Of a stretch of DNA of 55,053 nucleotides, positions 1 to 55,053 are shown in pieces. Made by a program: the position numbers and the translations under genes. Below the pieces are notes generated by a model, which saw nothing but the letters and a program-made list of their open reading frames with translations, had not been told where the DNA came from and made no database searches. The DNA comes from an uncultured Gammaproteobacteria bacterium (GTDB taxonomy: Bacteria > Patescibacteriota > Microgenomatia > UBA12405). The stretch spans positions 1 to 55,053 of the forward strand of contig CAYPBP010000005.1 of the NCBI GenBank assembly GCA_964408995.1, given 5' to 3'. The first letter of the stretch is position 1, and every line of letters begins with the position of its first letter.

Positions 1-57
1 ATAGAACGACCACCTCCTAAGTGGTAAATCCAAGTCCGATTCTTGGTGGGGATACCA
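1..57 (+). tRNA. tRNA-Arg(CCT), 5' part cut by window edge
   Basis: Anticodon stem ACCAC/GTGGT with loop CT-CCT-AA (9-25); T-arm CCAAG-TCCGATT-CTTGG (30-46); acceptor 3' strand, discriminator A and encoded CCA (55-57). Confidence 0.9.
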
Positions 58-523
58 AATAAAATTTTCTACGACTTAACATCTACGATCTAAGAACTAA
101 TTTAGGGTTTTCACCATAATTCACCGCATATAATAAAGCTAAAACATTTTTTTTCCGCGTTACTTTAATGAATTACCGCACTTTATTCTAATGTTTTTCA
201 TTACTTTTTTCTCCGCAATAAGAATACCAAAAATAACCTACCTAAATATATCTTTTAATACAAAAAGTATATATTTTTCTCCGCATTTTAATACATTATA
301 AGTCTAAAAAAACACACTTTTAACAAAAAGTCCTAAAAACGACTAAAAAAAATATATCAATTAAAATCAATTTTAAAGCTAAAAATGAACTGTAAATTAA
401 ATTTTAACCCCTTTTTTGAACCCCAAAACAACCTTTTAAATTAAAAAAAATCCTAAAAATAGACATTTTCGATATTTATCATAAAATAGCAGTCAAAAAA
501 CAGATTGCTAATTATTATTAAAA

Positions 524-1756
524 TTACCCGTTATGACAAACTAAAGTCCTAATTTCCTCTTTTTTAAATATTTCCTTAGCTAATCCTCTAACATCTTCCA
601 TACCCACTTTCTTGTATCTCTCCAATTCACTTTCTAAAGTCTCCTCACTATTCTCTAATAATAATTTTTGACCTGCAAAACCAGCCATAAAACTACTTTT
701 ATCCATTGCCAGTTTCATTTTACCCAAAAGATAATCCTTAGCCCTTTCAAATTCATCTTTTATAATTGAGTCAGCTAATATATCAATTTCTTGCCTTACA
801 ACATCCATAGCCTCATTTATCTTGTCTAAATTAACTCCCGATTGAATTGCCCAATAACCTCCCTCTTTAAACATCTCACCAACTGGCGACACATAATAAG
901 CCAAAGCTCTTTCTTCTCTAATTTTTGTATAAAGCCTAGAAGAACTGTTTCCATTCATGATGATATCTAATAATTTTAAAGCGTATTTTCGTTTATCAGA
1001 CCAACCAACAGCCATTAAACCCATACAAAAATGACCTTGTTCTAAATTTCTTTTGATCTCTTTATTTTTCTCTTTATTTAAAATCAAATCTACTTTTGGT
1101 AATACCAAATTATTAGTTATCATCTCTACACCAAAACTATCCTTAAAAAACTCAATAAAACTTTCATCTACATCTCCAGCCGCTACTAACACTATTTCAT
1201 TAGGATTAAAATATTTGTTCCTATAATTAACAATCGTTTCCCTCTCAACCTTTTTAATATTCTCAACTTCACCGATTACATCCCAACAACCAATATTAGA
1301 ACCACCATACAAAAACTTACTAAATTCCCCACTCAAACCCATCATTGGATTATCCTGATACATTCTTATCTCTTCAATAATCACTCCTCTCTCTTTAATT
1401 GTCTCTTCTTTACAATAAACTGAGTTCAAAAGAATATCTGAAATCATATCTACCGCCCATTTACCATTTTCTTTAACTGTAGTTATGTAATAAGAAGTGT
1501 ATTCATGACCCGTCCCAGCATTATAACTAGCTCCTTTACTATCAATTTCTTGGTTAATTGAACTTGCATTTGGTCTTTTCAAAGTTCCCTTAAAAGCCAT
1601 ATGCTCTAAAAAATGACTTAGGCCAAACTCGTCTTTATTCTCATATTTAGCTCCAATTTTCAAAAAAACCTCGATAGTTACCGATTTTAAACCAGGCAAT
1701 GGCACAATTATGCCTTTAATTCCATTATTTAATTTAAAGCTTTTTGCTTTATTCAT
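524..1756 (-). CDS. M16 (pitrilysin-like) zinc peptidase
   Basis: Inverted zinc motif HFLEHMAFKGT, NAGT and ERGVIIEE motifs, two-domain M16 length. Confidence 0.92.
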   Translation of the reverse strand: MNKAKSFKLNNGIKGIIVPLPGLKSVTIEVFLKIGAKYENKDEFGLSHFLEHMAFKGTLKRPNASSINQEIDSKGASYNAGTGHEYTSYYITTVKENGKWAVDMISDILLNSVYCKEETIKERGVIIEEIRMYQDNPMMGLSGEFSKFLYGGSNIGCWDVIGEVENIKKVERETIVNYRNKYFNPNEIVLVAAGDVDESFIEFFKDSFGVEMITNNLVLPKVDLILNKEKNKEIKRNLEQGHFCMGLMAVGWSDKRKYALKLLDIIMNGNSSSRLYTKIREERALAYYVSPVGEMFKEGGYWAIQSGVNLDKINEAMDVVRQEIDILADSIIKDEFERAKDYLLGKMKLAMDKSSFMAGFAGQKLLLENSEETLESELERYKKVGMEDVRGLAKEIFKKEEIRTLVCHNG

Positions 1757-1863
1757 AATCTTCCGTCTTTAAAACAACTTAACTGTTTTAGCAGTTTAAT
1801 TAACTTTCTGCTTGATATATTTGACCAATTTTATTGAACAAATTTAATAAACTATATCTTTAA

Positions 1864-4290
1864 CTATAGCTTTATTACCAAGTTTACCATTTTACCTGGT
1901 ATATATATCTCTTTAACTATCTCTTTATCCCCTATCCAAGTCTTCATTTTTTCTGTTTCTTTAGCTAACTTCAAAACTTCATCTTTACTATCTTGCATAG
2001 TAGCATCAATTGAAATTTGATCTCTCACCTTTCCGTTAATAGATATTGCTACAGTCACTTTGTCTTCAATTAAATATTCCTTATCAGCCACTGGCCAAGC
2101 AGAAGTATGAACCGATCCTAAATTATAAACAGAATACAATTCTTCAGCCAAATATGGAGCAAATGGTGCTAATAGCTTTATTAAACTCTTTATATCCTCA
2201 TTTTCAACTTTATAACTTGATAAACTTGACAAACTGTTAAGGGTTTCCATCATCTTAGCAATAGCTGTGTTGTATTTAAAATTATCTAAATCGATAGTTA
2301 CTGCCATTATTAGCTTGTTGATTAGCAACTTAACTTCTTTACTGCTAGCAATAGTGTTACCGTCTTGCGATTTAATATACTTTTCAAACCTATCTAAGAA
2401 TCTTTTAACCCCCATTAGTGTCTTTTCATTCCAAGCCATAGTTGAATCAAATGGCCCCATAAACATTAAATACATTCTTATTACATCAACTCCATAAACA
2501 TCAGCTACTGTCTCAGGCACAATCACATTACCTTTAGATTTACTCATTCTTTGATTATCTGGACCCAAAATTACCCCATGGGATAATCTTTTATAGTATG
2601 GTTCAGGTAGTTCTCTAGGAACTGCTCCTAAATCCCACAAAAACTTATAAATGAACCTAGAATAAAGCAAATGAAGCACATTATGTTCATCCCCACCAAC
2701 ATAAACATCAACCGGACCCCAGTAATTAATTAAATCTTTATCAGCCAAACAAGTATCATTATGTGGATCCATATATCTCAAAAAATACCAATCACTACCT
2801 GCCCAGTTTGGCATAGTATCAGTTTCACGAGTCGCTTCTCCACCACAAACTGGACAAGTTGTTTTTACCCAATCTGTCATTTGTGATAATGGGCTTTTCC
2901 CATCATCAGTTGGTTCATAATTTTCCACCTCTGGTAATACTACTGGTAAATTCTCTTCTTTTTCTGACACCCAACCACATTTAGGACAATTAACCATTGG
3001 AATTGGCTCTCCCCAATAATGTTGTCTTGAAAATATCCAATCTCTTAAATGATAAGAAGCTGTTGCTTCTCCAATTTTTTGCTCTTTCAACCACTCATTC
3101 ATCTTTTTAAAAGCTTCAGCTGGTACCATTCCGTTTATCGGTGGTGAATTTATCATTTCACCATTATCAACATTCACATAAGCTTCTTTATCAAAATCGT
3201 GATCTTCTTTAGGTTGAATCACTGGAATTATTTCTAAACCAAATTTCTTTGCAAAAGCAAAATCACGCTCATCATGAGCTGGAACCGACATAATTGCCCC
3301 AGTTCCATAAGAAGCCAATACAAAATCAGAAATCCAAACAGGAATTTCTTTATTATTAACTGGATTAATCGCATATAATCCCAAGAACACTCCAGTTTTA
3401 TCTTTGGAAAGTTCCGTTCTTTCTAATTCACTCTTTTTTCTAGTATTAGCTATATATTCCTTAATTTCATCATTGTCTTTTGCCATATCCAAAGCTAATT
3501 GGTGCTCTGGAGCAATCACCATAAAAGTTGCTCCAAATAATGTATCTGGCCTAGTTGTAAATACCTCTAAGCTTTCATTTCTATCTTTAATTTTAAAATT
3601 AATTTTGGCACCTTCACTTTTACCAATCCAATTAATCTGTGCCTGTTTAACCTTATCAATAAAATTAGTCTTTTCTAATCCTTCAATTAACTTATCAGCA
3701 TATTCAGTAATTCTAACCACCCACTGACTTATATTTCTTCGACTAACCTCAGCTCCACATCTTTCACATTTTCCATCAACCACTTCTTCATTAGCTAAAC
3801 CAATCTTACAACTTGGACACCAATTAATTGGCATTTCTTTTTTGTAAGCTAATCCTTTTTTAAATAATTGAATAAAAATCCATTGAGTCCATTTATAATA
3901 ACTTGGATCTGTGGTATCAACTTCTCTACTCCAATCAAAAGAATAAGCCAACCTTTTCATTTGACTTCTAAACATATCTGTATTCTCGCGAGTCACTTCC
4001 TGAGGTTTCCTTTTCATCTTAATAGCATGATTTTCTGTTGGCAAACCAAAAGCATCCCAACCCATAGGAAATAAAACATTTTCACCCTGCATTCGCTTAA
4101 ATCGAGCATAAACATCTCCACCAGTAAAAGTAAAAGCATGACCAATATGAAGACCACTTCCACTTGGGTATGGAAATTCATTTAAAACATATTTCTTTTT
4201 CTTATTAGATTTATCATCGGCCTGATACATTTTAGGATTTTCTTCCCAAAATTTTTGCCATTTTTTTTCTATTTCTTTAAAATTTTCCAT
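1864..4290 (-). CDS. leuS: Leucyl-tRNA synthetase (likely start ATG 4290)
   Basis: EFPYPSG...HIGH, GWDAFGLP, CP1 editing motifs TTRPDT and GTGAIMSVPAHD, RMSKS; the track start at 4308 lies in the terminator U-tract. Confidence 0.97.
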   Translation of the reverse strand: MENFKEIEKKWQKFWEENPKMYQADDKSNKKKKYVLNEFPYPSGSGLHIGHAFTFTGGDVYARFKRMQGENVLFPMGWDAFGLPTENHAIKMKRKPQEVTRENTDMFRSQMKRLAYSFDWSREVDTTDPSYYKWTQWIFIQLFKKGLAYKKEMPINWCPSCKIGLANEEVVDGKCERCGAEVSRRNISQWVVRITEYADKLIEGLEKTNFIDKVKQAQINWIGKSEGAKINFKIKDRNESLEVFTTRPDTLFGATFMVIAPEHQLALDMAKDNDEIKEYIANTRKKSELERTELSKDKTGVFLGLYAINPVNNKEIPVWISDFVLASYGTGAIMSVPAHDERDFAFAKKFGLEIIPVIQPKEDHDFDKEAYVNVDNGEMINSPPINGMVPAEAFKKMNEWLKEQKIGEATASYHLRDWIFSRQHYWGEPIPMVNCPKCGWVSEKEENLPVVLPEVENYEPTDDGKSPLSQMTDWVKTTCPVCGGEATRETDTMPNWAGSDWYFLRYMDPHNDTCLADKDLINYWGPVDVYVGGDEHNVLHLLYSRFIYKFLWDLGAVPRELPEPYYKRLSHGVILGPDNQRMSKSKGNVIVPETVADVYGVDVIRMYLMFMGPFDSTMAWNEKTLMGVKRFLDRFEKYIKSQDGNTIASSKEVKLLINKLIMAVTIDLDNFKYNTAIAKMMETLNSLSSLSSYKVENEDIKSLIKLLAPFAPYLAEELYSVYNLGSVHTSAWPVADKEYLIEDKVTVAISINGKVRDQISIDATMQDSKDEVLKLAKETEKMKTWIGDKEIVKEIYIPGKMVNLVIKL

Positions 4291-4306
4291 TTTTATATTA
4301 ATAAAC

Positions 4307-4330
4307 AAAAAAACCTCCTTTTGGGAGGCT
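4307..4330 (-). terminator. Intrinsic terminator of the leuS leader
   Basis: Minus strand AGCCTCC-CAAAA-GGAGG followed by a T7 run, ~17 nt before leuS ATG. Confidence 0.85.
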
Positions 4331-4356
4331 CTATATCAATAAAACTCTCCCCAGCA

Positions 4357-4395
4357 TTAGGCTAAAAGAAGAAGTCTTAAAGATGAAATTTTCAT
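4357..4395 (-). CDS. Leu-rich leader peptide MKISSLRLLLLA
   Basis: ATG AAA ATT TCA TCT TTA AGA CTT CTT CTT TTA GCC TAA; five Leu codons, four consecutive, directly before the leuS terminator. Confidence 0.85.
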   Translation of the reverse strand: MKISSLRLLLLA

Positions 4396-4415
4396 AAGCT
4401 TATTTTAACACAAAA

Positions 4416-4616
4416 TTAAAAAACCTCATTATCTTTCTGCCATTTTTCATCAACTGCCTGTTCTGTCGTTAAATACGAACCATCCTTCCACCTCATTCGT
4501 CCTTCACCTGGTTTCTTTTTCTCACTAGAACCCTCTTCTGGCTTAGGAAACCTCGCTTTCATTTCCTGTCCATTAACCATCAATTGACCATTTTTACCCA
4601 ATGATACTTCTTTCAT
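4416..4616 (-). CDS. Small hypothetical protein (66 aa)
   Basis: ATGA overlap with upstream gene; plausible composition. Confidence 0.6.
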   Translation of the reverse strand: MKEVSLGKNGQLMVNGQEMKARFPKPEEGSSEKKKPGEGRMRWKDGSYLTTEQAVDEKWQKDNEVF

Positions 4617-5371
4617 CTCATCACCATTATATCTCCTTCCTTATCTGTTCGTCTAATTTCTATCCCTTTCATTTTTAATCTATCAAAAACTTCCTTAGTT
4701 GGATGACCATATTTATTTTTTACCCCCACACTTATAATCGCCATTTCCGGTTTTAAAACATTCAGTAACTCCTCACTTGATCCATTTTTCGATCCATGGT
4801 GACTCACTTTCAGAACATCCACTTCATTTTTTAATATCTGTTGCCAAACCAATCTTTGTTCTGTTTCCAAATCTATATCCGCTGCCATAAAAATTTTTAC
4901 TTGCCCTGAGCCCACCAAAGGGTCTAAATAAGTCCAGATTCCAGCAATTGAATTCTTATTATTATCTTCATTCTCTTCGACCTTATCCTTCGGATTAACC
5001 ACCTCAAAAGACATCCAATCAGTCTTGATTAAATCAGACTGGCTCACATTTTTTGAAGTAACTAGTTGTTCAACTGTGTAATATTTCAACACATCTACTA
5101 ATCCTCCAACATGGTCACTATCCCCATGAGTAATCATTACCAATTCAATCTTTTTATCCCAAAATGGCATATAATTTTCCAAACAAGTTAATACTTTTTT
5201 ATTCTTAGGACCGGTATCAATTAACATTTGCCAGTCTTTATAAATCATCAAAGCCGCATCCCCTTGGCCCACGTCGCAAAAAACTACTTTGACTTTTTTG
5301 GATGGCAAAGTTAACCAAAATAAAATTAATAAACAAATCAAAGAAAAAAATAAAATTAATCTATATTTCAT
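4613..5371 (-). CDS. ComEC/Rec2-type metallo-beta-lactamase-fold protein (stand-alone C-terminal ComEC domain)
   Basis: CDVGQGDA, THGDSDHVGG, LKVSHHGS, NKYGHP, RTDKEG motifs; N-terminal TM helix; adjacent to comEC. Confidence 0.9.
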   Translation of the reverse strand: MKYRLILFFSLICLLILFWLTLPSKKVKVVFCDVGQGDAALMIYKDWQMLIDTGPKNKKVLTCLENYMPFWDKKIELVMITHGDSDHVGGLVDVLKYYTVEQLVTSKNVSQSDLIKTDWMSFEVVNPKDKVEENEDNNKNSIAGIWTYLDPLVGSGQVKIFMAADIDLETEQRLVWQQILKNEVDVLKVSHHGSKNGSSEELLNVLKPEMAIISVGVKNKYGHPTKEVFDRLKMKGIEIRRTDKEGDIMVMR

Positions 5372-5377
5372 AAGAAA

Positions 5378-5413
5378 CCCTCCGCCCTTCGGGCACCTCC
5401 CTTGACAGGGCGG
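5378..5413. repeat. Palindromic repeat family A (CCCT-TGAC-AGGG core)
   Basis: ccctccgcccttcgggcacctcccttgacagggcgg, near-identical to 41812-41848. Confidence 0.85.
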
Positions 5414-5424
5414 TTATTTTTTTT

Positions 5425-5507
5425 GAAATTTGAAGTTGCAATTTTTTATGGCCTTGAACGTGGGCGACCACATTCACCAGACATAAAAAATTTGTGACGA
5501 AAATTTC
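5425..5507 (+). repeat. Long hairpin repeat family B, copy 1
   Basis: ttttttatg...tgaacgtgg-GCGA-ccacattca...cataaaaaa; homologous to 48264-48340 and 49115-49194. Confidence 0.85.
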
Positions 5508-5533
5508 TAAAAAAATATTATCGAACCAAATAA

Positions 5534-6454
5534 TCATAATAATTTATCATTAGAATTTCTAAAAAATATCCAAATCAAAATCAAATAATATCCCACCATC
5601 AACATCCAATTAAACTTAATATCCACACTAGCAAAACTAAAACTTGATAGCCAATCAACCACCACTAAAATATATTTCAATAAAGGCAAGGCTAACCACA
5701 TTCCAATTTTACCTAAAATTGGAGCCAGTAATCCCAAAAAACTACTAAATATTCCCAAAATAGTTATAATCTCCACCAAAAATAAAATTAAAGCATTAGT
5801 AATTGGTGTCACCAAGCTTATTTTTCCAAAAAATAAAGCCAATATTGGCAAAATCCATAAACTTACCCAAAAAGAAGACCACAAATCACTCCACCACCTT
5901 CTTTCCTTTTTAATGTTCAAAACCACTGCTCCAAAAGCCACAAAACTTAAATAAAAACTACCACTTGAAAATACTCTATAATCAGCAAAAAACATTATTA
6001 AAACAATCAAAATTAAACTTCGTCCCAAATCAAACCTCCTTCCCAAAAGTTGTGCCCAATAAAACAAACTCATCAACAAAAATGCTCTTACCGCTGGAAT
6101 CTCAAACCCAACCCAACTCATATAAACCAAAGTAATTCCAAACCCAAAAATAATTGCTTTCTTTCTGCCAATCCAGCTTGCAAGCCTCTCCACCAATCCT
6201 TTAAAAACTAAGACTATATTCGTTCCCGAAACCACCATAATATGAATCACCCCACTATCTCTAAAATTTAAGATCGTCATCTTGTCAAAATTATCCTTAT
6301 CTCCAAACACCATTCCTGCCATTAAACTAGCTTCTCTTGGTGGCAAATTTTTAAAAATTACATCTATCAAACTATCCTTATTTACAAACTTGTACATCAA
6401 AAAGACTATTCCAAATATTCCTATCCAAACTAAAAACTTATAGTTGAATTTCAT
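5534..6454 (-). CDS. comEC: ComEC competence-domain membrane protein (likely start 6454)
   Basis: GVIHIMVVSGTNI and PAVRA motifs, many TM helices, directly downstream of comEA. Confidence 0.9.
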   Translation of the reverse strand: MKFNYKFLVWIGIFGIVFLMYKFVNKDSLIDVIFKNLPPREASLMAGMVFGDKDNFDKMTILNFRDSGVIHIMVVSGTNIVLVFKGLVERLASWIGRKKAIIFGFGITLVYMSWVGFEIPAVRAFLLMSLFYWAQLLGRRFDLGRSLILIVLIMFFADYRVFSSGSFYLSFVAFGAVVLNIKKERRWWSDLWSSFWVSLWILPILALFFGKISLVTPITNALILFLVEIITILGIFSSFLGLLAPILGKIGMWLALPLLKYILVVVDWLSSFSFASVDIKFNWMLMVGYYLILIWIFFRNSNDKLL

Positions 6455-7055
6455 TTTTAATTTTTTCAAACATTTTATCGCCAATTCCAGGTACCAATTT
6501 TATTTCATCAACAGTCTTAAATCCCCCATTTTCCACTCGATAATCAATAATCCTTTGAGCAATCGCTGGCCCTACTCCATTTAACTTATCCAATTCCTCC
6601 ACACTAGCCGAATTTATTCTAATAAATTTACCAACACTACTTGGTGAACTTATAACTTTATAACTTGATGAACTTTCCCCCATCTTGGGAATATAAATCT
6701 TCTGCCCATCAAACAACTTTTCCGCTTTATTTAAATTTAAATCTACCCAATCTCTATCAGCCTTGGCACTCAGGCCTCCTGCAGCTATCAACGCCCCATC
6801 AATTCGATCAGTATTCTTTAAATGATAAACCCCTGGTTTCATTACCTCTCCTGCTATATCAATAACTACTTCAATAGAAACTTGTACATCACTTTTAACC
6901 ACCGGGCTAATATTTTTTGACTCAATTTTTACTTCATTTTTAACCAAAAACTGATCTTTAAAATTAATCCCAATTCCTAAAATTACCAATAAAAAACCAA
7001 TCACCAATAATCCATCAACTATTTTTAGCTTCTGTATCTTTTCTAACAGCCTCAT
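6438..7055 (-). CDS. comEA: ComEA DNA receptor
   Basis: TM helix, SLBB domain (DIAGEVMKPGVY), HhH motifs (INSASVEELDKLNGVGPAIAQRII, VPGIG). Confidence 0.95.
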   Translation of the reverse strand: MRLLEKIQKLKIVDGLLVIGFLLVILGIGINFKDQFLVKNEVKIESKNISPVVKSDVQVSIEVVIDIAGEVMKPGVYHLKNTDRIDGALIAAGGLSAKADRDWVDLNLNKAEKLFDGQKIYIPKMGESSSSYKVISSPSSVGKFIRINSASVEELDKLNGVGPAIAQRIIDYRVENGGFKTVDEIKLVPGIGDKMFEKIKNEIQL

Positions 7056-7101
7056 TCATAAATCTTATCATTTTTGAAAAATACTTGATACTTAAGACAA
7101 A

Positions 7102-7761
7102 ATGCTAGATACTATATTAATGCCTCAAATTATTAATATAATTTTATTTTTTCTAGTCTCTCTTTTCTCTTTCTTTTTTTCTGTCTCTTCTTTTACCTAT
7201 TTCACCCCCCAATTAATCGCTCTAATATCAATTACCATAATAATTCTATATTTTTTCCAAAAAAATCTCTCCATTCATCTGATTGCTCTTTTAATCAACA
7301 CTATTATTTTTGCTACCAATGGTCTTAATTCTCCTTTTTTCTTTTTAATTTATTTTCTTTTATTTGTTATTGCTTTTCAAAGCCCAGCCACCACCACTCT
7401 TTCATATTCACTTTTTCTAGTTCTAATCCTATCACAATCTCTCAATTCTCTTATTTCTGTTATTTCTCTTAGTTCACTTTTACTAATTACTCCACTGGCT
7501 TGGTTTATTAGTAAACAATATTTAGCCAAAATTAAAGACGAAAACACTATCGCTGAAGATGAAACTGATATCTTGCTTTGGCATTCATTAAAATTAAAAA
7601 CTGGCCTATGCCAAATTATTGATGATAGCTCAGAAGTATTGTCACAACCCATTTCTCTAACTCAAAAAGAAAAAGTTTCTCATATTAAAGACTCTGCTAA
7701 ATATCTCTTAAACTCATCTGAAAAATTAACTAAAAAAATTGATCAAGAATCCGATGAATAA
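7102..7761 (+). CDS. Multi-pass membrane protein with C-terminal degenerate HisKA-like helices
   Basis: About 5 TM helices with GLNSPFFFLIYFLLF, then WHSLKLKTGLCQI; no ATPase domain. Confidence 0.75.
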   Translation: MLDTILMPQIINIILFFLVSLFSFFFSVSSFTYFTPQLIALISITIIILYFFQKNLSIHLIALLINTIIFATNGLNSPFFFLIYFLLFVIAFQSPATTTLSYSLFLVLILSQSLNSLISVISLSSLLLITPLAWFISKQYLAKIKDENTIAEDETDILLWHSLKLKTGLCQIIDDSSEVLSQPISLTQKEKVSHIKDSAKYLLNSSEKLTKKIDQESDE

Positions 7762-8497
7762 AAAACCTTTTTATTTTCTAATTGCCTTTTTATTTCTATC
7801 TGAAATCTGTCATCTGAGATCTAAAATCTGTCTTTCACAGACTTTTGAATCACCAAGTTACCATATTGATTTTGGTAATTTTAATATGACTTCCGGTAGT
7901 AAACGTTCAACTAATTATAAATTAACTGACACAGTTGGCCAAAATGCTCCTGGTCAGTTTGATAGTAATGGTTATGTTCTTAAAGCTGGTTTCCAATATA
8001 TCGACAATGGTAAAGATTGGTACTTATCTTTTAAAATTAGTAATCTAGATTTAAATTTTGGTTCCTTAGTTGCAAATGTAGGTTCAACTGTAACTAATAC
8101 CTTAACCATAAATAGTCCTTTATCCTTTGGATATGAAATTTTAGCTATTGCCAACAATCCATTAACCGCTATTGGCCAAAACAGCACTATTCCTGACACC
8201 AAATGTGATACTAATGTTTGTTCTGACTCTGTTTCTGGTCTTTGGACTAGTTCTTCAACTTATGGTTTTGGTTTTAACGCTAATGGTCATGGAACTTCAT
8301 CTTATTTCACTAACCAAAATTATTTCAGACGCTTTGCTAACAATTCTTTAAGTGAAACCCCAAAAACTATTATTTCAGAAAACAATAGAGCTATGAATCA
8401 TTCCGCTGTAATTACTTACAAAATAAATATTTCTCCATCTCAAACAGCTGGTACTTATCAAAATTCTATTAATTTTACTGCCATACCAAAATATTAA
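7754..8497 (+). CDS. Secreted WxL-like/pilin-like surface protein (likely start 7754)
   Basis: Signal peptide; C-terminal domain CSDSVSGLWTSSSTYGFG...GTYQNSINFTAIP, paralogous to 16432-17874. Confidence 0.7.
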   Translation: MNKKPFYFLIAFLFLSEICHLRSKICLSQTFESPSYHIDFGNFNMTSGSKRSTNYKLTDTVGQNAPGQFDSNGYVLKAGFQYIDNGKDWYLSFKISNLDLNFGSLVANVGSTVTNTLTINSPLSFGYEILAIANNPLTAIGQNSTIPDTKCDTNVCSDSVSGLWTSSSTYGFGFNANGHGTSSYFTNQNYFRRFANNSLSETPKTIISENNRAMNHSAVITYKINISPSQTAGTYQNSINFTAIPKY

Positions 8498-8543
8498 AAA
8501 ATATAAAATAAACTAAAACTCTATTATTCTAATAAACTAAATT

Positions 8544-9398
8544 ATGTCTAACTTTAACCTTACCATCTACCCATCTCAAGCCGAATATGTTTTAAAACCC
8601 GGCATTACTATTATTCAAGCCTACGATATTATTAATAATTCCGATTTTGATATCACCTTAAACACTCAAGTTCTACCATGGATACCTTTTGGCAACGATG
8701 GTTCAGTTAGCTACAATCAAGCCGTCAACAATCCTGGTATTGAATTTTCTTTATCTAATGCCAACTTAAAAATAAATCAACCATTCATCTTAAAAGCTAA
8801 TTCTAAACAACAATTAGTTTTAAAAATAAAAACCGATCCAAATATTAATTTAGCTGACAATTATTACACTTTTTTTGTCTATCAAAATCAAAATGTTATT
8901 CAATCTAATAATAATTATAGTCAAACCACTGGTAAGATCGGTTCTCATTTATTATTAACTGTTTCTGATATTGAAAATCCTAAGGTAAATTCTATAATTC
9001 AAAATTTTTCCATTACTCCAAAAATTAAAGATGTTTTTTTTAGACCAATTAACTTTCAAGGACAAATTAGAAATAATTCCAATTTTTTCTTTAAAATTAA
9101 TGGCAAAATTATTATTACTAAAAATGAAAAAACTATTAAAGAACTTGATTTAAGTCCTAACAATGTCTTAAACCATCATTCTAGAGACATATTTTGTCAA
9201 GATCAAAACACTTGTAGCCTTAACCAACCCCTTTGGCCTGGCTACTACAAACTTAAGATGGAACTTGATCCTAGTCTTAATGCTAAAACTTACAATACTT
9301 CTTTTTATGTTTTACCAATTTCCCCTATTTTATTTCTACTTTTTACCACTATTACAATACTTGTATTTAAAAAAATTAAAAGTAAAAAAACTACTTAA
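8544..9398 (+). CDS. DUF916/WxLIP-like Ig-fold partner with C-terminal TM helix
   Basis: IYPSQAEYVLKPG, GKIGSHLLLTV, PGYYK, C-terminal TM then Lys tail; paralogous to 17890-18912. Confidence 0.65.
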   Translation: MSNFNLTIYPSQAEYVLKPGITIIQAYDIINNSDFDITLNTQVLPWIPFGNDGSVSYNQAVNNPGIEFSLSNANLKINQPFILKANSKQQLVLKIKTDPNINLADNYYTFFVYQNQNVIQSNNNYSQTTGKIGSHLLLTVSDIENPKVNSIIQNFSITPKIKDVFFRPINFQGQIRNNSNFFFKINGKIIITKNEKTIKELDLSPNNVLNHHSRDIFCQDQNTCSLNQPLWPGYYKLKMELDPSLNAKTYNTSFYVLPISPILFLLFTTITILVFKKIKSKKTT

Positions 9399-9407
9399 TT
9401 TACTAGC

Positions 9408-9436
9408 TAGACAAGCGGCAAATCAGTCTGTAAAAT
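9408..9436 (+). promoter_or_regulatory. sigma70-type promoter of pflBA
   Basis: TAGACA-17 bp-TAAAAT, 37 nt before pflB ATG. Confidence 0.65.
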
Positions 9437-9473
9437 ACATGCTCTGGTCTAAATCAAATTAGGCCAAAAATTT

Positions 9474-11696
9474 ATGAAAACTAACTGCCAAACCGAACCA
9501 AATTACAAAGAATCGATCAATGTTCGAGATTTTGTTTACCAAAATATTACCCCATACGATGGTGATGCCTCTTTTTTAGTTGGACCAAGTTTAAAAACCA
9601 AAAAACTTTGGACTGAATGTAAAAAACTTTTAAAAAAAGAAACTGACAATGGTGGTGTTTTAGACATTGATACTAAAACAATTTCCAGTATTACTAGCCA
9701 CAAACCAGGCTATATTAAAAAGAATTTAGAAGTGATTGTTGGACTTCAAACCGACGAACCCCTAAAAAGAGCTATCAAACCAGCTGGCGGTATTCGAGCT
9801 GTCACCCATGCTTGTGAGGAAAACCATAAAGAAGTTGATAAAAATGTCATTGAAATTTTTACCAAATATCGTCGCACCCACAATGATGGTGTTTTCTCTG
9901 CCTATACCGAAGAAACCCTTCGACTTCGAAAAACTGGTATTTTAACTGGTCTACCAGACGCTTATGCTCGAGGCAGAATTATTGGAGATTATAGAAGAGT
10001 TGCTCTATACGGAATAGATCAATTAATTGAAGCTAAAAAAGAAGATAAAAAACAGATTAACGACACTATGACTGATGAAAAAATTAGACTTCGAGAAGAA
10101 ATTACTGAACAAATAGACGGCTTAAATTTAATGAAAGAAATGGCTCTGGATTATGGATTTAATATCAGCCTTCCGGCCCAAAATGCCAAAGAAGCTATCC
10201 AATGGACCTATTTTGCTTATCTTTCAGCTGTTAAAGAACAAGATGGAGCCGCTATGAGTTTGGGTAATGTTAGCAATTTCTTTGATATTTACATTGAAAA
10301 AGATTTAAAAAATGGCTTTTTAACTGAAGAGCAAGCTCAAGAATTAATTGATCAATTCATTATCAAACTAAGAATGGTTCGCCATCTTCGCACTACAGAA
10401 TACAATGCCCTTTTTGCTGGCGATCCAACTTGGATTACTGAATCTCTTGGTGGTTGTTGGAATAATGGTAAACATAAAGTTACTAAAACCACTTATCGCT
10501 TTTTACAAACTCTTTACAATTTAGGAGCTGCCCCAGAACCAAATTTAACTATTCTTTGGTCTCAAAACTTACCTACTCCGTTTAAAGAATTCTGTACCAA
10601 AGTATCCATTGATACTTCTTCAATTCAATATGAAAACGATGATTTAATGAGAAAAACTTGTCAAACTGACGATTATGGTATTAGTTGTTGTGTTTCTCTT
10701 TTGGAAACTGGCAAACAAATGCAATTTTTTGGAGCTAGATGCAATATTGCTAAAGCTCTTCTCTTAGCCATCAACGAAGGTGTGGATGAAGTTAGTGGTA
10801 TCAAAATTATGGATATTGAGCCTCTAAAAAGTAATTATTTGGATTATAAAGAAGTTCTTAAACGCTTTAAACTCACCACCGCCTTTCTTGCCAAAAATTA
10901 TGTTAACACCATGAATGTCATCCATTACATGCATGACAAATATTATTACGAACGAGCTCAAATGGCCCTCTTAGACACCGACGTTAAACGAGTTATGGCT
11001 TTCGGCTTAGCTGGCCTATCAGTTGCCACTGATTCACTTTCAGCTATTAAATTTGCCAAAGTTAAAGCAATTAGAAATGAACAAGGCATTGCCACTGATT
11101 TTGAAATCGAAGGTAATTTCCCTAAATATGGTAATAATGATGATTCAGTTGATTTAATTGCCAAAGATATTCTTGATAGTTTTAATCAAGAACTTCAAAA
11201 ACATCATATTTACCGAGACGCCTTACCAACTTTATCAATTTTGACCATTACCTCAAACGTAGTTTATGGTAAAAAGACTGGTTCAACCCCAGATGGCAGA
11301 AAGTTAGGAGCTCCATTTGCCCCAGGCGCCAATCCTATGCATGGTCGAGATACTAGCGGTGCTATCGCTTCCCTAAATTCTGTAGCTAAATTAGATTATG
11401 AAAATGCTAGAGATGGAATCTCAAATACCTTTTCAACTACCACCAAAACTCTAGGTGGCACCCCTAAGGAACAAACTACAAATCTATCAACCCTCCTCGA
11501 TTCCTATTTCAAAAAAAATAGCCACCATCTCAATGTTAATATCATGAATAAAGAAACCTTAATCAATGCCATGGAACATCCCGAACTCTATCCTCAATTA
11601 ACCATCAGAGTTTCTGGTTATGCTGTCAATTTCATCAAATTAAACCGCGAACAACAACAAGAAGTCCTTTCTCGAACTTTCTTTGAGACAATGTAA
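9474..11696 (+). CDS. pflB: Pyruvate formate-lyase
   Basis: [26 protein letters not shown], active-site ISCCV, glycyl-radical motif [12 protein letters not shown]. Confidence 0.97.
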
Positions 11697-11698
11697 AT

Positions 11699-12424
11699 AT
11701 GCTAAAAGTTCATTCAATTGAAACATTTGGAACCCACGAAGGACCAGGTATTCGTTTGGTAGTTTTTCTTCAAGGATGTAATATCCGTTGTCTTTATTGC
11801 CACAACCCCGATCTTCTAGAAATAAAAGGCGGCCAAGAAATGACTGTTAAAAAAATTATTGATATTGCCCAAAATCAAAAAGAATATTTTAGTGATAATG
11901 GCGGTATCACTGTTTCCGGTGGTGAACCAACTCTCCAAGCAGTTGACGTCTTAAAATTATTTAAAGCCGCTAAAAAAATCGGTATTCACACTGCTCTGGA
12001 CACCAACGGAACTATTATCAATAATGATGTTAAAAAACTCTATGATAAAACTGATCTCTTACTTTTAGATGTTAAACACATTAATGATCAAGAACACCAA
12101 AAACTAACCGGTTGCAGTAATAAAAATGCTTTAGAAATGGCTAAATTCAGAGAACTTTCTAAAAAACCAATGTGGCTTCGCTATGTTTTGGTCCCAAATA
12201 TCAATGACAGTCAAAAATTTTTAACCGATTGGGCTAACTATTTTAAAGATTATAAAAGCATTCAACGTGTTGAAATCTTGCCTTATCACACCCTTGGAGT
12301 CTATAAATATAAAGAGTTAGGGATGAAGTACTTTTTAAAAAACACCCCACCGCCTACCGACTCTTCCATTTCTCTTGCCAAATCAATCTTTGATAAATAC
12401 TTTAAAGAAGTGGTAGTTAAATAG
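11699..12424 (+). CDS. pflA: Pyruvate formate-lyase activating enzyme (radical SAM)
   Basis: GPGIR...QGCNIRCLYCHNPD, GITVSGGEP, LPYHTLG; 2 nt after pflB. Confidence 0.96.
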   Translation: MLKVHSIETFGTHEGPGIRLVVFLQGCNIRCLYCHNPDLLEIKGGQEMTVKKIIDIAQNQKEYFSDNGGITVSGGEPTLQAVDVLKLFKAAKKIGIHTALDTNGTIINNDVKKLYDKTDLLLLDVKHINDQEHQKLTGCSNKNALEMAKFRELSKKPMWLRYVLVPNINDSQKFLTDWANYFKDYKSIQRVEILPYHTLGVYKYKELGMKYFLKNTPPPTDSSISLAKSIFDKYFKEVVVK

Positions 12425-12426
12425 CT

Positions 12427-12888
12427 TTAAATCAAAACCAATTCCTCTTCTTTGATTAATCCCACTAATTTCAGTAAGTTTTTAGTCATCAATTCCACTG
12501 AAAATATTTTAGGTTCAAATTCGGCTAATTTTGCCACTTCCACCCATTTATATTCGCTATATTCTTCATTTAATTTAATTTCCCCACTCTCATATCTGGC
12601 ATAATAATGTGGCAAAATCATAAAAGATCCATCCGCTTTAACAAAATAAACCATAGTATTAAAAACTGGATAAACTTTCACTTTAAAATTCTCTCCCATC
12701 TCTTCATCTTTTTCTCTTTTCAATCCCTCCACAATTCCCCCATCAGTAATCTCCATTTTCCCTCCAATAAAAGAAAAAACTCCATCAAAATCCTTCTCTC
12801 TAATTCTTTTGGCCAACAAAACTTCCGTATTATTATTTCTAAAAACTACAATCTTTTGACAGTTAGTAAAAGCATATTTTGAATCCAT
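12427..12888 (-). CDS. Nudix hydrolase (likely start 12888)
   Basis: Nudix box GGKME...LKREKDEEMG; NEEYSEYKWV. Confidence 0.88.
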   Translation of the reverse strand: MDSKYAFTNCQKIVVFRNNNTEVLLAKRIREKDFDGVFSFIGGKMEITDGGIVEGLKREKDEEMGENFKVKVYPVFNTMVYFVKADGSFMILPHYYARYESGEIKLNEEYSEYKWVEVAKLAEFEPKIFSVELMTKNLLKLVGLIKEEELVLI

Positions 12889-12933
12889 AGACGATTGTAC
12901 CAAATCTTTCAAAATCCACCCCTTAAGTTTAAA

Positions 12934-12972
12934 CCCCTCAGTCCTTCGGACGGCTCCCCTTGACAGGGGAGC
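12934..12972. repeat. Family A repeat overlapping the DUF559 3' end
   Basis: cccctcagtccttcggacggctccccttgacaggggagc; encodes CSPVKGSRPKD-stop on the minus strand. Confidence 0.85.
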
Positions 12973-13357
12973 ATTTTATAAACTCTTTAATTATTTTTTC
13001 TACTTCATTAATTTTATTTATCACCTCTTCATTATTGAATCTTAATGTTTTAATTCCACAACAATCTAAGTATTTATCTCTCAAGATATCTCTTTCTTTT
13101 TTATTGTTATGTGAATCACCATCTACCTCAATAATTAAACTTAATTCAGAACAATAAAAATCAGCTATAAATCTTCCAATTGGTTTCTGTCGACTAAATT
13201 TATATCCTAAATGCTTTTTTCTTAATAATTTATTCCATAATATCTTTTCACTTTCAGTTTCTTTTTTTCGATTTATTTTTGCTGCCCAAGTTAAAACATC
13301 ACAATATCTCAAATGATATTTCTTTGTTTTTGTTTCAATGACAATATTGTTTTTCAT
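12938..13357 (-). CDS. DUF559 / Vsr-like PD-(D/E)xK endonuclease
   Basis: TESEKILWNKL, FSRQKPIGRFIADFYC, IIEVDGDSH, ERDILRDKYL, LRFNNEEV. Confidence 0.92.
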   Translation of the reverse strand: MKNNIVIETKTKKYHLRYCDVLTWAAKINRKKETESEKILWNKLLRKKHLGYKFSRQKPIGRFIADFYCSELSLIIEVDGDSHNNKKERDILRDKYLDCCGIKTLRFNNEEVINKINEVEKIIKEFIKCSPVKGSRPKD

Positions 13358-13364
13358 TTCACTT

Positions 13365-13596
13365 CCTCCCCTGTCAAGGGGAGGCCAGGAGGGGTTTAAA
13401 TATATAAAATATATGTAGTAATTATTACATAATAATTAATTTAATGCTCCCCTGTCAAGGGGAGCTGTCCCGATTCGTCAATTCAAACCCTTCCCCAACC
13501 CCTTCCCTTGACAGGGCAGGGATAAAATATAATTTTATTTAAATTACAGCTCCCCTGTCAAGGGGAGCTGTCCCGCAACTGCGGGACCAAGGGGTT
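13365..13596. repeat. Cluster of four family A palindromes upstream of DUF559
   Basis: Cores ccctgtcaaggg/cccttgacaggg at ~13369, 13450, 13505, 13552. Confidence 0.88.
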
Positions 13597-13621
13597 TGAA
13601 TTAGAGGGATTTTGGACGACC

Positions 13622-13646
13622 AAAAAGCCCCCTTTCGGGGGCTTTC
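13622..13646 (-). terminator. Intrinsic terminator after ppdK
   Basis: Minus strand GCCCCC-GAAA-GGGGGC-TTTTT. Confidence 0.85.
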
Positions 13647-13669
13647 TTAATTCCTTATTAATAAGAAAA

Positions 13670-16309
13670 TTACTTAGCTTCAACAGCAGCTTGTGCAGCA
13701 GCTAATCTAGCGATTGGTACTCGGTAAGGGCTACAAGACACATAATTCAATCCAATTCTGTGACAGAATTTAACTGTGTCTGGATCTCCACCTTGTTCTC
13801 CGCAGATACCAATGTGAAGGTCTTTATTAACTCCTCGACCCAATTTAACTGCCATTTCCATAAGTTTACCAACACCAGCTTGGTCAACACTCTTGAATGG
13901 ATCTTCAGCCATGATTTTTTCTCTTAAATAATCTTTTAAGAATTTACCAGCATCATCTCGAGAGAATCCATAAGTCATTTGAGTTAAATCGTTGGTTCCA
14001 AATGAGAAGAATTCAGCTTCAGTAGCAATTTCATCAGCAGTTACGGCAGCACGAGGAATTTCAATCATGGTTCCAATCTCATATTTAAGATTAACTCCAT
14101 ATTCTTTCATGGTTGCTTCAATAACTGGAACTAGTTTAGCTTTTAACCATTTCATTTCTTCAACATCAGAAACTAATGGAATCATGATTTCAGGAACGAT
14201 TTTAGCACCTTTCTCTTTGGCTAATTCACAAGCTGCACTCATAATAGCTTTAACTTGCATTTGAGCCACTTCTGGGAAAGTAACTGCTAATCTACATCCA
14301 CGATGACCCATCATTGGGTTGAATTCATGAAGAGATTTTATTTTCTCTTTTAGAGTTTCAAATTGAATTCCCATTTCTTTTGCTAAAGCTTCGATGTCTT
14401 TATCTTCCTTTGGCACGAATTCGTGTAGAGGTGGATCAAGTAATCGAATTTTAACTGGAAGTCCGGCCATGATTTCAAATAATTGTTTGAAGTCATTTTT
14501 TTGCATTGGGAATAATTTTCCTAAAGCAGCTTCTCTTTGCTCTAAAGTGTCAGAGATAATCATTTGGCGAATAGCAAAGATTCTGTCTTCTTCAAAGAAC
14601 ATGTGTTCAGTTCTACAAAGACCAATACCTTGAGCTCCAAATTCTCGAGCCACTTTGGCATCTTTTGGAGTGTCTGCATTAGTTCTGACATTCATAGTTC
14701 GATATTTATCTGCCCATTTCATTAGAGTTTCAAAATCTCCACTCAAAGCCGCTTCCATGGTTGGAACTTGACCTAAAAAGACTTCACCAGTAGAACCATC
14801 TAGAGTAATGAATTCGCCTTCTTTTACTTCTAAATCATCTACTTTAAACATTTTGGCAGATTCGACAACTGTTATTGATTCACAACCAGCCACACAACAT
14901 CGACCCATACCTCGGGCTACCACAGCCGCATGAGAAGTCATTCCACCTCGAGCAGTCAAAATACCAGAAGCAGCATTCATACCAGCAATATCTTCAGGAG
15001 AAGTTTCAGCTCTAACTAAAATAACTTTTTTACCATTTTCAACCCAATTCACAGCTGTTTCTGCATTAAAGACCACTTGTCCATAAGCAGCACCCGGTGA
15101 AGCTGGTAAACCTTTAGCAATAACTTTGAAATCAGATTTAGCTTTAGGATCTAACATTGGATGAAGTAATTGATCTAATTTATCAGCTTCAACTCTAGTT
15201 AAAGCAGTTTTTTCATCAATCATACCTTCAGCTACTAAATCAACCGCTACTTTTACCATAGCTGGAGCAGTTCTTTTAGCATTTCTGGTTTGCAAAACAA
15301 ACAATACTCCATTTTCAATAGTAAATTCAACGTCTTGCATATCCTTGTAATGTTTTTCTAATCTATCAAAAATAGCAATAAGTTCTTTATAAACAACTTC
15401 ATTATCTTCTTTAAGAGAATCAAGTTTTTTAGGAGTTCTAATTCCTGCTACCACATCTTCACCTTGAGCATTCATCAAATATTCTCCATAAGCTTTATTT
15501 TCTCCAGTTGAAGGATTACGAGTAAAAGCCACCCCAGTTCCACAATCATCACCCATGTTTCCAAAAACCATAGCTTGGACGTTAACTGCAGTTCCAAAGA
15601 TTTTTTTCTCATCAACTTTATTTAATTGACGATAAATACAAGCTCGTGGATTATTCCAAGAACCAAAAACAGCATTGATAGCTCCCCAAAGTTGGACTTT
15701 AGCGTCACTTGGAAAATCTTTACCTTTTTCAACTTTATAAAGTTCTTTATAACCTTTAACCACTTCTTGCCAATCTTCAGCTGTCATTTTGGTATCTTCT
15801 TGAATCCCTTTTTTAGCTTTAACAGTGTTGATAATATGTTCTAATTTTTCATGTTCCATGCTTTCAACCACATTACAATACATTTGAATAAATCTTCGGT
15901 AAGAATCCCAAACAAATCGAGCATTACCAGTTTTTTCTACCATTCCTTTGACCACTTCTTCATTTAAACCTAAGTTTAAAATAGTGTCCATCATTCCAGG
16001 CATTGAAGCTGCAGCTCCAGATCTAACTGAAACTAAAAGTGGATTTTTAACATCTCCAAATTTCTTACCAGTTGTTTCTTCTAATTTCAAAATTCCCTCT
16101 TCAACTTCTTTTTCTAATTCGACAGGATATTGATTGCCATTATTATAATAGTATTGGCAAACTTCGGTTGACAAAGTAATACCGGCTGGAACTGGAATTC
16201 CAAGATTAGTCATTTCGGCAAGATTAGCTCCTTTACCACCAAGAATATATTTCATATCCTTGTCACCTTCAGCTTTTCCATTACCAAAAAAATAGACGTA
16301 TTGTTTCAT
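13670..16309 (-). CDS. ppdK: Pyruvate, phosphate dikinase
   Basis: LGGKGANLAEM, VSVRSGA..SMPGMMDT, GGMTSHAAVVARG, IGLCRTEHMF, FSFGTNDLTQ. Confidence 0.98.
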   Translation of the reverse strand: MKQYVYFFGNGKAEGDKDMKYILGGKGANLAEMTNLGIPVPAGITLSTEVCQYYYNNGNQYPVELEKEVEEGILKLEETTGKKFGDVKNPLLVSVRSGAAASMPGMMDTILNLGLNEEVVKGMVEKTGNARFVWDSYRRFIQMYCNVVESMEHEKLEHIINTVKAKKGIQEDTKMTAEDWQEVVKGYKELYKVEKGKDFPSDAKVQLWGAINAVFGSWNNPRACIYRQLNKVDEKKIFGTAVNVQAMVFGNMGDDCGTGVAFTRNPSTGENKAYGEYLMNAQGEDVVAGIRTPKKLDSLKEDNEVVYKELIAIFDRLEKHYKDMQDVEFTIENGVLFVLQTRNAKRTAPAMVKVAVDLVAEGMIDEKTALTRVEADKLDQLLHPMLDPKAKSDFKVIAKGLPASPGAAYGQVVFNAETAVNWVENGKKVILVRAETSPEDIAGMNAASGILTARGGMTSHAAVVARGMGRCCVAGCESITVVESAKMFKVDDLEVKEGEFITLDGSTGEVFLGQVPTMEAALSGDFETLMKWADKYRTMNVRTNADTPKDAKVAREFGAQGIGLCRTEHMFFEEDRIFAIRQMIISDTLEQREAALGKLFPMQKNDFKQLFEIMAGLPVKIRLLDPPLHEFVPKEDKDIEALAKEMGIQFETLKEKIKSLHEFNPMMGHRGCRLAVTFPEVAQMQVKAIMSAACELAKEKGAKIVPEIMIPLVSDVEEMKWLKAKLVPVIEATMKEYGVNLKYEIGTMIEIPRAAVTADEIATEAEFFSFGTNDLTQMTYGFSRDDAGKFLKDYLREKIMAEDPFKSVDQAGVGKLMEMAVKLGRGVNKDLHIGICGEQGGDPDTVKFCHRIGLNYVSCSPYRVPIARLAAAQAAVEAK

Positions 16310-16368
16310 ATTTTTGTTTAATATATTAATTTATAAATCCGCCTGTGGCGGAAACTTTCGACTCTCTT

Positions 16369-16418
16369 ATTATACCGACAAATAAAGGATTGACAAGTTG
16401 CCTAAAAGAAAATATAGT
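16369..16418. promoter_or_regulatory. Overlapping divergent sigma70-type promoters
   Basis: Plus: TTGACA(16390)-17-TATAGT(16413); minus: TTGTCA(16396-16391)-16-TATAAT(16374-16369). Confidence 0.65.
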
Positions 16419-16431
16419 TATACATATATAT

Positions 16432-17874
16432 ATGAAAAAGAAGTTTTTTTATCCGCTGATATTAATAGTATTGATTTTGCCTATCTGTCTAACTTTTTTT
16501 GCTCATAAAAATCAAGTCAGTTCACTTGATTCAGGTTATTTTACTTCTCTTAAAAACTCTCTTTCTACCAGTCAATTGTCTTATTTTAATAGGCTTGATG
16601 TCGGTGTTAGTAATCTTCAAATTGCAAGAGTGAATCAAGGAAACAATCCTTCTAATCTTAGTGAAAATTTATTTATTGGAGACACTCTTACTATTGATAG
16701 TGTTGGTGAATCTGATACATATATATTAGAAAATAAAGTATCTGATCAACTCTATTTAGACCGTAATATTACTGCCAATCAAGGAGCCATGGTCATAGCC
16801 ACCCGTTCAGCTGTTCATACTATTTCTTTTATGCCTCAATATGATTTAGATAATGGTTTATTAATGTTTTTAATCCAAGCCACCGATCTATCGGATGAAA
16901 CACCGGATGATGGCATCCCTGATCAAGGTGGATTTGACAGAAACGGTGTTTCTCTCTCAGATATCAGTTGTCCTGGTGGTGGAGTTGCTGGTGACGCTAA
17001 TATAACAACAATAGAAAAAGGTTTAGCTTCTGATGGAACTTATTTCCAAGTATTTTGTGGCGGAGTTAATTTAACTTCAGGTACTATGGCTGAAATAGTT
17101 ATCGGTAAAGAAGATGGTAACAAAATAATTAATCCTTCTCCTGGTAGGAATCACAATATTGGCGAAGCCAGCACCTTAAACTCTGGTGTTTATAATTTTG
17201 GTATAGCAGTTATGGATGAATTATATAATTTAGTTGGTATTGATATGGCTAAAGTAATTTTAACTGAAAATGTTCTTATAACTGCCGTAGTTGAACCAAT
17301 CATAACTTTTACTATTGGCACTTCTGGAGCAACTACTGTTGGAAGCATTCTTTGTGGCAGTCCAATTGGCAAATCCTACTCTGGATATACCCAAACAAAC
17401 GTAACTCCAAGTTATGTTAATTTTGGTCAACTATATTTAGACGCTCATAATGACTTAGCCCAAAGATTAAGTATTATAACTAACACCACAAATGGTTATG
17501 TTATCCAAGGCTATGAAAATAAACCATTAACAGCTGGTGTAGATACTATTCTTCCAGACACTGATTGTGGTGGAAATTGTTCTGTTACTACTGCTGGAGC
17601 ATGGACAGATACTTCTAACTCTGGTTTTGGTTATTCACTTGAAGTTGGCACTACTACTGGTAATGGAGCAAATGTTTCTCTTGGCATTGGTACTACTGGT
17701 CACTATAAAGCTTTTGGAGTTGGTACTAGTAATGCCCAAGCCCTATTAAGCCGAACTGATGTCCCTACTGGAACTGATTCTATTTATGTTTGCTATCGCA
17801 TAGTGGCAGATAGTGGTCAGCTACCTGGAACTTATGAAAATTCTATAAGTTATATTGCTACAGTTGTTTTCTAA
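16432..17874 (+). CDS. Secreted surface protein with C-terminal WxL-like/pilin-like domain (likely start 16432)
   Basis: Signal peptide MKKKFFYPLILIVL; C-terminus CSVTTAGAWTDTSNSGFGY...GTYENSISYIATVVF. Confidence 0.75.
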   Translation: MKKKFFYPLILIVLILPICLTFFAHKNQVSSLDSGYFTSLKNSLSTSQLSYFNRLDVGVSNLQIARVNQGNNPSNLSENLFIGDTLTIDSVGESDTYILENKVSDQLYLDRNITANQGAMVIATRSAVHTISFMPQYDLDNGLLMFLIQATDLSDETPDDGIPDQGGFDRNGVSLSDISCPGGGVAGDANITTIEKGLASDGTYFQVFCGGVNLTSGTMAEIVIGKEDGNKIINPSPGRNHNIGEASTLNSGVYNFGIAVMDELYNLVGIDMAKVILTENVLITAVVEPIITFTIGTSGATTVGSILCGSPIGKSYSGYTQTNVTPSYVNFGQLYLDAHNDLAQRLSIITNTTNGYVIQGYENKPLTAGVDTILPDTDCGGNCSVTTAGAWTDTSNSGFGYSLEVGTTTGNGANVSLGIGTTGHYKAFGVGTSNAQALLSRTDVPTGTDSIYVCYRIVADSGQLPGTYENSISYIATVVF

Positions 17875-17889
17875 AAATTAAAAATAAAA

Positions 17890-18912
17890 ATGAAATCTGC
17901 CACCCCACAAATTAAATTAGAAATTAGAAATTGGAAATTAGCCATTAGTCTCTTGCTAATACTATCTACAATCTATTATCTACGACCTAATATCTCATTT
18001 GCCCAATCAATTGAGGGTTTATCTGCTATTCCTCCTAGATTAGAAATCACTGTTAAAGCAAACGAGGTCGTTTCTCATGTTATTAAAGTTAGAAATGAAT
18101 CTAGTAAAGAAAAAAATATAGTTACTTCTGTCCAAGATTTTATAGTTAACGATAACAAAGGTACCCCTGTTGTTGTTTCAGTTACAGAAGAAGATAACCG
18201 TTGGGCCGCTAGCTCTTGGATTCAGATATCACCTTCATCTATGAGATTAAAAGGTGGTGAAACCAAAGCTCTCGTTTTAACAGTTACTCCTCCAATAAAT
18301 GCCCTTCCTGGTGGTCACTATGCTATGGCAATTCATAGTCCAGACAATGAACTCTCTGTTTTAGATTCAACTGGTGCTGCAATTCAAACCAGAGTTGGCA
18401 CTCTTATCTATATAACTATTCCCGGAGACATTAAAGAAAATGCTACAGTTAAAGACTTTACTGCTCCAAAGTTTTCCGAATTTGGACCAATTAACTTTAA
18501 ATCAATTATCCAAAATCTATCTGACATTCACATCCGACCTGCGGGTAATATCACTATCACCAATATGATTGGGATGAAATCTTTTATTCAATTTAATAAA
18601 AACGAAACCAATATTTTCCCTTCAAAAACTAGAGAATTTGAAGATCAACTTAGTAAAAAATTTCTTTTTGGTCGATATAAGGCCGAACTAAATGCTGTTT
18701 ATGGCACCACTGGACAAGTTGCCACTGGTGGACTTATTTTCTGGGTTATTCCTTGGAGATTGATGATTCTTCTTGTATTTGCCGTTGCTATTATTGCTTT
18801 TATTATTATCACTAAGAAAAATAAAATAATTAAAGTTGAAGATACTCAAGAAAAAGTTGACGAATTAGAAGCCGAACTCGAAGCCTTAAAACAAAAATAT
18901 AAAGATCAATAA
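17890..18912 (+). CDS. DUF916/WxLIP-like partner protein with C-terminal TM and coiled coil
   Basis: LSAIPPRLEI, LPGGHYAM, RVGTLIYITIPG, FGRYKAEL, TM FWVIPWRLMILL. Confidence 0.75.
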   Translation: MKSATPQIKLEIRNWKLAISLLLILSTIYYLRPNISFAQSIEGLSAIPPRLEITVKANEVVSHVIKVRNESSKEKNIVTSVQDFIVNDNKGTPVVVSVTEEDNRWAASSWIQISPSSMRLKGGETKALVLTVTPPINALPGGHYAMAIHSPDNELSVLDSTGAAIQTRVGTLIYITIPGDIKENATVKDFTAPKFSEFGPINFKSIIQNLSDIHIRPAGNITITNMIGMKSFIQFNKNETNIFPSKTREFEDQLSKKFLFGRYKAELNAVYGTTGQVATGGLIFWVIPWRLMILLVFAVAIIAFIIITKKNKIIKVEDTQEKVDELEAELEALKQKYKDQ

Positions 18913-18929
18913 GACCTTAATAGACTTTT

Positions 18930-18955
18930 AAACCCCCGCACCCGCGGGGGTTTTT
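18930..18955 (+). terminator. Terminator-like hairpin (family C palindrome)
   Basis: aaacccccgc-accc-gcgggggttttt. Confidence 0.75.
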
Positions 18956-18969
18956 GATAAACTTATTTA

Positions 18970-19851
18970 ATGCTTCTTTTATTTTTAATATTATTACTTC
19001 TCCCAAGACCTGTTTTTGCCAAAGAAATTCCCAAATCAGTAAATATTTCTGCTTCTATTGGTGAAAATGAAGTCACTATCTTTGGTTACAGTTCTCCAAA
19101 TGCCAAAATTGAATTAACTGGTATCAATATTTATTCCCTGACTTTTAGCGGCAAAGACGGCTATTTTAAATTTGACAAAATTATTCTGCCAAGAGGCAAA
19201 TCAGAACTCTGTTTGCAAGCAAAAGACACCAACAATAGAAGTACTACTCCAATATGCATTCCTCCGCCACCACCAACCAATTACCATACTGACATTGGCC
19301 CTATTCTTTTACCACCTACAGTTTCTTTGGAACAAGATAAAATCAATCCTAACTCAACTGTCATTTCTTCTGGTCAAAGTATTCCTAATTCCCCTGTTAC
19401 CATTTTCTTTTATAAAGAAAATGACAAAGGTAAGTCTTTCCCCAAAAAAGTTCTTGCTTATTCCCTACCACCATTAAAAAGCAACTCTGATAACGAAGGT
19501 CATTACAGTTTAAATCTGCCTACCGCCTATTCTAGTAATTACAGGCTCTACACTTCAGTTCAATATGGCGATAACTTTTCTCCAAAATCAAACACTCTTT
19601 TATTTTTAATGCCATCTTTTTCTAAACTATGGCTTCAACAAAATTCATATTTAGCTATCATTTTATTTGTTTTTATCTTAACTATTCTCCTTTTCTTCAT
19701 CCTCCTATTCTTAAATTCCAAAACTTACAAAAAAATAATAGAAATTAGATTTCTTCCTGCCATTCGTAATTTTTATCCTGCCATTAGAAACGAAAATTAC
19801 CCTTATGTTTATCCAGAAAGTCTTAATCGTCGCTTCAAAATCCCAAAATAA
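18970..19851 (+). CDS. Ig-like domain surface protein with C-terminal TM
   Basis: Signal peptide; two repeats of the G.S.PNA/S.I/V...DG.F/Y pattern; TM near C-terminus. Confidence 0.7.
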   Translation: MLLLFLILLLLPRPVFAKEIPKSVNISASIGENEVTIFGYSSPNAKIELTGINIYSLTFSGKDGYFKFDKIILPRGKSELCLQAKDTNNRSTTPICIPPPPPTNYHTDIGPILLPPTVSLEQDKINPNSTVISSGQSIPNSPVTIFFYKENDKGKSFPKKVLAYSLPPLKSNSDNEGHYSLNLPTAYSSNYRLYTSVQYGDNFSPKSNTLLFLMPSFSKLWLQQNSYLAIILFVFILTILLFFILLFLNSKTYKKIIEIRFLPAIRNFYPAIRNENYPYVYPESLNRRFKIPK

Positions 19852-19863
19852 AGTCAATCTCTA

Positions 19864-20457
19864 TTAATCTTCTGACAAAGTTATCTCTTTAATTCTGTTT
19901 ATTTCCTCGTTAACTTTCAAAACTAAATCTTTTTTTTCTATATCTAAAATATTTTCTGCATTGTCTCCCAAATTAAAAATACCATTATTATAAGAAGCAC
20001 TTATTCTTGTTGGTCCAAAACGACCCTTACCATTAGAAGCCAAAGGATCTTCTATCCAATGTTTATTAAAATTTAAATAAACTTTAGCCCCACATTTTGA
20101 AAAATCTTCTGGATTTTCTGGATCAAAAATAGCTTCTTCCCAAGATATATAAGCTGGTTGTTCTTGTGAATATAAAGTTTTTATTTTATAAGAATTTTTA
20201 TTAAAAAAAAGGTTATGTTTATACTCTTTAATTCTCAATTCTCCTTTTGGTATTAAAACAACCACCTTTTCCTCTATCATTTCTTCAAAGATATCAACAA
20301 TTCCAGTTTCTTTAAGACCAAATACATTTTGTCTATATCTTTCAAAGAATTTTTGCTCCAATTGACCTCCAATATCTTCTTTCCCCACTATATTAGCTGG
20401 CTGAATATTTTCTATACCTTTACCCATATACCCATAATATACCATAAAATACGCCAA
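19864..20457 (-). CDS. Hypothetical protein (true start probably 20427)
   Basis: Open frame of 197 aa, no recognised motif. Confidence 0.6.
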   Translation of the reverse strand: MAYFMVYYGYMGKGIENIQPANIVGKEDIGGQLEQKFFERYRQNVFGLKETGIVDIFEEMIEEKVVVLIPKGELRIKEYKHNLFFNKNSYKIKTLYSQEQPAYISWEEAIFDPENPEDFSKCGAKVYLNFNKHWIEDPLASNGKGRFGPTRISASYNNGIFNLGDNAENILDIEKKDLVLKVNEEINRIKEITLSED

Positions 20458-20529
20458 AAAACAATTTTTTCAATATAAACAATATCCTTAGTAGCAGGAT
20501 AAAAAAGTTTAATATATACTTAATTAATA

Positions 20530-20940
20530 ATGAATAAATATTTAGTTGTTATTATTTTTTTATCGATATCTTTAGTCGCCTCTCTTTCTTTGGTTTTAAA
20601 AACCACTGTTTTTGTCAACAAAGCTGCCAATGATAACCAATCTAGTGTTGCTCTTGAAAATTCTTATCTTTTTGTTTCCCCTCTTCAAGTTAAAGCTGAC
20701 AATAAAGAAAAAATGCGAGTTACTGTCTTTCTTCTAGATGGTCGTGGTCTTGGTGTTTCAAACCAAACTGTTGATATTTCCACTTCTAATAAAGTTAATA
20801 TTATAGAAGTTCAAAAAAATACTGATGAATCAGGTAAGGCTGTGTTTGATATCTCATCAGAAACTGCTGGTCAATTTAGTCTATCTGCTAAAAGTAATGG
20901 TAAAACCCTTCCTCAGCAAGTTAAAGTGGTCTTTTATTAA
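20530..20940 (+). CDS. Membrane-anchored Ig-like (Big-1/invasin-type) domain protein
   Basis: N-terminal TM; KADNKEKMRVTVFLLDGRGLGVSNQTV, TDESGKAVF. Confidence 0.75.
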   Translation: MNKYLVVIIFLSISLVASLSLVLKTTVFVNKAANDNQSSVALENSYLFVSPLQVKADNKEKMRVTVFLLDGRGLGVSNQTVDISTSNKVNIIEVQKNTDESGKAVFDISSETAGQFSLSAKSNGKTLPQQVKVVFY

Positions 20941-20995
20941 AAACTCTATCCTTCTCCTTTAAAAAGACAAGGGGTTAAAATGCTAAAATAGCTTA

Positions 20996-23584
20996 GTGGA
21001 TAAACTATCTTACAAAACTCTTCTCATCATTTTATTTTCTCTTTTAATCGCCATTGTTATCCTGCTAAGATTTTTTATCATCAAACCGAATTCCGCCGTT
21101 GCCGCTTGGTGGGATGATGCTTGGAGTTATCGAAAAAGTATTAGCGTTAATAATACTGACAATCAACAATCAAATGTTTATTTAACCGTTACCATTGACA
21201 CTTCTGATTCGTCTAAATTTCAAAGCGATTGTGGTGATATTCGTTTCACTGATCAAAATAATAATCTTTTAGATTATTTTATTGTTTCTGGTTGTGGTAG
21301 TGATTCAACTGTTATTCACGTTAATTTCCCCACTTTGATAGCTGGTAATAGCACTTTTTATCTTTATTATGGCAATTCATCAGCTCCAAACGGCTTCAGT
21401 TTATTTGATTTTGCCACTGCTGCTACTAATTCCACTCCCAGTTTAAATTCTGAAGAAACTTCCCCTACTCCAGCAATTTCACCAATAATTCTAGGTGGTC
21501 AAGCAGGCAACCCTACTCCAGCCCCACTTCCTTATGAGCCACTTATATATTATAAATTTGACGAAGGTTATGGAAATACTTTTAAAAATTATGGCAGTCT
21601 TGGAGAGTCTTTAAACGGTGTCTTTGGTACTGCTGGCACAATTCCAGCTTGGATAGATGGAAAATATAATAAAGGTTTAGATTTTGGTACTAGTTCAATT
21701 GCTATATCATCAAGAACTTCTTCTTTATTAGACTATAATGCCACCAATGGTCTAACTTTAAGTGCTTGGATAAAAGCTAGCCCAAACGAAACCAATGGTG
21801 GCCACATAATAAGTAAACCTTGGACTAGTGGCGGAGTTTACAACTATAGCTTGTTTTATAGTTCTACTAAAAGAATAACTTTTAATGTTAGAACAGCAGC
21901 TACCACCTACACTTTAACTACTGGAATCACCGTTCCGGCTGACCAATGGGCTTATGTAGCCGCCACTATAAATCCAGACACTCAAACTGCCAATATATAT
22001 ATCAATGGCGTAGGTATTACTTCAAGATCTGATATTTCAAATGATTTTAATATTACTAGTAATAATATAAAATTAGCTCTTGGATGTCTTTATCCTTATC
22101 CTAATTCTTGTCATCTTGCAACTTTTCAAAACTTTCTTGGCTCTATAGATGAAGTTAAAATCTACAATGTCGCCCTAACTGCTAATCAAATTCTTCAAGA
22201 TTATAGTTATAATCAAAATCAATTTAATACTAGTTTTGGTTCTTCTCTCCAAACTATCAGCAATGTCACCACTCCAATAGAATATTGTATTCCTGGTGAT
22301 ACTTCTTTTTGTATACCTCCTGTCATGGAATGGAATTTTGAAGAAGGATTTGGTGATGCTATAGTCGACAGTGGTAGTAATATTGGTAGTACTTTTGTGG
22401 GAACACCTGCTCGTGTAACTGGCAAAATTGGTCAAGCAATGAGTTTTGATGGTTCAACTAATGGCATAAAAATAAGTACCACCAACACTTATGTTGATGA
22501 AACTATGTCAGCTTGGGTTTATATTGACTCATCTTCACCCAGTGGAGACATTGTTGGCAATTGTCACACCAACATTAATAGTGGTTATGGATTTACATTT
22601 TATCTAGATGGTAACACTTTAAGAACTAAAGCTGGCACTAACAATAAATCAAATTTCTATAACAATATCACTTATGATGTAACCAATCAAAAAAACAAAT
22701 GGTTACATCTAACTATGAGTTGGGATAATCTAGGAACAGGCGCCACTGGATTAGCTAGTCCTCTTGGATGTGATACAACCGTAAAATTGTATGTTAATGG
22801 TCAATTAGTTGATGAACACACAGATAATTTAACCGCTACTACCGGTTACACCTGTACTAAAGCATATGACTACCCTTTTTCTATGGGTGGAACCCTAACT
22901 AGTTCATCAACTAGATTAACCAAAGTCAAACTCGACAATGTCAGAGTTTATAATTATGTTCGCACCCCTGCCCAAGTTGCCTACGACTATAACAAAGGAG
23001 GACCTGTTGGGTGGTGGAAACTCAACGAGTGTCAAGGTTCAACCGCTTTTGATTCATCTGGATTAGGCAATACTGGCATCATTTCAATAGGTCAAAATGG
23101 ATCACAAGATACTCTTGGAACCTGTCAAATTAGCACCTCAGCAGCTTGGAAAAATGGTGCTAGTGGTAAACTAAATTCTTCACTAAATTTTGATGGTACA
23201 GATGATTATATTAACCTAGGTAGTATTACCCCCAATGTTAATAGTGTTTCTTTTTGGACCAAACCATCATCTAATAACCAATATTTTCTCCAACTATCAA
23301 ATGATTCGTATATAACAATGTCATCTGGGACAATTTCTACCACTGGTTTTAGTTCAGCTACTATCTATATTAATGGTAAGACCACAAATCTTTTACCAGA
23401 TAACAACTGGCACCATATAACCATAGTTACCGATACAAATATTATCCCCCAAACAGTTTATATTGGAAAAGCTTATAGTAATTACTACTCTGGCCAACTA
23501 GACGATATTCGATTTTATAACTACCCTCTAACAATTGAACAAGTCAAAATCTTATACAACAACGGAGTAGCTAATTTTAATTAA
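20996..23584 (+). CDS. DUF2341-like plus three LamG/concanavalin-A-like domain surface protein
   Basis: WWDDAWSYRKSI, DCGDIRFTD; repeated YYKFDEG/WNFEEG/WWKLNE starts and GSIDEVKIYN/LDNVRVYN/LDDIRFYN ends. Confidence 0.85.
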   Translation: MDKLSYKTLLIILFSLLIAIVILLRFFIIKPNSAVAAWWDDAWSYRKSISVNNTDNQQSNVYLTVTIDTSDSSKFQSDCGDIRFTDQNNNLLDYFIVSGCGSDSTVIHVNFPTLIAGNSTFYLYYGNSSAPNGFSLFDFATAATNSTPSLNSEETSPTPAISPIILGGQAGNPTPAPLPYEPLIYYKFDEGYGNTFKNYGSLGESLNGVFGTAGTIPAWIDGKYNKGLDFGTSSIAISSRTSSLLDYNATNGLTLSAWIKASPNETNGGHIISKPWTSGGVYNYSLFYSSTKRITFNVRTAATTYTLTTGITVPADQWAYVAATINPDTQTANIYINGVGITSRSDISNDFNITSNNIKLALGCLYPYPNSCHLATFQNFLGSIDEVKIYNVALTANQILQDYSYNQNQFNTSFGSSLQTISNVTTPIEYCIPGDTSFCIPPVMEWNFEEGFGDAIVDSGSNIGSTFVGTPARVTGKIGQAMSFDGSTNGIKISTTNTYVDETMSAWVYIDSSSPSGDIVGNCHTNINSGYGFTFYLDGNTLRTKAGTNNKSNFYNNITYDVTNQKNKWLHLTMSWDNLGTGATGLASPLGCDTTVKLYVNGQLVDEHTDNLTATTGYTCTKAYDYPFSMGGTLTSSSTRLTKVKLDNVRVYNYVRTPAQVAYDYNKGGPVGWWKLNECQGSTAFDSSGLGNTGIISIGQNGSQDTLGTCQISTSAAWKNGASGKLNSSLNFDGTDDYINLGSITPNVNSVSFWTKPSSNNQYFLQLSNDSYITMSSGTISTTGFSSATIYINGKTTNLLPDNNWHHITIVTDTNIIPQTVYIGKAYSNYYSGQLDDIRFYNYPLTIEQVKILYNNGVANFN

Positions 23585-23587
23585 AAT

Positions 23588-24001
23588 CTATTTAAAAGTT
23601 ACTTTAATTATCTTTCCTATTACCATTCCACCCACACTAGCTGTTAATTCATATTGTTTTGCTTGAGCAGAAGTCATTTCAAATTTAGCTTTACCAGAAT
23701 CATTAGTCATTGCATCTTGATCACCTAAGCCGGTTAATTTAATTTGTTTATTAGCAACTCCCTTCCCTTTGCTATCTAAGGCAAACACATTAACCACACA
23801 TTTATCTTTTCCATCAGCTTTAGCTAATATTTTTTCACCTATTACAATAGAATTCTTAGCCGAAACCTTACTGGAACCACTAGCTTTAGTCAAAAGAATT
23901 AAAGTATTTGGGATAACGGCCACTGCTAAGTAAATTACTAAGCCCAAAACCAATAAAAGACCAATTCCACTAAAAATAATCTTGTTTTTATTACCATTCA
24001 T
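23588..24001 (-). CDS. Membrane-anchored Big-1-type domain protein, paralog of 20530-20940 (likely start 24001)
   Basis: KADGKDKCVVNVFALDSKGKGVANKQI, TNDSGKAKF. Confidence 0.75.
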   Translation of the reverse strand: MNGNKNKIIFSGIGLLLVLGLVIYLAVAVIPNTLILLTKASGSSKVSAKNSIVIGEKILAKADGKDKCVVNVFALDSKGKGVANKQIKLTGLGDQDAMTNDSGKAKFEMTSAQAKQYELTASVGGMVIGKIIKVTFK

Positions 24002-24630
24002 TAACAAATCATAGCACAAAAGCACCTTTTTTCAATAAATTAGCAATAAATTAAGGAAACTGCTAATAAAGATTTTGTTTAATAAAAAAGCTTAAAGTAG
24101 GCATTTATTACAAAAAATCAAAGCTAAAAAGGCCAAAATTTAACCTAAAAAATATTTAATCAACCCAAAATTAGGCAAAACAGAGCAAATAAATACCTTT
24201 TAATGCTTTGTCCTTCTTTGTATATCAAATAGTCTCAAATTATAACCGTAAATATTTTCCTCAAAAAAACAAATAACAAGCACTTTTTTAAAAAAAATAA
24301 AAAAAATTGAGTAATTTTTTAACAAAATTAAATCATCTTTATACCCAAAAAGTATATCAATTAATATCTTTTAAGATATACCGCATTTCTCCGCATCAAT
24401 TCCATTTTTAAAAATTAAAAATTGGATATTTAGAATTATTTTATATTAGATTGATAGTAGATGTACTAAGCGTGATAATCATCGTGAAAGTATAAGTTTT
24501 AAATTAGAAATAAGAAAAATTTTTACAAGATAGTATCAAAAAACATCATTAAAATGCTAAAAAATACCTATTGACAGCCTTTTTCTAATAGTAGATAGTT
24601 ATATTAATTAATTATTAATTTATATAAACA

Positions 24631-24759
24631 ATGTATAAAACATATAACTTTGAACCTAAATCTTTATCACCGCAGAAAAAATACCATTTTCAAAAAACAG
24701 CTGAAAGTTTAGTGCCCTTTTTAATCATTGCGGCCACCTTTGTTTGGCTTTGGAAATAA
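24631..24759 (+). CDS. Small tail-anchored membrane protein (42 aa), not in ORF track
   Basis: MYKTYNFEPKSLSPQKKYHFQKTAESLVPFLIIAATFVWLWK; ends 6 nt before next ATG; TTGACA at 24571. Confidence 0.6.
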   Translation: MYKTYNFEPKSLSPQKKYHFQKTAESLVPFLIIAATFVWLWK

Positions 24760-24765
24760 GTTTCT

Positions 24766-25209
24766 ATGACTGCCCAAATCTTTGAATCCTACCAAAACTG
24801 GCTTAAAGCAAGATCTTATTCCAGTGCCACCATTAGAAACTACTTAGTTGACCTTAGAAAATACTTTCTTTTCACTAATCGAGATTCAGACGAGATATCA
24901 GATAACATTTTCAATTCAGACAATTTAAGCTCTTACTTTCAAAACATTAACCAAGACCAAAATTATAAACGTTTTTTAGCTTCGCTCTCTAAATTCTTTC
25001 AGTTTGCCTTAGATCAAAAACTAATTTCCAAAAGTCCTTTCAAAGAAGCTCTAAAAAATAATCAAGAAATAAAAGGCCATGATATTCCATCGGCTATAAA
25101 TTTATATAAACAACAGCTTGTTGCTAAAAAATCATCTCCATCAACTATACGAAACTATATCAACGACATTCATCAATTTATTAATTGGGCTTCAAGTGAA
25201 CCTAAATAA
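24766..25209 (+). CDS. Integrase core-binding (SAM-like) domain protein, 1.5 domains, no catalytic domain
   Basis: WLKARSYSSATIRNYLVDLRKY...KRFLASLSKFFQF...SPF, then QLVAKKSSPSTIRNYINDIHQFINW. Confidence 0.8.
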   Translation: MTAQIFESYQNWLKARSYSSATIRNYLVDLRKYFLFTNRDSDEISDNIFNSDNLSSYFQNINQDQNYKRFLASLSKFFQFALDQKLISKSPFKEALKNNQEIKGHDIPSAINLYKQQLVAKKSSPSTIRNYINDIHQFINWASSEPK

Positions 25210-28200
25210 TCTATTTACTACTTCTCGTCTAAACGAATATACTGCTTTCTTAAAAAGCACCAATCTTTCTGATGCCAGTCTTAAACGTAAGCTTTCTTCT
25301 CTTTCTTCTTTTCAAAAATTTTTAGTTAAAAAGAAACTAATTCAACCTGATTCAAACCCACTCACCTTCCAAACACCTTCTTTTAGCAACGAGACTATAA
25401 AAAAAAACATTGAAAACTCTATAAACCAACCTGAATTAAAAGCTAATTTTTTAAAAAAAATAATTTCCCGTTTCATACCAGATACTAAATACTTAATACC
25501 AAATACTAAACCAAACAATTTCTTATTCCGTTACATAACCATTTTCTCTCTTTTTGCTATTGGCGTTGGTCTTGGCTTCACTCTCTATCAACAAGCCTTT
25601 ATTCAATCAAATAAAAATCTAGCTTATTCAAATGCCAATAATCCAGTCAAAGCTGGTCGTTTTCTTTCCTTTCAAGGCCGTTTAACTGACTCTAGTGGTA
25701 ATCCTATTGTTGCAGAAACTGAGATCTATTTTCAACTTTGGAATAAAGATATTGGGGGTACTATGCTTTACACCACACTAGACAATGGTAACAGTCAAAC
25801 TGTTATCCCCGACGAAAATGGTATCTTTTCCATCACTATTGGTAAAAGTCATGGACCAGAAATACCTGCTGATGTATTTTCTGAAAATGCCGAAATTTGG
25901 TTGGAAATTACTGTTGACGATGAAACAATGGAACCTCGCCAACCTATTGCTACTGTTGCCTATGCTCTCAATGCTGAAACCTTGCAAGGTTTACCACCAG
26001 ATGCTGGCGGTTATAAAGATACAGTGCTAGTTATAGATTCCGAAGGTAACTTAAACTTAGGAGAAACTTCTCCTACTATCAAATCTATATCTGGGACCAT
26101 GGGTATTGAAGGTCAAGCTATTCTTATTAAATCTTCTGAAGGTTCTGGTGGCAATATTGATATTAATCCAGATGGTCAAGGTATAGTTCAGTTAATTAAC
26201 GAAGCTAGTGATGGTAGCCTTGTTGTTAGTAATACAAATTTAATAATGGGTAATCTTATTACTGGTCAAGTTAATACCGAAGAACGTGGCTATAATTTCA
26301 TCGATTTTCAAAATAAAGATGCTTTTGGTGATTTAACTAGTCGTTTCTCTGTCAATTCCTATGGTGATGCTTATATAGACAATGATTTAACTGTATCAAA
26401 CAACGCTGATATTGGTGGTAGCCTTTCTGTAAGTGATTATTCTATTTTTTCTAAAGGTATCGGTATCACTGGCAATTCTGCTTTTAATAATAATCTTTCT
26501 ATTGGTGGGACTTTAACTTTATCTCAAAATCCTGGAGCTGGTAAAATTCTTCAATCAGATGCTTTTGGTAATGCTTCTTGGGTTGACAATAACGGCAGTG
26601 GTGTAGGTGTTAGTTATTTTTCTGGATCAGGTTTAACTTTAAATAATGATACTTTCAAACTAGGCGGTGCCTTAACTGAAAATATGCGTCTTAATATTGG
26701 AAACACAGAAGCTTTTTATATTCAAAATTCAACTGGTAATATCGGTCTTGGTACCACTAATCCCACAGCAAAGCTTAGTGTAGTTGGTGATATTGGAGCT
26801 AATCAACTCAACATCACCACCTCAGGTGAAACTTTTGGACCTGGTACTATTATTTACTCAGCTAACTCCAACTTATCGGGTTCCATAAATACTGGCGATT
26901 TTAATAATGATGGTAAAACAGATTTAATTATTAACGATCAATATTTTTACAGGGTTAGAGTTTTTACTGGTAATGGTGATGGTACTTATCAAAATAGTAC
27001 TATTCATCAAACTAATGATATTAGTTATTTTGATCCATCATCAATAACTATCGCTGACTTCAATAATGATAATTATGACGACTTTGCTATTACTAGTAGT
27101 AATTATAGTGATCAAATTATTGTCTTTATTAATAATCAAAATAGTGATTTTGATTCTGGAACTAGTTATTTGGTTGATGGCTATTCATCTTCCATTAATA
27201 GTGGTGATTTTAATGGTGATGGATTTATTGACTTATTAACTAATAATCCAGACAGTAATAACATTAGTGTTTTTCTTAATAATAATGGTACTTTTGGAAC
27301 GGGTGTTACTTATTTCAGTGATACTTATGTATATAATACTGAAATTAGTGATTTTAATAGTGATGGTAAAGACGATTTAATTTATTTAGATGGTTATTCA
27401 GGTGACTTAACTGTAGTTCTTAGTAATAATGGCACTTTTGGAACTGGTGTTACTTATCCAACAAATAATTATGGAGATATTGAAATTAATGATTTTAATT
27501 TTGATGGTAAAAACGATTTTGTCGTTTATGATGGGTATTCTTTAGATGTTTATCTTAATAACAATGGTACTTTTAATAAAAGTACTTTTAATATTTCAAC
27601 AAGTGGTGTATCTCAAATTAATAGTGGTGATTTTAATGGTGATGATTATCCTGATTTAGTCACTAATACAGATTCCAACAACATTGCTGTTTTAATTAAT
27701 AATAATGGCACTTTTGAAAGTAATATTTACTATCCAACTAATGGAGATATATCAACTTCTATCACCACCGGTGATTTTGATAGTGATAATAAAGACGAAA
27801 TAGTATCAATCAATGGTAATACTAAAGTCAGTTTTTTTAATGAAAGACCAAACATATCTATCATTACTGATAATATTGGTAACATTGGTATTGGAACTAC
27901 TTCTAACTCTTTATATAAACTAACTGTTGTTGGTGATGCATTATTTTCTAATAAACTTTCAATTGGCGGTACTCTTTCAGCTAATTATATTTCATCTACC
28001 AATATTTACAATACCAACTCTGTATCCACCAGTAGTCTTTATACTACTTCTTTTAGACTTGCTAATAATGTTCATAATGGATATATTTTAACGAGTGATG
28101 TTTGGGGTAATGGCATTTGGACTGCCCCTTCAACTATTGGTACCAATTATGTTGCTGGCAACGGTATTACTATTAATAGTAGTAACCAATTTAAGCTTGG

Positions 28201-31200
28201 TGGTAGATTAACTGAAAATACTTCTATTGGTGTTTCTTCGTTTGGATTGTCTTTTCTAGGCCTAGGTAATACCCAAGCACTTTATATTGCTTCTACCGGG
28301 AGGATTGGTATTGGCACCACTAGCCCAAGTTATAAGCTTCATGTTATTGGTAATGGTTATTTTTCTACGAATCTTTCAGTTGGCGGAACTTTAACCCTAA
28401 CTCAAGGCGCTGGAGCTAATAAAATTCTTCAATCAGATGCTTCTGGTAATGCTTCTTGGGTTTCCCCTTCAAGTATTGGTACTACTTATGTCGCTGGAAA
28501 TGGTATTACTCTTAATAGCAGTAATCAATTTAAACTAGGTGGTAACTTAATTGAAAATACTTCTATTGGTATTTCGTCCTCTTATTTAAGATTTACTGCT
28601 GGTAATGGTAGTACTGAAGCCCTTTATATTTCTAATACCAGCAGAGTTGGTATTGGCACCACTAATCCTCTCTCTAAATTAAGTGTAGTTGGTTCTATTT
28701 CTGGTGATAACCTAGTTCTAGCTGGTAATGTTCAATTGAACAGTTTTGCTGGTTTTAATAATTACTTAGATAGCTCTGGCGGTCTTGGTACTGGTGGTAT
28801 TCAAAGAATAACTAGTACTGGTAATTTAACTAATATTAGCTCTATCCAAGCTGGACAACTTAATATTACTTCTGATTTTAATTTTAGTATTGGAACCAGT
28901 TACCCCATAAATATAGGAAGTTCTGAACCATCTTCTATAACTTCTGCTGATTTTAATGGTGATGGTAAACCTGATTTAGCTACCGCTAATGGTGGAAGTG
29001 ATAATATTACTATTTTTATTAATAACGGAAATGGTGCTTATAGTACTGGCGTTGATTACTCTAATAATATTGGAAGTCACCCATGGTCTATAACTTCCGC
29101 TGATTTCAATAGTGATGGTAAACCTGATTTAGCTACCGCTAATGGTGGAAAAGGAAATATCACAATATTTACCAACAATGGAGATGGAACTTTTGGAACT
29201 GGCATTACTACTCGCGCCCCATCCTATTCAAATTGGCATCGTTCCATAATTTCGGCTGATTTCAATAGTGATGGTAAACCTGATTTAGCTACCGCTAATA
29301 CTGGTGACAATAAAATAAATGTCTATCTAAATAATGGCAATGGTAATTTTATAAATAGCACTAATTATTCGGTTCCTTGCCAAGACCCATCTTCTATAAC
29401 TTCTGCTGATTTCAATGGTGATGGTAAACCTGATTTAGTTACTTACGAACAAGAGCACTCTACCCTTTGTGTTCTAACTAATAATGGTGGTAATTCCTTT
29501 ATAGGTACCACCAATCCTCAACCGGACATTGGTTATTCGCAAAATAATATTATTTCTACTGATTTTAATGGTGATAGTAAAACTGATTTAATAGTTACCT
29601 CCCATAAATATGATGGTGGTAATACGACAACCATGGTAAATATTTTAAATGGTATCGGTAATAGTACTTTTGGAGTTGGTGCTAGTTATCAAATGTCTCT
29701 AGATTCGTATACATATAACAATAGTATAACTACTAATGATTTCAACGGTGATGGTAAACCTGACATAGCTACTCAAAAAATGACTTGGGATGAAAATAAT
29801 TATTGGAGCTACAATACAGTTATTATCCCTAATAATGGTGATAATACTTTTGGTCTTGGCATTACTTATCCATCAACATATGGATGGCAAAATTCCATTA
29901 TTTCGAATGATTTTAATAGTGATGGTAAAGACGATTTAGCATATATAAGTGGTTCCACCATTAACGTTAATCTGAATAATTCTAACCCAACTCTTTTCAC
30001 TTCAATTTCGGGAAATGTCGGCATCGGCACTAGTAATCCTTTATCTAAACTAAGTGTTATCGGCGACGCTTCAATTTCAAGCAATCTTTCAGTCGGTGGA
30101 TCTTTAACATTAACTCAAGGAGCTCAGGAAGGATATATTTTAACTAGCGATTCAAACGGTAATGCCTATTGGGCTATAAGTGGCAGTGGTGGAATTGGTA
30201 CTGTCAATAATGGTCTTACTTTGTCTAATTATCAACTTCAATTAGGAGGTAATTTAATTCAAAATACATCAATTGGTGTTTCATCATTTGGACTATCATT
30301 TTTAAGTTCAGGCGATACTCAAGCACTTTATATTGCTTCTAATGGCAGCATTGGTATCGGTACCACCAACCCAACAGCAAAACTAAGTGTTGTTGGCAAC
30401 GCTTATTTTGCCGATAATGTCGATCTTGGTACTACTAATCAAACAGCAAAATTAGAAATAACAGGCAATATTAAGATTAACTCGATTAGTCATACATTAG
30501 ATACCGGAACCACTTATCCAGAAAATAATGATTATGGTAGGCCATGGGGTATCACTTCCGCCGATTTTAATGGTGATAATAAAATTGACATAGCTACTGT
30601 TGACCGCAGTCAACATAAATTTTTTATTTTTAATAACACCAACAATGGCAACTTTGATGTTGGTGCCAGTTATTATGTAGAATCGCCAACTTCCATCACT
30701 ACTGGTAATTTTAATAATGATGATAAACCTGATTTAGCCATAGTTAGTTGGCAAACTATTGGTGTTTTTACAAATGATGGCAGTGGTAATTTTGACACTG
30801 GCACAACTTATCCTAGTCATACATATGCATATAATAATAAAATTATAACCGCCGATTTTAATAATGATAGTAAAGATGATATAGCCGTTTCCTCCTACAA
30901 TGGTGACAGTTTTGAAATTTTTACAAATGATGGCAGTGGTAATTTTGGCACTGGCATAACTTATCCATCAACATCAGTAAGATCTATCGCTTCTGACGAT
31001 CTTGATGGTGATGGTAAAAAAGATTTAGTAACTTTTAATAACGGTTATATCACTATTTTTACAAATGATGGCAGTGGTAATTTTGACACTGGCACAACTT
31101 ATTCTGGATCTGGAGGAGCAACTAATTTTAACGGTTCACCAATGGCAATTGCCGATTTTAATAATGATAGTTTTAAGGATATAGCAACTTTAAATAATGA

Positions 31201-34200
31201 CTTATTTATTTTTACAAATGATGGCAGTGGTAATTTTGGCACTGGTGTAAGTTCCCCAGTTAATGCTGGAGCAGGTGATGGTATGGTTGCCACTGATCTT
31301 GATGGCGATGGCAGAATTGATTTAGTATCTACTGACAATAACAATCAAATAAACTTTTTAAAAAATAATGGTAACCATTCTTTTTCTAAAGATAGCAGCT
31401 ATCAAACTATAGAAAACAGACCAATTGATATTACTTCTGCTGACTTTAATAACGATGGTTTTAACGATATAGCTACTGCCAATGTCTGGGGTAAAGGTAT
31501 AACAGTTTTTCTAAATAAAATTGACGGCATTAACCCAACTTTTTTTACTAGTAATGGTGGTTTTGTTGGCATCGGCACCACCAATCCTACCCAAAAATTA
31601 GATATTGTTGGTGATATTAATCTAACTGGTACTATATTTGCCAATAATACTTCTGGCTCTAATGGACAAATTTTAAGTTCTACTGGAATTGGTTTATCTT
31701 GGATTAACCCTAGTTCTGTCGGTACCACCTATACTGCTGGAATTGGGTTAAGTTTAGCCAATAATACATTTCATCTTAATTTAGCTTCAACTAACACATG
31801 GACTGGCATTCAAAACTTTTCTACTGGAGCTACCATTTCCAGTCTTTCTGTTGGAGGTACCTTATCAGTTACTGGTAACTCTACTTTTACCAACAATCTT
31901 TCGGTTGGAGGTACCTTATCAGTTACTGGTCGTTCTACTTTTTCTAATGGTATTGGAATTACTGGTAACTCTACTTTTACTAACAATCTTTCGGTTGGTA
32001 ATACTTTGTTTGTCAATAGTAAATTAAAAATATATAATGGCGGAGTTAATACTAACAATTATGTTTTAACAAGTGATAATAATGGCAATGCCACTTGGAA
32101 ACAAAATATTCCTGTTCTTTACACCTCTTCCAATGGTATTACTCTTTCTGGTACTGAATTTAAACTTGGTGGTAGATTAACTGAAAATACTTCTATTAAT
32201 GTTTCTTCATCTTTTCTAAGATTTACTGCTGGTAATGGTAGTACTGAAGCACTTTACATTGCTAATACCGGTAGAATAGGTCTTGGTACCACTAGTCCAA
32301 GTAAAAAATTAGATGTTGTTGGCGATATTAATCTTAGTGGTACTATTTTTGCTACTGGAACTTCTGGATCTAATGGACAAGTATTAACTTCCACCGGTGC
32401 TGGTTTAGCTTGGATAGATTCTGCTGCTATTGGCACAAGTTTCTCTGTTACAAATGGTTTATCAAGTATATCAAACAATGTCTTTGGTCTTGGCGGCACT
32501 TTAACTCAAAATACTTCTATTGGTGTTTCATCATCTTTTCTAAAATTTACTGCTGGTAATGGTAGTACTGAAGCACTTTACATTGCTAATACCGGTAGAA
32601 TAGGTCTTGGTACCACTAGTCCAAGTAAAAAATTAGATGTTGTTGGCGATATTAATCTTAGTGGTACTATTTTTGCTACTGGAACTTCTGGATCTAATGG
32701 ACAAGTATTAACTTCCACCGGTGCTGGTTTAGCTTGGATAGATTCTGCTGCTATTGGCACAAGTTTCTCTGTTACAAATGGTTTATCAAGTATATCAAAC
32801 AATGTCTTTGGTCTTGGCGGCACTTTAACTCAAAATACTTCTATTGGTGTTTCATCATCTTACTTAAGATTTACTGCTGGTAGTAATACAGAATCTCTTT
32901 ATATTTCTAATACCGGTAGAGTCGGTATTGGTACCGCTAGTCCAAGCCAAAAACTTCATGTTATTGGTGATGCTTATTTTGCCAGTAATGTTGGTTTTGG
33001 AGTAGCTAGTCCTACCAAAAAAATTGATGTTGCCGGTGATATTAAATTAACCGGGAAACTCTTTGTTGGTTCGGCTGGTACTTCTGGTTCTGATAATCAA
33101 GTATTAATTACTAGTGGTGATAGCCTAAATTGGGTAGATGCAAGTTCAATCAATCAACCATTATCTTTTATGAATGGTTTATCAGAAATATCAACTAATA
33201 CTATTGGTCTTGGCGGTACCTTAACTAAAACTACTTCAGTTGGAACTTCATCTTTTGATTTATTTTTTCTAGATTCTAGCAATAATAAATCACTTTATAT
33301 TGCTTCTAATGGCAACATCGGTATTGGTAATACCACCAGTCAAAGCTTCAAACTTCATGTTACAGGTGACACTTTGATTGACGGTATCACTCAATTAAAT
33401 GGTAATGTTGGAGTTAGAGATAATCTTGCTGTTGGCAGCTTAACTATGAATTACGGATCCAGCAGTGGTTATATTTTAACCAGTGATAGCATTGGTAATG
33501 CTTCTTGGATTGCTCCTAATTCTATTGGTATCGGTACTAGTTATGCTGCTGGTAATGGTTTGAATATATCTAACAACCAATTTAAACTTGGTGGTAACTT
33601 AACTGAAGCTACTTCAATTGGAATTTCTTCATCATCGTTAAGATTTACTGCTGGTAATGGAAGTACTGAAGCACTTTATATTGCTTCTGATGGAAAAATT
33701 GGTATTGGTACAACTGCTCCAACTTCAAAATTAACAGTTATTGGTGGTGCTTCAATATCAACCAATCTAACCATTGGTGGTAGTTTAGTTTCTGTTGGTT
33801 CAACTAATTTAGTTACCAATCTTAATGCTCAATACCTTGGTGGTATTGGTGCTTCTGAATTTGTTGGTATAGGTCAAACTGGTGATTTCATTACTACTTT
33901 AACTAATGGAATTGGTATCACTATTACTGGATCAGGTGTTAGTCGAAATATTACTTTTGATTATGATTCTTCTCTATTAGCTACTGGTAATAAAATTGGA
34001 CTTAATCTTGGTTCTTCTAATACTTGGACTGGTCTTCAAAGTTTTAACAATATTAACATCGGCGGAACTCTAACTCTGGGTGTCGGCGCTAGTGCTGGTT
34101 ATGTTTTAACTAGTGATGAAAGTGGTAATGCTTACTGGGCATTTAACCCTGATACCGATACCACCTACACTGCTGGAAATGGTATCACTCTTGTTGGAAC

Positions 34201-37200
34201 TCAAATTAAACTTGGTGGAACATTAACTGAAAATACCTCTATTAGTCTTTCATCATTTGGATTATCTTTCTTAGGTTTAGGTAATACTCAATCACTTTAT
34301 ATTGCTTCAAGTGGTTATGTTGGTATTGGTACCACAAATCCTTCAGCTAAACTTACTATCAAAGGAGATTCTAACCAATCCACTTCCGATTTTACTTTAC
34401 TAAATGGTGATGACACTATTGGTTTAGAAATAAGGGCTGGAAATACCAATAAAGGTAATATCTTTATTGGTAAAGATGTTGGAAATTCGACAGTTGATTT
34501 TTATTCAAGTAACAACACTGCCATAGGAAATCAATCTTTTTATAAAAATACCTATGGAAATAGCAACACTGCTTTAGGCAATCAATCTCTTTATAGTAAT
34601 GTAAATGGAGATAGCAACACCGCACTAGGAAATAGTTCTCTCTATAATAATACCTATGGAAGTAAAAACATTGCTTTGGGCAGTGAATCTCTTTATAGTA
34701 ATATTGGTGGAGACAAGAATATTGCTTTAGGCAATCAATCTCTTTATAGTAATATAAATGGAGATAGCAACCTCGCACTAGGAATCAAATCTCTTTATAA
34801 TAATATCAGCGGAAATCAAAATATAGCTATAGGAGAGCTTTCTCTTGAAGAGAATATCAGCGGAAATAACAACATTGCTATAGGAATAGGTTCTCTTAAG
34901 AGAAATACCATTGGAAATAAAAATATTGCCATAGGAAATGGAACTCTTGTTGGTAATACTAGTGGGAATAGTAATATTGCCATAGGAACTGGATCTCTTG
35001 TTGGTAATACTAGTGGGAATAGTAATATTGCCATAGGAACTGGATCTCTTATGAATAATGCAGAAGGATCTGAAAATACTGCTTTCGGTAATTATTCACT
35101 TACTAATAATACTATTGGAGAACTTAATACTGCTATGGGCAGTGGATCTCTTGGTGGTAATATTACTGGAACATATAATACTGCTATAGGTGGTTATTCT
35201 CTTACGACAAACATTGGTGGAACTCAAAACACCGCCATAGGAACTGGATCTCTTATGAATAATGCAAATGGATCTGATAATACTGCTGTAGGAGCTATGT
35301 CTCTTTTAAACATTACAACTGGATCTAATAATACTGTTTTAGGATCTAACAGTCTTTTAAATGGAACAAATCTTAATTCTAATATTGCCATTGGTTATCA
35401 AGCTGGTTATTTATTGGGGATTGGCTCTAGTAATATTTTTATTGGTAATGATATTGGTGCTTCAGGTGATTACGATAATAGTCTTTACATCGGTCATGGT
35501 ACTAACCCAATTATTTTTGGTAATTTAGCTAATGGTAATATCGGTATTGGTACTACTAATCCTTCCAAAAAGTTAGACGTTATTGGCGATGCTTCAATAT
35601 CAACCAATCTAACCATTGGTGGTAGTTTAGTTTCTGTTGGATCAACTAATCTAGTTACCAATCTTAATGCTCAATACCTTGGTGGTATTGGTGCTTCTGA
35701 ATTTGTTGGTATAGGTCAAACTGCTCCTTTCATTTATACTGCCACTAATGGTCTAACCCTAGCTTCTAATCAGTTTAAACTCGGTGGAGAATTAACTGAA
35801 ACTACTAGGTTAAATATTGGCTCAACTGAAGTTCTATATATATCTTCTACTGGTCTCATTGGTATCGGTACTACTAATCCAACAAATACTTTAAAAGTAT
35901 TTAACTCAACTGCTGGCATTGAATCTGCTCCTCTAATTGTTCAACAAGGTATTGCTTACGCTAGTCCTTATACCCAATATATTCAAACATGGAAAAATAG
36001 CGCTGGAACAAACGTTGCTCATATGAGAGCTGACGGATCTTTAACTACAAATAATAATAAATCAACAATATATCAAGCAACAGGCACTGGTTCAACTACA
36101 ATTCCAGTTTTTTCAAATAGTAGCGCAAATGCTGGTATCTATTTTCCATCAACAACTAACTTGGGTTTTGTCACTAATAGAACTGAGAGAATGAAAATAA
36201 CTGATACTGGCCTCATTGGTATTGGTACCACTAATCCAATTTACAAACTTGATGTCATTGGTGATGCTTCAATATCAACCAATCTAACCATTGGTGGTAG
36301 TTTAGTTTCTGTTGGTTCAACTAATTTAGTTACCAATCTTAATGCTCAATATCTAGGTGGTATTGGTGCTTCTGGATTTGTTGGTATAGGTCAAACTGGT
36401 GATTTTATTACTACTTTAACTAATGGAGTTGGTATTACTATTACTGGATCAGGTGTTAGTCGAAATATTACTTTTGATTATGATTCTTCTTTATTGGCTA
36501 CTGATAACAAAATAGGTCTTAACTTAGCTTCCAATAATATCTGGACTGCACTTCAAACATTTACTAATGGTATTGGTGTTAGTGGTGATGCTAACTTTAC
36601 TAATAATCTAACCATTGGTGGTACTTTAGTTTCTGTTGGATCAACTAATCTAGTTACCAATCTTAATGCTCAATACCTTGGTGGTATTGGTGCTTCTGAA
36701 TTTGTTGGTATAGGTCAAACTGGTGATTTCATTACTACTTTAACTAATGGAATTGGTATCACTATTACTGGATCAGGTGTTAGTCGAAATATTGCTTTTG
36801 ATTATAATACTTCTTTATTGGCTACTGATAATAAAATAGGTCTTAACTTAGCTTCCAATAATATCTGGACTGGACTTCAAACATTTACTAATGGTATTGG
36901 AGTTAGTGGTGATGCTAATTTAACTAACAATCTAACCATTGGTGGTACTTTAGTTTCTGTTGGATCAACTAATCTAGTTACCAATCTTAATGCTCAATAC
37001 CTTGGTGGTATTGGTGCTTCTGGATTCGTTGGTATTGGTCAAACTGGAGATTTCATCACTAGTCTTAGTGTTGGTGGCAGTGGTTTATCTATTGAAGGTA
37101 GTGGAATTGGTAGAACTCTTACTAACACTGGATTAGTTGATATTACCAACACTACTCTTATCCGTAGTGGTTCTGATGGTAACTATACTGTTGGTCTTAA

Positions 37201-39475
37201 CTTAGCTTCCAATAATATCTGGACTGCACTTCAAACATTTACTAATGGTATTGGTGTTAGTGGTGATGCTAACTTTACTAATAATCTAACCATTGGTGGT
37301 ACTTTAGTTTCTGTTGGATCAACTAATCTAGTTACCAATCTTAATGCTGATTTATTAGATGGTTATAATTCTTCTAGTTTCATTTACACCGCCACTAATG
37401 GTCTAACCCTAGCTTCTAATCAGTTTAAACTTGGTGGACTTTTAACTCAAAATACTGATATTGGATTGTCTGGTTTTACCTTAAGTTTTTCTGATGGTGG
37501 CAACACCTTAGTTTCCTTTAGTAATAGTGGTAACACTTTTTATAACCCAACTACATTTGCTTCTGGTGGTGATGTTTCTATTGCTTATAACTTAAATCTT
37601 ACTAATTCTACTGGTTCAAACATTAATACTGCTGGTCCAATTTCTATAAATGCTGGTGAAACATTTAATTCCAGTAATTTAACTCTCCAAACCTATAACG
37701 CTGGAAAAATAATTCTTAATTCATCTAATCTTTGGAATGATGGTACTAACTTTGGTATTGGTACCACCACCCCTTTATATGCCTTAGATGTTTTAGCATC
37801 AGGCACCACTTTAGTTGCTCGTTTTGGAAGCAGTGAAGGTAGTAGTTGTACTTTTAATGGAGATGGCACTCTTATGTGTAGTTCTGATTCTCGTCTTAAA
37901 ACTAATATTAACAATATTGATTATGGTTTAGATACTTTATCTCAATTAAGAGCTGTTGATTTTAATTGGAAAACTGATTCATCTAACACTTTAAAAAGTC
38001 TTGGATTTATCGCTCAAGAAGTTGAATCTCTTGTTCCTAAGCTAGTAATGACCGATACTAATGGCCATAAACAATTAAACACTATTGGACTTGTTCCAAT
38101 AATAGTCAAATCCATTCAAGAACAACAAGTTCAAATTGAAGACTTAAAATCTAGTCTAAACATCACTTCCACTGGTCAAATAAATGTCACTTCTAATATC
38201 TCTGATAAAGTCTTAGCTTCTCTTGGTTATTCCGGTGCCAAAAACGAGATAGAAAATGCTAGTTATTCCATCACCAACACTACTGGACAAACAGTTTCTC
38301 GAATTGGTCAATTTAGTCAAATCGCCTCTGCTAAAATAAAAGCCGGTCTAATCTCTACCACTAATCTTATTGCTGACAATTTAGTTGCCAAAAATATTAT
38401 TACTAATAATATAGTTTCTCCAAAAGCCACTATTAACGAGCTAACCGCTGAAAAAATAACCTCTACAGAAATAACTGCTGATGAAGTTACTGTTTCTAAT
38501 ACATTAACTACTAATCAACTAATTACTAATAATCTAGAAGCTAGTGAAGCTAGCGTATCTAATTTATATGCCGATAACATCATCACTAAAGACGGTTCCA
38601 TCTCCGATGTTATGGCCAACAAAGTTTCATCTCTTCGAGATGAACTTACTAATTTAATTGCCTCTAGTCAATCAACTCCAAGTGCTATTAGTGGCACTTC
38701 AATTATGTCTCTTTCCTCTGGTTGGTATATGGACATCGCCAGTGATTCAGCCAAAATAGAAGGTGATTTAGCTCTTACCAACAATTTAATTGTTGGTGCT
38801 AAATTAACTGTCAATGGCGACACTCAACTTGGAAATGCCTTTATAACTGGCACTTTCACCACTGGTGAAATTGCTATTAAAGAAAATTTTATTGAAACCA
38901 CTAATACTGCTCTTTATTTACAACCATCCAATACTGGTTCAGTTCACATTATGGGAGACACTTTAGTTATTGCCGACAATGGTGAAGTCCAAATCAATGG
39001 AGATTTAAAAATTTCTGGTTCTCTTATTGCCAATCTCATCACTGCCAATGAAATCCAAACTGATAAATTAACCACCAACGAACTAAACTCTAATCAATTA
39101 ACCTCAAACGAATTAACCTCCGACAAACTAAACATTGCCACCGATTCTGCTAGTCAAATAATTATTGCTGAATCTGGATTTGGATACTTAGCCACCTCCT
39201 CTGCTCAATTAGTTTCCAATGCTACTGCTGGCACTTCCGTTCTTCCAGCTGATAAAACTGAATTGATTATTAAAAATAATAAATTAACACAAAATTCTAT
39301 CGTTTATTTAACTCCAGTTGGCTCAACCAATAATCAAGTTGTCTATCTTAAAGAGAAAATGGTTTATTCTGAAACCGAGTTACAAAACAATCCTGACTTA
39401 CAAAACTACTTCATCATCGCTCTCGACCAATACCTAGATAAAGATATTACCATCAATTGGTGGATTATCAACTAA
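25118..39475 (+). CDS. Giant membrane-anchored tail-fibre/adhesin-like protein (functional start GTG 25196 or frameshift fusion with upstream ORF)
   Basis: Half core-binding domain, TM at ~25535-25588, FQGRLTD...WLEI..PRQPIATVAYA module, GIGTT repeats, 21 FG-GAP-like repeats, 17-aa NTAxG repeats, SSDSRLK...GFIAQEV S74-like domain, WWIIN end. Confidence 0.92.
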   Translation: MLLKNHLHQLYETISTTFINLLIGLQVNLNNLFTTSRLNEYTAFLKSTNLSDASLKRKLSSLSSFQKFLVKKKLIQPDSNPLTFQTPSFSNETIKKNIENSINQPELKANFLKKIISRFIPDTKYLIPNTKPNNFLFRYITIFSLFAIGVGLGFTLYQQAFIQSNKNLAYSNANNPVKAGRFLSFQGRLTDSSGNPIVAETEIYFQLWNKDIGGTMLYTTLDNGNSQTVIPDENGIFSITIGKSHGPEIPADVFSENAEIWLEITVDDETMEPRQPIATVAYALNAETLQGLPPDAGGYKDTVLVIDSEGNLNLGETSPTIKSISGTMGIEGQAILIKSSEGSGGNIDINPDGQGIVQLINEASDGSLVVSNTNLIMGNLITGQVNTEERGYNFIDFQNKDAFGDLTSRFSVNSYGDAYIDNDLTVSNNADIGGSLSVSDYSIFSKGIGITGNSAFNNNLSIGGTLTLSQNPGAGKILQSDAFGNASWVDNNGSGVGVSYFSGSGLTLNNDTFKLGGALTENMRLNIGNTEAFYIQNSTGNIGLGTTNPTAKLSVVGDIGANQLNITTSGETFGPGTIIYSANSNLSGSINTGDFNNDGKTDLIINDQYFYRVRVFTGNGDGTYQNSTIHQTNDISYFDPSSITIADFNNDNYDDFAITSSNYSDQIIVFINNQNSDFDSGTSYLVDGYSSSINSGDFNGDGFIDLLTNNPDSNNISVFLNNNGTFGTGVTYFSDTYVYNTEISDFNSDGKDDLIYLDGYSGDLTVVLSNNGTFGTGVTYPTNNYGDIEINDFNFDGKNDFVVYDGYSLDVYLNNNGTFNKSTFNISTSGVSQINSGDFNGDDYPDLVTNTDSNNIAVLINNNGTFESNIYYPTNGDISTSITTGDFDSDNKDEIVSINGNTKVSFFNERPNISIITDNIGNIGIGTTSNSLYKLTVVGDALFSNKLSIGGTLSANYISSTNIYNTNSVSTSSLYTTSFRLANNVHNGYILTSDVWGNGIWTAPSTIGTNYVAGNGITINSSNQFKLGGRLTENTSIGVSSFGLSFLGLGNTQALYIASTGRIGIGTTSPSYKLHVIGNGYFSTNLSVGGTLTLTQGAGANKILQSDASGNASWVSPSSIGTTYVAGNGITLNSSNQFKLGGNLIENTSIGISSSYLRFTAGNGSTEALYISNTSRVGIGTTNPLSKLSVVGSISGDNLVLAGNVQLNSFAGFNNYLDSSGGLGTGGIQRITSTGNLTNISSIQAGQLNITSDFNFSIGTSYPINIGSSEPSSITSADFNGDGKPDLATANGGSDNITIFINNGNGAYSTGVDYSNNIGSHPWSITSADFNSDGKPDLATANGGKGNITIFTNNGDGTFGTGITTRAPSYSNWHRSIISADFNSDGKPDLATANTGDNKINVYLNNGNGNFINSTNYSVPCQDPSSITSADFNGDGKPDLVTYEQEHSTLCVLTNNGGNSFIGTTNPQPDIGYSQNNIISTDFNGDSKTDLIVTSHKYDGGNTTTMVNILNGIGNSTFGVGASYQMSLDSYTYNNSITTNDFNGDGKPDIATQKMTWDENNYWSYNTVIIPNNGDNTFGLGITYPSTYGWQNSIISNDFNSDGKDDLAYISGSTINVNLNNSNPTLFTSISGNVGIGTSNPLSKLSVIGDASISSNLSVGGSLTLTQGAQEGYILTSDSNGNAYWAISGSGGIGTVNNGLTLSNYQLQLGGNLIQNTSIGVSSFGLSFLSSGDTQALYIASNGSIGIGTTNPTAKLSVVGNAYFADNVDLGTTNQTAKLEITGNIKINSISHTLDTGTTYPENNDYGRPWGITSADFNGDNKIDIATVDRSQHKFFIFNNTNNGNFDVGASYYVESPTSITTGNFNNDDKPDLAIVSWQTIGVFTNDGSGNFDTGTTYPSHTYAYNNKIITADFNNDSKDDIAVSSYNGDSFEIFTNDGSGNFGTGITYPSTSVRSIASDDLDGDGKKDLVTFNNGYITIFTNDGSGNFDTGTTYSGSGGATNFNGSPMAIADFNNDSFKDIATLNNDLFIFTNDGSGNFGTGVSSPVNAGAGDGMVATDLDGDGRIDLVSTDNNNQINFLKNNGNHSFSKDSSYQTIENRPIDITSADFNNDGFNDIATANVWGKGITVFLNKIDGINPTFFTSNGGFVGIGTTNPTQKLDIVGDINLTGTIFANNTSGSNGQILSSTGIGLSWINPSSVGTTYTAGIGLSLANNTFHLNLASTNTWTGIQNFSTGATISSLSVGGTLSVTGNSTFTNNLSVGGTLSVTGRSTFSNGIGITGNSTFTNNLSVGNTLFVNSKLKIYNGGVNTNNYVLTSDNNGNATWKQNIPVLYTSSNGITLSGTEFKLGGRLTENTSINVSSSFLRFTAGNGSTEALYIANTGRIGLGTTSPSKKLDVVGDINLSGTIFATGTSGSNGQVLTSTGAGLAWIDSAAIGTSFSVTNGLSSISNNVFGLGGTLTQNTSIGVSSSFLKFTAGNGSTEALYIANTGRIGLGTTSPSKKLDVVGDINLSGTIFATGTSGSNGQVLTSTGAGLAWIDSAAIGTSFSVTNGLSSISNNVFGLGGTLTQNTSIGVSSSYLRFTAGSNTESLYISNTGRVGIGTASPSQKLHVIGDAYFASNVGFGVASPTKKIDVAGDIKLTGKLFVGSAGTSGSDNQVLITSGDSLNWVDASSINQPLSFMNGLSEISTNTIGLGGTLTKTTSVGTSSFDLFFLDSSNNKSLYIASNGNIGIGNTTSQSFKLHVTGDTLIDGITQLNGNVGVRDNLAVGSLTMNYGSSSGYILTSDSIGNASWIAPNSIGIGTSYAAGNGLNISNNQFKLGGNLTEATSIGISSSSLRFTAGNGSTEALYIASDGKIGIGTTAPTSKLTVIGGASISTNLTIGGSLVSVGSTNLVTNLNAQYLGGIGASEFVGIGQTGDFITTLTNGIGITITGSGVSRNITFDYDSSLLATGNKIGLNLGSSNTWTGLQSFNNINIGGTLTLGVGASAGYVLTSDESGNAYWAFNPDTDTTYTAGNGITLVGTQIKLGGTLTENTSISLSSFGLSFLGLGNTQSLYIASSGYVGIGTTNPSAKLTIKGDSNQSTSDFTLLNGDDTIGLEIRAGNTNKGNIFIGKDVGNSTVDFYSSNNTAIGNQSFYKNTYGNSNTALGNQSLYSNVNGDSNTALGNSSLYNNTYGSKNIALGSESLYSNIGGDKNIALGNQSLYSNINGDSNLALGIKSLYNNISGNQNIAIGELSLEENISGNNNIAIGIGSLKRNTIGNKNIAIGNGTLVGNTSGNSNIAIGTGSLVGNTSGNSNIAIGTGSLMNNAEGSENTAFGNYSLTNNTIGELNTAMGSGSLGGNITGTYNTAIGGYSLTTNIGGTQNTAIGTGSLMNNANGSDNTAVGAMSLLNITTGSNNTVLGSNSLLNGTNLNSNIAIGYQAGYLLGIGSSNIFIGNDIGASGDYDNSLYIGHGTNPIIFGNLANGNIGIGTTNPSKKLDVIGDASISTNLTIGGSLVSVGSTNLVTNLNAQYLGGIGASEFVGIGQTAPFIYTATNGLTLASNQFKLGGELTETTRLNIGSTEVLYISSTGLIGIGTTNPTNTLKVFNSTAGIESAPLIVQQGIAYASPYTQYIQTWKNSAGTNVAHMRADGSLTTNNNKSTIYQATGTGSTTIPVFSNSSANAGIYFPSTTNLGFVTNRTERMKITDTGLIGIGTTNPIYKLDVIGDASISTNLTIGGSLVSVGSTNLVTNLNAQYLGGIGASGFVGIGQTGDFITTLTNGVGITITGSGVSRNITFDYDSSLLATDNKIGLNLASNNIWTALQTFTNGIGVSGDANFTNNLTIGGTLVSVGSTNLVTNLNAQYLGGIGASEFVGIGQTGDFITTLTNGIGITITGSGVSRNIAFDYNTSLLATDNKIGLNLASNNIWTGLQTFTNGIGVSGDANLTNNLTIGGTLVSVGSTNLVTNLNAQYLGGIGASGFVGIGQTGDFITSLSVGGSGLSIEGSGIGRTLTNTGLVDITNTTLIRSGSDGNYTVGLNLASNNIWTALQTFTNGIGVSGDANFTNNLTIGGTLVSVGSTNLVTNLNADLLDGYNSSSFIYTATNGLTLASNQFKLGGLLTQNTDIGLSGFTLSFSDGGNTLVSFSNSGNTFYNPTTFASGGDVSIAYNLNLTNSTGSNINTAGPISINAGETFNSSNLTLQTYNAGKIILNSSNLWNDGTNFGIGTTTPLYALDVLASGTTLVARFGSSEGSSCTFNGDGTLMCSSDSRLKTNINNIDYGLDTLSQLRAVDFNWKTDSSNTLKSLGFIAQEVESLVPKLVMTDTNGHKQLNTIGLVPIIVKSIQEQQVQIEDLKSSLNITSTGQINVTSNISDKVLASLGYSGAKNEIENASYSITNTTGQTVSRIGQFSQIASAKIKAGLISTTNLIADNLVAKNIITNNIVSPKATINELTAEKITSTEITADEVTVSNTLTTNQLITNNLEASEASVSNLYADNIITKDGSISDVMANKVSSLRDELTNLIASSQSTPSAISGTSIMSLSSGWYMDIASDSAKIEGDLALTNNLIVGAKLTVNGDTQLGNAFITGTFTTGEIAIKENFIETTNTALYLQPSNTGSVHIMGDTLVIADNGEVQINGDLKISGSLIANLITANEIQTDKLTTNELNSNQLTSNELTSDKLNIATDSASQIIIAESGFGYLATSSAQLVSNATAGTSVLPADKTELIIKNNKLTQNSIVYLTPVGSTNNQVVYLKEKMVYSETELQNNPDLQNYFIIALDQYLDKDITINWWIIN
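32221..32861 (+). repeat. Tandem 324-bp coding duplication
   Basis: 32221-32537 identical to 32545-32861; the track shows identical antisense ORFs 324 bp apart. Confidence 0.92.
34508..35425 (+). repeat. Eighteen 17-residue NTAxG beta-solenoid repeats (51-bp period)
   Basis: e.g. NSNIAIGTGSLVGNTSG; one unit duplicated at DNA level from 34944. Confidence 0.85.
36281..37340 (+). repeat. Tandem coding repeats of 324, 324 and 354 bp, with dispersed copies at 33764 and 35606
   Basis: aatctaaccattggtggta recurs at 33764, 35606, 36281, 36605, 36929, 37283. Confidence 0.88.
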
Positions 39476-39592
39476 CCCACTCGCCCTTCAGGCACCCTCC
39501 CTGACAAGGGAGGGGTTAGGGGTGGGTTAAAAAAACCAAATTTCAAGCCTCCCTGTCAAGGGAGGTGGCGAGTGAAACGAGACGGAGGGTTT
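39476..39592. repeat. Inverted doublet of family A repeats
   Basis: cccactcgcccttcaggcaccctccctgacaagggaggg ... cctccctgtcaagggaggtggcgagtgaaacgagacggaggg. Confidence 0.85.
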
Positions 39593-39605
39593 TAAACCAA
39601 AGAAA

Positions 39606-39656
39606 TGCCGGCAGTGTGTTTTTTTGTTTTTAAATACAAAATAACACCTGCCGGCA
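39606..39656. terminator. Long hairpin between convergent genes (terminator or miniature element)
   Basis: tgccggcag-tgtgtt...aacac-ctgccggca. Confidence 0.55.
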
Positions 39657-39670
39657 AAATCTAAAAATCT

Positions 39671-40408
39671 TTATTGTGCTAATAACCCAAAATTGTCCAA
39701 ACACCCATTAGAGACAATAATACCCGTCGATCCTGTTCTTATCCCTGTTGAGATGTTTCGAACCACCTTGGTATTATTAAAATAAATACTTATAGTTCCG
39801 GCAACATCTGCCACAACTTTAAGTTGATACCACTTATCGCTATCAAATGTACGTCTATTGCCAGTGTAATACGTAACCCCTTCAATCACTTCTTCCATTT
39901 GAACACTATCATTGTCTGGATAAGCTTTTATCATGATATAGTTTTGTGGACTTTCATACCACAAAACTACTCCAGCATACCCACCATCCATTACATTGAA
40001 ATCAACCTTAACTGTTTGGTTTGACGCCTGAACATCATTCAATAATAACATCCCCAATTCAAGATTTTTTTGCTTCAATACACCATCTTCAATTAACCAA
40101 TTTCCAGAAACGCTATTCCACTTTGACAAATTACCAGAAAATTCATCCGATTCAAGAATATTTAAACCAGCTGCATTTTGCAAAGTAATCAAAGCATCAA
40201 TCGAATTAATAGAACCATTAAAGTCAGTATCATAACGCCATAAATCTTCACTAGCCGGAGGACCTACTAAACCAGCTGCATTTTGCAAAGTAATCAAAGC
40301 ATCAACCGAATTAACCATTCCATTTTTATTTACATCTCCAAGACCACCATTATCACCTAAAGCTCTAGTCTCAAAAGCTCCTACATTTAAAGACATAGTA
40401 GTTGCCAA
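39671..40408 (-). CDS. Dockerin-like tandem repeat plus beta-sandwich (LamG/DUF1080-like) protein; start uncertain
   Basis: GDVNKNGMVNSVDALITLQ and DTDFNGSINSIDALITLQ (37-bp identical DNA); DEFSGNLSKW...GNW...GSTGI. Confidence 0.8.
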   Translation of the reverse strand: MATTMSLNVGAFETRALGDNGGLGDVNKNGMVNSVDALITLQNAAGLVGPPASEDLWRYDTDFNGSINSIDALITLQNAAGLNILESDEFSGNLSKWNSVSGNWLIEDGVLKQKNLELGMLLLNDVQASNQTVKVDFNVMDGGYAGVVLWYESPQNYIMIKAYPDNDSVQMEEVIEGVTYYTGNRRTFDSDKWYQLKVVADVAGTISIYFNNTKVVRNISTGIRTGSTGIIVSNGCLDNFGLLAQ

Positions 40409-40574
40409 GACAGCTGAAGTTAATCTCTCCTTAAAACTTATTTTTGTTTATAAACAACTTATAATATAAGGGTATTATACACTAAAAAACAAAATCATTT
40501 CAAACTTACTGTCAATTTGTGTATGTTTTCATTTAATACCTAACTAGCAGCAGTCAGTTCTGTTAAACTAATTT

Positions 40575-41804
40575 ATGGAATATACTCAAGAACAAATCGA
40601 AAAACTAAAATCTCTAGGTGTCGATGTAAAAATAGAAACTCCCCGTCTTGTCAAAGAAGGGGTTGGGGGAAGATTGAACCTGACATCTGAAATTAAACAT
40701 TCTAAATCCTCAGTTTTCCCATTATTATCTATTTCAGGAATAACTCTCCTTTCTTTCTCAGGCTTAATTTTATTAAAAAACCAAAATAATGATTCTGCTT
40801 TTAAAAATCCAACCAAAATTCAAGATCCAAAATCTGACGTCTCAATAACTCCAACTCAAGTACCTAAATCTATCCAACATTATCTTTTAACTTCACAACA
40901 ATATTTTTCAAGAGCTTTGGAACAACAAAGCTCGCAGAACCCCGCAACCGCGGGGTCAAATCCTAATCAAACTTTGGATCTCATAAATCAATCTATAATC
41001 GCCGCCAGCGATGCTATTAAAGAATTTCCAAATGACTATCGTGGTTACCAACAAAGAGGTAAAATTTACCAAGCTCTTATTGAATCAAAACCAGATCTTA
41101 TAAATCAATCTATATCAGATATTTCTAGTGCTTTAAAACTAAATCCCAACTCATCTGAAATCACTAAAAACCTTGCCTCTCTCTATGCCAAAAAAGGCGA
41201 TGCTCAAAATACTATTTTATATCTAAATCAAACCGTTGCCCTTGAACCAACCAAAGCCCAAAACTTTTATGATTTAGCTAAGATTCAGCAACAAGCTGGA
41301 TTTCTTAACCAAGCTATTGAAACTTACAATCAATTAATTACCCTAGTCACTGATCCAACTCAAAAATCTCAAATTGAAATCGAAAAATCAGCTTTAGAAA
41401 AATTAATTGCCCAAAACCCAAATCCACCATCAAAAATAAATAATTCATTACCCACAATCGATGATCCACAATCGACAATCAACAATCTTGAAAGTCCTAC
41501 TATTCAAGCCTTAGCTGATGGCGGTTTAATTATTGCTGCTCCAGAAGAATCTAATAAAATTAAAGTTACCAACCAAACTGATTCTAATTCTTTTTCTGGC
41601 AACTCAATTCTCCCTTCTGGTCAAAAAGAAATAACTATCACCAATAATAATATTTCTTCCACTTCTCCAGTCTATGTCACCGCCACCAAAGGTGGTAAAA
41701 ACCAAAACCTTCAAGTGTTAAGTAAATCCAAAGAATCATTCATTGTAGGTCTAAATTCCCCTATTTCCGAAGACATTGAATTCAAGTGGTGGATAATAAA
41801 TTAA
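40575..41804 (+). CDS. TM-anchored TPR protein with C-terminal WWIIN domain
   Basis: TM ISGITLLSFSGLILL, TPR-like helices (YRGYQQRGKIY, NFYDLAKIQ), C-terminus homologous to that of the giant protein. Confidence 0.85.
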   Translation: MEYTQEQIEKLKSLGVDVKIETPRLVKEGVGGRLNLTSEIKHSKSSVFPLLSISGITLLSFSGLILLKNQNNDSAFKNPTKIQDPKSDVSITPTQVPKSIQHYLLTSQQYFSRALEQQSSQNPATAGSNPNQTLDLINQSIIAASDAIKEFPNDYRGYQQRGKIYQALIESKPDLINQSISDISSALKLNPNSSEITKNLASLYAKKGDAQNTILYLNQTVALEPTKAQNFYDLAKIQQQAGFLNQAIETYNQLITLVTDPTQKSQIEIEKSALEKLIAQNPNPPSKINNSLPTIDDPQSTINNLESPTIQALADGGLIIAAPEESNKIKVTNQTDSNSFSGNSILPSGQKEITITNNNISSTSPVYVTATKGGKNQNLQVLSKSKESFIVGLNSPISEDIEFKWWIIN

Positions 41805-41811
41805 ATTAAAA

Positions 41812-41925
41812 CCCTCCGCCCTTCGGGCATTTCCCTTGACAAGGAGGCTTTCTTCTTGGGGTCATCATTTCATTTTAAGTCGCCCTGTCAAGGGAGATGT
41901 CGAACGAAGTGAGACAGAGGGTTTT
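41812..41925. repeat. Inverted doublet of family A repeats
   Basis: ccctccgcccttcgggcatttcccttgacaagg ... cgccctgtcaagggagatgtcgaacgaagtgagacagaggg. Confidence 0.85.
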
Positions 41926-41927
41926 GT

Positions 41928-43916
41928 TTATTGAATAGGTATTGGTGTTGGTTCAGCTTTTGGTGGTTTTAATTCTTCAGCTGGCACATTTACCTTCTCT
42001 TCTTTACCCATTGTGGGTAATGGAGTTTGAGTTTTTAATATTTCTGGACTTGTAGGAACAGACCCTTGTGTCTGTGCTTCTTTATTCTTAGCATTCAACA
42101 CCTCCAATTCTTTCTTCCAAGTTTCCAATTCTTTTGAAGCTTTATCATAATCACTAGAATCAACTGGAACTAATCTCAAAGCATTTTCTAAATAAGTCAC
42201 TGCCACATCTAATTTATTCAAATTCTTAGAACTGTTTGCCAAATTGTACCAACCATTAGCAAAGTCACTTTTATTTTTAACTACTTCTTCAAAAGATCTA
42301 TCTGCTTGTTGGAAATTATTAGCTGCATAAAAAAGTCCTCCCATTTCTAAATGAAGAATTGGATTGATTGGATCTAAAATAATTGCCTGTTGATAAGCTT
42401 GGTAACTCCAATCAGCCGCCCCATCAACTAAGCCAATTAAAGATTTATAAATTACAGCTAAGTTATACCAATAAGCTGAATTATTTTTATCTAAAGCAAT
42501 AGCTGACTTGGCTTCCCTAACCGATTGTTGAACTAAAACTGATGCTTTTTCTTTTTGTTCAGCTGTAATATCTTTTTCACTTAATAAAGCTTGAGCCAAA
42601 GCTAAATTAGTCTGAGAATATATTTTTCTATAATTCGCCAAGTTTGGATTAGCTGCAATTGCTTTTATTTGTAAGTTGTAAGTTTTTTCTCCATCATTTT
42701 TACTTGCTGCCAAAAGTGATTGCTTCATATAAATATCACCCATTAACATTCTTGTCATCCAATAACCACCACCTGCACTTACTACCAAAACCAATAAAGC
42801 AATTAAATACGGCATCACATTGAAATTCTTTTCTCCAACATTCAGTATTAATTTTGTTTCTTTAGATTCCAAACCAATAGAAACTAATAACCAAGTTAAT
42901 AAAAATACAGATATTAAATTTAATGGTAAAAACAAAACCACAGCTAAAAATAAAAGTACTTGCCAAAATCTAATATTCTTTTTTAATCTCAAAACCACTA
43001 ATACTAAATAAAAAACTAAAACTAAAGCTACAATTCCTAATTCTGTCCAAATCTGTAAAATACCCATTGATGATCCACTAAAAACATTAGTCCAATACTT
43101 AGTTAAATTAAAACTTGCCGGTCTAAATAAGTTAAAAGCTTCAGTAAAATTACCAATTCCTTGACCCAAAATAGGACTTCTTTTAAAAGCTTCAACTGCA
43201 ATTATCCAAGCGCTATTTCTATCTAAAACTCCCCAACCTAATTTAAAAGTTTTATATATATCTACAAAAAATAACAATGAGAAAAATGCTACTGCCATGG
43301 CATCAGTTAAATAACTCATTATTTCTTCTTTTGTTTTTATTTTAGCTAACAATTTTCTTAACCAACCAAAAATCAGAAATGCCAACAAAGTCATTTCTGC
43401 CAACAAAGAACCAGTTAAAGACCAAGCTGCTGTAATTGATATTAATGGATTAGTTTTAGGGATAAGTAAAGGCAATTTGTTGGTTGGCAATACAAAAACA
43501 ATTAAAGAAATTACGCTAATTATTAATCCTGCTATAGTTAAAAACAAAAACTGTTTCTCTATTTCCTTTTTATCGCTAGTTTGTAACCAAACAAAAAATA
43601 GTAAAAACAAAGACGCTATTGTTCCCATTCCCATTGGCAACATTAGAGATGTCATTTTAATCCCTGTTTCCAATCTTAAAAATGAAATTACACTCCAAAT
43701 AGTAAATATTAAAAATAACCAAAATAACTTATTGGTTTTGATTACTTTTTCTTTAGCTAATATCAAATTAATCGTCCACAAAATCAAAGCTACAATTGCC
43801 ATCACCATCAAGCTTAAATTTTTACCAAATCCAAAAGCATCACTAATGTTTGGAATAAAAATAATTGGAAATAATAAAAAGATTACTCTTAGGTAATATT
43901 TGAGAATAGTATTCAT
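41928..43916 (-). CDS. O-antigen ligase (Wzy_C)-like membrane protein with C-terminal TPRs
   Basis: About 12 TM helices, periplasmic loop AFKRSPILGQGIGNF...LQIWTELG, TPR tail. Confidence 0.82.
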   Translation of the reverse strand: MNTILKYYLRVIFLLFPIIFIPNISDAFGFGKNLSLMVMAIVALILWTINLILAKEKVIKTNKLFWLFLIFTIWSVISFLRLETGIKMTSLMLPMGMGTIASLFLLFFVWLQTSDKKEIEKQFLFLTIAGLIISVISLIVFVLPTNKLPLLIPKTNPLISITAAWSLTGSLLAEMTLLAFLIFGWLRKLLAKIKTKEEIMSYLTDAMAVAFFSLLFFVDIYKTFKLGWGVLDRNSAWIIAVEAFKRSPILGQGIGNFTEAFNLFRPASFNLTKYWTNVFSGSSMGILQIWTELGIVALVLVFYLVLVVLRLKKNIRFWQVLLFLAVVLFLPLNLISVFLLTWLLVSIGLESKETKLILNVGEKNFNVMPYLIALLVLVVSAGGGYWMTRMLMGDIYMKQSLLAASKNDGEKTYNLQIKAIAANPNLANYRKIYSQTNLALAQALLSEKDITAEQKEKASVLVQQSVREAKSAIALDKNNSAYWYNLAVIYKSLIGLVDGAADWSYQAYQQAIILDPINPILHLEMGGLFYAANNFQQADRSFEEVVKNKSDFANGWYNLANSSKNLNKLDVAVTYLENALRLVPVDSSDYDKASKELETWKKELEVLNAKNKEAQTQGSVPTSPEILKTQTPLPTMGKEEKVNVPAEELKPPKAEPTPIPIQ

Positions 43917-43987
43917 ATCTCAGCATAACAAAAGTACTTTTTTTTAACAACGACCAAGAACCTATTTTTTCCGCACATTTATCGCTT

Positions 43988-45085
43988 TTATCTTAGTCTA
44001 CTCAACGGATCAATTTTTCCATTTGGACCAATAACTTCAAAATGCAAATGAGTTCCTGTTGACCTTCCTGTGCTTCCCATAGTCCCCAACCTTTGACCTT
44101 GTCTGACTGCTTGTCCAGATGTGACAACTATCGAATTACTTAATAAATGAGCATATAAAGTAGTAAAACCATTTCCATGATTAATAACAACATAATTACC
44201 ATAACCACCACCATTCCAACCAGCACTAACCACAGTTCCACCTTGTGCCGCAATAACTGCTGGATTTGAACGATTAGCAATATCAATAGCCCGATGGTAC
44301 CAAGAATATCTTTGACTAACCGACCCAGAAGTCGGCCACATAAAATTACCTTCACCTACTAAACCTGGAATTGGAGCCACTATTCTGGAAGCATATTTTT
44401 GACTATCAATTACTACTTCTTTTGGTTTAATTCCGTCTGGAATCATCAGTTCTTGACCAGCACTAAGAGCAAAGGTTTCATCATTACTAAAAGTATTAAA
44501 AGGATAATCAATTATGTTCTGAGGATTAACCTGATGAGCTTTAGCAATATTATAAATAGTTTCCCCTCTTTTTACTTTATACCTAACTCCAGTCACTGGT
44601 AATATTTTTAATAATTGTTTCACCTTAATAGAATCAACTGACTTAAGGTTGTTTTCCCACATAATTGTGTCAATTGTCACTCCAAATTTTTGAGCAATCG
44701 ATGACACAGTATCCCCGTCAGCCACTCGATATTCAGTTATTTCTCCTTTTGGCAAACTAGAAACCAAAGTATCAGCTATATTATTATCGGCTGCCATAAT
44801 TAAATAACCACTTCCACTGCTTTTATCATTTCTACTACCACTTATTAAAGATTCTAATTGGCTTGAAAAAACTATGGTTAAAAAAGCCAAAGCTGCCATA
44901 CTAGCTCCAATAAAAGTCTGCGAAAATCTTCCTCTTTGACGATACATCGATCTAGCAAAAAATACTTTTAAAAACTCAGCCCAACCTAAAAATCTCTTTC
45001 CAAATCCATTAAAAAACTCTCCTTGTGCTTTTAAAAACCCCTTAAACAGGCCTATTTCATCTTCAATGTTTTCTTTAATCGACAT
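43988..45085 (-). CDS. LysM x2 plus M23 metallopeptidase
   Basis: YRVADGDTVSSIAQKFGV, YKVKRGETIYNIAK, HRAIDIA, YGNYVVINH, STGTHLHFEV. Confidence 0.93.
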   Translation of the reverse strand: MSIKENIEDEIGLFKGFLKAQGEFFNGFGKRFLGWAEFLKVFFARSMYRQRGRFSQTFIGASMAALAFLTIVFSSQLESLISGSRNDKSSGSGYLIMAADNNIADTLVSSLPKGEITEYRVADGDTVSSIAQKFGVTIDTIMWENNLKSVDSIKVKQLLKILPVTGVRYKVKRGETIYNIAKAHQVNPQNIIDYPFNTFSNDETFALSAGQELMIPDGIKPKEVVIDSQKYASRIVAPIPGLVGEGNFMWPTSGSVSQRYSWYHRAIDIANRSNPAVIAAQGGTVVSAGWNGGGYGNYVVINHGNGFTTLYAHLLSNSIVVTSGQAVRQGQRLGTMGSTGRSTGTHLHFEVIGPNGKIDPLSRLR

Positions 45086-45105
45086 AACTCTTTATTATAC
45101 CAAAA

Positions 45106-46752
45106 CTACCTAGTGAAAAAAGCGTTATCAAAATCAATTAAATAAAGCTTTGGCATTCTATTTAAGTCTGGTTTACCATCATCATTTCTAAAAAATTTAA
45201 GACAAAAATTTTCATCATGAGGATGGCTATGTTCACTATTAACAGAATTTAAACTGTCTATTATCTTGTTCATAACTAATTTCAATTCTTCTTTAAAAAT
45301 TCCGCCTGAAATTAAATTCCAAGTCTTTAAATTAATATCTAATATCCCAGCATAAACATTAACTGTTTCCTTAACTTCATCCAAATAATAGTATTTAATT
45401 GGTTCTATAGGCACATAATCAAAACCTAAATCTTTCCATAATTTAGTATTTTCATAAAGTTTTTGCCAAACCCTAAAAGACTCCGGTTCTAGATGTCTAA
45501 TAATCATTTTATTTTTCAAAGAACCTCCTATTAGAGTTGTTTCTCCTGATTTTGTCTGTTTTTTAGTTTCTAATTCAAAATCACTAACTTGATTCTTATC
45601 ATATAATTGAGGTTTAATAATTTCATCACCTAAATCTAGTTTAATTGCTTTATTAAACAAAAAAATCATATCATCAGGCAAAACTGATTTAATCATTTGT
45701 AAAGCCACCTTCTTCTCTTCAATTAATCCTTCATCTAAAGTTTTATTTAATTTTTCAAACAACAAAATTTTTAAATCATCATCATAAAATACATCAACTA
45801 TTTTAACCACCTTTCTAACATCGTTAATCGGTTTATTTTTAATAACATCTTTTGCTATTTTTGAAAAAAATAATTTTAAATCATCATTAAAATCAATCTT
45901 ACTCCAAACAACATCTGATACTTCATTTATTAAATCAATACCCTCTTTAGTTATAAATTTTTTAACTAAATCGACTTCATTTTCATCAGAAAAACAAAAA
46001 GAGTGTCTAATTACTTCTTTTTTAATTTCCATATCATCAACAGCAAAAAATTCATTCGTTAAAGATTCTCTTTTGTTTACATCTAAAACATAATTTACAA
46101 AACCAATAGCCTTTTTCTTGTCCTTATTTGAACCATTTTTACAAATATCTTTTATCTTGTTAATTAATATTTCTTGTGACTCAAGTTTGTTTTCATCAGC
46201 AATAAAAGATATCTTAGAAATTACTGTTTCTAACACTTCTATATCATCAATTTCAGAAAACTTTTTAAAAAGAGAAAATCTATCTTTCAAAGCAGCAACA
46301 TTTATAAACTTAGCTGCTATTCTATTAATCGTTTTATCCTTTACAGACAAACTTAACTCAATTAATCCTGAGACTTTTTCTTCTGGAGTCACGCCTATCA
46401 TCTTAGTCGCTATTCTTTTTTCATCAATTTGACCATTTTCAAAAACTTCTTTAATTTTTTCAAAAAATAATAATCTTAAATTATCTTGTTTTTCAATTGG
46501 TAAAAAATCTACTAAATTAGTTAAACTTTTTAAATATTCAAGATTACCTGATTTTAAATTATCAACTATAGCATTTTCTAATTTTTTATCCAATCCAAAC
46601 TTATCCTCAGTATTTTCTCTAAAAAATGAATAACTATCAGCCATTTTAATTCTTTCATCTTGAATCTGATTTTTAAAATAAGGCATTTCATACATACCAC
46701 TAAAATTATCCATCGGTTTAAAAAATTCCAAATCTACTTCATTTCTTTCCAT
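45106..46752 (-). CDS. HEAT-like helical repeat protein with C-terminal kinase-like domain
   Basis: Helical acidic/basic repeats; HSHPHDENF...LYLIDFD. Confidence 0.7.
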   Translation of the reverse strand: MERNEVDLEFFKPMDNFSGMYEMPYFKNQIQDERIKMADSYSFFRENTEDKFGLDKKLENAIVDNLKSGNLEYLKSLTNLVDFLPIEKQDNLRLLFFEKIKEVFENGQIDEKRIATKMIGVTPEEKVSGLIELSLSVKDKTINRIAAKFINVAALKDRFSLFKKFSEIDDIEVLETVISKISFIADENKLESQEILINKIKDICKNGSNKDKKKAIGFVNYVLDVNKRESLTNEFFAVDDMEIKKEVIRHSFCFSDENEVDLVKKFITKEGIDLINEVSDVVWSKIDFNDDLKLFFSKIAKDVIKNKPINDVRKVVKIVDVFYDDDLKILLFEKLNKTLDEGLIEEKKVALQMIKSVLPDDMIFLFNKAIKLDLGDEIIKPQLYDKNQVSDFELETKKQTKSGETTLIGGSLKNKMIIRHLEPESFRVWQKLYENTKLWKDLGFDYVPIEPIKYYYLDEVKETVNVYAGILDINLKTWNLISGGIFKEELKLVMNKIIDSLNSVNSEHSHPHDENFCLKFFRNDDGKPDLNRMPKLYLIDFDNAFFTR

Positions 46753-46754
46753 AT

Positions 46755-48116
46755 TTACTTTTTCCCAATTTTATCCAAAAATTCTTGGTTACTTTTGGTT
46801 TTAGCCATTTGACCTAAAATCATTTCTGTTGCTTCATTTCTTTCACCTAAAGCATCAAACATTCTTCTAATTGAAATAATTTTTGCCAAAACTGATGGGT
46901 CTAAAAGTAGTTCTTCTTTTCTAGTTCCTGATTTTAAAATATCAAAAGCTGGGAAAATTCTTCTCTCAGCTAATCCTCTTTCTAGTCTTAACTCCATGTT
47001 TCCAGTTCCCTTAAATTCTTCAAAAATCAAATCATCCATTTTTGAACCTGTATCAACCAATGAAGTTCCCACAATTGTCAAAGATCCTCCATTTTCAATT
47101 TTTCTAGCAGCTCCAAAAAATCTCTTTGATGGATATAAAGCAGCTGGATCAAAACCTCCAGATAATGTTCTTCCTGAAGTTGGAATAGCTAAATTATAGG
47201 CTCGAGCTAATCTAGTAATAGAATCAAAAACCATAAAAACATCTTTTCCCATTTCTACTAATCTTTTAGCTCTTTCCATAGCAATTTCAGCTGCTTTGGT
47301 TTGATCTTCTGGTTTTTGATCAAAGCTAGAAGCAATCACTTCACCTTTGATAAATCTTTGCATATCAGTCACTTCTTCTGGTCTTTCTCCTACCAAAACT
47401 GCCATCAAATGAACTTCTGGATAGTTAATTGCGATTCCAGCTGCAATTTCTTTTAATAAAGTAGTTTTACCTGCTTTTGGAGGTGAAACCACCATTGCTC
47501 TTTGACCAAAACCAATTGGGGTAAATAAATCAATTATTCTAGTTGAACAAATATCAGCAGTAGTTTCAGTTTTAATTTGTTTTTCAGGATAAATTGGCAC
47601 TAAATCTTTAAATTCTGGTCTATTAAAAGCAGCTGATAATTCCAAATCATTAATTTTATCAATTCTAGTCATTGCCCAATACTTTTCATTATCTTTTGGT
47701 GCTTTAGCTGCTCCCAAAATCATATCTCCAGCCCTTAGTCCATATCTTCTAATTTGCATTGACCCAATAAAAGCATCTTTTGGAGTTGGAGTAAATTTAG
47801 GTCGAACAAATCCTTGTCCATCTTGCATTATTTCCAAAGCTCCAACAATTATTTCAGTAGCTACACTAGCTTGTTGATGTTGATATTGATATTGTGGTCT
47901 TGGTTGTTGAGGTCTTGGTGTTTGTACCTGTGCTTGAGTTGAAGTCGGTGTTTTTACAAACACAACTGCATTATTATCTTTTGATTTTTCTTCAATCTTA
48001 TCTTCAATTTTAACTTCTGGAATTTCAACTTTAGGTGATTCCACAACAGTTAATTTGTCAGTTTGTGGCTCAACAGGAGCAACAACAGACGATTCATCAG
48101 TTTTTTTCTTTGGCAT
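46755..48116 (-). CDS. rho: Transcription termination factor Rho with low-complexity N-terminus
   Basis: GQGFVR, IRRYGLRAGD, PPKAGKTT, GERPEEVTD, DSITRLARAYN, FKGTGNME, SGTRKEELL. Confidence 0.97.
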   Translation of the reverse strand: MPKKKTDESSVVAPVEPQTDKLTVVESPKVEIPEVKIEDKIEEKSKDNNAVVFVKTPTSTQAQVQTPRPQQPRPQYQYQHQQASVATEIIVGALEIMQDGQGFVRPKFTPTPKDAFIGSMQIRRYGLRAGDMILGAAKAPKDNEKYWAMTRIDKINDLELSAAFNRPEFKDLVPIYPEKQIKTETTADICSTRIIDLFTPIGFGQRAMVVSPPKAGKTTLLKEIAAGIAINYPEVHLMAVLVGERPEEVTDMQRFIKGEVIASSFDQKPEDQTKAAEIAMERAKRLVEMGKDVFMVFDSITRLARAYNLAIPTSGRTLSGGFDPAALYPSKRFFGAARKIENGGSLTIVGTSLVDTGSKMDDLIFEEFKGTGNMELRLERGLAERRIFPAFDILKSGTRKEELLLDPSVLAKIISIRRMFDALGERNEATEMILGQMAKTKSNQEFLDKIGKK

Positions 48117-48209
48117 TTTTTATATGGAAATAAATAATCAATTAATTACTATTAGTAAATTAGCTGGAAAACAGCAATAAATTCGGGAAACTTCTTAAAT
48201 TCAAGTTAT

Positions 48210-48238
48210 ATTTTATATGTTTTTATAACTCTTGTCAA
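48210..48238 (-). promoter_or_regulatory. sigma70-type promoter of rho
   Basis: TTGACA-17-TAAAAT about 90 nt upstream of ATG. Confidence 0.75.
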
Positions 48239-48263
48239 GAATAATAGTTTTAAAGTATTTTTT

Positions 48264-48340
48264 AAATTCGAAATTACAATTTTTTATATCCTTGAACGCT
48301 ACGCATTTCACCAGATGTAAAAAATTCGTGATGAGGATTT
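48264..48340 (+). repeat. Hairpin repeat family B, copy 2
   Basis: aattttttatatccttgaacg...ttcaccagatgtaaaaaattcgtgatgaggattt. Confidence 0.85.
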
Positions 48341-48632
48341 AAAAAGATAACGAAAACTTAAAATAAATAAAATTCAAAAACAAAGTTGAAAGTAGAAGAC
48401 CTGCCCCCTCTTCTACTCTCAACCCTATTATTGAAGCTAAACTAAATTAATTTAGCCAATAAATAGGCTAATAATAATTTGACTTTTAATCAAAAAACCA
48501 TTATCTTAGATGTTGAAGAAACAATAATATACGTGTTCCACCTGCTTTGAGAATATCGATAATATTGTTTCTTTTTTTGTTCTTTAGCTAAAATTTCAAG
48601 TCAAAGACGATGAAATTTTGCCTAAAGATCAA

Positions 48633-48662
48633 ACCCCGAGCGAACAAAGTGAGTCTCGGGGT
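48633..48662. repeat. Palindromic element related to family A arms
   Basis: accccgag-cgaacaaagtgagt-ctcggggt; the inner part resembles cgaacgaagtgag at 41901. Confidence 0.65.
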
Positions 48663-48746
48663 ATAAGCCCTTTGTTTCACTTCAGCCTATTTATCGGGAT
48701 ATTTCAATATTGCTTATTTCCCCAACACCTAATTTTTAAATTGCGT

Positions 48747-48896
48747 TTACATTAAGATCAATTTCCCCCTAAGTTTCCCCATTTCTTTAAACTGTTTCTC
48801 AGCCCAGTTATCCTTATTTTTCTTTCCAGTTTTTTCTAGGCCCTGAGTCTGTCGAAGAGTTTTAGAAGAAAATATTCTTTTTATTAATTGAAGCAT
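48747..48896 (-). CDS. Small protein (49 aa) carrying an in-frame palindromic insertion
   Basis: MLQLIKRIFSSKTLRQTQGLEKTGKKNKDNWAEKQFKEMGKLRGKLILM; TAGACA-16-TATACT 6 nt before ATG. Confidence 0.55.
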   Translation of the reverse strand: MLQLIKRIFSSKTLRQTQGLEKTGKKNKDNWAEKQFKEMGKLRGKLILM

Positions 48897-49114
48897 TAAC
48901 TTAGTATAACCCCATTTTTAGACTTGTCTATATCCTATATTAATTTGCCTCCCAAAAAAACCATATCCTATATTTTTTTATTTACACAAATTAGCTTCAT
49001 TTTAACCACTTTAACCAACTTTTAAGTGGTTGTGGATAACTTGAGCATAACTCAAATACAATCTATGCGAAACCCCGCCACTGCGTGGTGAGGACAACTA
49101 AATTACTACTTAAA

Positions 49115-49194
49115 AAATTTGAAGTTATAATTTTTTATATCCTTGAACGTGCGACGCACATTCACCAGATGTAAAAAATTCGTGATGAGGATTT
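49115..49194 (+). repeat. Hairpin repeat family B, copy 3
   Basis: 34 bp at the 3' end identical to copy 2; inner stem gtgc-gac-gcac. Confidence 0.85.
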
Positions 49195-49205
49195 ATTAAA
49201 AATAA

Positions 49206-49294
49206 GTAAGTTGTCATATTAATTTTAGGAGCACAAGCATCCGAGGTACACTACCGAAGGGGTCGAGCACCGCAAAATTGATATGACAACTTAC
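49206..49294. mobile_element. MITE-like element with 21-bp terminal inverted repeats
   Basis: gtaagttgtcatattaatttt ... aaaattgatatgacaacttac (1 mismatch); includes the cinA stop codon. Confidence 0.55.
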
Positions 49295-49740
49295 AAAGAT
49301 TGATTAATCATTTCCAAAACTCTATCAATAACCACCCCCTTCATCTCTTTTCTCGCTTCAATCTTATCATTCATTAAACTATTTACTTCTAAAGAATTAC
49401 TTTTAATTTTATCTCCAACTCTTACTGCCACATAAACTTTCCCCGGCAAATTTCCTGTTACCCCAACACCAACTTCACCCTCAATTTTTCTGGCCATCTC
49501 TTCAGCCACTTGAATTGAATAAACTCCATAAATTTTAATTATTCTTTGATCAACACCAGCTTTTATCTTGGCATCATCACCATAAGTCACCAAACCAGAC
49601 TTAAAAACATCCGAAACACCGGGTATATTTGTTATCAAATTCGCTAAAGCCCCTCCAGTGCACGATTCTATTACTCCAATACACCAATGTCTTTTTTTTA
49701 ATATTTTTATTATTTCTTCAATCATCTTTTTTTCAATCAA
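49291..49740 (-). CDS. cinA: CinA C-terminal domain (PncC/NMN deamidase-like)
   Basis: IESCTGGALA, GVSDVFKSGLVTY...K, VAEEMA, GVGVTG. Confidence 0.85.
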   Translation of the reverse strand: MIEKKMIEEIIKILKKRHWCIGVIESCTGGALANLITNIPGVSDVFKSGLVTYGDDAKIKAGVDQRIIKIYGVYSIQVAEEMARKIEGEVGVGVTGNLPGKVYVAVRVGDKIKSNSLEVNSLMNDKIEARKEMKGVVIDRVLEMINQSL

Positions 49741-49758
49741 CGATCTAACATCTAGGAT

Positions 49759-51060
49759 CTATTTTAACTCTCTCACACTTTCCATTTCTACCACCTTTCT
49801 CCCAAAACTATCTACTTCTTTTTTTCTTCTTTCCCAATTTTTAACTTTTTTAACCTCACCTAAAAGTGAAACTTCCCCAACATAAACCACTTTACCCAAC
49901 AATGGCTTTTCTTTATAACTCGACCACATTGCTGCCAAAACTGCCAAATCAGCTCCAGTCTCTTCAATTTTTATTCCTCCAGTCACCGACACAAACACAT
50001 CATACTTATATAAAGGAATTCCTAAACTTTTTTGAGCAATAGCAATCATCAATTGTCCTCGATTATAATCAATTCCCGAAAAAACTCTTTTTGGCATTGG
50101 CGCAAAACTTTCCACCACCAACGCTTGAATTTCTAGCATCATTGGTCGAGTTCCCTCCATCACCATAGTAATTGCCGATCCAATTTTTTCTTTATTATCA
50201 GAAGCCAAATTAATTTCATCACCTCTAACTTCTTTTAATCCACTTTCTTCCATTTTAAAAACACCCACTTCATCGGTTGCTCCAAATCTATTTTTGGTAG
50301 TTCTCAAAATTCTCAAGTCTCCATTCTTTTCTCCCTCAAAATATAAAACTGTATCAACCATATGTTCCAAAAGTTTTGGACCAGCAATATCCCCTTCTTT
50401 TGTTACGTGTCCAACAATGAAAATTGCAATTCCATTTTTTTTAGCCAACTGAATAATTCTAAAAGCCGATTCTTTAATTTGACTTACCGATCCAGCTCCC
50501 ATCGCCACATTTTCAGAATTCATCACCTGAATCGAGTCCACCACTGCTATTTTGTACAAATTATTTGTTCTGTCCAAAAAGTCCTCTAGTTCGTCAATTG
50601 AATTTGTACTTAGAATATCAAAATTACTTGGATCTAAACCTAACCTCTTAACCCTTAACCCAATTTGCCCTGTTGATTCCTCCCCAGCCACATATAAACC
50701 ACCTATATTTCCAACCAATTGAGTTAATAAAGTGCTCTTTCCAATCCCTGGTTCACCCGCAAAAAGCACCGCCGAGCCCCGAACAATTCCTTTACCCAAA
50801 ACTCTATCAAACTCGGAAATACCCGTAGAAAATACTTCTATGTTTGTCTCGTTTTTGACCTCTATTTTTCCCAAATTTTTAATTTCTATTTTTTCAGTTT
50901 TATAATTTTTCCCGCCATTTTTATTTTTTTTATTTTTTGAAAATTTTTCAGAAACTTCTTTCAAAGAATTCCACTCACCACATGCACTACACTGTCCCAT
51001 CCATTTTGAAAACTCATTTCCACAATTAGCACAAACAAAAATCATCTCTTTATTTTTCAT
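49759..51060 (-). CDS. radA: DNA repair protein RadA/Sms (likely start 51060)
   Basis: CANC..CSAC zinc finger, GEPGIGKSTLL, VVDSIQ, HVTKEG.IAGP..LEHMVD, KNRFG. Confidence 0.97.
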   Translation of the reverse strand: MKNKEMIFVCANCGNEFSKWMGQCSACGEWNSLKEVSEKFSKNKKNKNGGKNYKTEKIEIKNLGKIEVKNETNIEVFSTGISEFDRVLGKGIVRGSAVLFAGEPGIGKSTLLTQLVGNIGGLYVAGEESTGQIGLRVKRLGLDPSNFDILSTNSIDELEDFLDRTNNLYKIAVVDSIQVMNSENVAMGAGSVSQIKESAFRIIQLAKKNGIAIFIVGHVTKEGDIAGPKLLEHMVDTVLYFEGEKNGDLRILRTTKNRFGATDEVGVFKMEESGLKEVRGDEINLASDNKEKIGSAITMVMEGTRPMMLEIQALVVESFAPMPKRVFSGIDYNRGQLMIAIAQKSLGIPLYKYDVFVSVTGGIKIEETGADLAVLAAMWSSYKEKPLLGKVVYVGEVSLLGEVKKVKNWERRKKEVDSFGRKVVEMESVRELK

Positions 51061-51099
51061 TACCAATTATAACAATAATAACTGTCAGATTAATCCAAT

Positions 51100-51912
51100 T
51101 TACTGTTTAGTATTTCTTTTAAATAAATCACCAAAATTAAAAAATTTTTTAGAACCGTTTTCAAAAATACCAAATTCTTCTCCATGACCCAAATCCGTTC
51201 TTTTATTTTCTGGATTTTCTTCATTAATTTCTTGTGGATTATTATTTGTTTCTTGTGATTGACCACTCAACAAAGAAATTCCTATATATCTTTTACGATG
51301 ACCTCTACGAGTAGGCCACATAGAATGTTGTCCTTCATCATGAAATGGTGTACGAGACTCTTCTGGGTAACCATAAGGTCCTGGATGAGCTGGAATATAA
51401 GGTCTACATGATTTTTCATATCTTTCTCTTCTTGAATCTTTTGGTTCAATTTCTGTTGATTTATCTGGCTTTTTTCCTTTTTCCTCTTGATCTTTAATTC
51501 CAAATTTTTCTTTTACAAAATTTATTTTAGAAGAAATAGTGTGACCACTTTCTATAAAACCTTGATCTAACCAATCACTTAACTTTGTAAAAACATTAAT
51601 ATATTCTTCATTCTGACTATTCTCAGAAATCAAATTATTTTTTTTATCTACCAATTTATTAATTGCACCAATATCATATGTATTTAAACTAGATAAAGAT
51701 AAACCAACATCAAAATTCAAAGATAAAATGGCTCTTTGTTGTAGAACATTTGTTTTTTCTTCCTGAAATCTTATTGCATCAATTATCGCTCTTTGTCCAT
51801 CACTTTCTGGAACAATTTCCCCCAACTCTAAATCATCAAAACTTCCCTCTAAATTTGAAATTAGATTATTTTTTCTTTCTTTCATTTTATTCAAAAATTC
51901 TAACGTGTCCAA
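51100..51912 (-). CDS. Hypothetical protein (start uncertain, possibly 51885)
   Basis: 270-aa open frame, no recognised motif. Confidence 0.6.
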   Translation of the reverse strand: MDTLEFLNKMKERKNNLISNLEGSFDDLELGEIVPESDGQRAIIDAIRFQEEKTNVLQQRAILSLNFDVGLSLSSLNTYDIGAINKLVDKKNNLISENSQNEEYINVFTKLSDWLDQGFIESGHTISSKINFVKEKFGIKDQEEKGKKPDKSTEIEPKDSRRERYEKSCRPYIPAHPGPYGYPEESRTPFHDEGQHSMWPTRRGHRKRYIGISLLSGQSQETNNNPQEINEENPENKRTDLGHGEEFGIFENGSKKFFNFGDLFKRNTKQ

Positions 51913-51983
51913 TTATAACTCACTTTTTTAAAAAAAATCGTTTCTAGAAGCTCTAATAAAGTCACCACAAAAAATCATCTAAT

Positions 51984-53228
51984 TTAAGGCACTATTTTTC
52001 TTGCTTCCAAATAAAATCTTTTTTCCTCTGCTTCCCCCATCGAAAAAGTCTTTCTTGGTAAAGCCCCATCTTTTTCAACGGTTACAAATAACTCTTCTTT
52101 TTTCATTGTTGGTAATAAAAATCCTACATTATTCCCCACTGCCAATTTCTTTATTGCTTCTACCCCATGAACATAATCAATTTTCGCCTCTGGATGCAAT
52201 TGCAAATATTTATCCAACAATAATTGTAAATTACCAACCACCAGATTAGATGAACTTTCCTTTAAATTAATTAATTTTACCTTTCTATTGCTAACCATCT
52301 GCACAGAAAATTCTTGTGATTGATCACCATTTCCAATCAAAAAATTTTCTAAATCATTTTTGTCGACATTAAACATTACCCTGTGAATCGGCTCAAACTC
52401 CAAACCATTATCATGTAAGTTAACCAATTCTACTAGCGCAAATCTAGCTGGATGATTTTCTTTTTCCTCTCCACTTAATTCATTTTTTATATTTTGCCAA
52501 TGAACTTTTGCTGTTGCCAAACTATGATTTCCATCCCCCATAGCAAATAGAAAACCATCAGGACTTATTAACTCTTCTAAACCATTAATAATTTTTTCAA
52601 TTATTTCTTCACTTACAATTTTCCACCCTCTAAGATGTCCTCCACCCATCATTAATTCAAAATCATAAATTTTTTCTCCTTGACCTATCAAAGGCTCAAT
52701 CACTGTTTTGCTAAAATCATTAATTAATACCATGATATGTGGTAATTCAACCAAAGCATTTTTTCTAATTTCTAATCTTGGTGGAATTCTACTCTCCACT
52801 GTTCCCTCAGTTGCCCTAATCAAAGTTTTACTACCTTTTGTATATTCATATTTTTCCAAATCTAAAGCTAACAATAAGCCATGTCTAACCCTATTACCTC
52901 CATTAGTTATTCTCTCTGTCAAAATTAATCCTTCAAACTTTTCCTCTAAAAATCCATTGTTTAAGTATTCCTCCATAGTTATATTTATTTTTTTTATTCT
53001 TTCTTGTTTATCAGGATTTTCCAAATACACTTCTGGAAAAATTATTTTACAAGTCGAAGCTTGATTACCCACATAGCTTTTCACTTTCTCCCAATATTCC
53101 AATTCAGAAGTATATTGATCGCATGCCACCACTGCCCACTTATTTAAATCCGTTCCATATTTAGGCAATAAAATTTTTGGTATTCTAACCCCAATCTTAT
53201 TTAATTTATCTTCAATTATTCTATTCAT
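51984..53228 (-). CDS. DUF1015 family protein
   Basis: WAVVACDQY, LIRATEGT..RIPPR, AMGDGNHSLATAK, LPRKTFSMG. Confidence 0.85.
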   Translation of the reverse strand: MNRIIEDKLNKIGVRIPKILLPKYGTDLNKWAVVACDQYTSELEYWEKVKSYVGNQASTCKIIFPEVYLENPDKQERIKKINITMEEYLNNGFLEEKFEGLILTERITNGGNRVRHGLLLALDLEKYEYTKGSKTLIRATEGTVESRIPPRLEIRKNALVELPHIMVLINDFSKTVIEPLIGQGEKIYDFELMMGGGHLRGWKIVSEEIIEKIINGLEELISPDGFLFAMGDGNHSLATAKVHWQNIKNELSGEEKENHPARFALVELVNLHDNGLEFEPIHRVMFNVDKNDLENFLIGNGDQSQEFSVQMVSNRKVKLINLKESSSNLVVGNLQLLLDKYLQLHPEAKIDYVHGVEAIKKLAVGNNVGFLLPTMKKEELFVTVEKDGALPRKTFSMGEAEEKRFYLEARKIVP

Positions 53229-53244
53229 TTCTCATTTTATCATC

Positions 53245-53273
53245 AAAAAACCCCAGCTATCAGCTGGGGTTTT
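53245..53273 (-). terminator. Intrinsic terminator after rpsA
   Basis: CCCCAGC-TGATA-GCTGGGG-TTTTTT. Confidence 0.85.
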
Positions 53274-53287
53274 AAAAACATTCTCTA

Positions 53288-54424
53288 TTATTTATAAATC
53301 ACATTCTTCTTACTAGTTTCTACGATTCCCAAAGAAATTTTTCTCTTTTGGACGTCAATACTTTCAATATAGACTTGGACTTTTTCTCCTTCTTTTAAGG
53401 AAACTCCACCAGTAAGCTTGGAAATATGAATTAAACCTTCAACTCCGGTTTCTAGTTTAACCAAAGCTCCAAAATTAGCAATTCTAACCACTTCACCTTC
53501 AAGTTCTTTATCTTTTGGATATTTGTCTTCAATCTTATCCCATGGATCACCAGCCAATCTTTTAATAGAAAATTGTAATCTTCCATCATCTTTATTAATT
53601 AACTTAATTGAAACTTTATCTTTAGTTTTATACATAGTTGAAATATCGCTTACTTTTTCCCAAGAAATTTCTGAAATATGAACCAATCCTTCTAAATTCA
53701 AAGGAGCACCTTTGTTGTCACAATTAACTCTCACAAAAATACCAAAAGGTTCAACTCGCATTATATTAGCTTCAAAAACATCACCAACTGCTAAATTTTC
53801 AATAGCTCCAACTTCTTCACCAACTTTATCTGGTTCAGACACTAATCTTTCAGAAAAAACTAATCTATTTTTAGCTTGATCAACTTCCAAAACTTTGGTT
53901 TTAATTTTTTTACCAATCATTTTATCTGGATCACCTTCATATTTAGTTCCAATTTGAGATCCTGGAATAAATCCAAAAAATCCAAACGGAGCCACAACTA
54001 CTGCTCCACCTCGGTTTAATTCCTTGGCAAAAACAGTTATTTCACCACCACTTTTTTCTTTTTCTTTAAAATAACTCCAACCATAACCACTAGCAGCTCC
54101 TCTAATTGAAGCTAAAATTTGACCTTTATCATTTTCAGGAGACTTAATTTGAACTTCAATTTCATCATTAAGTTTCAAATCAGCCACATAATCTTTAACA
54201 AATTCAAATTCTTTACCAGCTACCACTGCATCAGTTTTACCACCAACGTCAATGAAAATTGATTTATTTTTAATTGCAGTAATTCTACCTTTAACTTCTT
54301 GTCCTTTTTTCAAGCCAGAAATTTTACCAGCTTCTAATTCTAAAAGATCAGCCATTGTTAAAGCTGCATCATTTTTTTTCTTTATTCCGCCTTTTGCAGA
54401 AACTTTTTTATCTTTTTTTGCCAT
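53288..54424 (-). CDS. rpsA: Ribosomal protein S1-like (about four S1 domains)
   Basis: VKGRI..I...IFIDVG, GFIPGSQI, EGLVHISEISW, EGLIHISKL. Confidence 0.9.
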   Translation of the reverse strand: MAKKDKKVSAKGGIKKKNDAALTMADLLELEAGKISGLKKGQEVKGRITAIKNKSIFIDVGGKTDAVVAGKEFEFVKDYVADLKLNDEIEVQIKSPENDKGQILASIRGAASGYGWSYFKEKEKSGGEITVFAKELNRGGAVVVAPFGFFGFIPGSQIGTKYEGDPDKMIGKKIKTKVLEVDQAKNRLVFSERLVSEPDKVGEEVGAIENLAVGDVFEANIMRVEPFGIFVRVNCDNKGAPLNLEGLVHISEISWEKVSDISTMYKTKDKVSIKLINKDDGRLQFSIKRLAGDPWDKIEDKYPKDKELEGEVVRIANFGALVKLETGVEGLIHISKLTGGVSLKEGEKVQVYIESIDVQKRKISLGIVETSKKNVIYK

Positions 54425-54428
54425 TTTT

Positions 54429-54456
54429 AAAAAAAATCTCCCAATTATTTGGGAGA
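54429..54456 (-). terminator. Terminator hairpin immediately before rpsA
   Basis: TCTCCCAA-ATAA-TTGGGAGA followed by T8, ending 4 nt before ATG. Confidence 0.8.
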
Positions 54457-54583
54457 AAAAGGGATTGGTTACCCCAAATAAATTAATAATAATTACCCCG
54501 TAAATACGGAGTTAACTTAAATTTGTTGAATCAAAAATTAAAACACTAATGCTCTAATTATCTAAATAACTAATTTAGTTCCT

Positions 54584-54707
54584 GAATTCTGGCCACGACC
54601 TATTTTCAAGATCCCTTACGGGAAGACTATTGTCGGCGCTAAAGAGTTTCACTTCTCTGTTCGAAATGGGAAGAGGTGGTGCCACTTCGCTCCAATGACC
54701 AGAGTTC
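54584..54707 (-). rRNA. rrf: 5S rRNA
   Basis: Helix I GAACTCTGGTC/GGCCAGAATTC, CACCTCTTCCCATTTCGAACAGAGAAGTGAAA, GAAAATAGG. Confidence 0.95.
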
Positions 54708-54869
54708 AAAAACTAAATCGAATTTTTGTAATTTAATTAAAATTTCTTGTTTTTATAATCGACGACCTAAAATCTACGATCTAATAACTTTTTTCTTGGC
54801 CTCTAAATTGAGTTGCCCTATTCAGCTTCCAATCCCGAATTTTGATCGAGACTGAAAGCCAAACATATT

Positions 54870-55053
54870 GAAAAAGTTTCTTTAATCTTCTCTTTACTTA
54901 GCTTAAATTCTTTCAAATCTTCCACTTGTAAAGTATTAACCGGTAGTCTCCCGGCGATTTCTCATCCCGACAAGTCGGGACAACGATTCCTTATCTTGGG
55001 GTCAGTTTCCTGTTTGAGATGCTTTCAACAGTTATCTTATAGAAACGTAGCTA
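54870..55053 (-). rRNA. rrl: 23S rRNA, 3' end (3' boundary approximate; truncated by window)
   Basis: TAGCTACG...GATAACTGTTGAAAGCATCT...GAAAC...CCCAAGATAAG, matching the conserved 3' region of 23S. Confidence 0.93.

What the first reader, a model, noticed from the sequence alone, without database searches (positions are those of the whole stretch)
39200..41804. Giant protein and neighbouring TPR protein end in the same WWIIN domain
Giant: AGTSVLPADKTELIIKNNKLTQNSIVYLTPVGSTNNQVVYLKEK...FIIALDQYLDKDITINWWIIN. TPR protein: SGNSILPSGQKEITITNNNISSTSPVYVTATKGGKNQNLQVLSKSKESFIVGLNSPISEDIEFKWWIIN. Both stops are followed directly by a family A doublet. A shared terminal module on a fibre and on a membrane-anchored TPR scaffold suggests a hetero-oligomerisation or sorting tag, for example capturing the cleaved C-terminal piece (inference).
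Basis: partly seen in the sequence, partly recalled or inferred. Interest (0 to 1): 0.65.

Follow-up and report, generated by a model that had tools for sequence, protein, structure and literature searches.

The report
Phage-type fibre cap shared by neighbours
A giant cell-surface fibre protein of an uncultured ultra-small bacterium and the membrane-anchored TPR protein encoded next to it both end in the same small domain, which is a relative of the cap found at the tip of phage tailspikes; in the fibre it always sits behind a self-cutting folding module, and the gene pair is conserved in many related genomes, so the two proteins probably work together, though how is not shown.

Summary
Observation confirmed. 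The giant ORF (25118/25196..39475) and the TPR ORF (40575..41804) both end in ...WWIIN. Their last ~100 residues are homologous (BLASTP E 1e-10; profile-profile E 1.5e-33).

The module has a known fold. It is a divergent relative of Pfam PF24146 (K1-lyase_C), the seven-stranded beta-sandwich that caps phage tailspike trimers. The AF2 model and Foldseek hits to 7EEA, 7W1C and 9K4A support this.

In 80 related Patescibacteria genomes the module is always C-terminal, with one locus per genome. It is therefore not a general sorting tag.

In 57 of 64 giants with enough sequence, the cap lies 490-800 aa downstream of a self-cleaving intramolecular chaperone. That is S74 here (SDSRLK, S4256) and a Peptidase_G2-like DxAE module in other orthologues.

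The TM-TPR-cap partner follows the giant in 38 of 81 loci. It is an old paralogue, with no sign of gene conversion. Both caps are predicted to be extracytoplasmic.

My best reading is that the cap is a trimerising or docking module of the cleaved assembly cassette, and that the tethered partner uses its copy to associate with that cassette. This association is inferred and was not tested. The main rival is that both caps bind a common glycan. This is a new variant of a known kind, of moderate interest.

The parts
24766..25209 (+). Small upstream ORF (147 aa) with two XerC/D-type N-terminal SAM-like domains. It overlaps the start of the giant gene.
   Evidence: Pfam Phage_int_SAM_1, E 1.2e-12, two stretches. 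Conserved upstream of the giant in 8 loci that include the giant's 5' end.
25196..39475 (+). Giant surface-fibre gene. It is 4759 aa from GTG 25196 (start inferred from P0032's length); the longest ORF starts at TTG 25118 (4785 aa, the numbering used here).
   Evidence: ORF list. Pfam: FG-GAP_3 E 6.6e-93, FG-GAP E 9.3e-61, Peptidase_S74 E 6.1e-14. Database protein P0032, 4759 aa, matches the S74/stalk region at E 9e-111 and 2e-214, 26 residues lower in numbering.
25217..25591 (+). Cytoplasmic N-terminal SAM-like domain (aa 34-73), followed by the single N-terminal transmembrane anchor (aa 134-158).
   Evidence: Weak Phage_int_SAM_1 and XerC hits. It is the only hydrophobic segment in the protein, with 18 K/R against 7 D/E before it. 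Similar N-terminal sequences begin distant giants P0077, P0123, P0129 and P0156; this likeness was read by eye, not scored.
26873..31546 (+). FG-GAP (integrin-like beta-propeller blade) repeat region of the giant protein.
   Evidence: Repeat families D8, D10, D11 and D12. Pfam FG-GAP_3, 14 stretches.
37883..38047 (+). Peptidase_S74 intramolecular-chaperone, self-cleavage module (aa 4256-4310). It has an intact SDxxxK motif (S4256...K4261). The predicted cut would release S4256-N4785, 530 aa.
   Evidence: Pfam PF13884, 52.5 bits against a cut-off of 22. Sequence ...LMCSSDSRLKTNI.... PHROG tail-fibre families match this stretch. The SDxxxK motif and cleavage behaviour are from PMC10769870.
38048..39127 (+). 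Rest of the chaperone helix plus a ~330-aa stalk, with repetitive beta-helix or coiled segments including a bactofilin-like stretch. It is conserved in all giant orthologues.
   Evidence: phmmer with aa 4311-4670 finds 52 locus ORFs and 102 database proteins, each ending ~100-150 aa before the C-terminus. Bactofilin hit E 1.2e-4 here, and 38.5 bits (above cut-off) in L023.
39128..39472 (+). Giant-type cap module (aa 4671-4785). It has a conserved IIIAE strand and a 7-stranded beta-sandwich ending in NWWIIN.
   Evidence: AF2 pLDDT above 90 over residues 23-115. Foldseek top PDB hits are 7eea, 7w1c/7w1d and 9k4a. PF24146 matches orthologue P0002 at 29.1 bits against a cut-off of 27. The window sequence itself scores only 10.4 bits.
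39476..39600 (.). GC-rich palindromic REP/MITE-like element (the 'family A doublet') directly after the giant stop.
   Evidence: Sequence. Motif statistics. Hairpin -55.5 kcal/mol, z -3.97.
40575..41804 (+). Partner gene, 409 aa: N-in membrane anchor, extracytoplasmic TPR solenoid, flexible linker and cap.
   Evidence: Translation. TPR families. AF2 of the full protein. Orthologues lie downstream of the giant in 37 other loci.
40710..40778 (+). Partner transmembrane or signal-anchor segment (aa 46-68).
   Evidence: Kyte-Doolittle mean 1.93; the only such segment. Conserved as PLLSISGxTxxSFGxLxL in 19 orthologues.
40872..41414 (+). Partner TPR solenoid (aa 100-280).
   Evidence: AF2 helices 100-280 with pLDDT above 90. 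Foldseek finds only generic TPR proteins such as CTPR, MamA and OGT.
41505..41801 (+). Partner-type cap module (aa 311-409). It has an LIIAAPE strand and a beta-sandwich ending in KWWIIN.
   Evidence: HMM E 2e-42. AF2 strands 339-408 with pLDDT 84-90. 15 of 24 partner caps hit PF24146 at E<=1, best 2.6e-4. hhalign against giant caps E 1.5e-33.
41805..41925 (.). Second copy of the palindromic REP/MITE-like element, directly after the partner stop.
   Evidence: Hairpin -55.5 kcal/mol, z -6.6.
41928..43916 (-). O-antigen-ligase-like (Wzy_C) polytopic membrane protein with a C-terminal TPR domain. It is the most constant neighbour of the giant gene.
   Evidence: Pfam Wzy_C (21.4 bits, below the 31.7 cut-off) plus TPR families. 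Homologue present in 61 of 81 loci. Where the partner is absent it directly follows the giant.

Best explanation
What it is:
- The 'WWIIN domain' is a ~100-residue, seven-stranded beta-sandwich. It is a divergent relative of the phage tailspike C-terminal cap (Pfam PF24146, K1-lyase_C). In solved tailspikes this domain sits at the extreme C-terminus, and three copies pack into a dome on the trimer axis.
- The window is chromosomal DNA of a Patescibacteria (Microgenomates, Shapiro-/Woesebacteria-like) bacterium.
- There the cap ends a conserved C-terminal cassette of a membrane-anchored giant surface fibre. The cassette is a self-cleaving intramolecular chaperone, a ~330-aa stalk, and the cap.
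- The chaperone is S74 in this window. In other orthologues a non-homologous Peptidase_G2-like module occupies the same place.
- The next gene on the same strand encodes an N-in single-pass membrane protein. Its extracytoplasmic part is a TPR solenoid, a flexible linker and an ancient paralogue of the cap.

How I think it works (inferred):
- The cap is a trimerising and docking module. It nucleates the trimer of the cassette at the membrane-distal C-termini.
- This lets the chaperone module fold the upstream fibre and then cut the cassette off, here before S4256, releasing 530 aa.
- The membrane-tethered TPR protein uses its own copy of the cap to associate with that cassette. It could act as an assembly platform, as a dock that keeps the cleaved piece at the cell surface, or both.

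Shown here: homology of the two caps; their fold and nearest structures; strict C-terminal position; intact cleavage motifs; the alternation of S74 and G2-like modules; conserved synteny; predicted topology.

Inferred: that cleavage occurs, that the caps trimerise, and that fibre and partner caps contact each other.
For: - The two caps are homologous.
- Fold. AF2 gives pLDDT above 90 for the sandwich. The best PDB matches are the C-terminal domains of the Pam1 tailspike 7eea, K1 lyase 7w1c/7w1d and the K64-1 depolymerase 9k4a, with probability 0.94-1.0. BFVD matches at E 1e-5 to 1e-3 include proteins named 'K1 lyase C-terminal domain-containing'.
- Sequence-level support. PF24146 hits giant orthologue P0002 above the Pfam cut-off, 9 of 22 family members and 15 of 24 partner caps. 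A profile also hits the last 60 residues of 7eea.
- The K1 lyase paper describes a 4+3-stranded sandwich whose three copies form a dome at the trimer interface (PMC8822698). A review states that depolymerase C-terminal domains are essential for trimerisation (PMC11652154).
- The cap is always at the extreme C-terminus, both in 81 loci and in the 150 best of 2304 protein clusters.
- S74 scores above the Pfam cut-off and has the SDxxxK motif.
- The G2-like module has an invariant DxAE motif. It aligns from residue 1 (DFAEYF) of the phi29 autochaperone chain 3gqh, E 0.0028, and 5 of 9 members hit PF11962.
- 57 of 64 scorable giants carry one or the other module, 490-800 aa (outliers to ~1100) before the C-terminus. 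All 29 scorable partner-bearing loci carry one.
- The partner is present in 38 of 81 loci. It is always downstream on the same strand, and often within a few bases of the giant stop, as in L008, L012, L021, L023 and L031.
- The two cap lineages are old paralogues. Giant-to-partner identity is 0.336 within a genome and 0.324 between genomes.
- Both caps are outside the membrane by the positive-inside rule.
- The strand conserved in both lineages (I-I-A) is left unpacked in both monomer models (pLDDT about 40-55). That would be expected for an inter-chain element.
Against: - No multimer prediction or experiment was available. Cap-cap contact between fibre and partner is pure inference.
- 43 of 81 loci show no partner within 10 kb. 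Three of these are cut by a contig end or fused, and some partners could lie elsewhere in the genome. The fibre can evidently be made without a partner.
- In distant lineages the partner's terminal strand drifts (EWRAIHE, FWRIVE, YWVINH) while the giant keeps NWWIIN. This is not what a strictly symmetric mixed trimer would predict.
- A cassette already trimerised by its own cap and chaperone has no obvious free interface for a fourth chain.
- In the window itself the two genes are separated by an opposite-strand gene and a strong hairpin, so they are not co-transcribed here.
- The window's own giant cap is below Pfam's threshold for PF24146 (10.4 bits against 27).
- Foldseek E-values against the PDB are only 0.03-0.1.
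- The G2-like assignment is sub-threshold: 21 bits against a cut-off of 25 for the one member whose score was shown.
Confidence: 0.45

Rival explanations
1. Common-ligand module. Each protein trimerises on its own, and both caps act as lectin/CBM-like tips that bind the same glycan. The glycan could be on the bacterium's own envelope (possibly the product handled by the adjacent Wzy_C-TPR protein) or on the host cell. The two proteins would then be co-localised without touching each other.
For: - C-terminal domains of phage depolymerases are described as aiding receptor recognition, and some are CBM- or lectin-like (PMC11652154, PMC10653864).
- An O-antigen-ligase-like gene is the most constant neighbour, present in 61 of 81 loci.
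- Residues conserved in both lineages include polar N, Q and K plus aromatic Y, F and WW, a mix typical of sugar-binding sites.
- The partner's cap can drift in its last strand while the fold is kept.
Against: - In K1 lyase the two carbohydrate sites described are in the beta-helix, and the paper gives the terminal sandwich a structural, trimer-locking role.
- The Wzy_C match here is below the Pfam cut-off.
- A ligand-binding tip that is cut away from the fibre by the chaperone module would not help the fibre itself to bind.
Confidence: 0.28
2. No functional coupling. The partner merely acquired the fibre's cap by duplication and uses it as a generic homotrimerisation domain for a TPR protein with an unrelated job. 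Adjacency would reflect the origin of the duplication and the generally conserved gene order of this lineage.
For: - Gene order in this block is conserved as a whole: giant, Wzy_C-TPR, M23/LysM, Rho.
- The partner is missing in about half of the loci.
- There is no excess within-genome similarity of the two caps.
Against: - The duplication is old, yet the partner has stayed immediately downstream of the giant across Shapiro-, Woese- and Gottesmanbacteria-like and other lineages.
- The five terminal residues and other core positions remain identical in both lineages in most genomes.
- No free-standing copy of the cap on any third kind of protein was seen among the 165 retrieved family members: 102 shared the giants' stalk, 21 were partner-type, and the rest, read by eye, were fragments or distant giants.
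Confidence: 0.17
3. C-terminal sorting or secretion tag. WWIIN-COOH and its domain would be recognised by an export or anchoring machine, in the way the T9SS C-terminal domain or PEP-CTERM/LPXTG signals are.
For: - The position is strictly C-terminal and the last five residues are nearly invariant.
- T9SS C-terminal domains are also ~80-100-aa beta-sandwiches (from general knowledge of that system, not tested here).
Against: - There are only one or two carriers per locus, and one locus per genome in 80 genomes. Sorting tags typically mark many cargo proteins.
- There is no TM helix or basic tail.
- NCBIfam finds no sorting-signal family.
- The terminal strand is a confident core strand of the fold.
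- The same fold sits at the C-terminus of phage tailspikes, which are not sorted.
- Both proteins already have N-terminal signal anchors.
Confidence: 0.05

Closest known systems
Pfam PF24146 K1-lyase_C, the C-terminal beta-sandwich cap of phage tailspikes and depolymerases (K1 lyase 7W1C/7W1D, cyanophage Pam1 tailspike 7EEA, phage K64-1 S2-4 9K4A)
   Same: Extreme C-terminal position on a fibre or spike. About 70-100 aa. Seven strands in two sheets. Best structural matches in the PDB and BFVD. HMM match above the cut-off for a close orthologue.
   Different: It is carried by a cellular (Patescibacteria) membrane-anchored giant protein, not a virion protein. It lies behind a self-cleaving chaperone, not directly on a catalytic beta-helix. 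It has a lineage-specific invariant ending, NWWIIN. A paralogue sits on a non-fibre TM-TPR protein. The window's own sequences fall below Pfam's threshold.
Phage intramolecular chaperone / autocleavage modules: Peptidase_S74 (endosialidase, T5 pb1) and Peptidase_G2 (phi29 preneck appendage gp12)
   Same: S74 has the SDxxxK motif and scores above the Pfam cut-off. In orthologues a G2-like module with DxAE aligns to the first residues of the cleaved phi29 autochaperone. Both lie after a tail-fibre-like repeat region.
   Different: In phages these modules are the last thing in the protein and are discarded. Here they are internal and are followed by 370-650 conserved residues (stalk plus cap). 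Two non-homologous modules alternate at the same position within one orthologous family.
Bdellovibrio MAT (mosaic adhesive trimer) fibres (PMC10769870)
   Same: Cellular, surface-exposed, phage-like trimeric fibres. They end either in an S74 chaperone or in a trimerising beta-sandwich tip, with exchange of terminal modules during evolution.
   Different: MAT proteins are ~1000 aa and have either S74 or a beta-sandwich tip, not both in series. They have a signal peptide and a conserved N-terminal beta-rich domain, where this protein has a SAM-like domain and a TM anchor. No TPR partner sharing the tip is described.
MYRF (eukaryotic membrane-bound transcription factor with an internal S74 domain)
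   Same: The S74 module is internal, so trimerisation-dependent self-cleavage separates two functional parts of a membrane protein. The presence of S74 in MyRF is noted in PMC10769870; the rest is from general knowledge.
   Different: In MYRF the released part is the N-terminal, cytoplasmic one and the anchor is C-terminal. Here the anchor is N-terminal and the released part is extracellular.
Phage tail-fibre assembly proteins encoded just downstream of the fibre gene (Tfa, T4 gp38-type)
   Same: Gene order, with a helper directly after the fibre gene. The proposed role is at the fibre's C-terminal tip (analogy from general phage biology).
   Different: No sequence or fold relation was tested or found. 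Those helpers are soluble and do not carry a copy of the fibre's own tip domain or TPRs.
C-terminal sorting domains (T9SS CTD, PEP-CTERM, LPXTG)
   Same: C-terminal position and a conserved terminal motif.
   Different: One or two carriers per genome. No TM or basic tail. No family match. The fold is shared with unsorted phage proteins.

Membership tests
PF24146 K1-lyase_C (tailspike C-terminal cap) | Sequence match to the Pfam model at its gathering score (27 bits) | tested here: inconclusive
   The window's giant cap scores 10.4 bits, E 0.95. PF24146 was not listed for the window's partner cap at E<=1. A close giant orthologue, P0002, scores 29.1 bits and passes. 9 of 22 and 15 of 24 family members match at relaxed E, and PF24146 is the top family in both scans.
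PF24146 K1-lyase_C (tailspike C-terminal cap) | Two-sheet (4+3) beta-sandwich at the extreme C-terminus of a fibre or spike protein | tested here: met
   AF2 model with 7 strands and pLDDT above 90. Top Foldseek PDB hits are the C-terminal domains of 7eea, 7w1c/d and 9k4a, probability 0.94-1.0. Description of the K1 lyase domain in PMC8822698. Always C-terminal.
PF24146 K1-lyase_C (tailspike C-terminal cap) | Three copies form a dome on the trimer axis | not testable with these tools
   Only monomer prediction was available.
Peptidase_S74 intramolecular chaperone | Pfam match above the cut-off and an SDxxxK Ser-Lys motif | tested here: met
   52.5 bits against 22. S4256-D-S-R-L-K4261. Motif definition from PMC10769870.
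Peptidase_S74 intramolecular chaperone | Located at the C-terminal end of the fibre and removed after folding | tested here: not met
   The module is at aa 4256-4310 of 4785, so 475 residues follow it. Cleavage itself is not testable here.
Peptidase_G2 (phi29 gp12-type) autochaperone, in orthologues lacking S74 | Match to PF11962 or the phi29 autochaperone, including the cleavage-site D-x-A-E | tested here: inconclusive
   5 of 9 members hit PF11962, best E 1.7e-5. The one member whose score was shown has 21 bits, below the cut-off of 25. The profile hits 3gqh_A from its residue 1, E 0.0028. D, A and E are invariant.
C-terminal sorting signals (T9SS CTD, PEP-CTERM, LPXTG and similar) | The tag marks many different cargo proteins per genome and co-occurs with a processing enzyme | tested here: not met
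   2 carriers in the 55-kb window. 1-2 carriers per locus, and 80 loci from 80 assemblies. The search patterns required a WWIIN-like motif, so divergent carriers could have been missed.
C-terminal sorting signals (T9SS CTD, PEP-CTERM, LPXTG and similar) | Match to a curated sorting-domain model, or a motif plus TM helix plus basic tail | tested here: not met
   No NCBIfam family for the cap. The sequence ends in a core beta-strand.
TPR repeat proteins (partner) | Tandem helix-turn-helix TPR motifs forming a solenoid | tested here: met
   TPR_17 at 30.8 bits, above its cut-off. AF2 helical solenoid over 100-280. Foldseek hits to CTPR, MamA and OGT TPRs, E about 1e-5.
Bdellovibrio MAT fibre family | Conserved ~130-aa beta-rich domain right after the signal peptide | not tested
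   No MAT sequence was compared. The N-terminus here is a SAM-like domain plus a TM anchor.

The most novel reading that the evidence does not exclude
The cassette and its partner form a previously undescribed two-component system for building giant fibres outside the cell in Patescibacteria. A membrane-tethered TPR protein carrying a copy of the fibre's own cap recognises the fibre's C-terminal cap by like-with-like association. It holds three nascent C-termini together at the membrane so that an interchangeable self-cleaving chaperone (S74 or G2-type) can fold the >4000-residue fibre. It then keeps the cut-off 530-aa piece.
Probability: 0.25. Interest if true: 0.7.

Novelty: new variant of a known kind. 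Interest (0 to 1): 0.5.

Why it matters
Ultra-small Patescibacteria (CPR) bacteria are thought to live attached to other cells, and their giant surface proteins are prime candidates for making that contact. How such proteins are assembled outside a cell with a minimal genome is unknown.

This locus shows that a widespread family of these giants is built from phage tail-fibre parts arranged in an unusual order: a self-cleaving chaperone in the middle, followed by a stalk and a tailspike cap. Two unrelated chaperone types have been swapped at the same position. A membrane TPR protein also carries a second copy of the cap.

If the cap-cap link is real, it gives a concrete, testable handle on fibre biogenesis in organisms that cannot yet be grown alone. 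It would also extend the known uses of the tailspike cap domain from virions to cellular proteins. If it is not real, the result still places an unannotated, very conserved C-terminal motif in a known fold family.

Tried and rejected
1. I first tested the 'captures the cleaved piece' idea by asking whether partner presence tracks S74 presence. It does not: 13 of 25 S74-bearing giants and 18 of 41 without S74 have a partner. Pfam confirmed that 8 partner-bearing giants lack S74. I was about to count this against the idea. However, two of those sequences gave weak Peptidase_G2 hits at the same position. Follow-up showed that a G2-like self-cleaving module replaces S74 there, so I withdrew that inference.

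2. Gene conversion between the two caps is rejected. Within-genome identity equals between-genome identity.

3. I considered that the partner might be a chimera of its two neighbours, with TPRs from the Wzy_C-TPR gene and the cap from the giant. The TPR similarity is only generic: pairwise E 0.009-0.04 and phmmer 1e-4 to 7e-10 to Wzy-TPR proteins of other loci. I keep it as a lead only.

4. Direct sequence similarity to phages was not found. tblastn of the cap against 50,697 phage records gave nothing meaningful, and no PHROG family matches the cap. The relation is visible only by profile and fold.

5. The 'family A doublet' as a mark of these two genes is rejected. It is a dispersed palindromic element restricted to the window and its two nearest relatives.

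6. Foldseek of the whole partner model gave only generic TPR proteins.

7. Literature searches for CPR or Patescibacteria giant proteins with intramolecular chaperones found nothing.

8. A strict regular expression for the S74 motif under-counted S74 and was replaced by HMM searches.

Full report
**The observation**

The window holds a 4785-codon ORF (25118..39475, + strand) and, about 1.1 kb downstream on the same strand, a 409-codon ORF (40575..41804). A 4759-aa database protein, P0032, matches the giant's S74 and stalk regions at E 9e-111 and 2e-214, 26 residues lower in numbering. This implies the called start is the in-frame GTG at 25196; that start is inferred from the length difference.

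No other ORF in the six frames has this ending. The tails align at 33% identity over 86 residues, E 1e-10. A profile of 18 giant-type tails against a profile of 24 partner-type tails gives hhalign probability 99.9%, E 1.5e-33.

The shared module is about 100-115 residues. It includes a conserved hydrophobic strand (IIIAE in the giant, LIIAAPE in the partner) ahead of the part quoted.

**The 'doublets'**

Each stop codon is followed directly by a GC-rich ~120-nt palindrome. Each folds into one long hairpin (-55.5 kcal/mol, z -4.0 and -6.6). Its core motif occurs 14 times in the window against 0.18 expected, including at 5397 and 12955-13566. Among 80 related loci it is present only in the two nearest relatives. 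It is a dispersed REP/MITE-like element, possibly acting as a terminator, and not a feature of this gene pair.

**What the domain is**

A word-indexed search with the two tails found 21 proteins from Woese- and Shapirobacteria-type metagenome bins. They fall into two groups: giant tails ending (I/V)NWWIIN and TPR-protein tails ending FKWWIIN. Four of them carried a precomputed Pfam label, PF24146.

Direct scans confirm this. Orthologue P0002 matches PF24146 (K1-lyase_C, the C-terminal domain of the Klebsiella phage K1 capsule lyase) over the whole 70-position model, at 29.1 bits against a gathering score of 27. In addition:
- 9 of 22 family members match it at relaxed thresholds, always as the top family.
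- 15 of 24 partner caps match it likewise, best E 2.6e-4.
- The window's own giant cap reaches only 10.4 bits.

A profile search of PDB sequences picks the last ~60 residues of the cyanophage Pam1 tailspike 7EEA, E 0.14.

AlphaFold2 on the giant tail with the 22-sequence alignment gives a confident model (pLDDT above 90 for residues 23-115) with seven strands and one short helix. Foldseek ranks the following first, with probabilities 0.94-1.0 although E is only 0.03-0.1:
- the C-terminal domain of 7EEA;
- K1 lyase 7W1C/7W1D;
- the K64-1 depolymerase 9K4A.

Against predicted viral structures there are 17 hits at E<=1e-3. Slightly weaker hits include several proteins named 'K1 capsule-specific polysaccharide lyase C-terminal domain-containing'.

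The K1 lyase paper describes this domain as a four-plus-three-stranded sandwich. [quoted passage not shown] A review says the C-terminal domain of such depolymerases is essential for trimerisation and may help receptor recognition (PMC11652154).

So the 'WWIIN domain' is a divergent, lineage-specific branch of a known phage tip domain. Plain BLAST against 50,697 phage genomes and PHROG profiles do not see it.

**Where it occurs**

An exhaustive HMM search of 1.84 billion representative proteins found 2304 clusters at E<=1e-3 and 1032 at E<=1e-10. In the 150 listed, the match always reaches the protein's end. Most of the 165 proteins in hand end in (N/K)WW(I/L/V)(I/V)N.

A scan of one genome per species found 145 encoding stretches. 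The best 80 loci come from 80 different assemblies. By gene content they are Patescibacteria (Shapiro-, Woese-, Gottesmanbacteria, Microgenomates and others). Many records are titled 'uncultured Gammaproteobacteria' or 'Pseudomonadales', which I take to be mislabelling.

Contigs reach 998 kb. The window itself carries pyruvate formate-lyase, PPDK, Rho and ribosomal protein S1-type genes. This is therefore chromosomal DNA and not a prophage.

Within the 81 loci (window included), an HMM of the domain finds it only at the C-terminus of large ORFs and of one downstream ORF. 38 loci have two carriers and 43 have one.

**The gene pair**

In every two-carrier locus, the second carrier lies downstream of the giant on the same strand and is 280-500 aa long. 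It is homologous to the window's TPR protein outside the cap as well: phmmer with aa 1-300 gives E from 2e-106 for close relatives down to 1e-3 to 1e-22 for distant ones.

Among the 33 closest relatives, 26 have an intact partner and 3 more are cut by a contig end or fused. In L008, L012, L021, L023 and L031 the partner ORF begins within a few bases of the giant's stop.

The two cap lineages are old paralogues. Giant-to-partner identity is 0.336 within a genome and 0.324 between genomes. By comparison, giant-giant identity is 0.53 and partner-partner identity is 0.46. There is thus no gene conversion. The giant's NWWIIN is almost invariant. The partner's last strand drifts in distant lineages to EWRAIHE, FWRIVE, EWRIIN or YWVINH.

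**Architecture of the giant and the self-cleaving module**

Read from the N-terminus, the giant has:
- an XerC/D-type SAM-like domain and one transmembrane segment, with 18 K/R against 7 D/E before it, so N-in;
- about 20 FG-GAP blades and many tail-fibre-like repeats;
- a Peptidase_S74 module at aa 4256-4310, 52.5 bits, with an intact SDxxxK motif (S4256...K4261);
- a ~330-residue stalk;
- the cap.

S74 modules are trimerisation chaperones that cut themselves off at the serine (summarised in PMC10769870). The cut would release S4256-N4785, 530 residues, with the cap on the released piece.

I tested whether the partner goes with S74, and at first it seemed not to. 18 partner-bearing giants lacked S74. 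Pfam confirmed the absence in eight of them, while two positive controls had it.

Two of those eight, however, gave weak Peptidase_G2 hits at the same position. Aligning that region from nine S74-less giants shows an invariant D-x-A-E. The profile matches the phi29 preneck-appendage autochaperone chain 3GQH from its first residue (DFAEYF), E 0.0028. If that chain is the cleaved fragment (my recollection of the phi29 work, not checked here), the alignment starts at the new N-terminus made by self-cleavage. Five of the nine sequences hit PF11962 (Peptidase_G2, IMC autoproteolytic cleavage domain), best E 1.7e-5. The one member whose score was shown is below the curated cut-off.

With iterated HMMs for both modules, the 64 loci offering at least 700 residues of the giant divide as follows:

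| Module upstream of the cap | Loci | With partner |
|---|---|---|
| S74 | 24 | 12 |
| G2-like | 33 | 17 |
| Neither detected | 7 | 0 |

The module always begins 490-800 residues before the C-terminus (two outliers near 1100), just upstream of the conserved stalk. Two non-homologous self-cleaving chaperones therefore alternate at one position of one orthologous family. The cap is essentially always on the far side of the predicted cut. I withdrew my first inference accordingly.

**The partner**

The partner has one hydrophobic segment (aa 46-68), conserved in orthologues. AlphaFold2 with 19 orthologues gives the following:
- a confident TPR solenoid over 100-280 (pLDDT above 90);
- a low-confidence linker;
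- the cap over 339-408 (pLDDT 84-90).

Foldseek of the whole model returns only generic TPR proteins. Topology rules put the TPRs and the cap outside the cytoplasmic membrane, the same side as the giant's cassette.

**How it most likely works**

What is shown:
- the two caps are homologous;
- their fold and nearest structures;
- the strict C-terminal position;
- intact cleavage motifs, and the alternation of two chaperone types;
- old, stable synteny;
- location in the same compartment.

What I infer is as follows. The cap is a trimerising and docking element, as in tailspikes. It brings together three C-termini of the giant, so that the chaperone module can fold the upstream fibre and then sever the cassette. 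The membrane-tethered TPR paralogue uses its own cap to associate with that cassette, as an assembly platform or as a dock for the cleaved piece.

A strand conserved in both lineages (I-I-A) is left unpacked in both monomer models. This fits an inter-chain role.

Several points count against the association:
- There is no multimer evidence.
- The partner is absent near about half of the giants.
- The partner's last strand drifts.
- A closed trimer offers no obvious extra interface.

I put about 0.85-0.9 on the identity and architecture, and about 0.35-0.4 on a direct cap-mediated fibre-partner association.

**Rivals**

(i) Both caps bind one glycan independently. C-terminal domains of depolymerases are often lectin/CBM-like. 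An O-antigen-ligase-like Wzy_C-TPR gene is the giant's most constant neighbour, in 61 of 81 loci. But in K1 lyase the sugar sites are in the beta-helix, and a binding tip that is cut off would not serve the fibre.

(ii) There is no coupling, and the cap is merely a trimeriser the partner acquired by duplication.

(iii) The cap is a sorting tag. This is disfavoured: one locus per genome, no TM or basic tail, no curated sorting family, and the terminal strand is a core strand of a fold shared with phage proteins.

**Comparison with what is known**

The closest cellular analogue I found is the Bdellovibrio MAT fibre family. These are surface trimers ending either in S74 or in a trimerising beta-sandwich tip, with terminal modules exchanged in evolution (PMC10769870). 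Here both elements occur in series, the protein is four to five times longer, it has a SAM-like domain and TM anchor at the N-terminus, and a TPR partner shares the tip.

Internal S74 is known from MYRF, but with the opposite topology. I found no paper describing this cassette or the pair in CPR bacteria. That is absence in the searched library only.

**Verdict**

The sorting tag is not supported, and the hetero-complex is untested. I class this as a new variant of a known kind. Interest is moderate, 0.5.

Noticed in passing
window 24766..25591; also P0077, P0123, P0129, P0156: The cytoplasmic N-terminus of the giant is an XerC/D-type 'Phage_int_SAM' core-binding-like domain, followed by the TM anchor. 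A small ORF just upstream (24766..25209) carries two more such domains and overlaps the giant's start. Distant giants begin with similar-looking sequences (read by eye). A DNA-binding-type domain on the inside of a giant surface fibre is odd and unexplained.
   Followed up: partly
window 37883..38047 versus L005, L009, L011, L013, L014, L015, L020, L023, L031 (about 540-650 aa before each giant's stop): Two non-homologous self-cleaving intramolecular chaperones alternate at the same position of one orthologous protein family. They are S74 (SDxxxK) and a Peptidase_G2-like module (DxAE). Of 64 scorable loci, 24 have S74 and 33 have the G2-like module.
   Followed up: yes
window 41928..43916 (-): An O-antigen-ligase-like (Wzy_C, sub-threshold) polytopic membrane protein with C-terminal TPRs neighbours the giant in 61 of 81 loci. 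Where the partner is absent it follows the giant directly (L036 +10 nt, L049 +14, L077 +4). It may glycosylate or otherwise serve the fibre.
   Followed up: partly
window 39476..39600, 41805..41925, 5397, 12955..13566; L001 10587, 10749, 12367, 14871; L002 12252: A GC-rich palindromic REP/MITE-like element with core CCCTG(A/T)CAAGGGAG in an AT-rich genome. It gives 14 motif matches against 0.18 expected. It sits in intergenic positions, folds into ~120-nt hairpins, and is restricted to the window and its two closest relatives.
   Followed up: partly
window 39671..40408 (-): An ORF with a type I dockerin and a 3-keto-disaccharide-hydrolase-like (concanavalin-type) domain is inserted between the giant and the partner on the opposite strand. 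No homologue was found in any of the 80 related loci, so it is a lineage-specific insertion that splits the pair.
   Followed up: partly
window 45106..46752 (-): A 548-aa ORF with no Pfam match and no homologue in the 80 related loci. It sits between the conserved M23/LysM peptidase and Rho genes.
   Followed up: no
window 34451..35317 and 26700..37500 generally: The giant gene is highly repetitive. It has a 51-nt (17-aa) tandem array of 13 or more copies, 324-nt repeats, about 16 copies of a 'GIGTTNPxxKLxVxG' tail-fibre-like unit and about 20 FG-GAP blades. Assembly errors or copy-number variation are likely in such a gene.
   Followed up: no
L024 1..4734: One continuous ORF runs from the giant's stalk and cap into the TPR region and a second, truncated cap. 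It is either a natural read-through fusion of the two genes or an assembly or frameshift artefact.
   Followed up: no
L003-L005, L007, L009 and many others (record titles): Many of the public MAG records holding these loci are titled 'uncultured Gammaproteobacteria' or 'Pseudomonadales'. Their gene content and synteny match Patescibacteria, so the taxonomy labels are probably wrong.
   Followed up: no
window 20996..23584 (+) and 23588..24025 (-): More predicted surface proteins lie just upstream. One is an 862-aa protein with three Laminin_G_3 (concanavalin-like) domains and DUF2341. The other is a 145-aa Big_1 (invasin-like Ig) protein. Homologues of each recur near the giant in a few other loci, 7 and 5 respectively.
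   Followed up: partly
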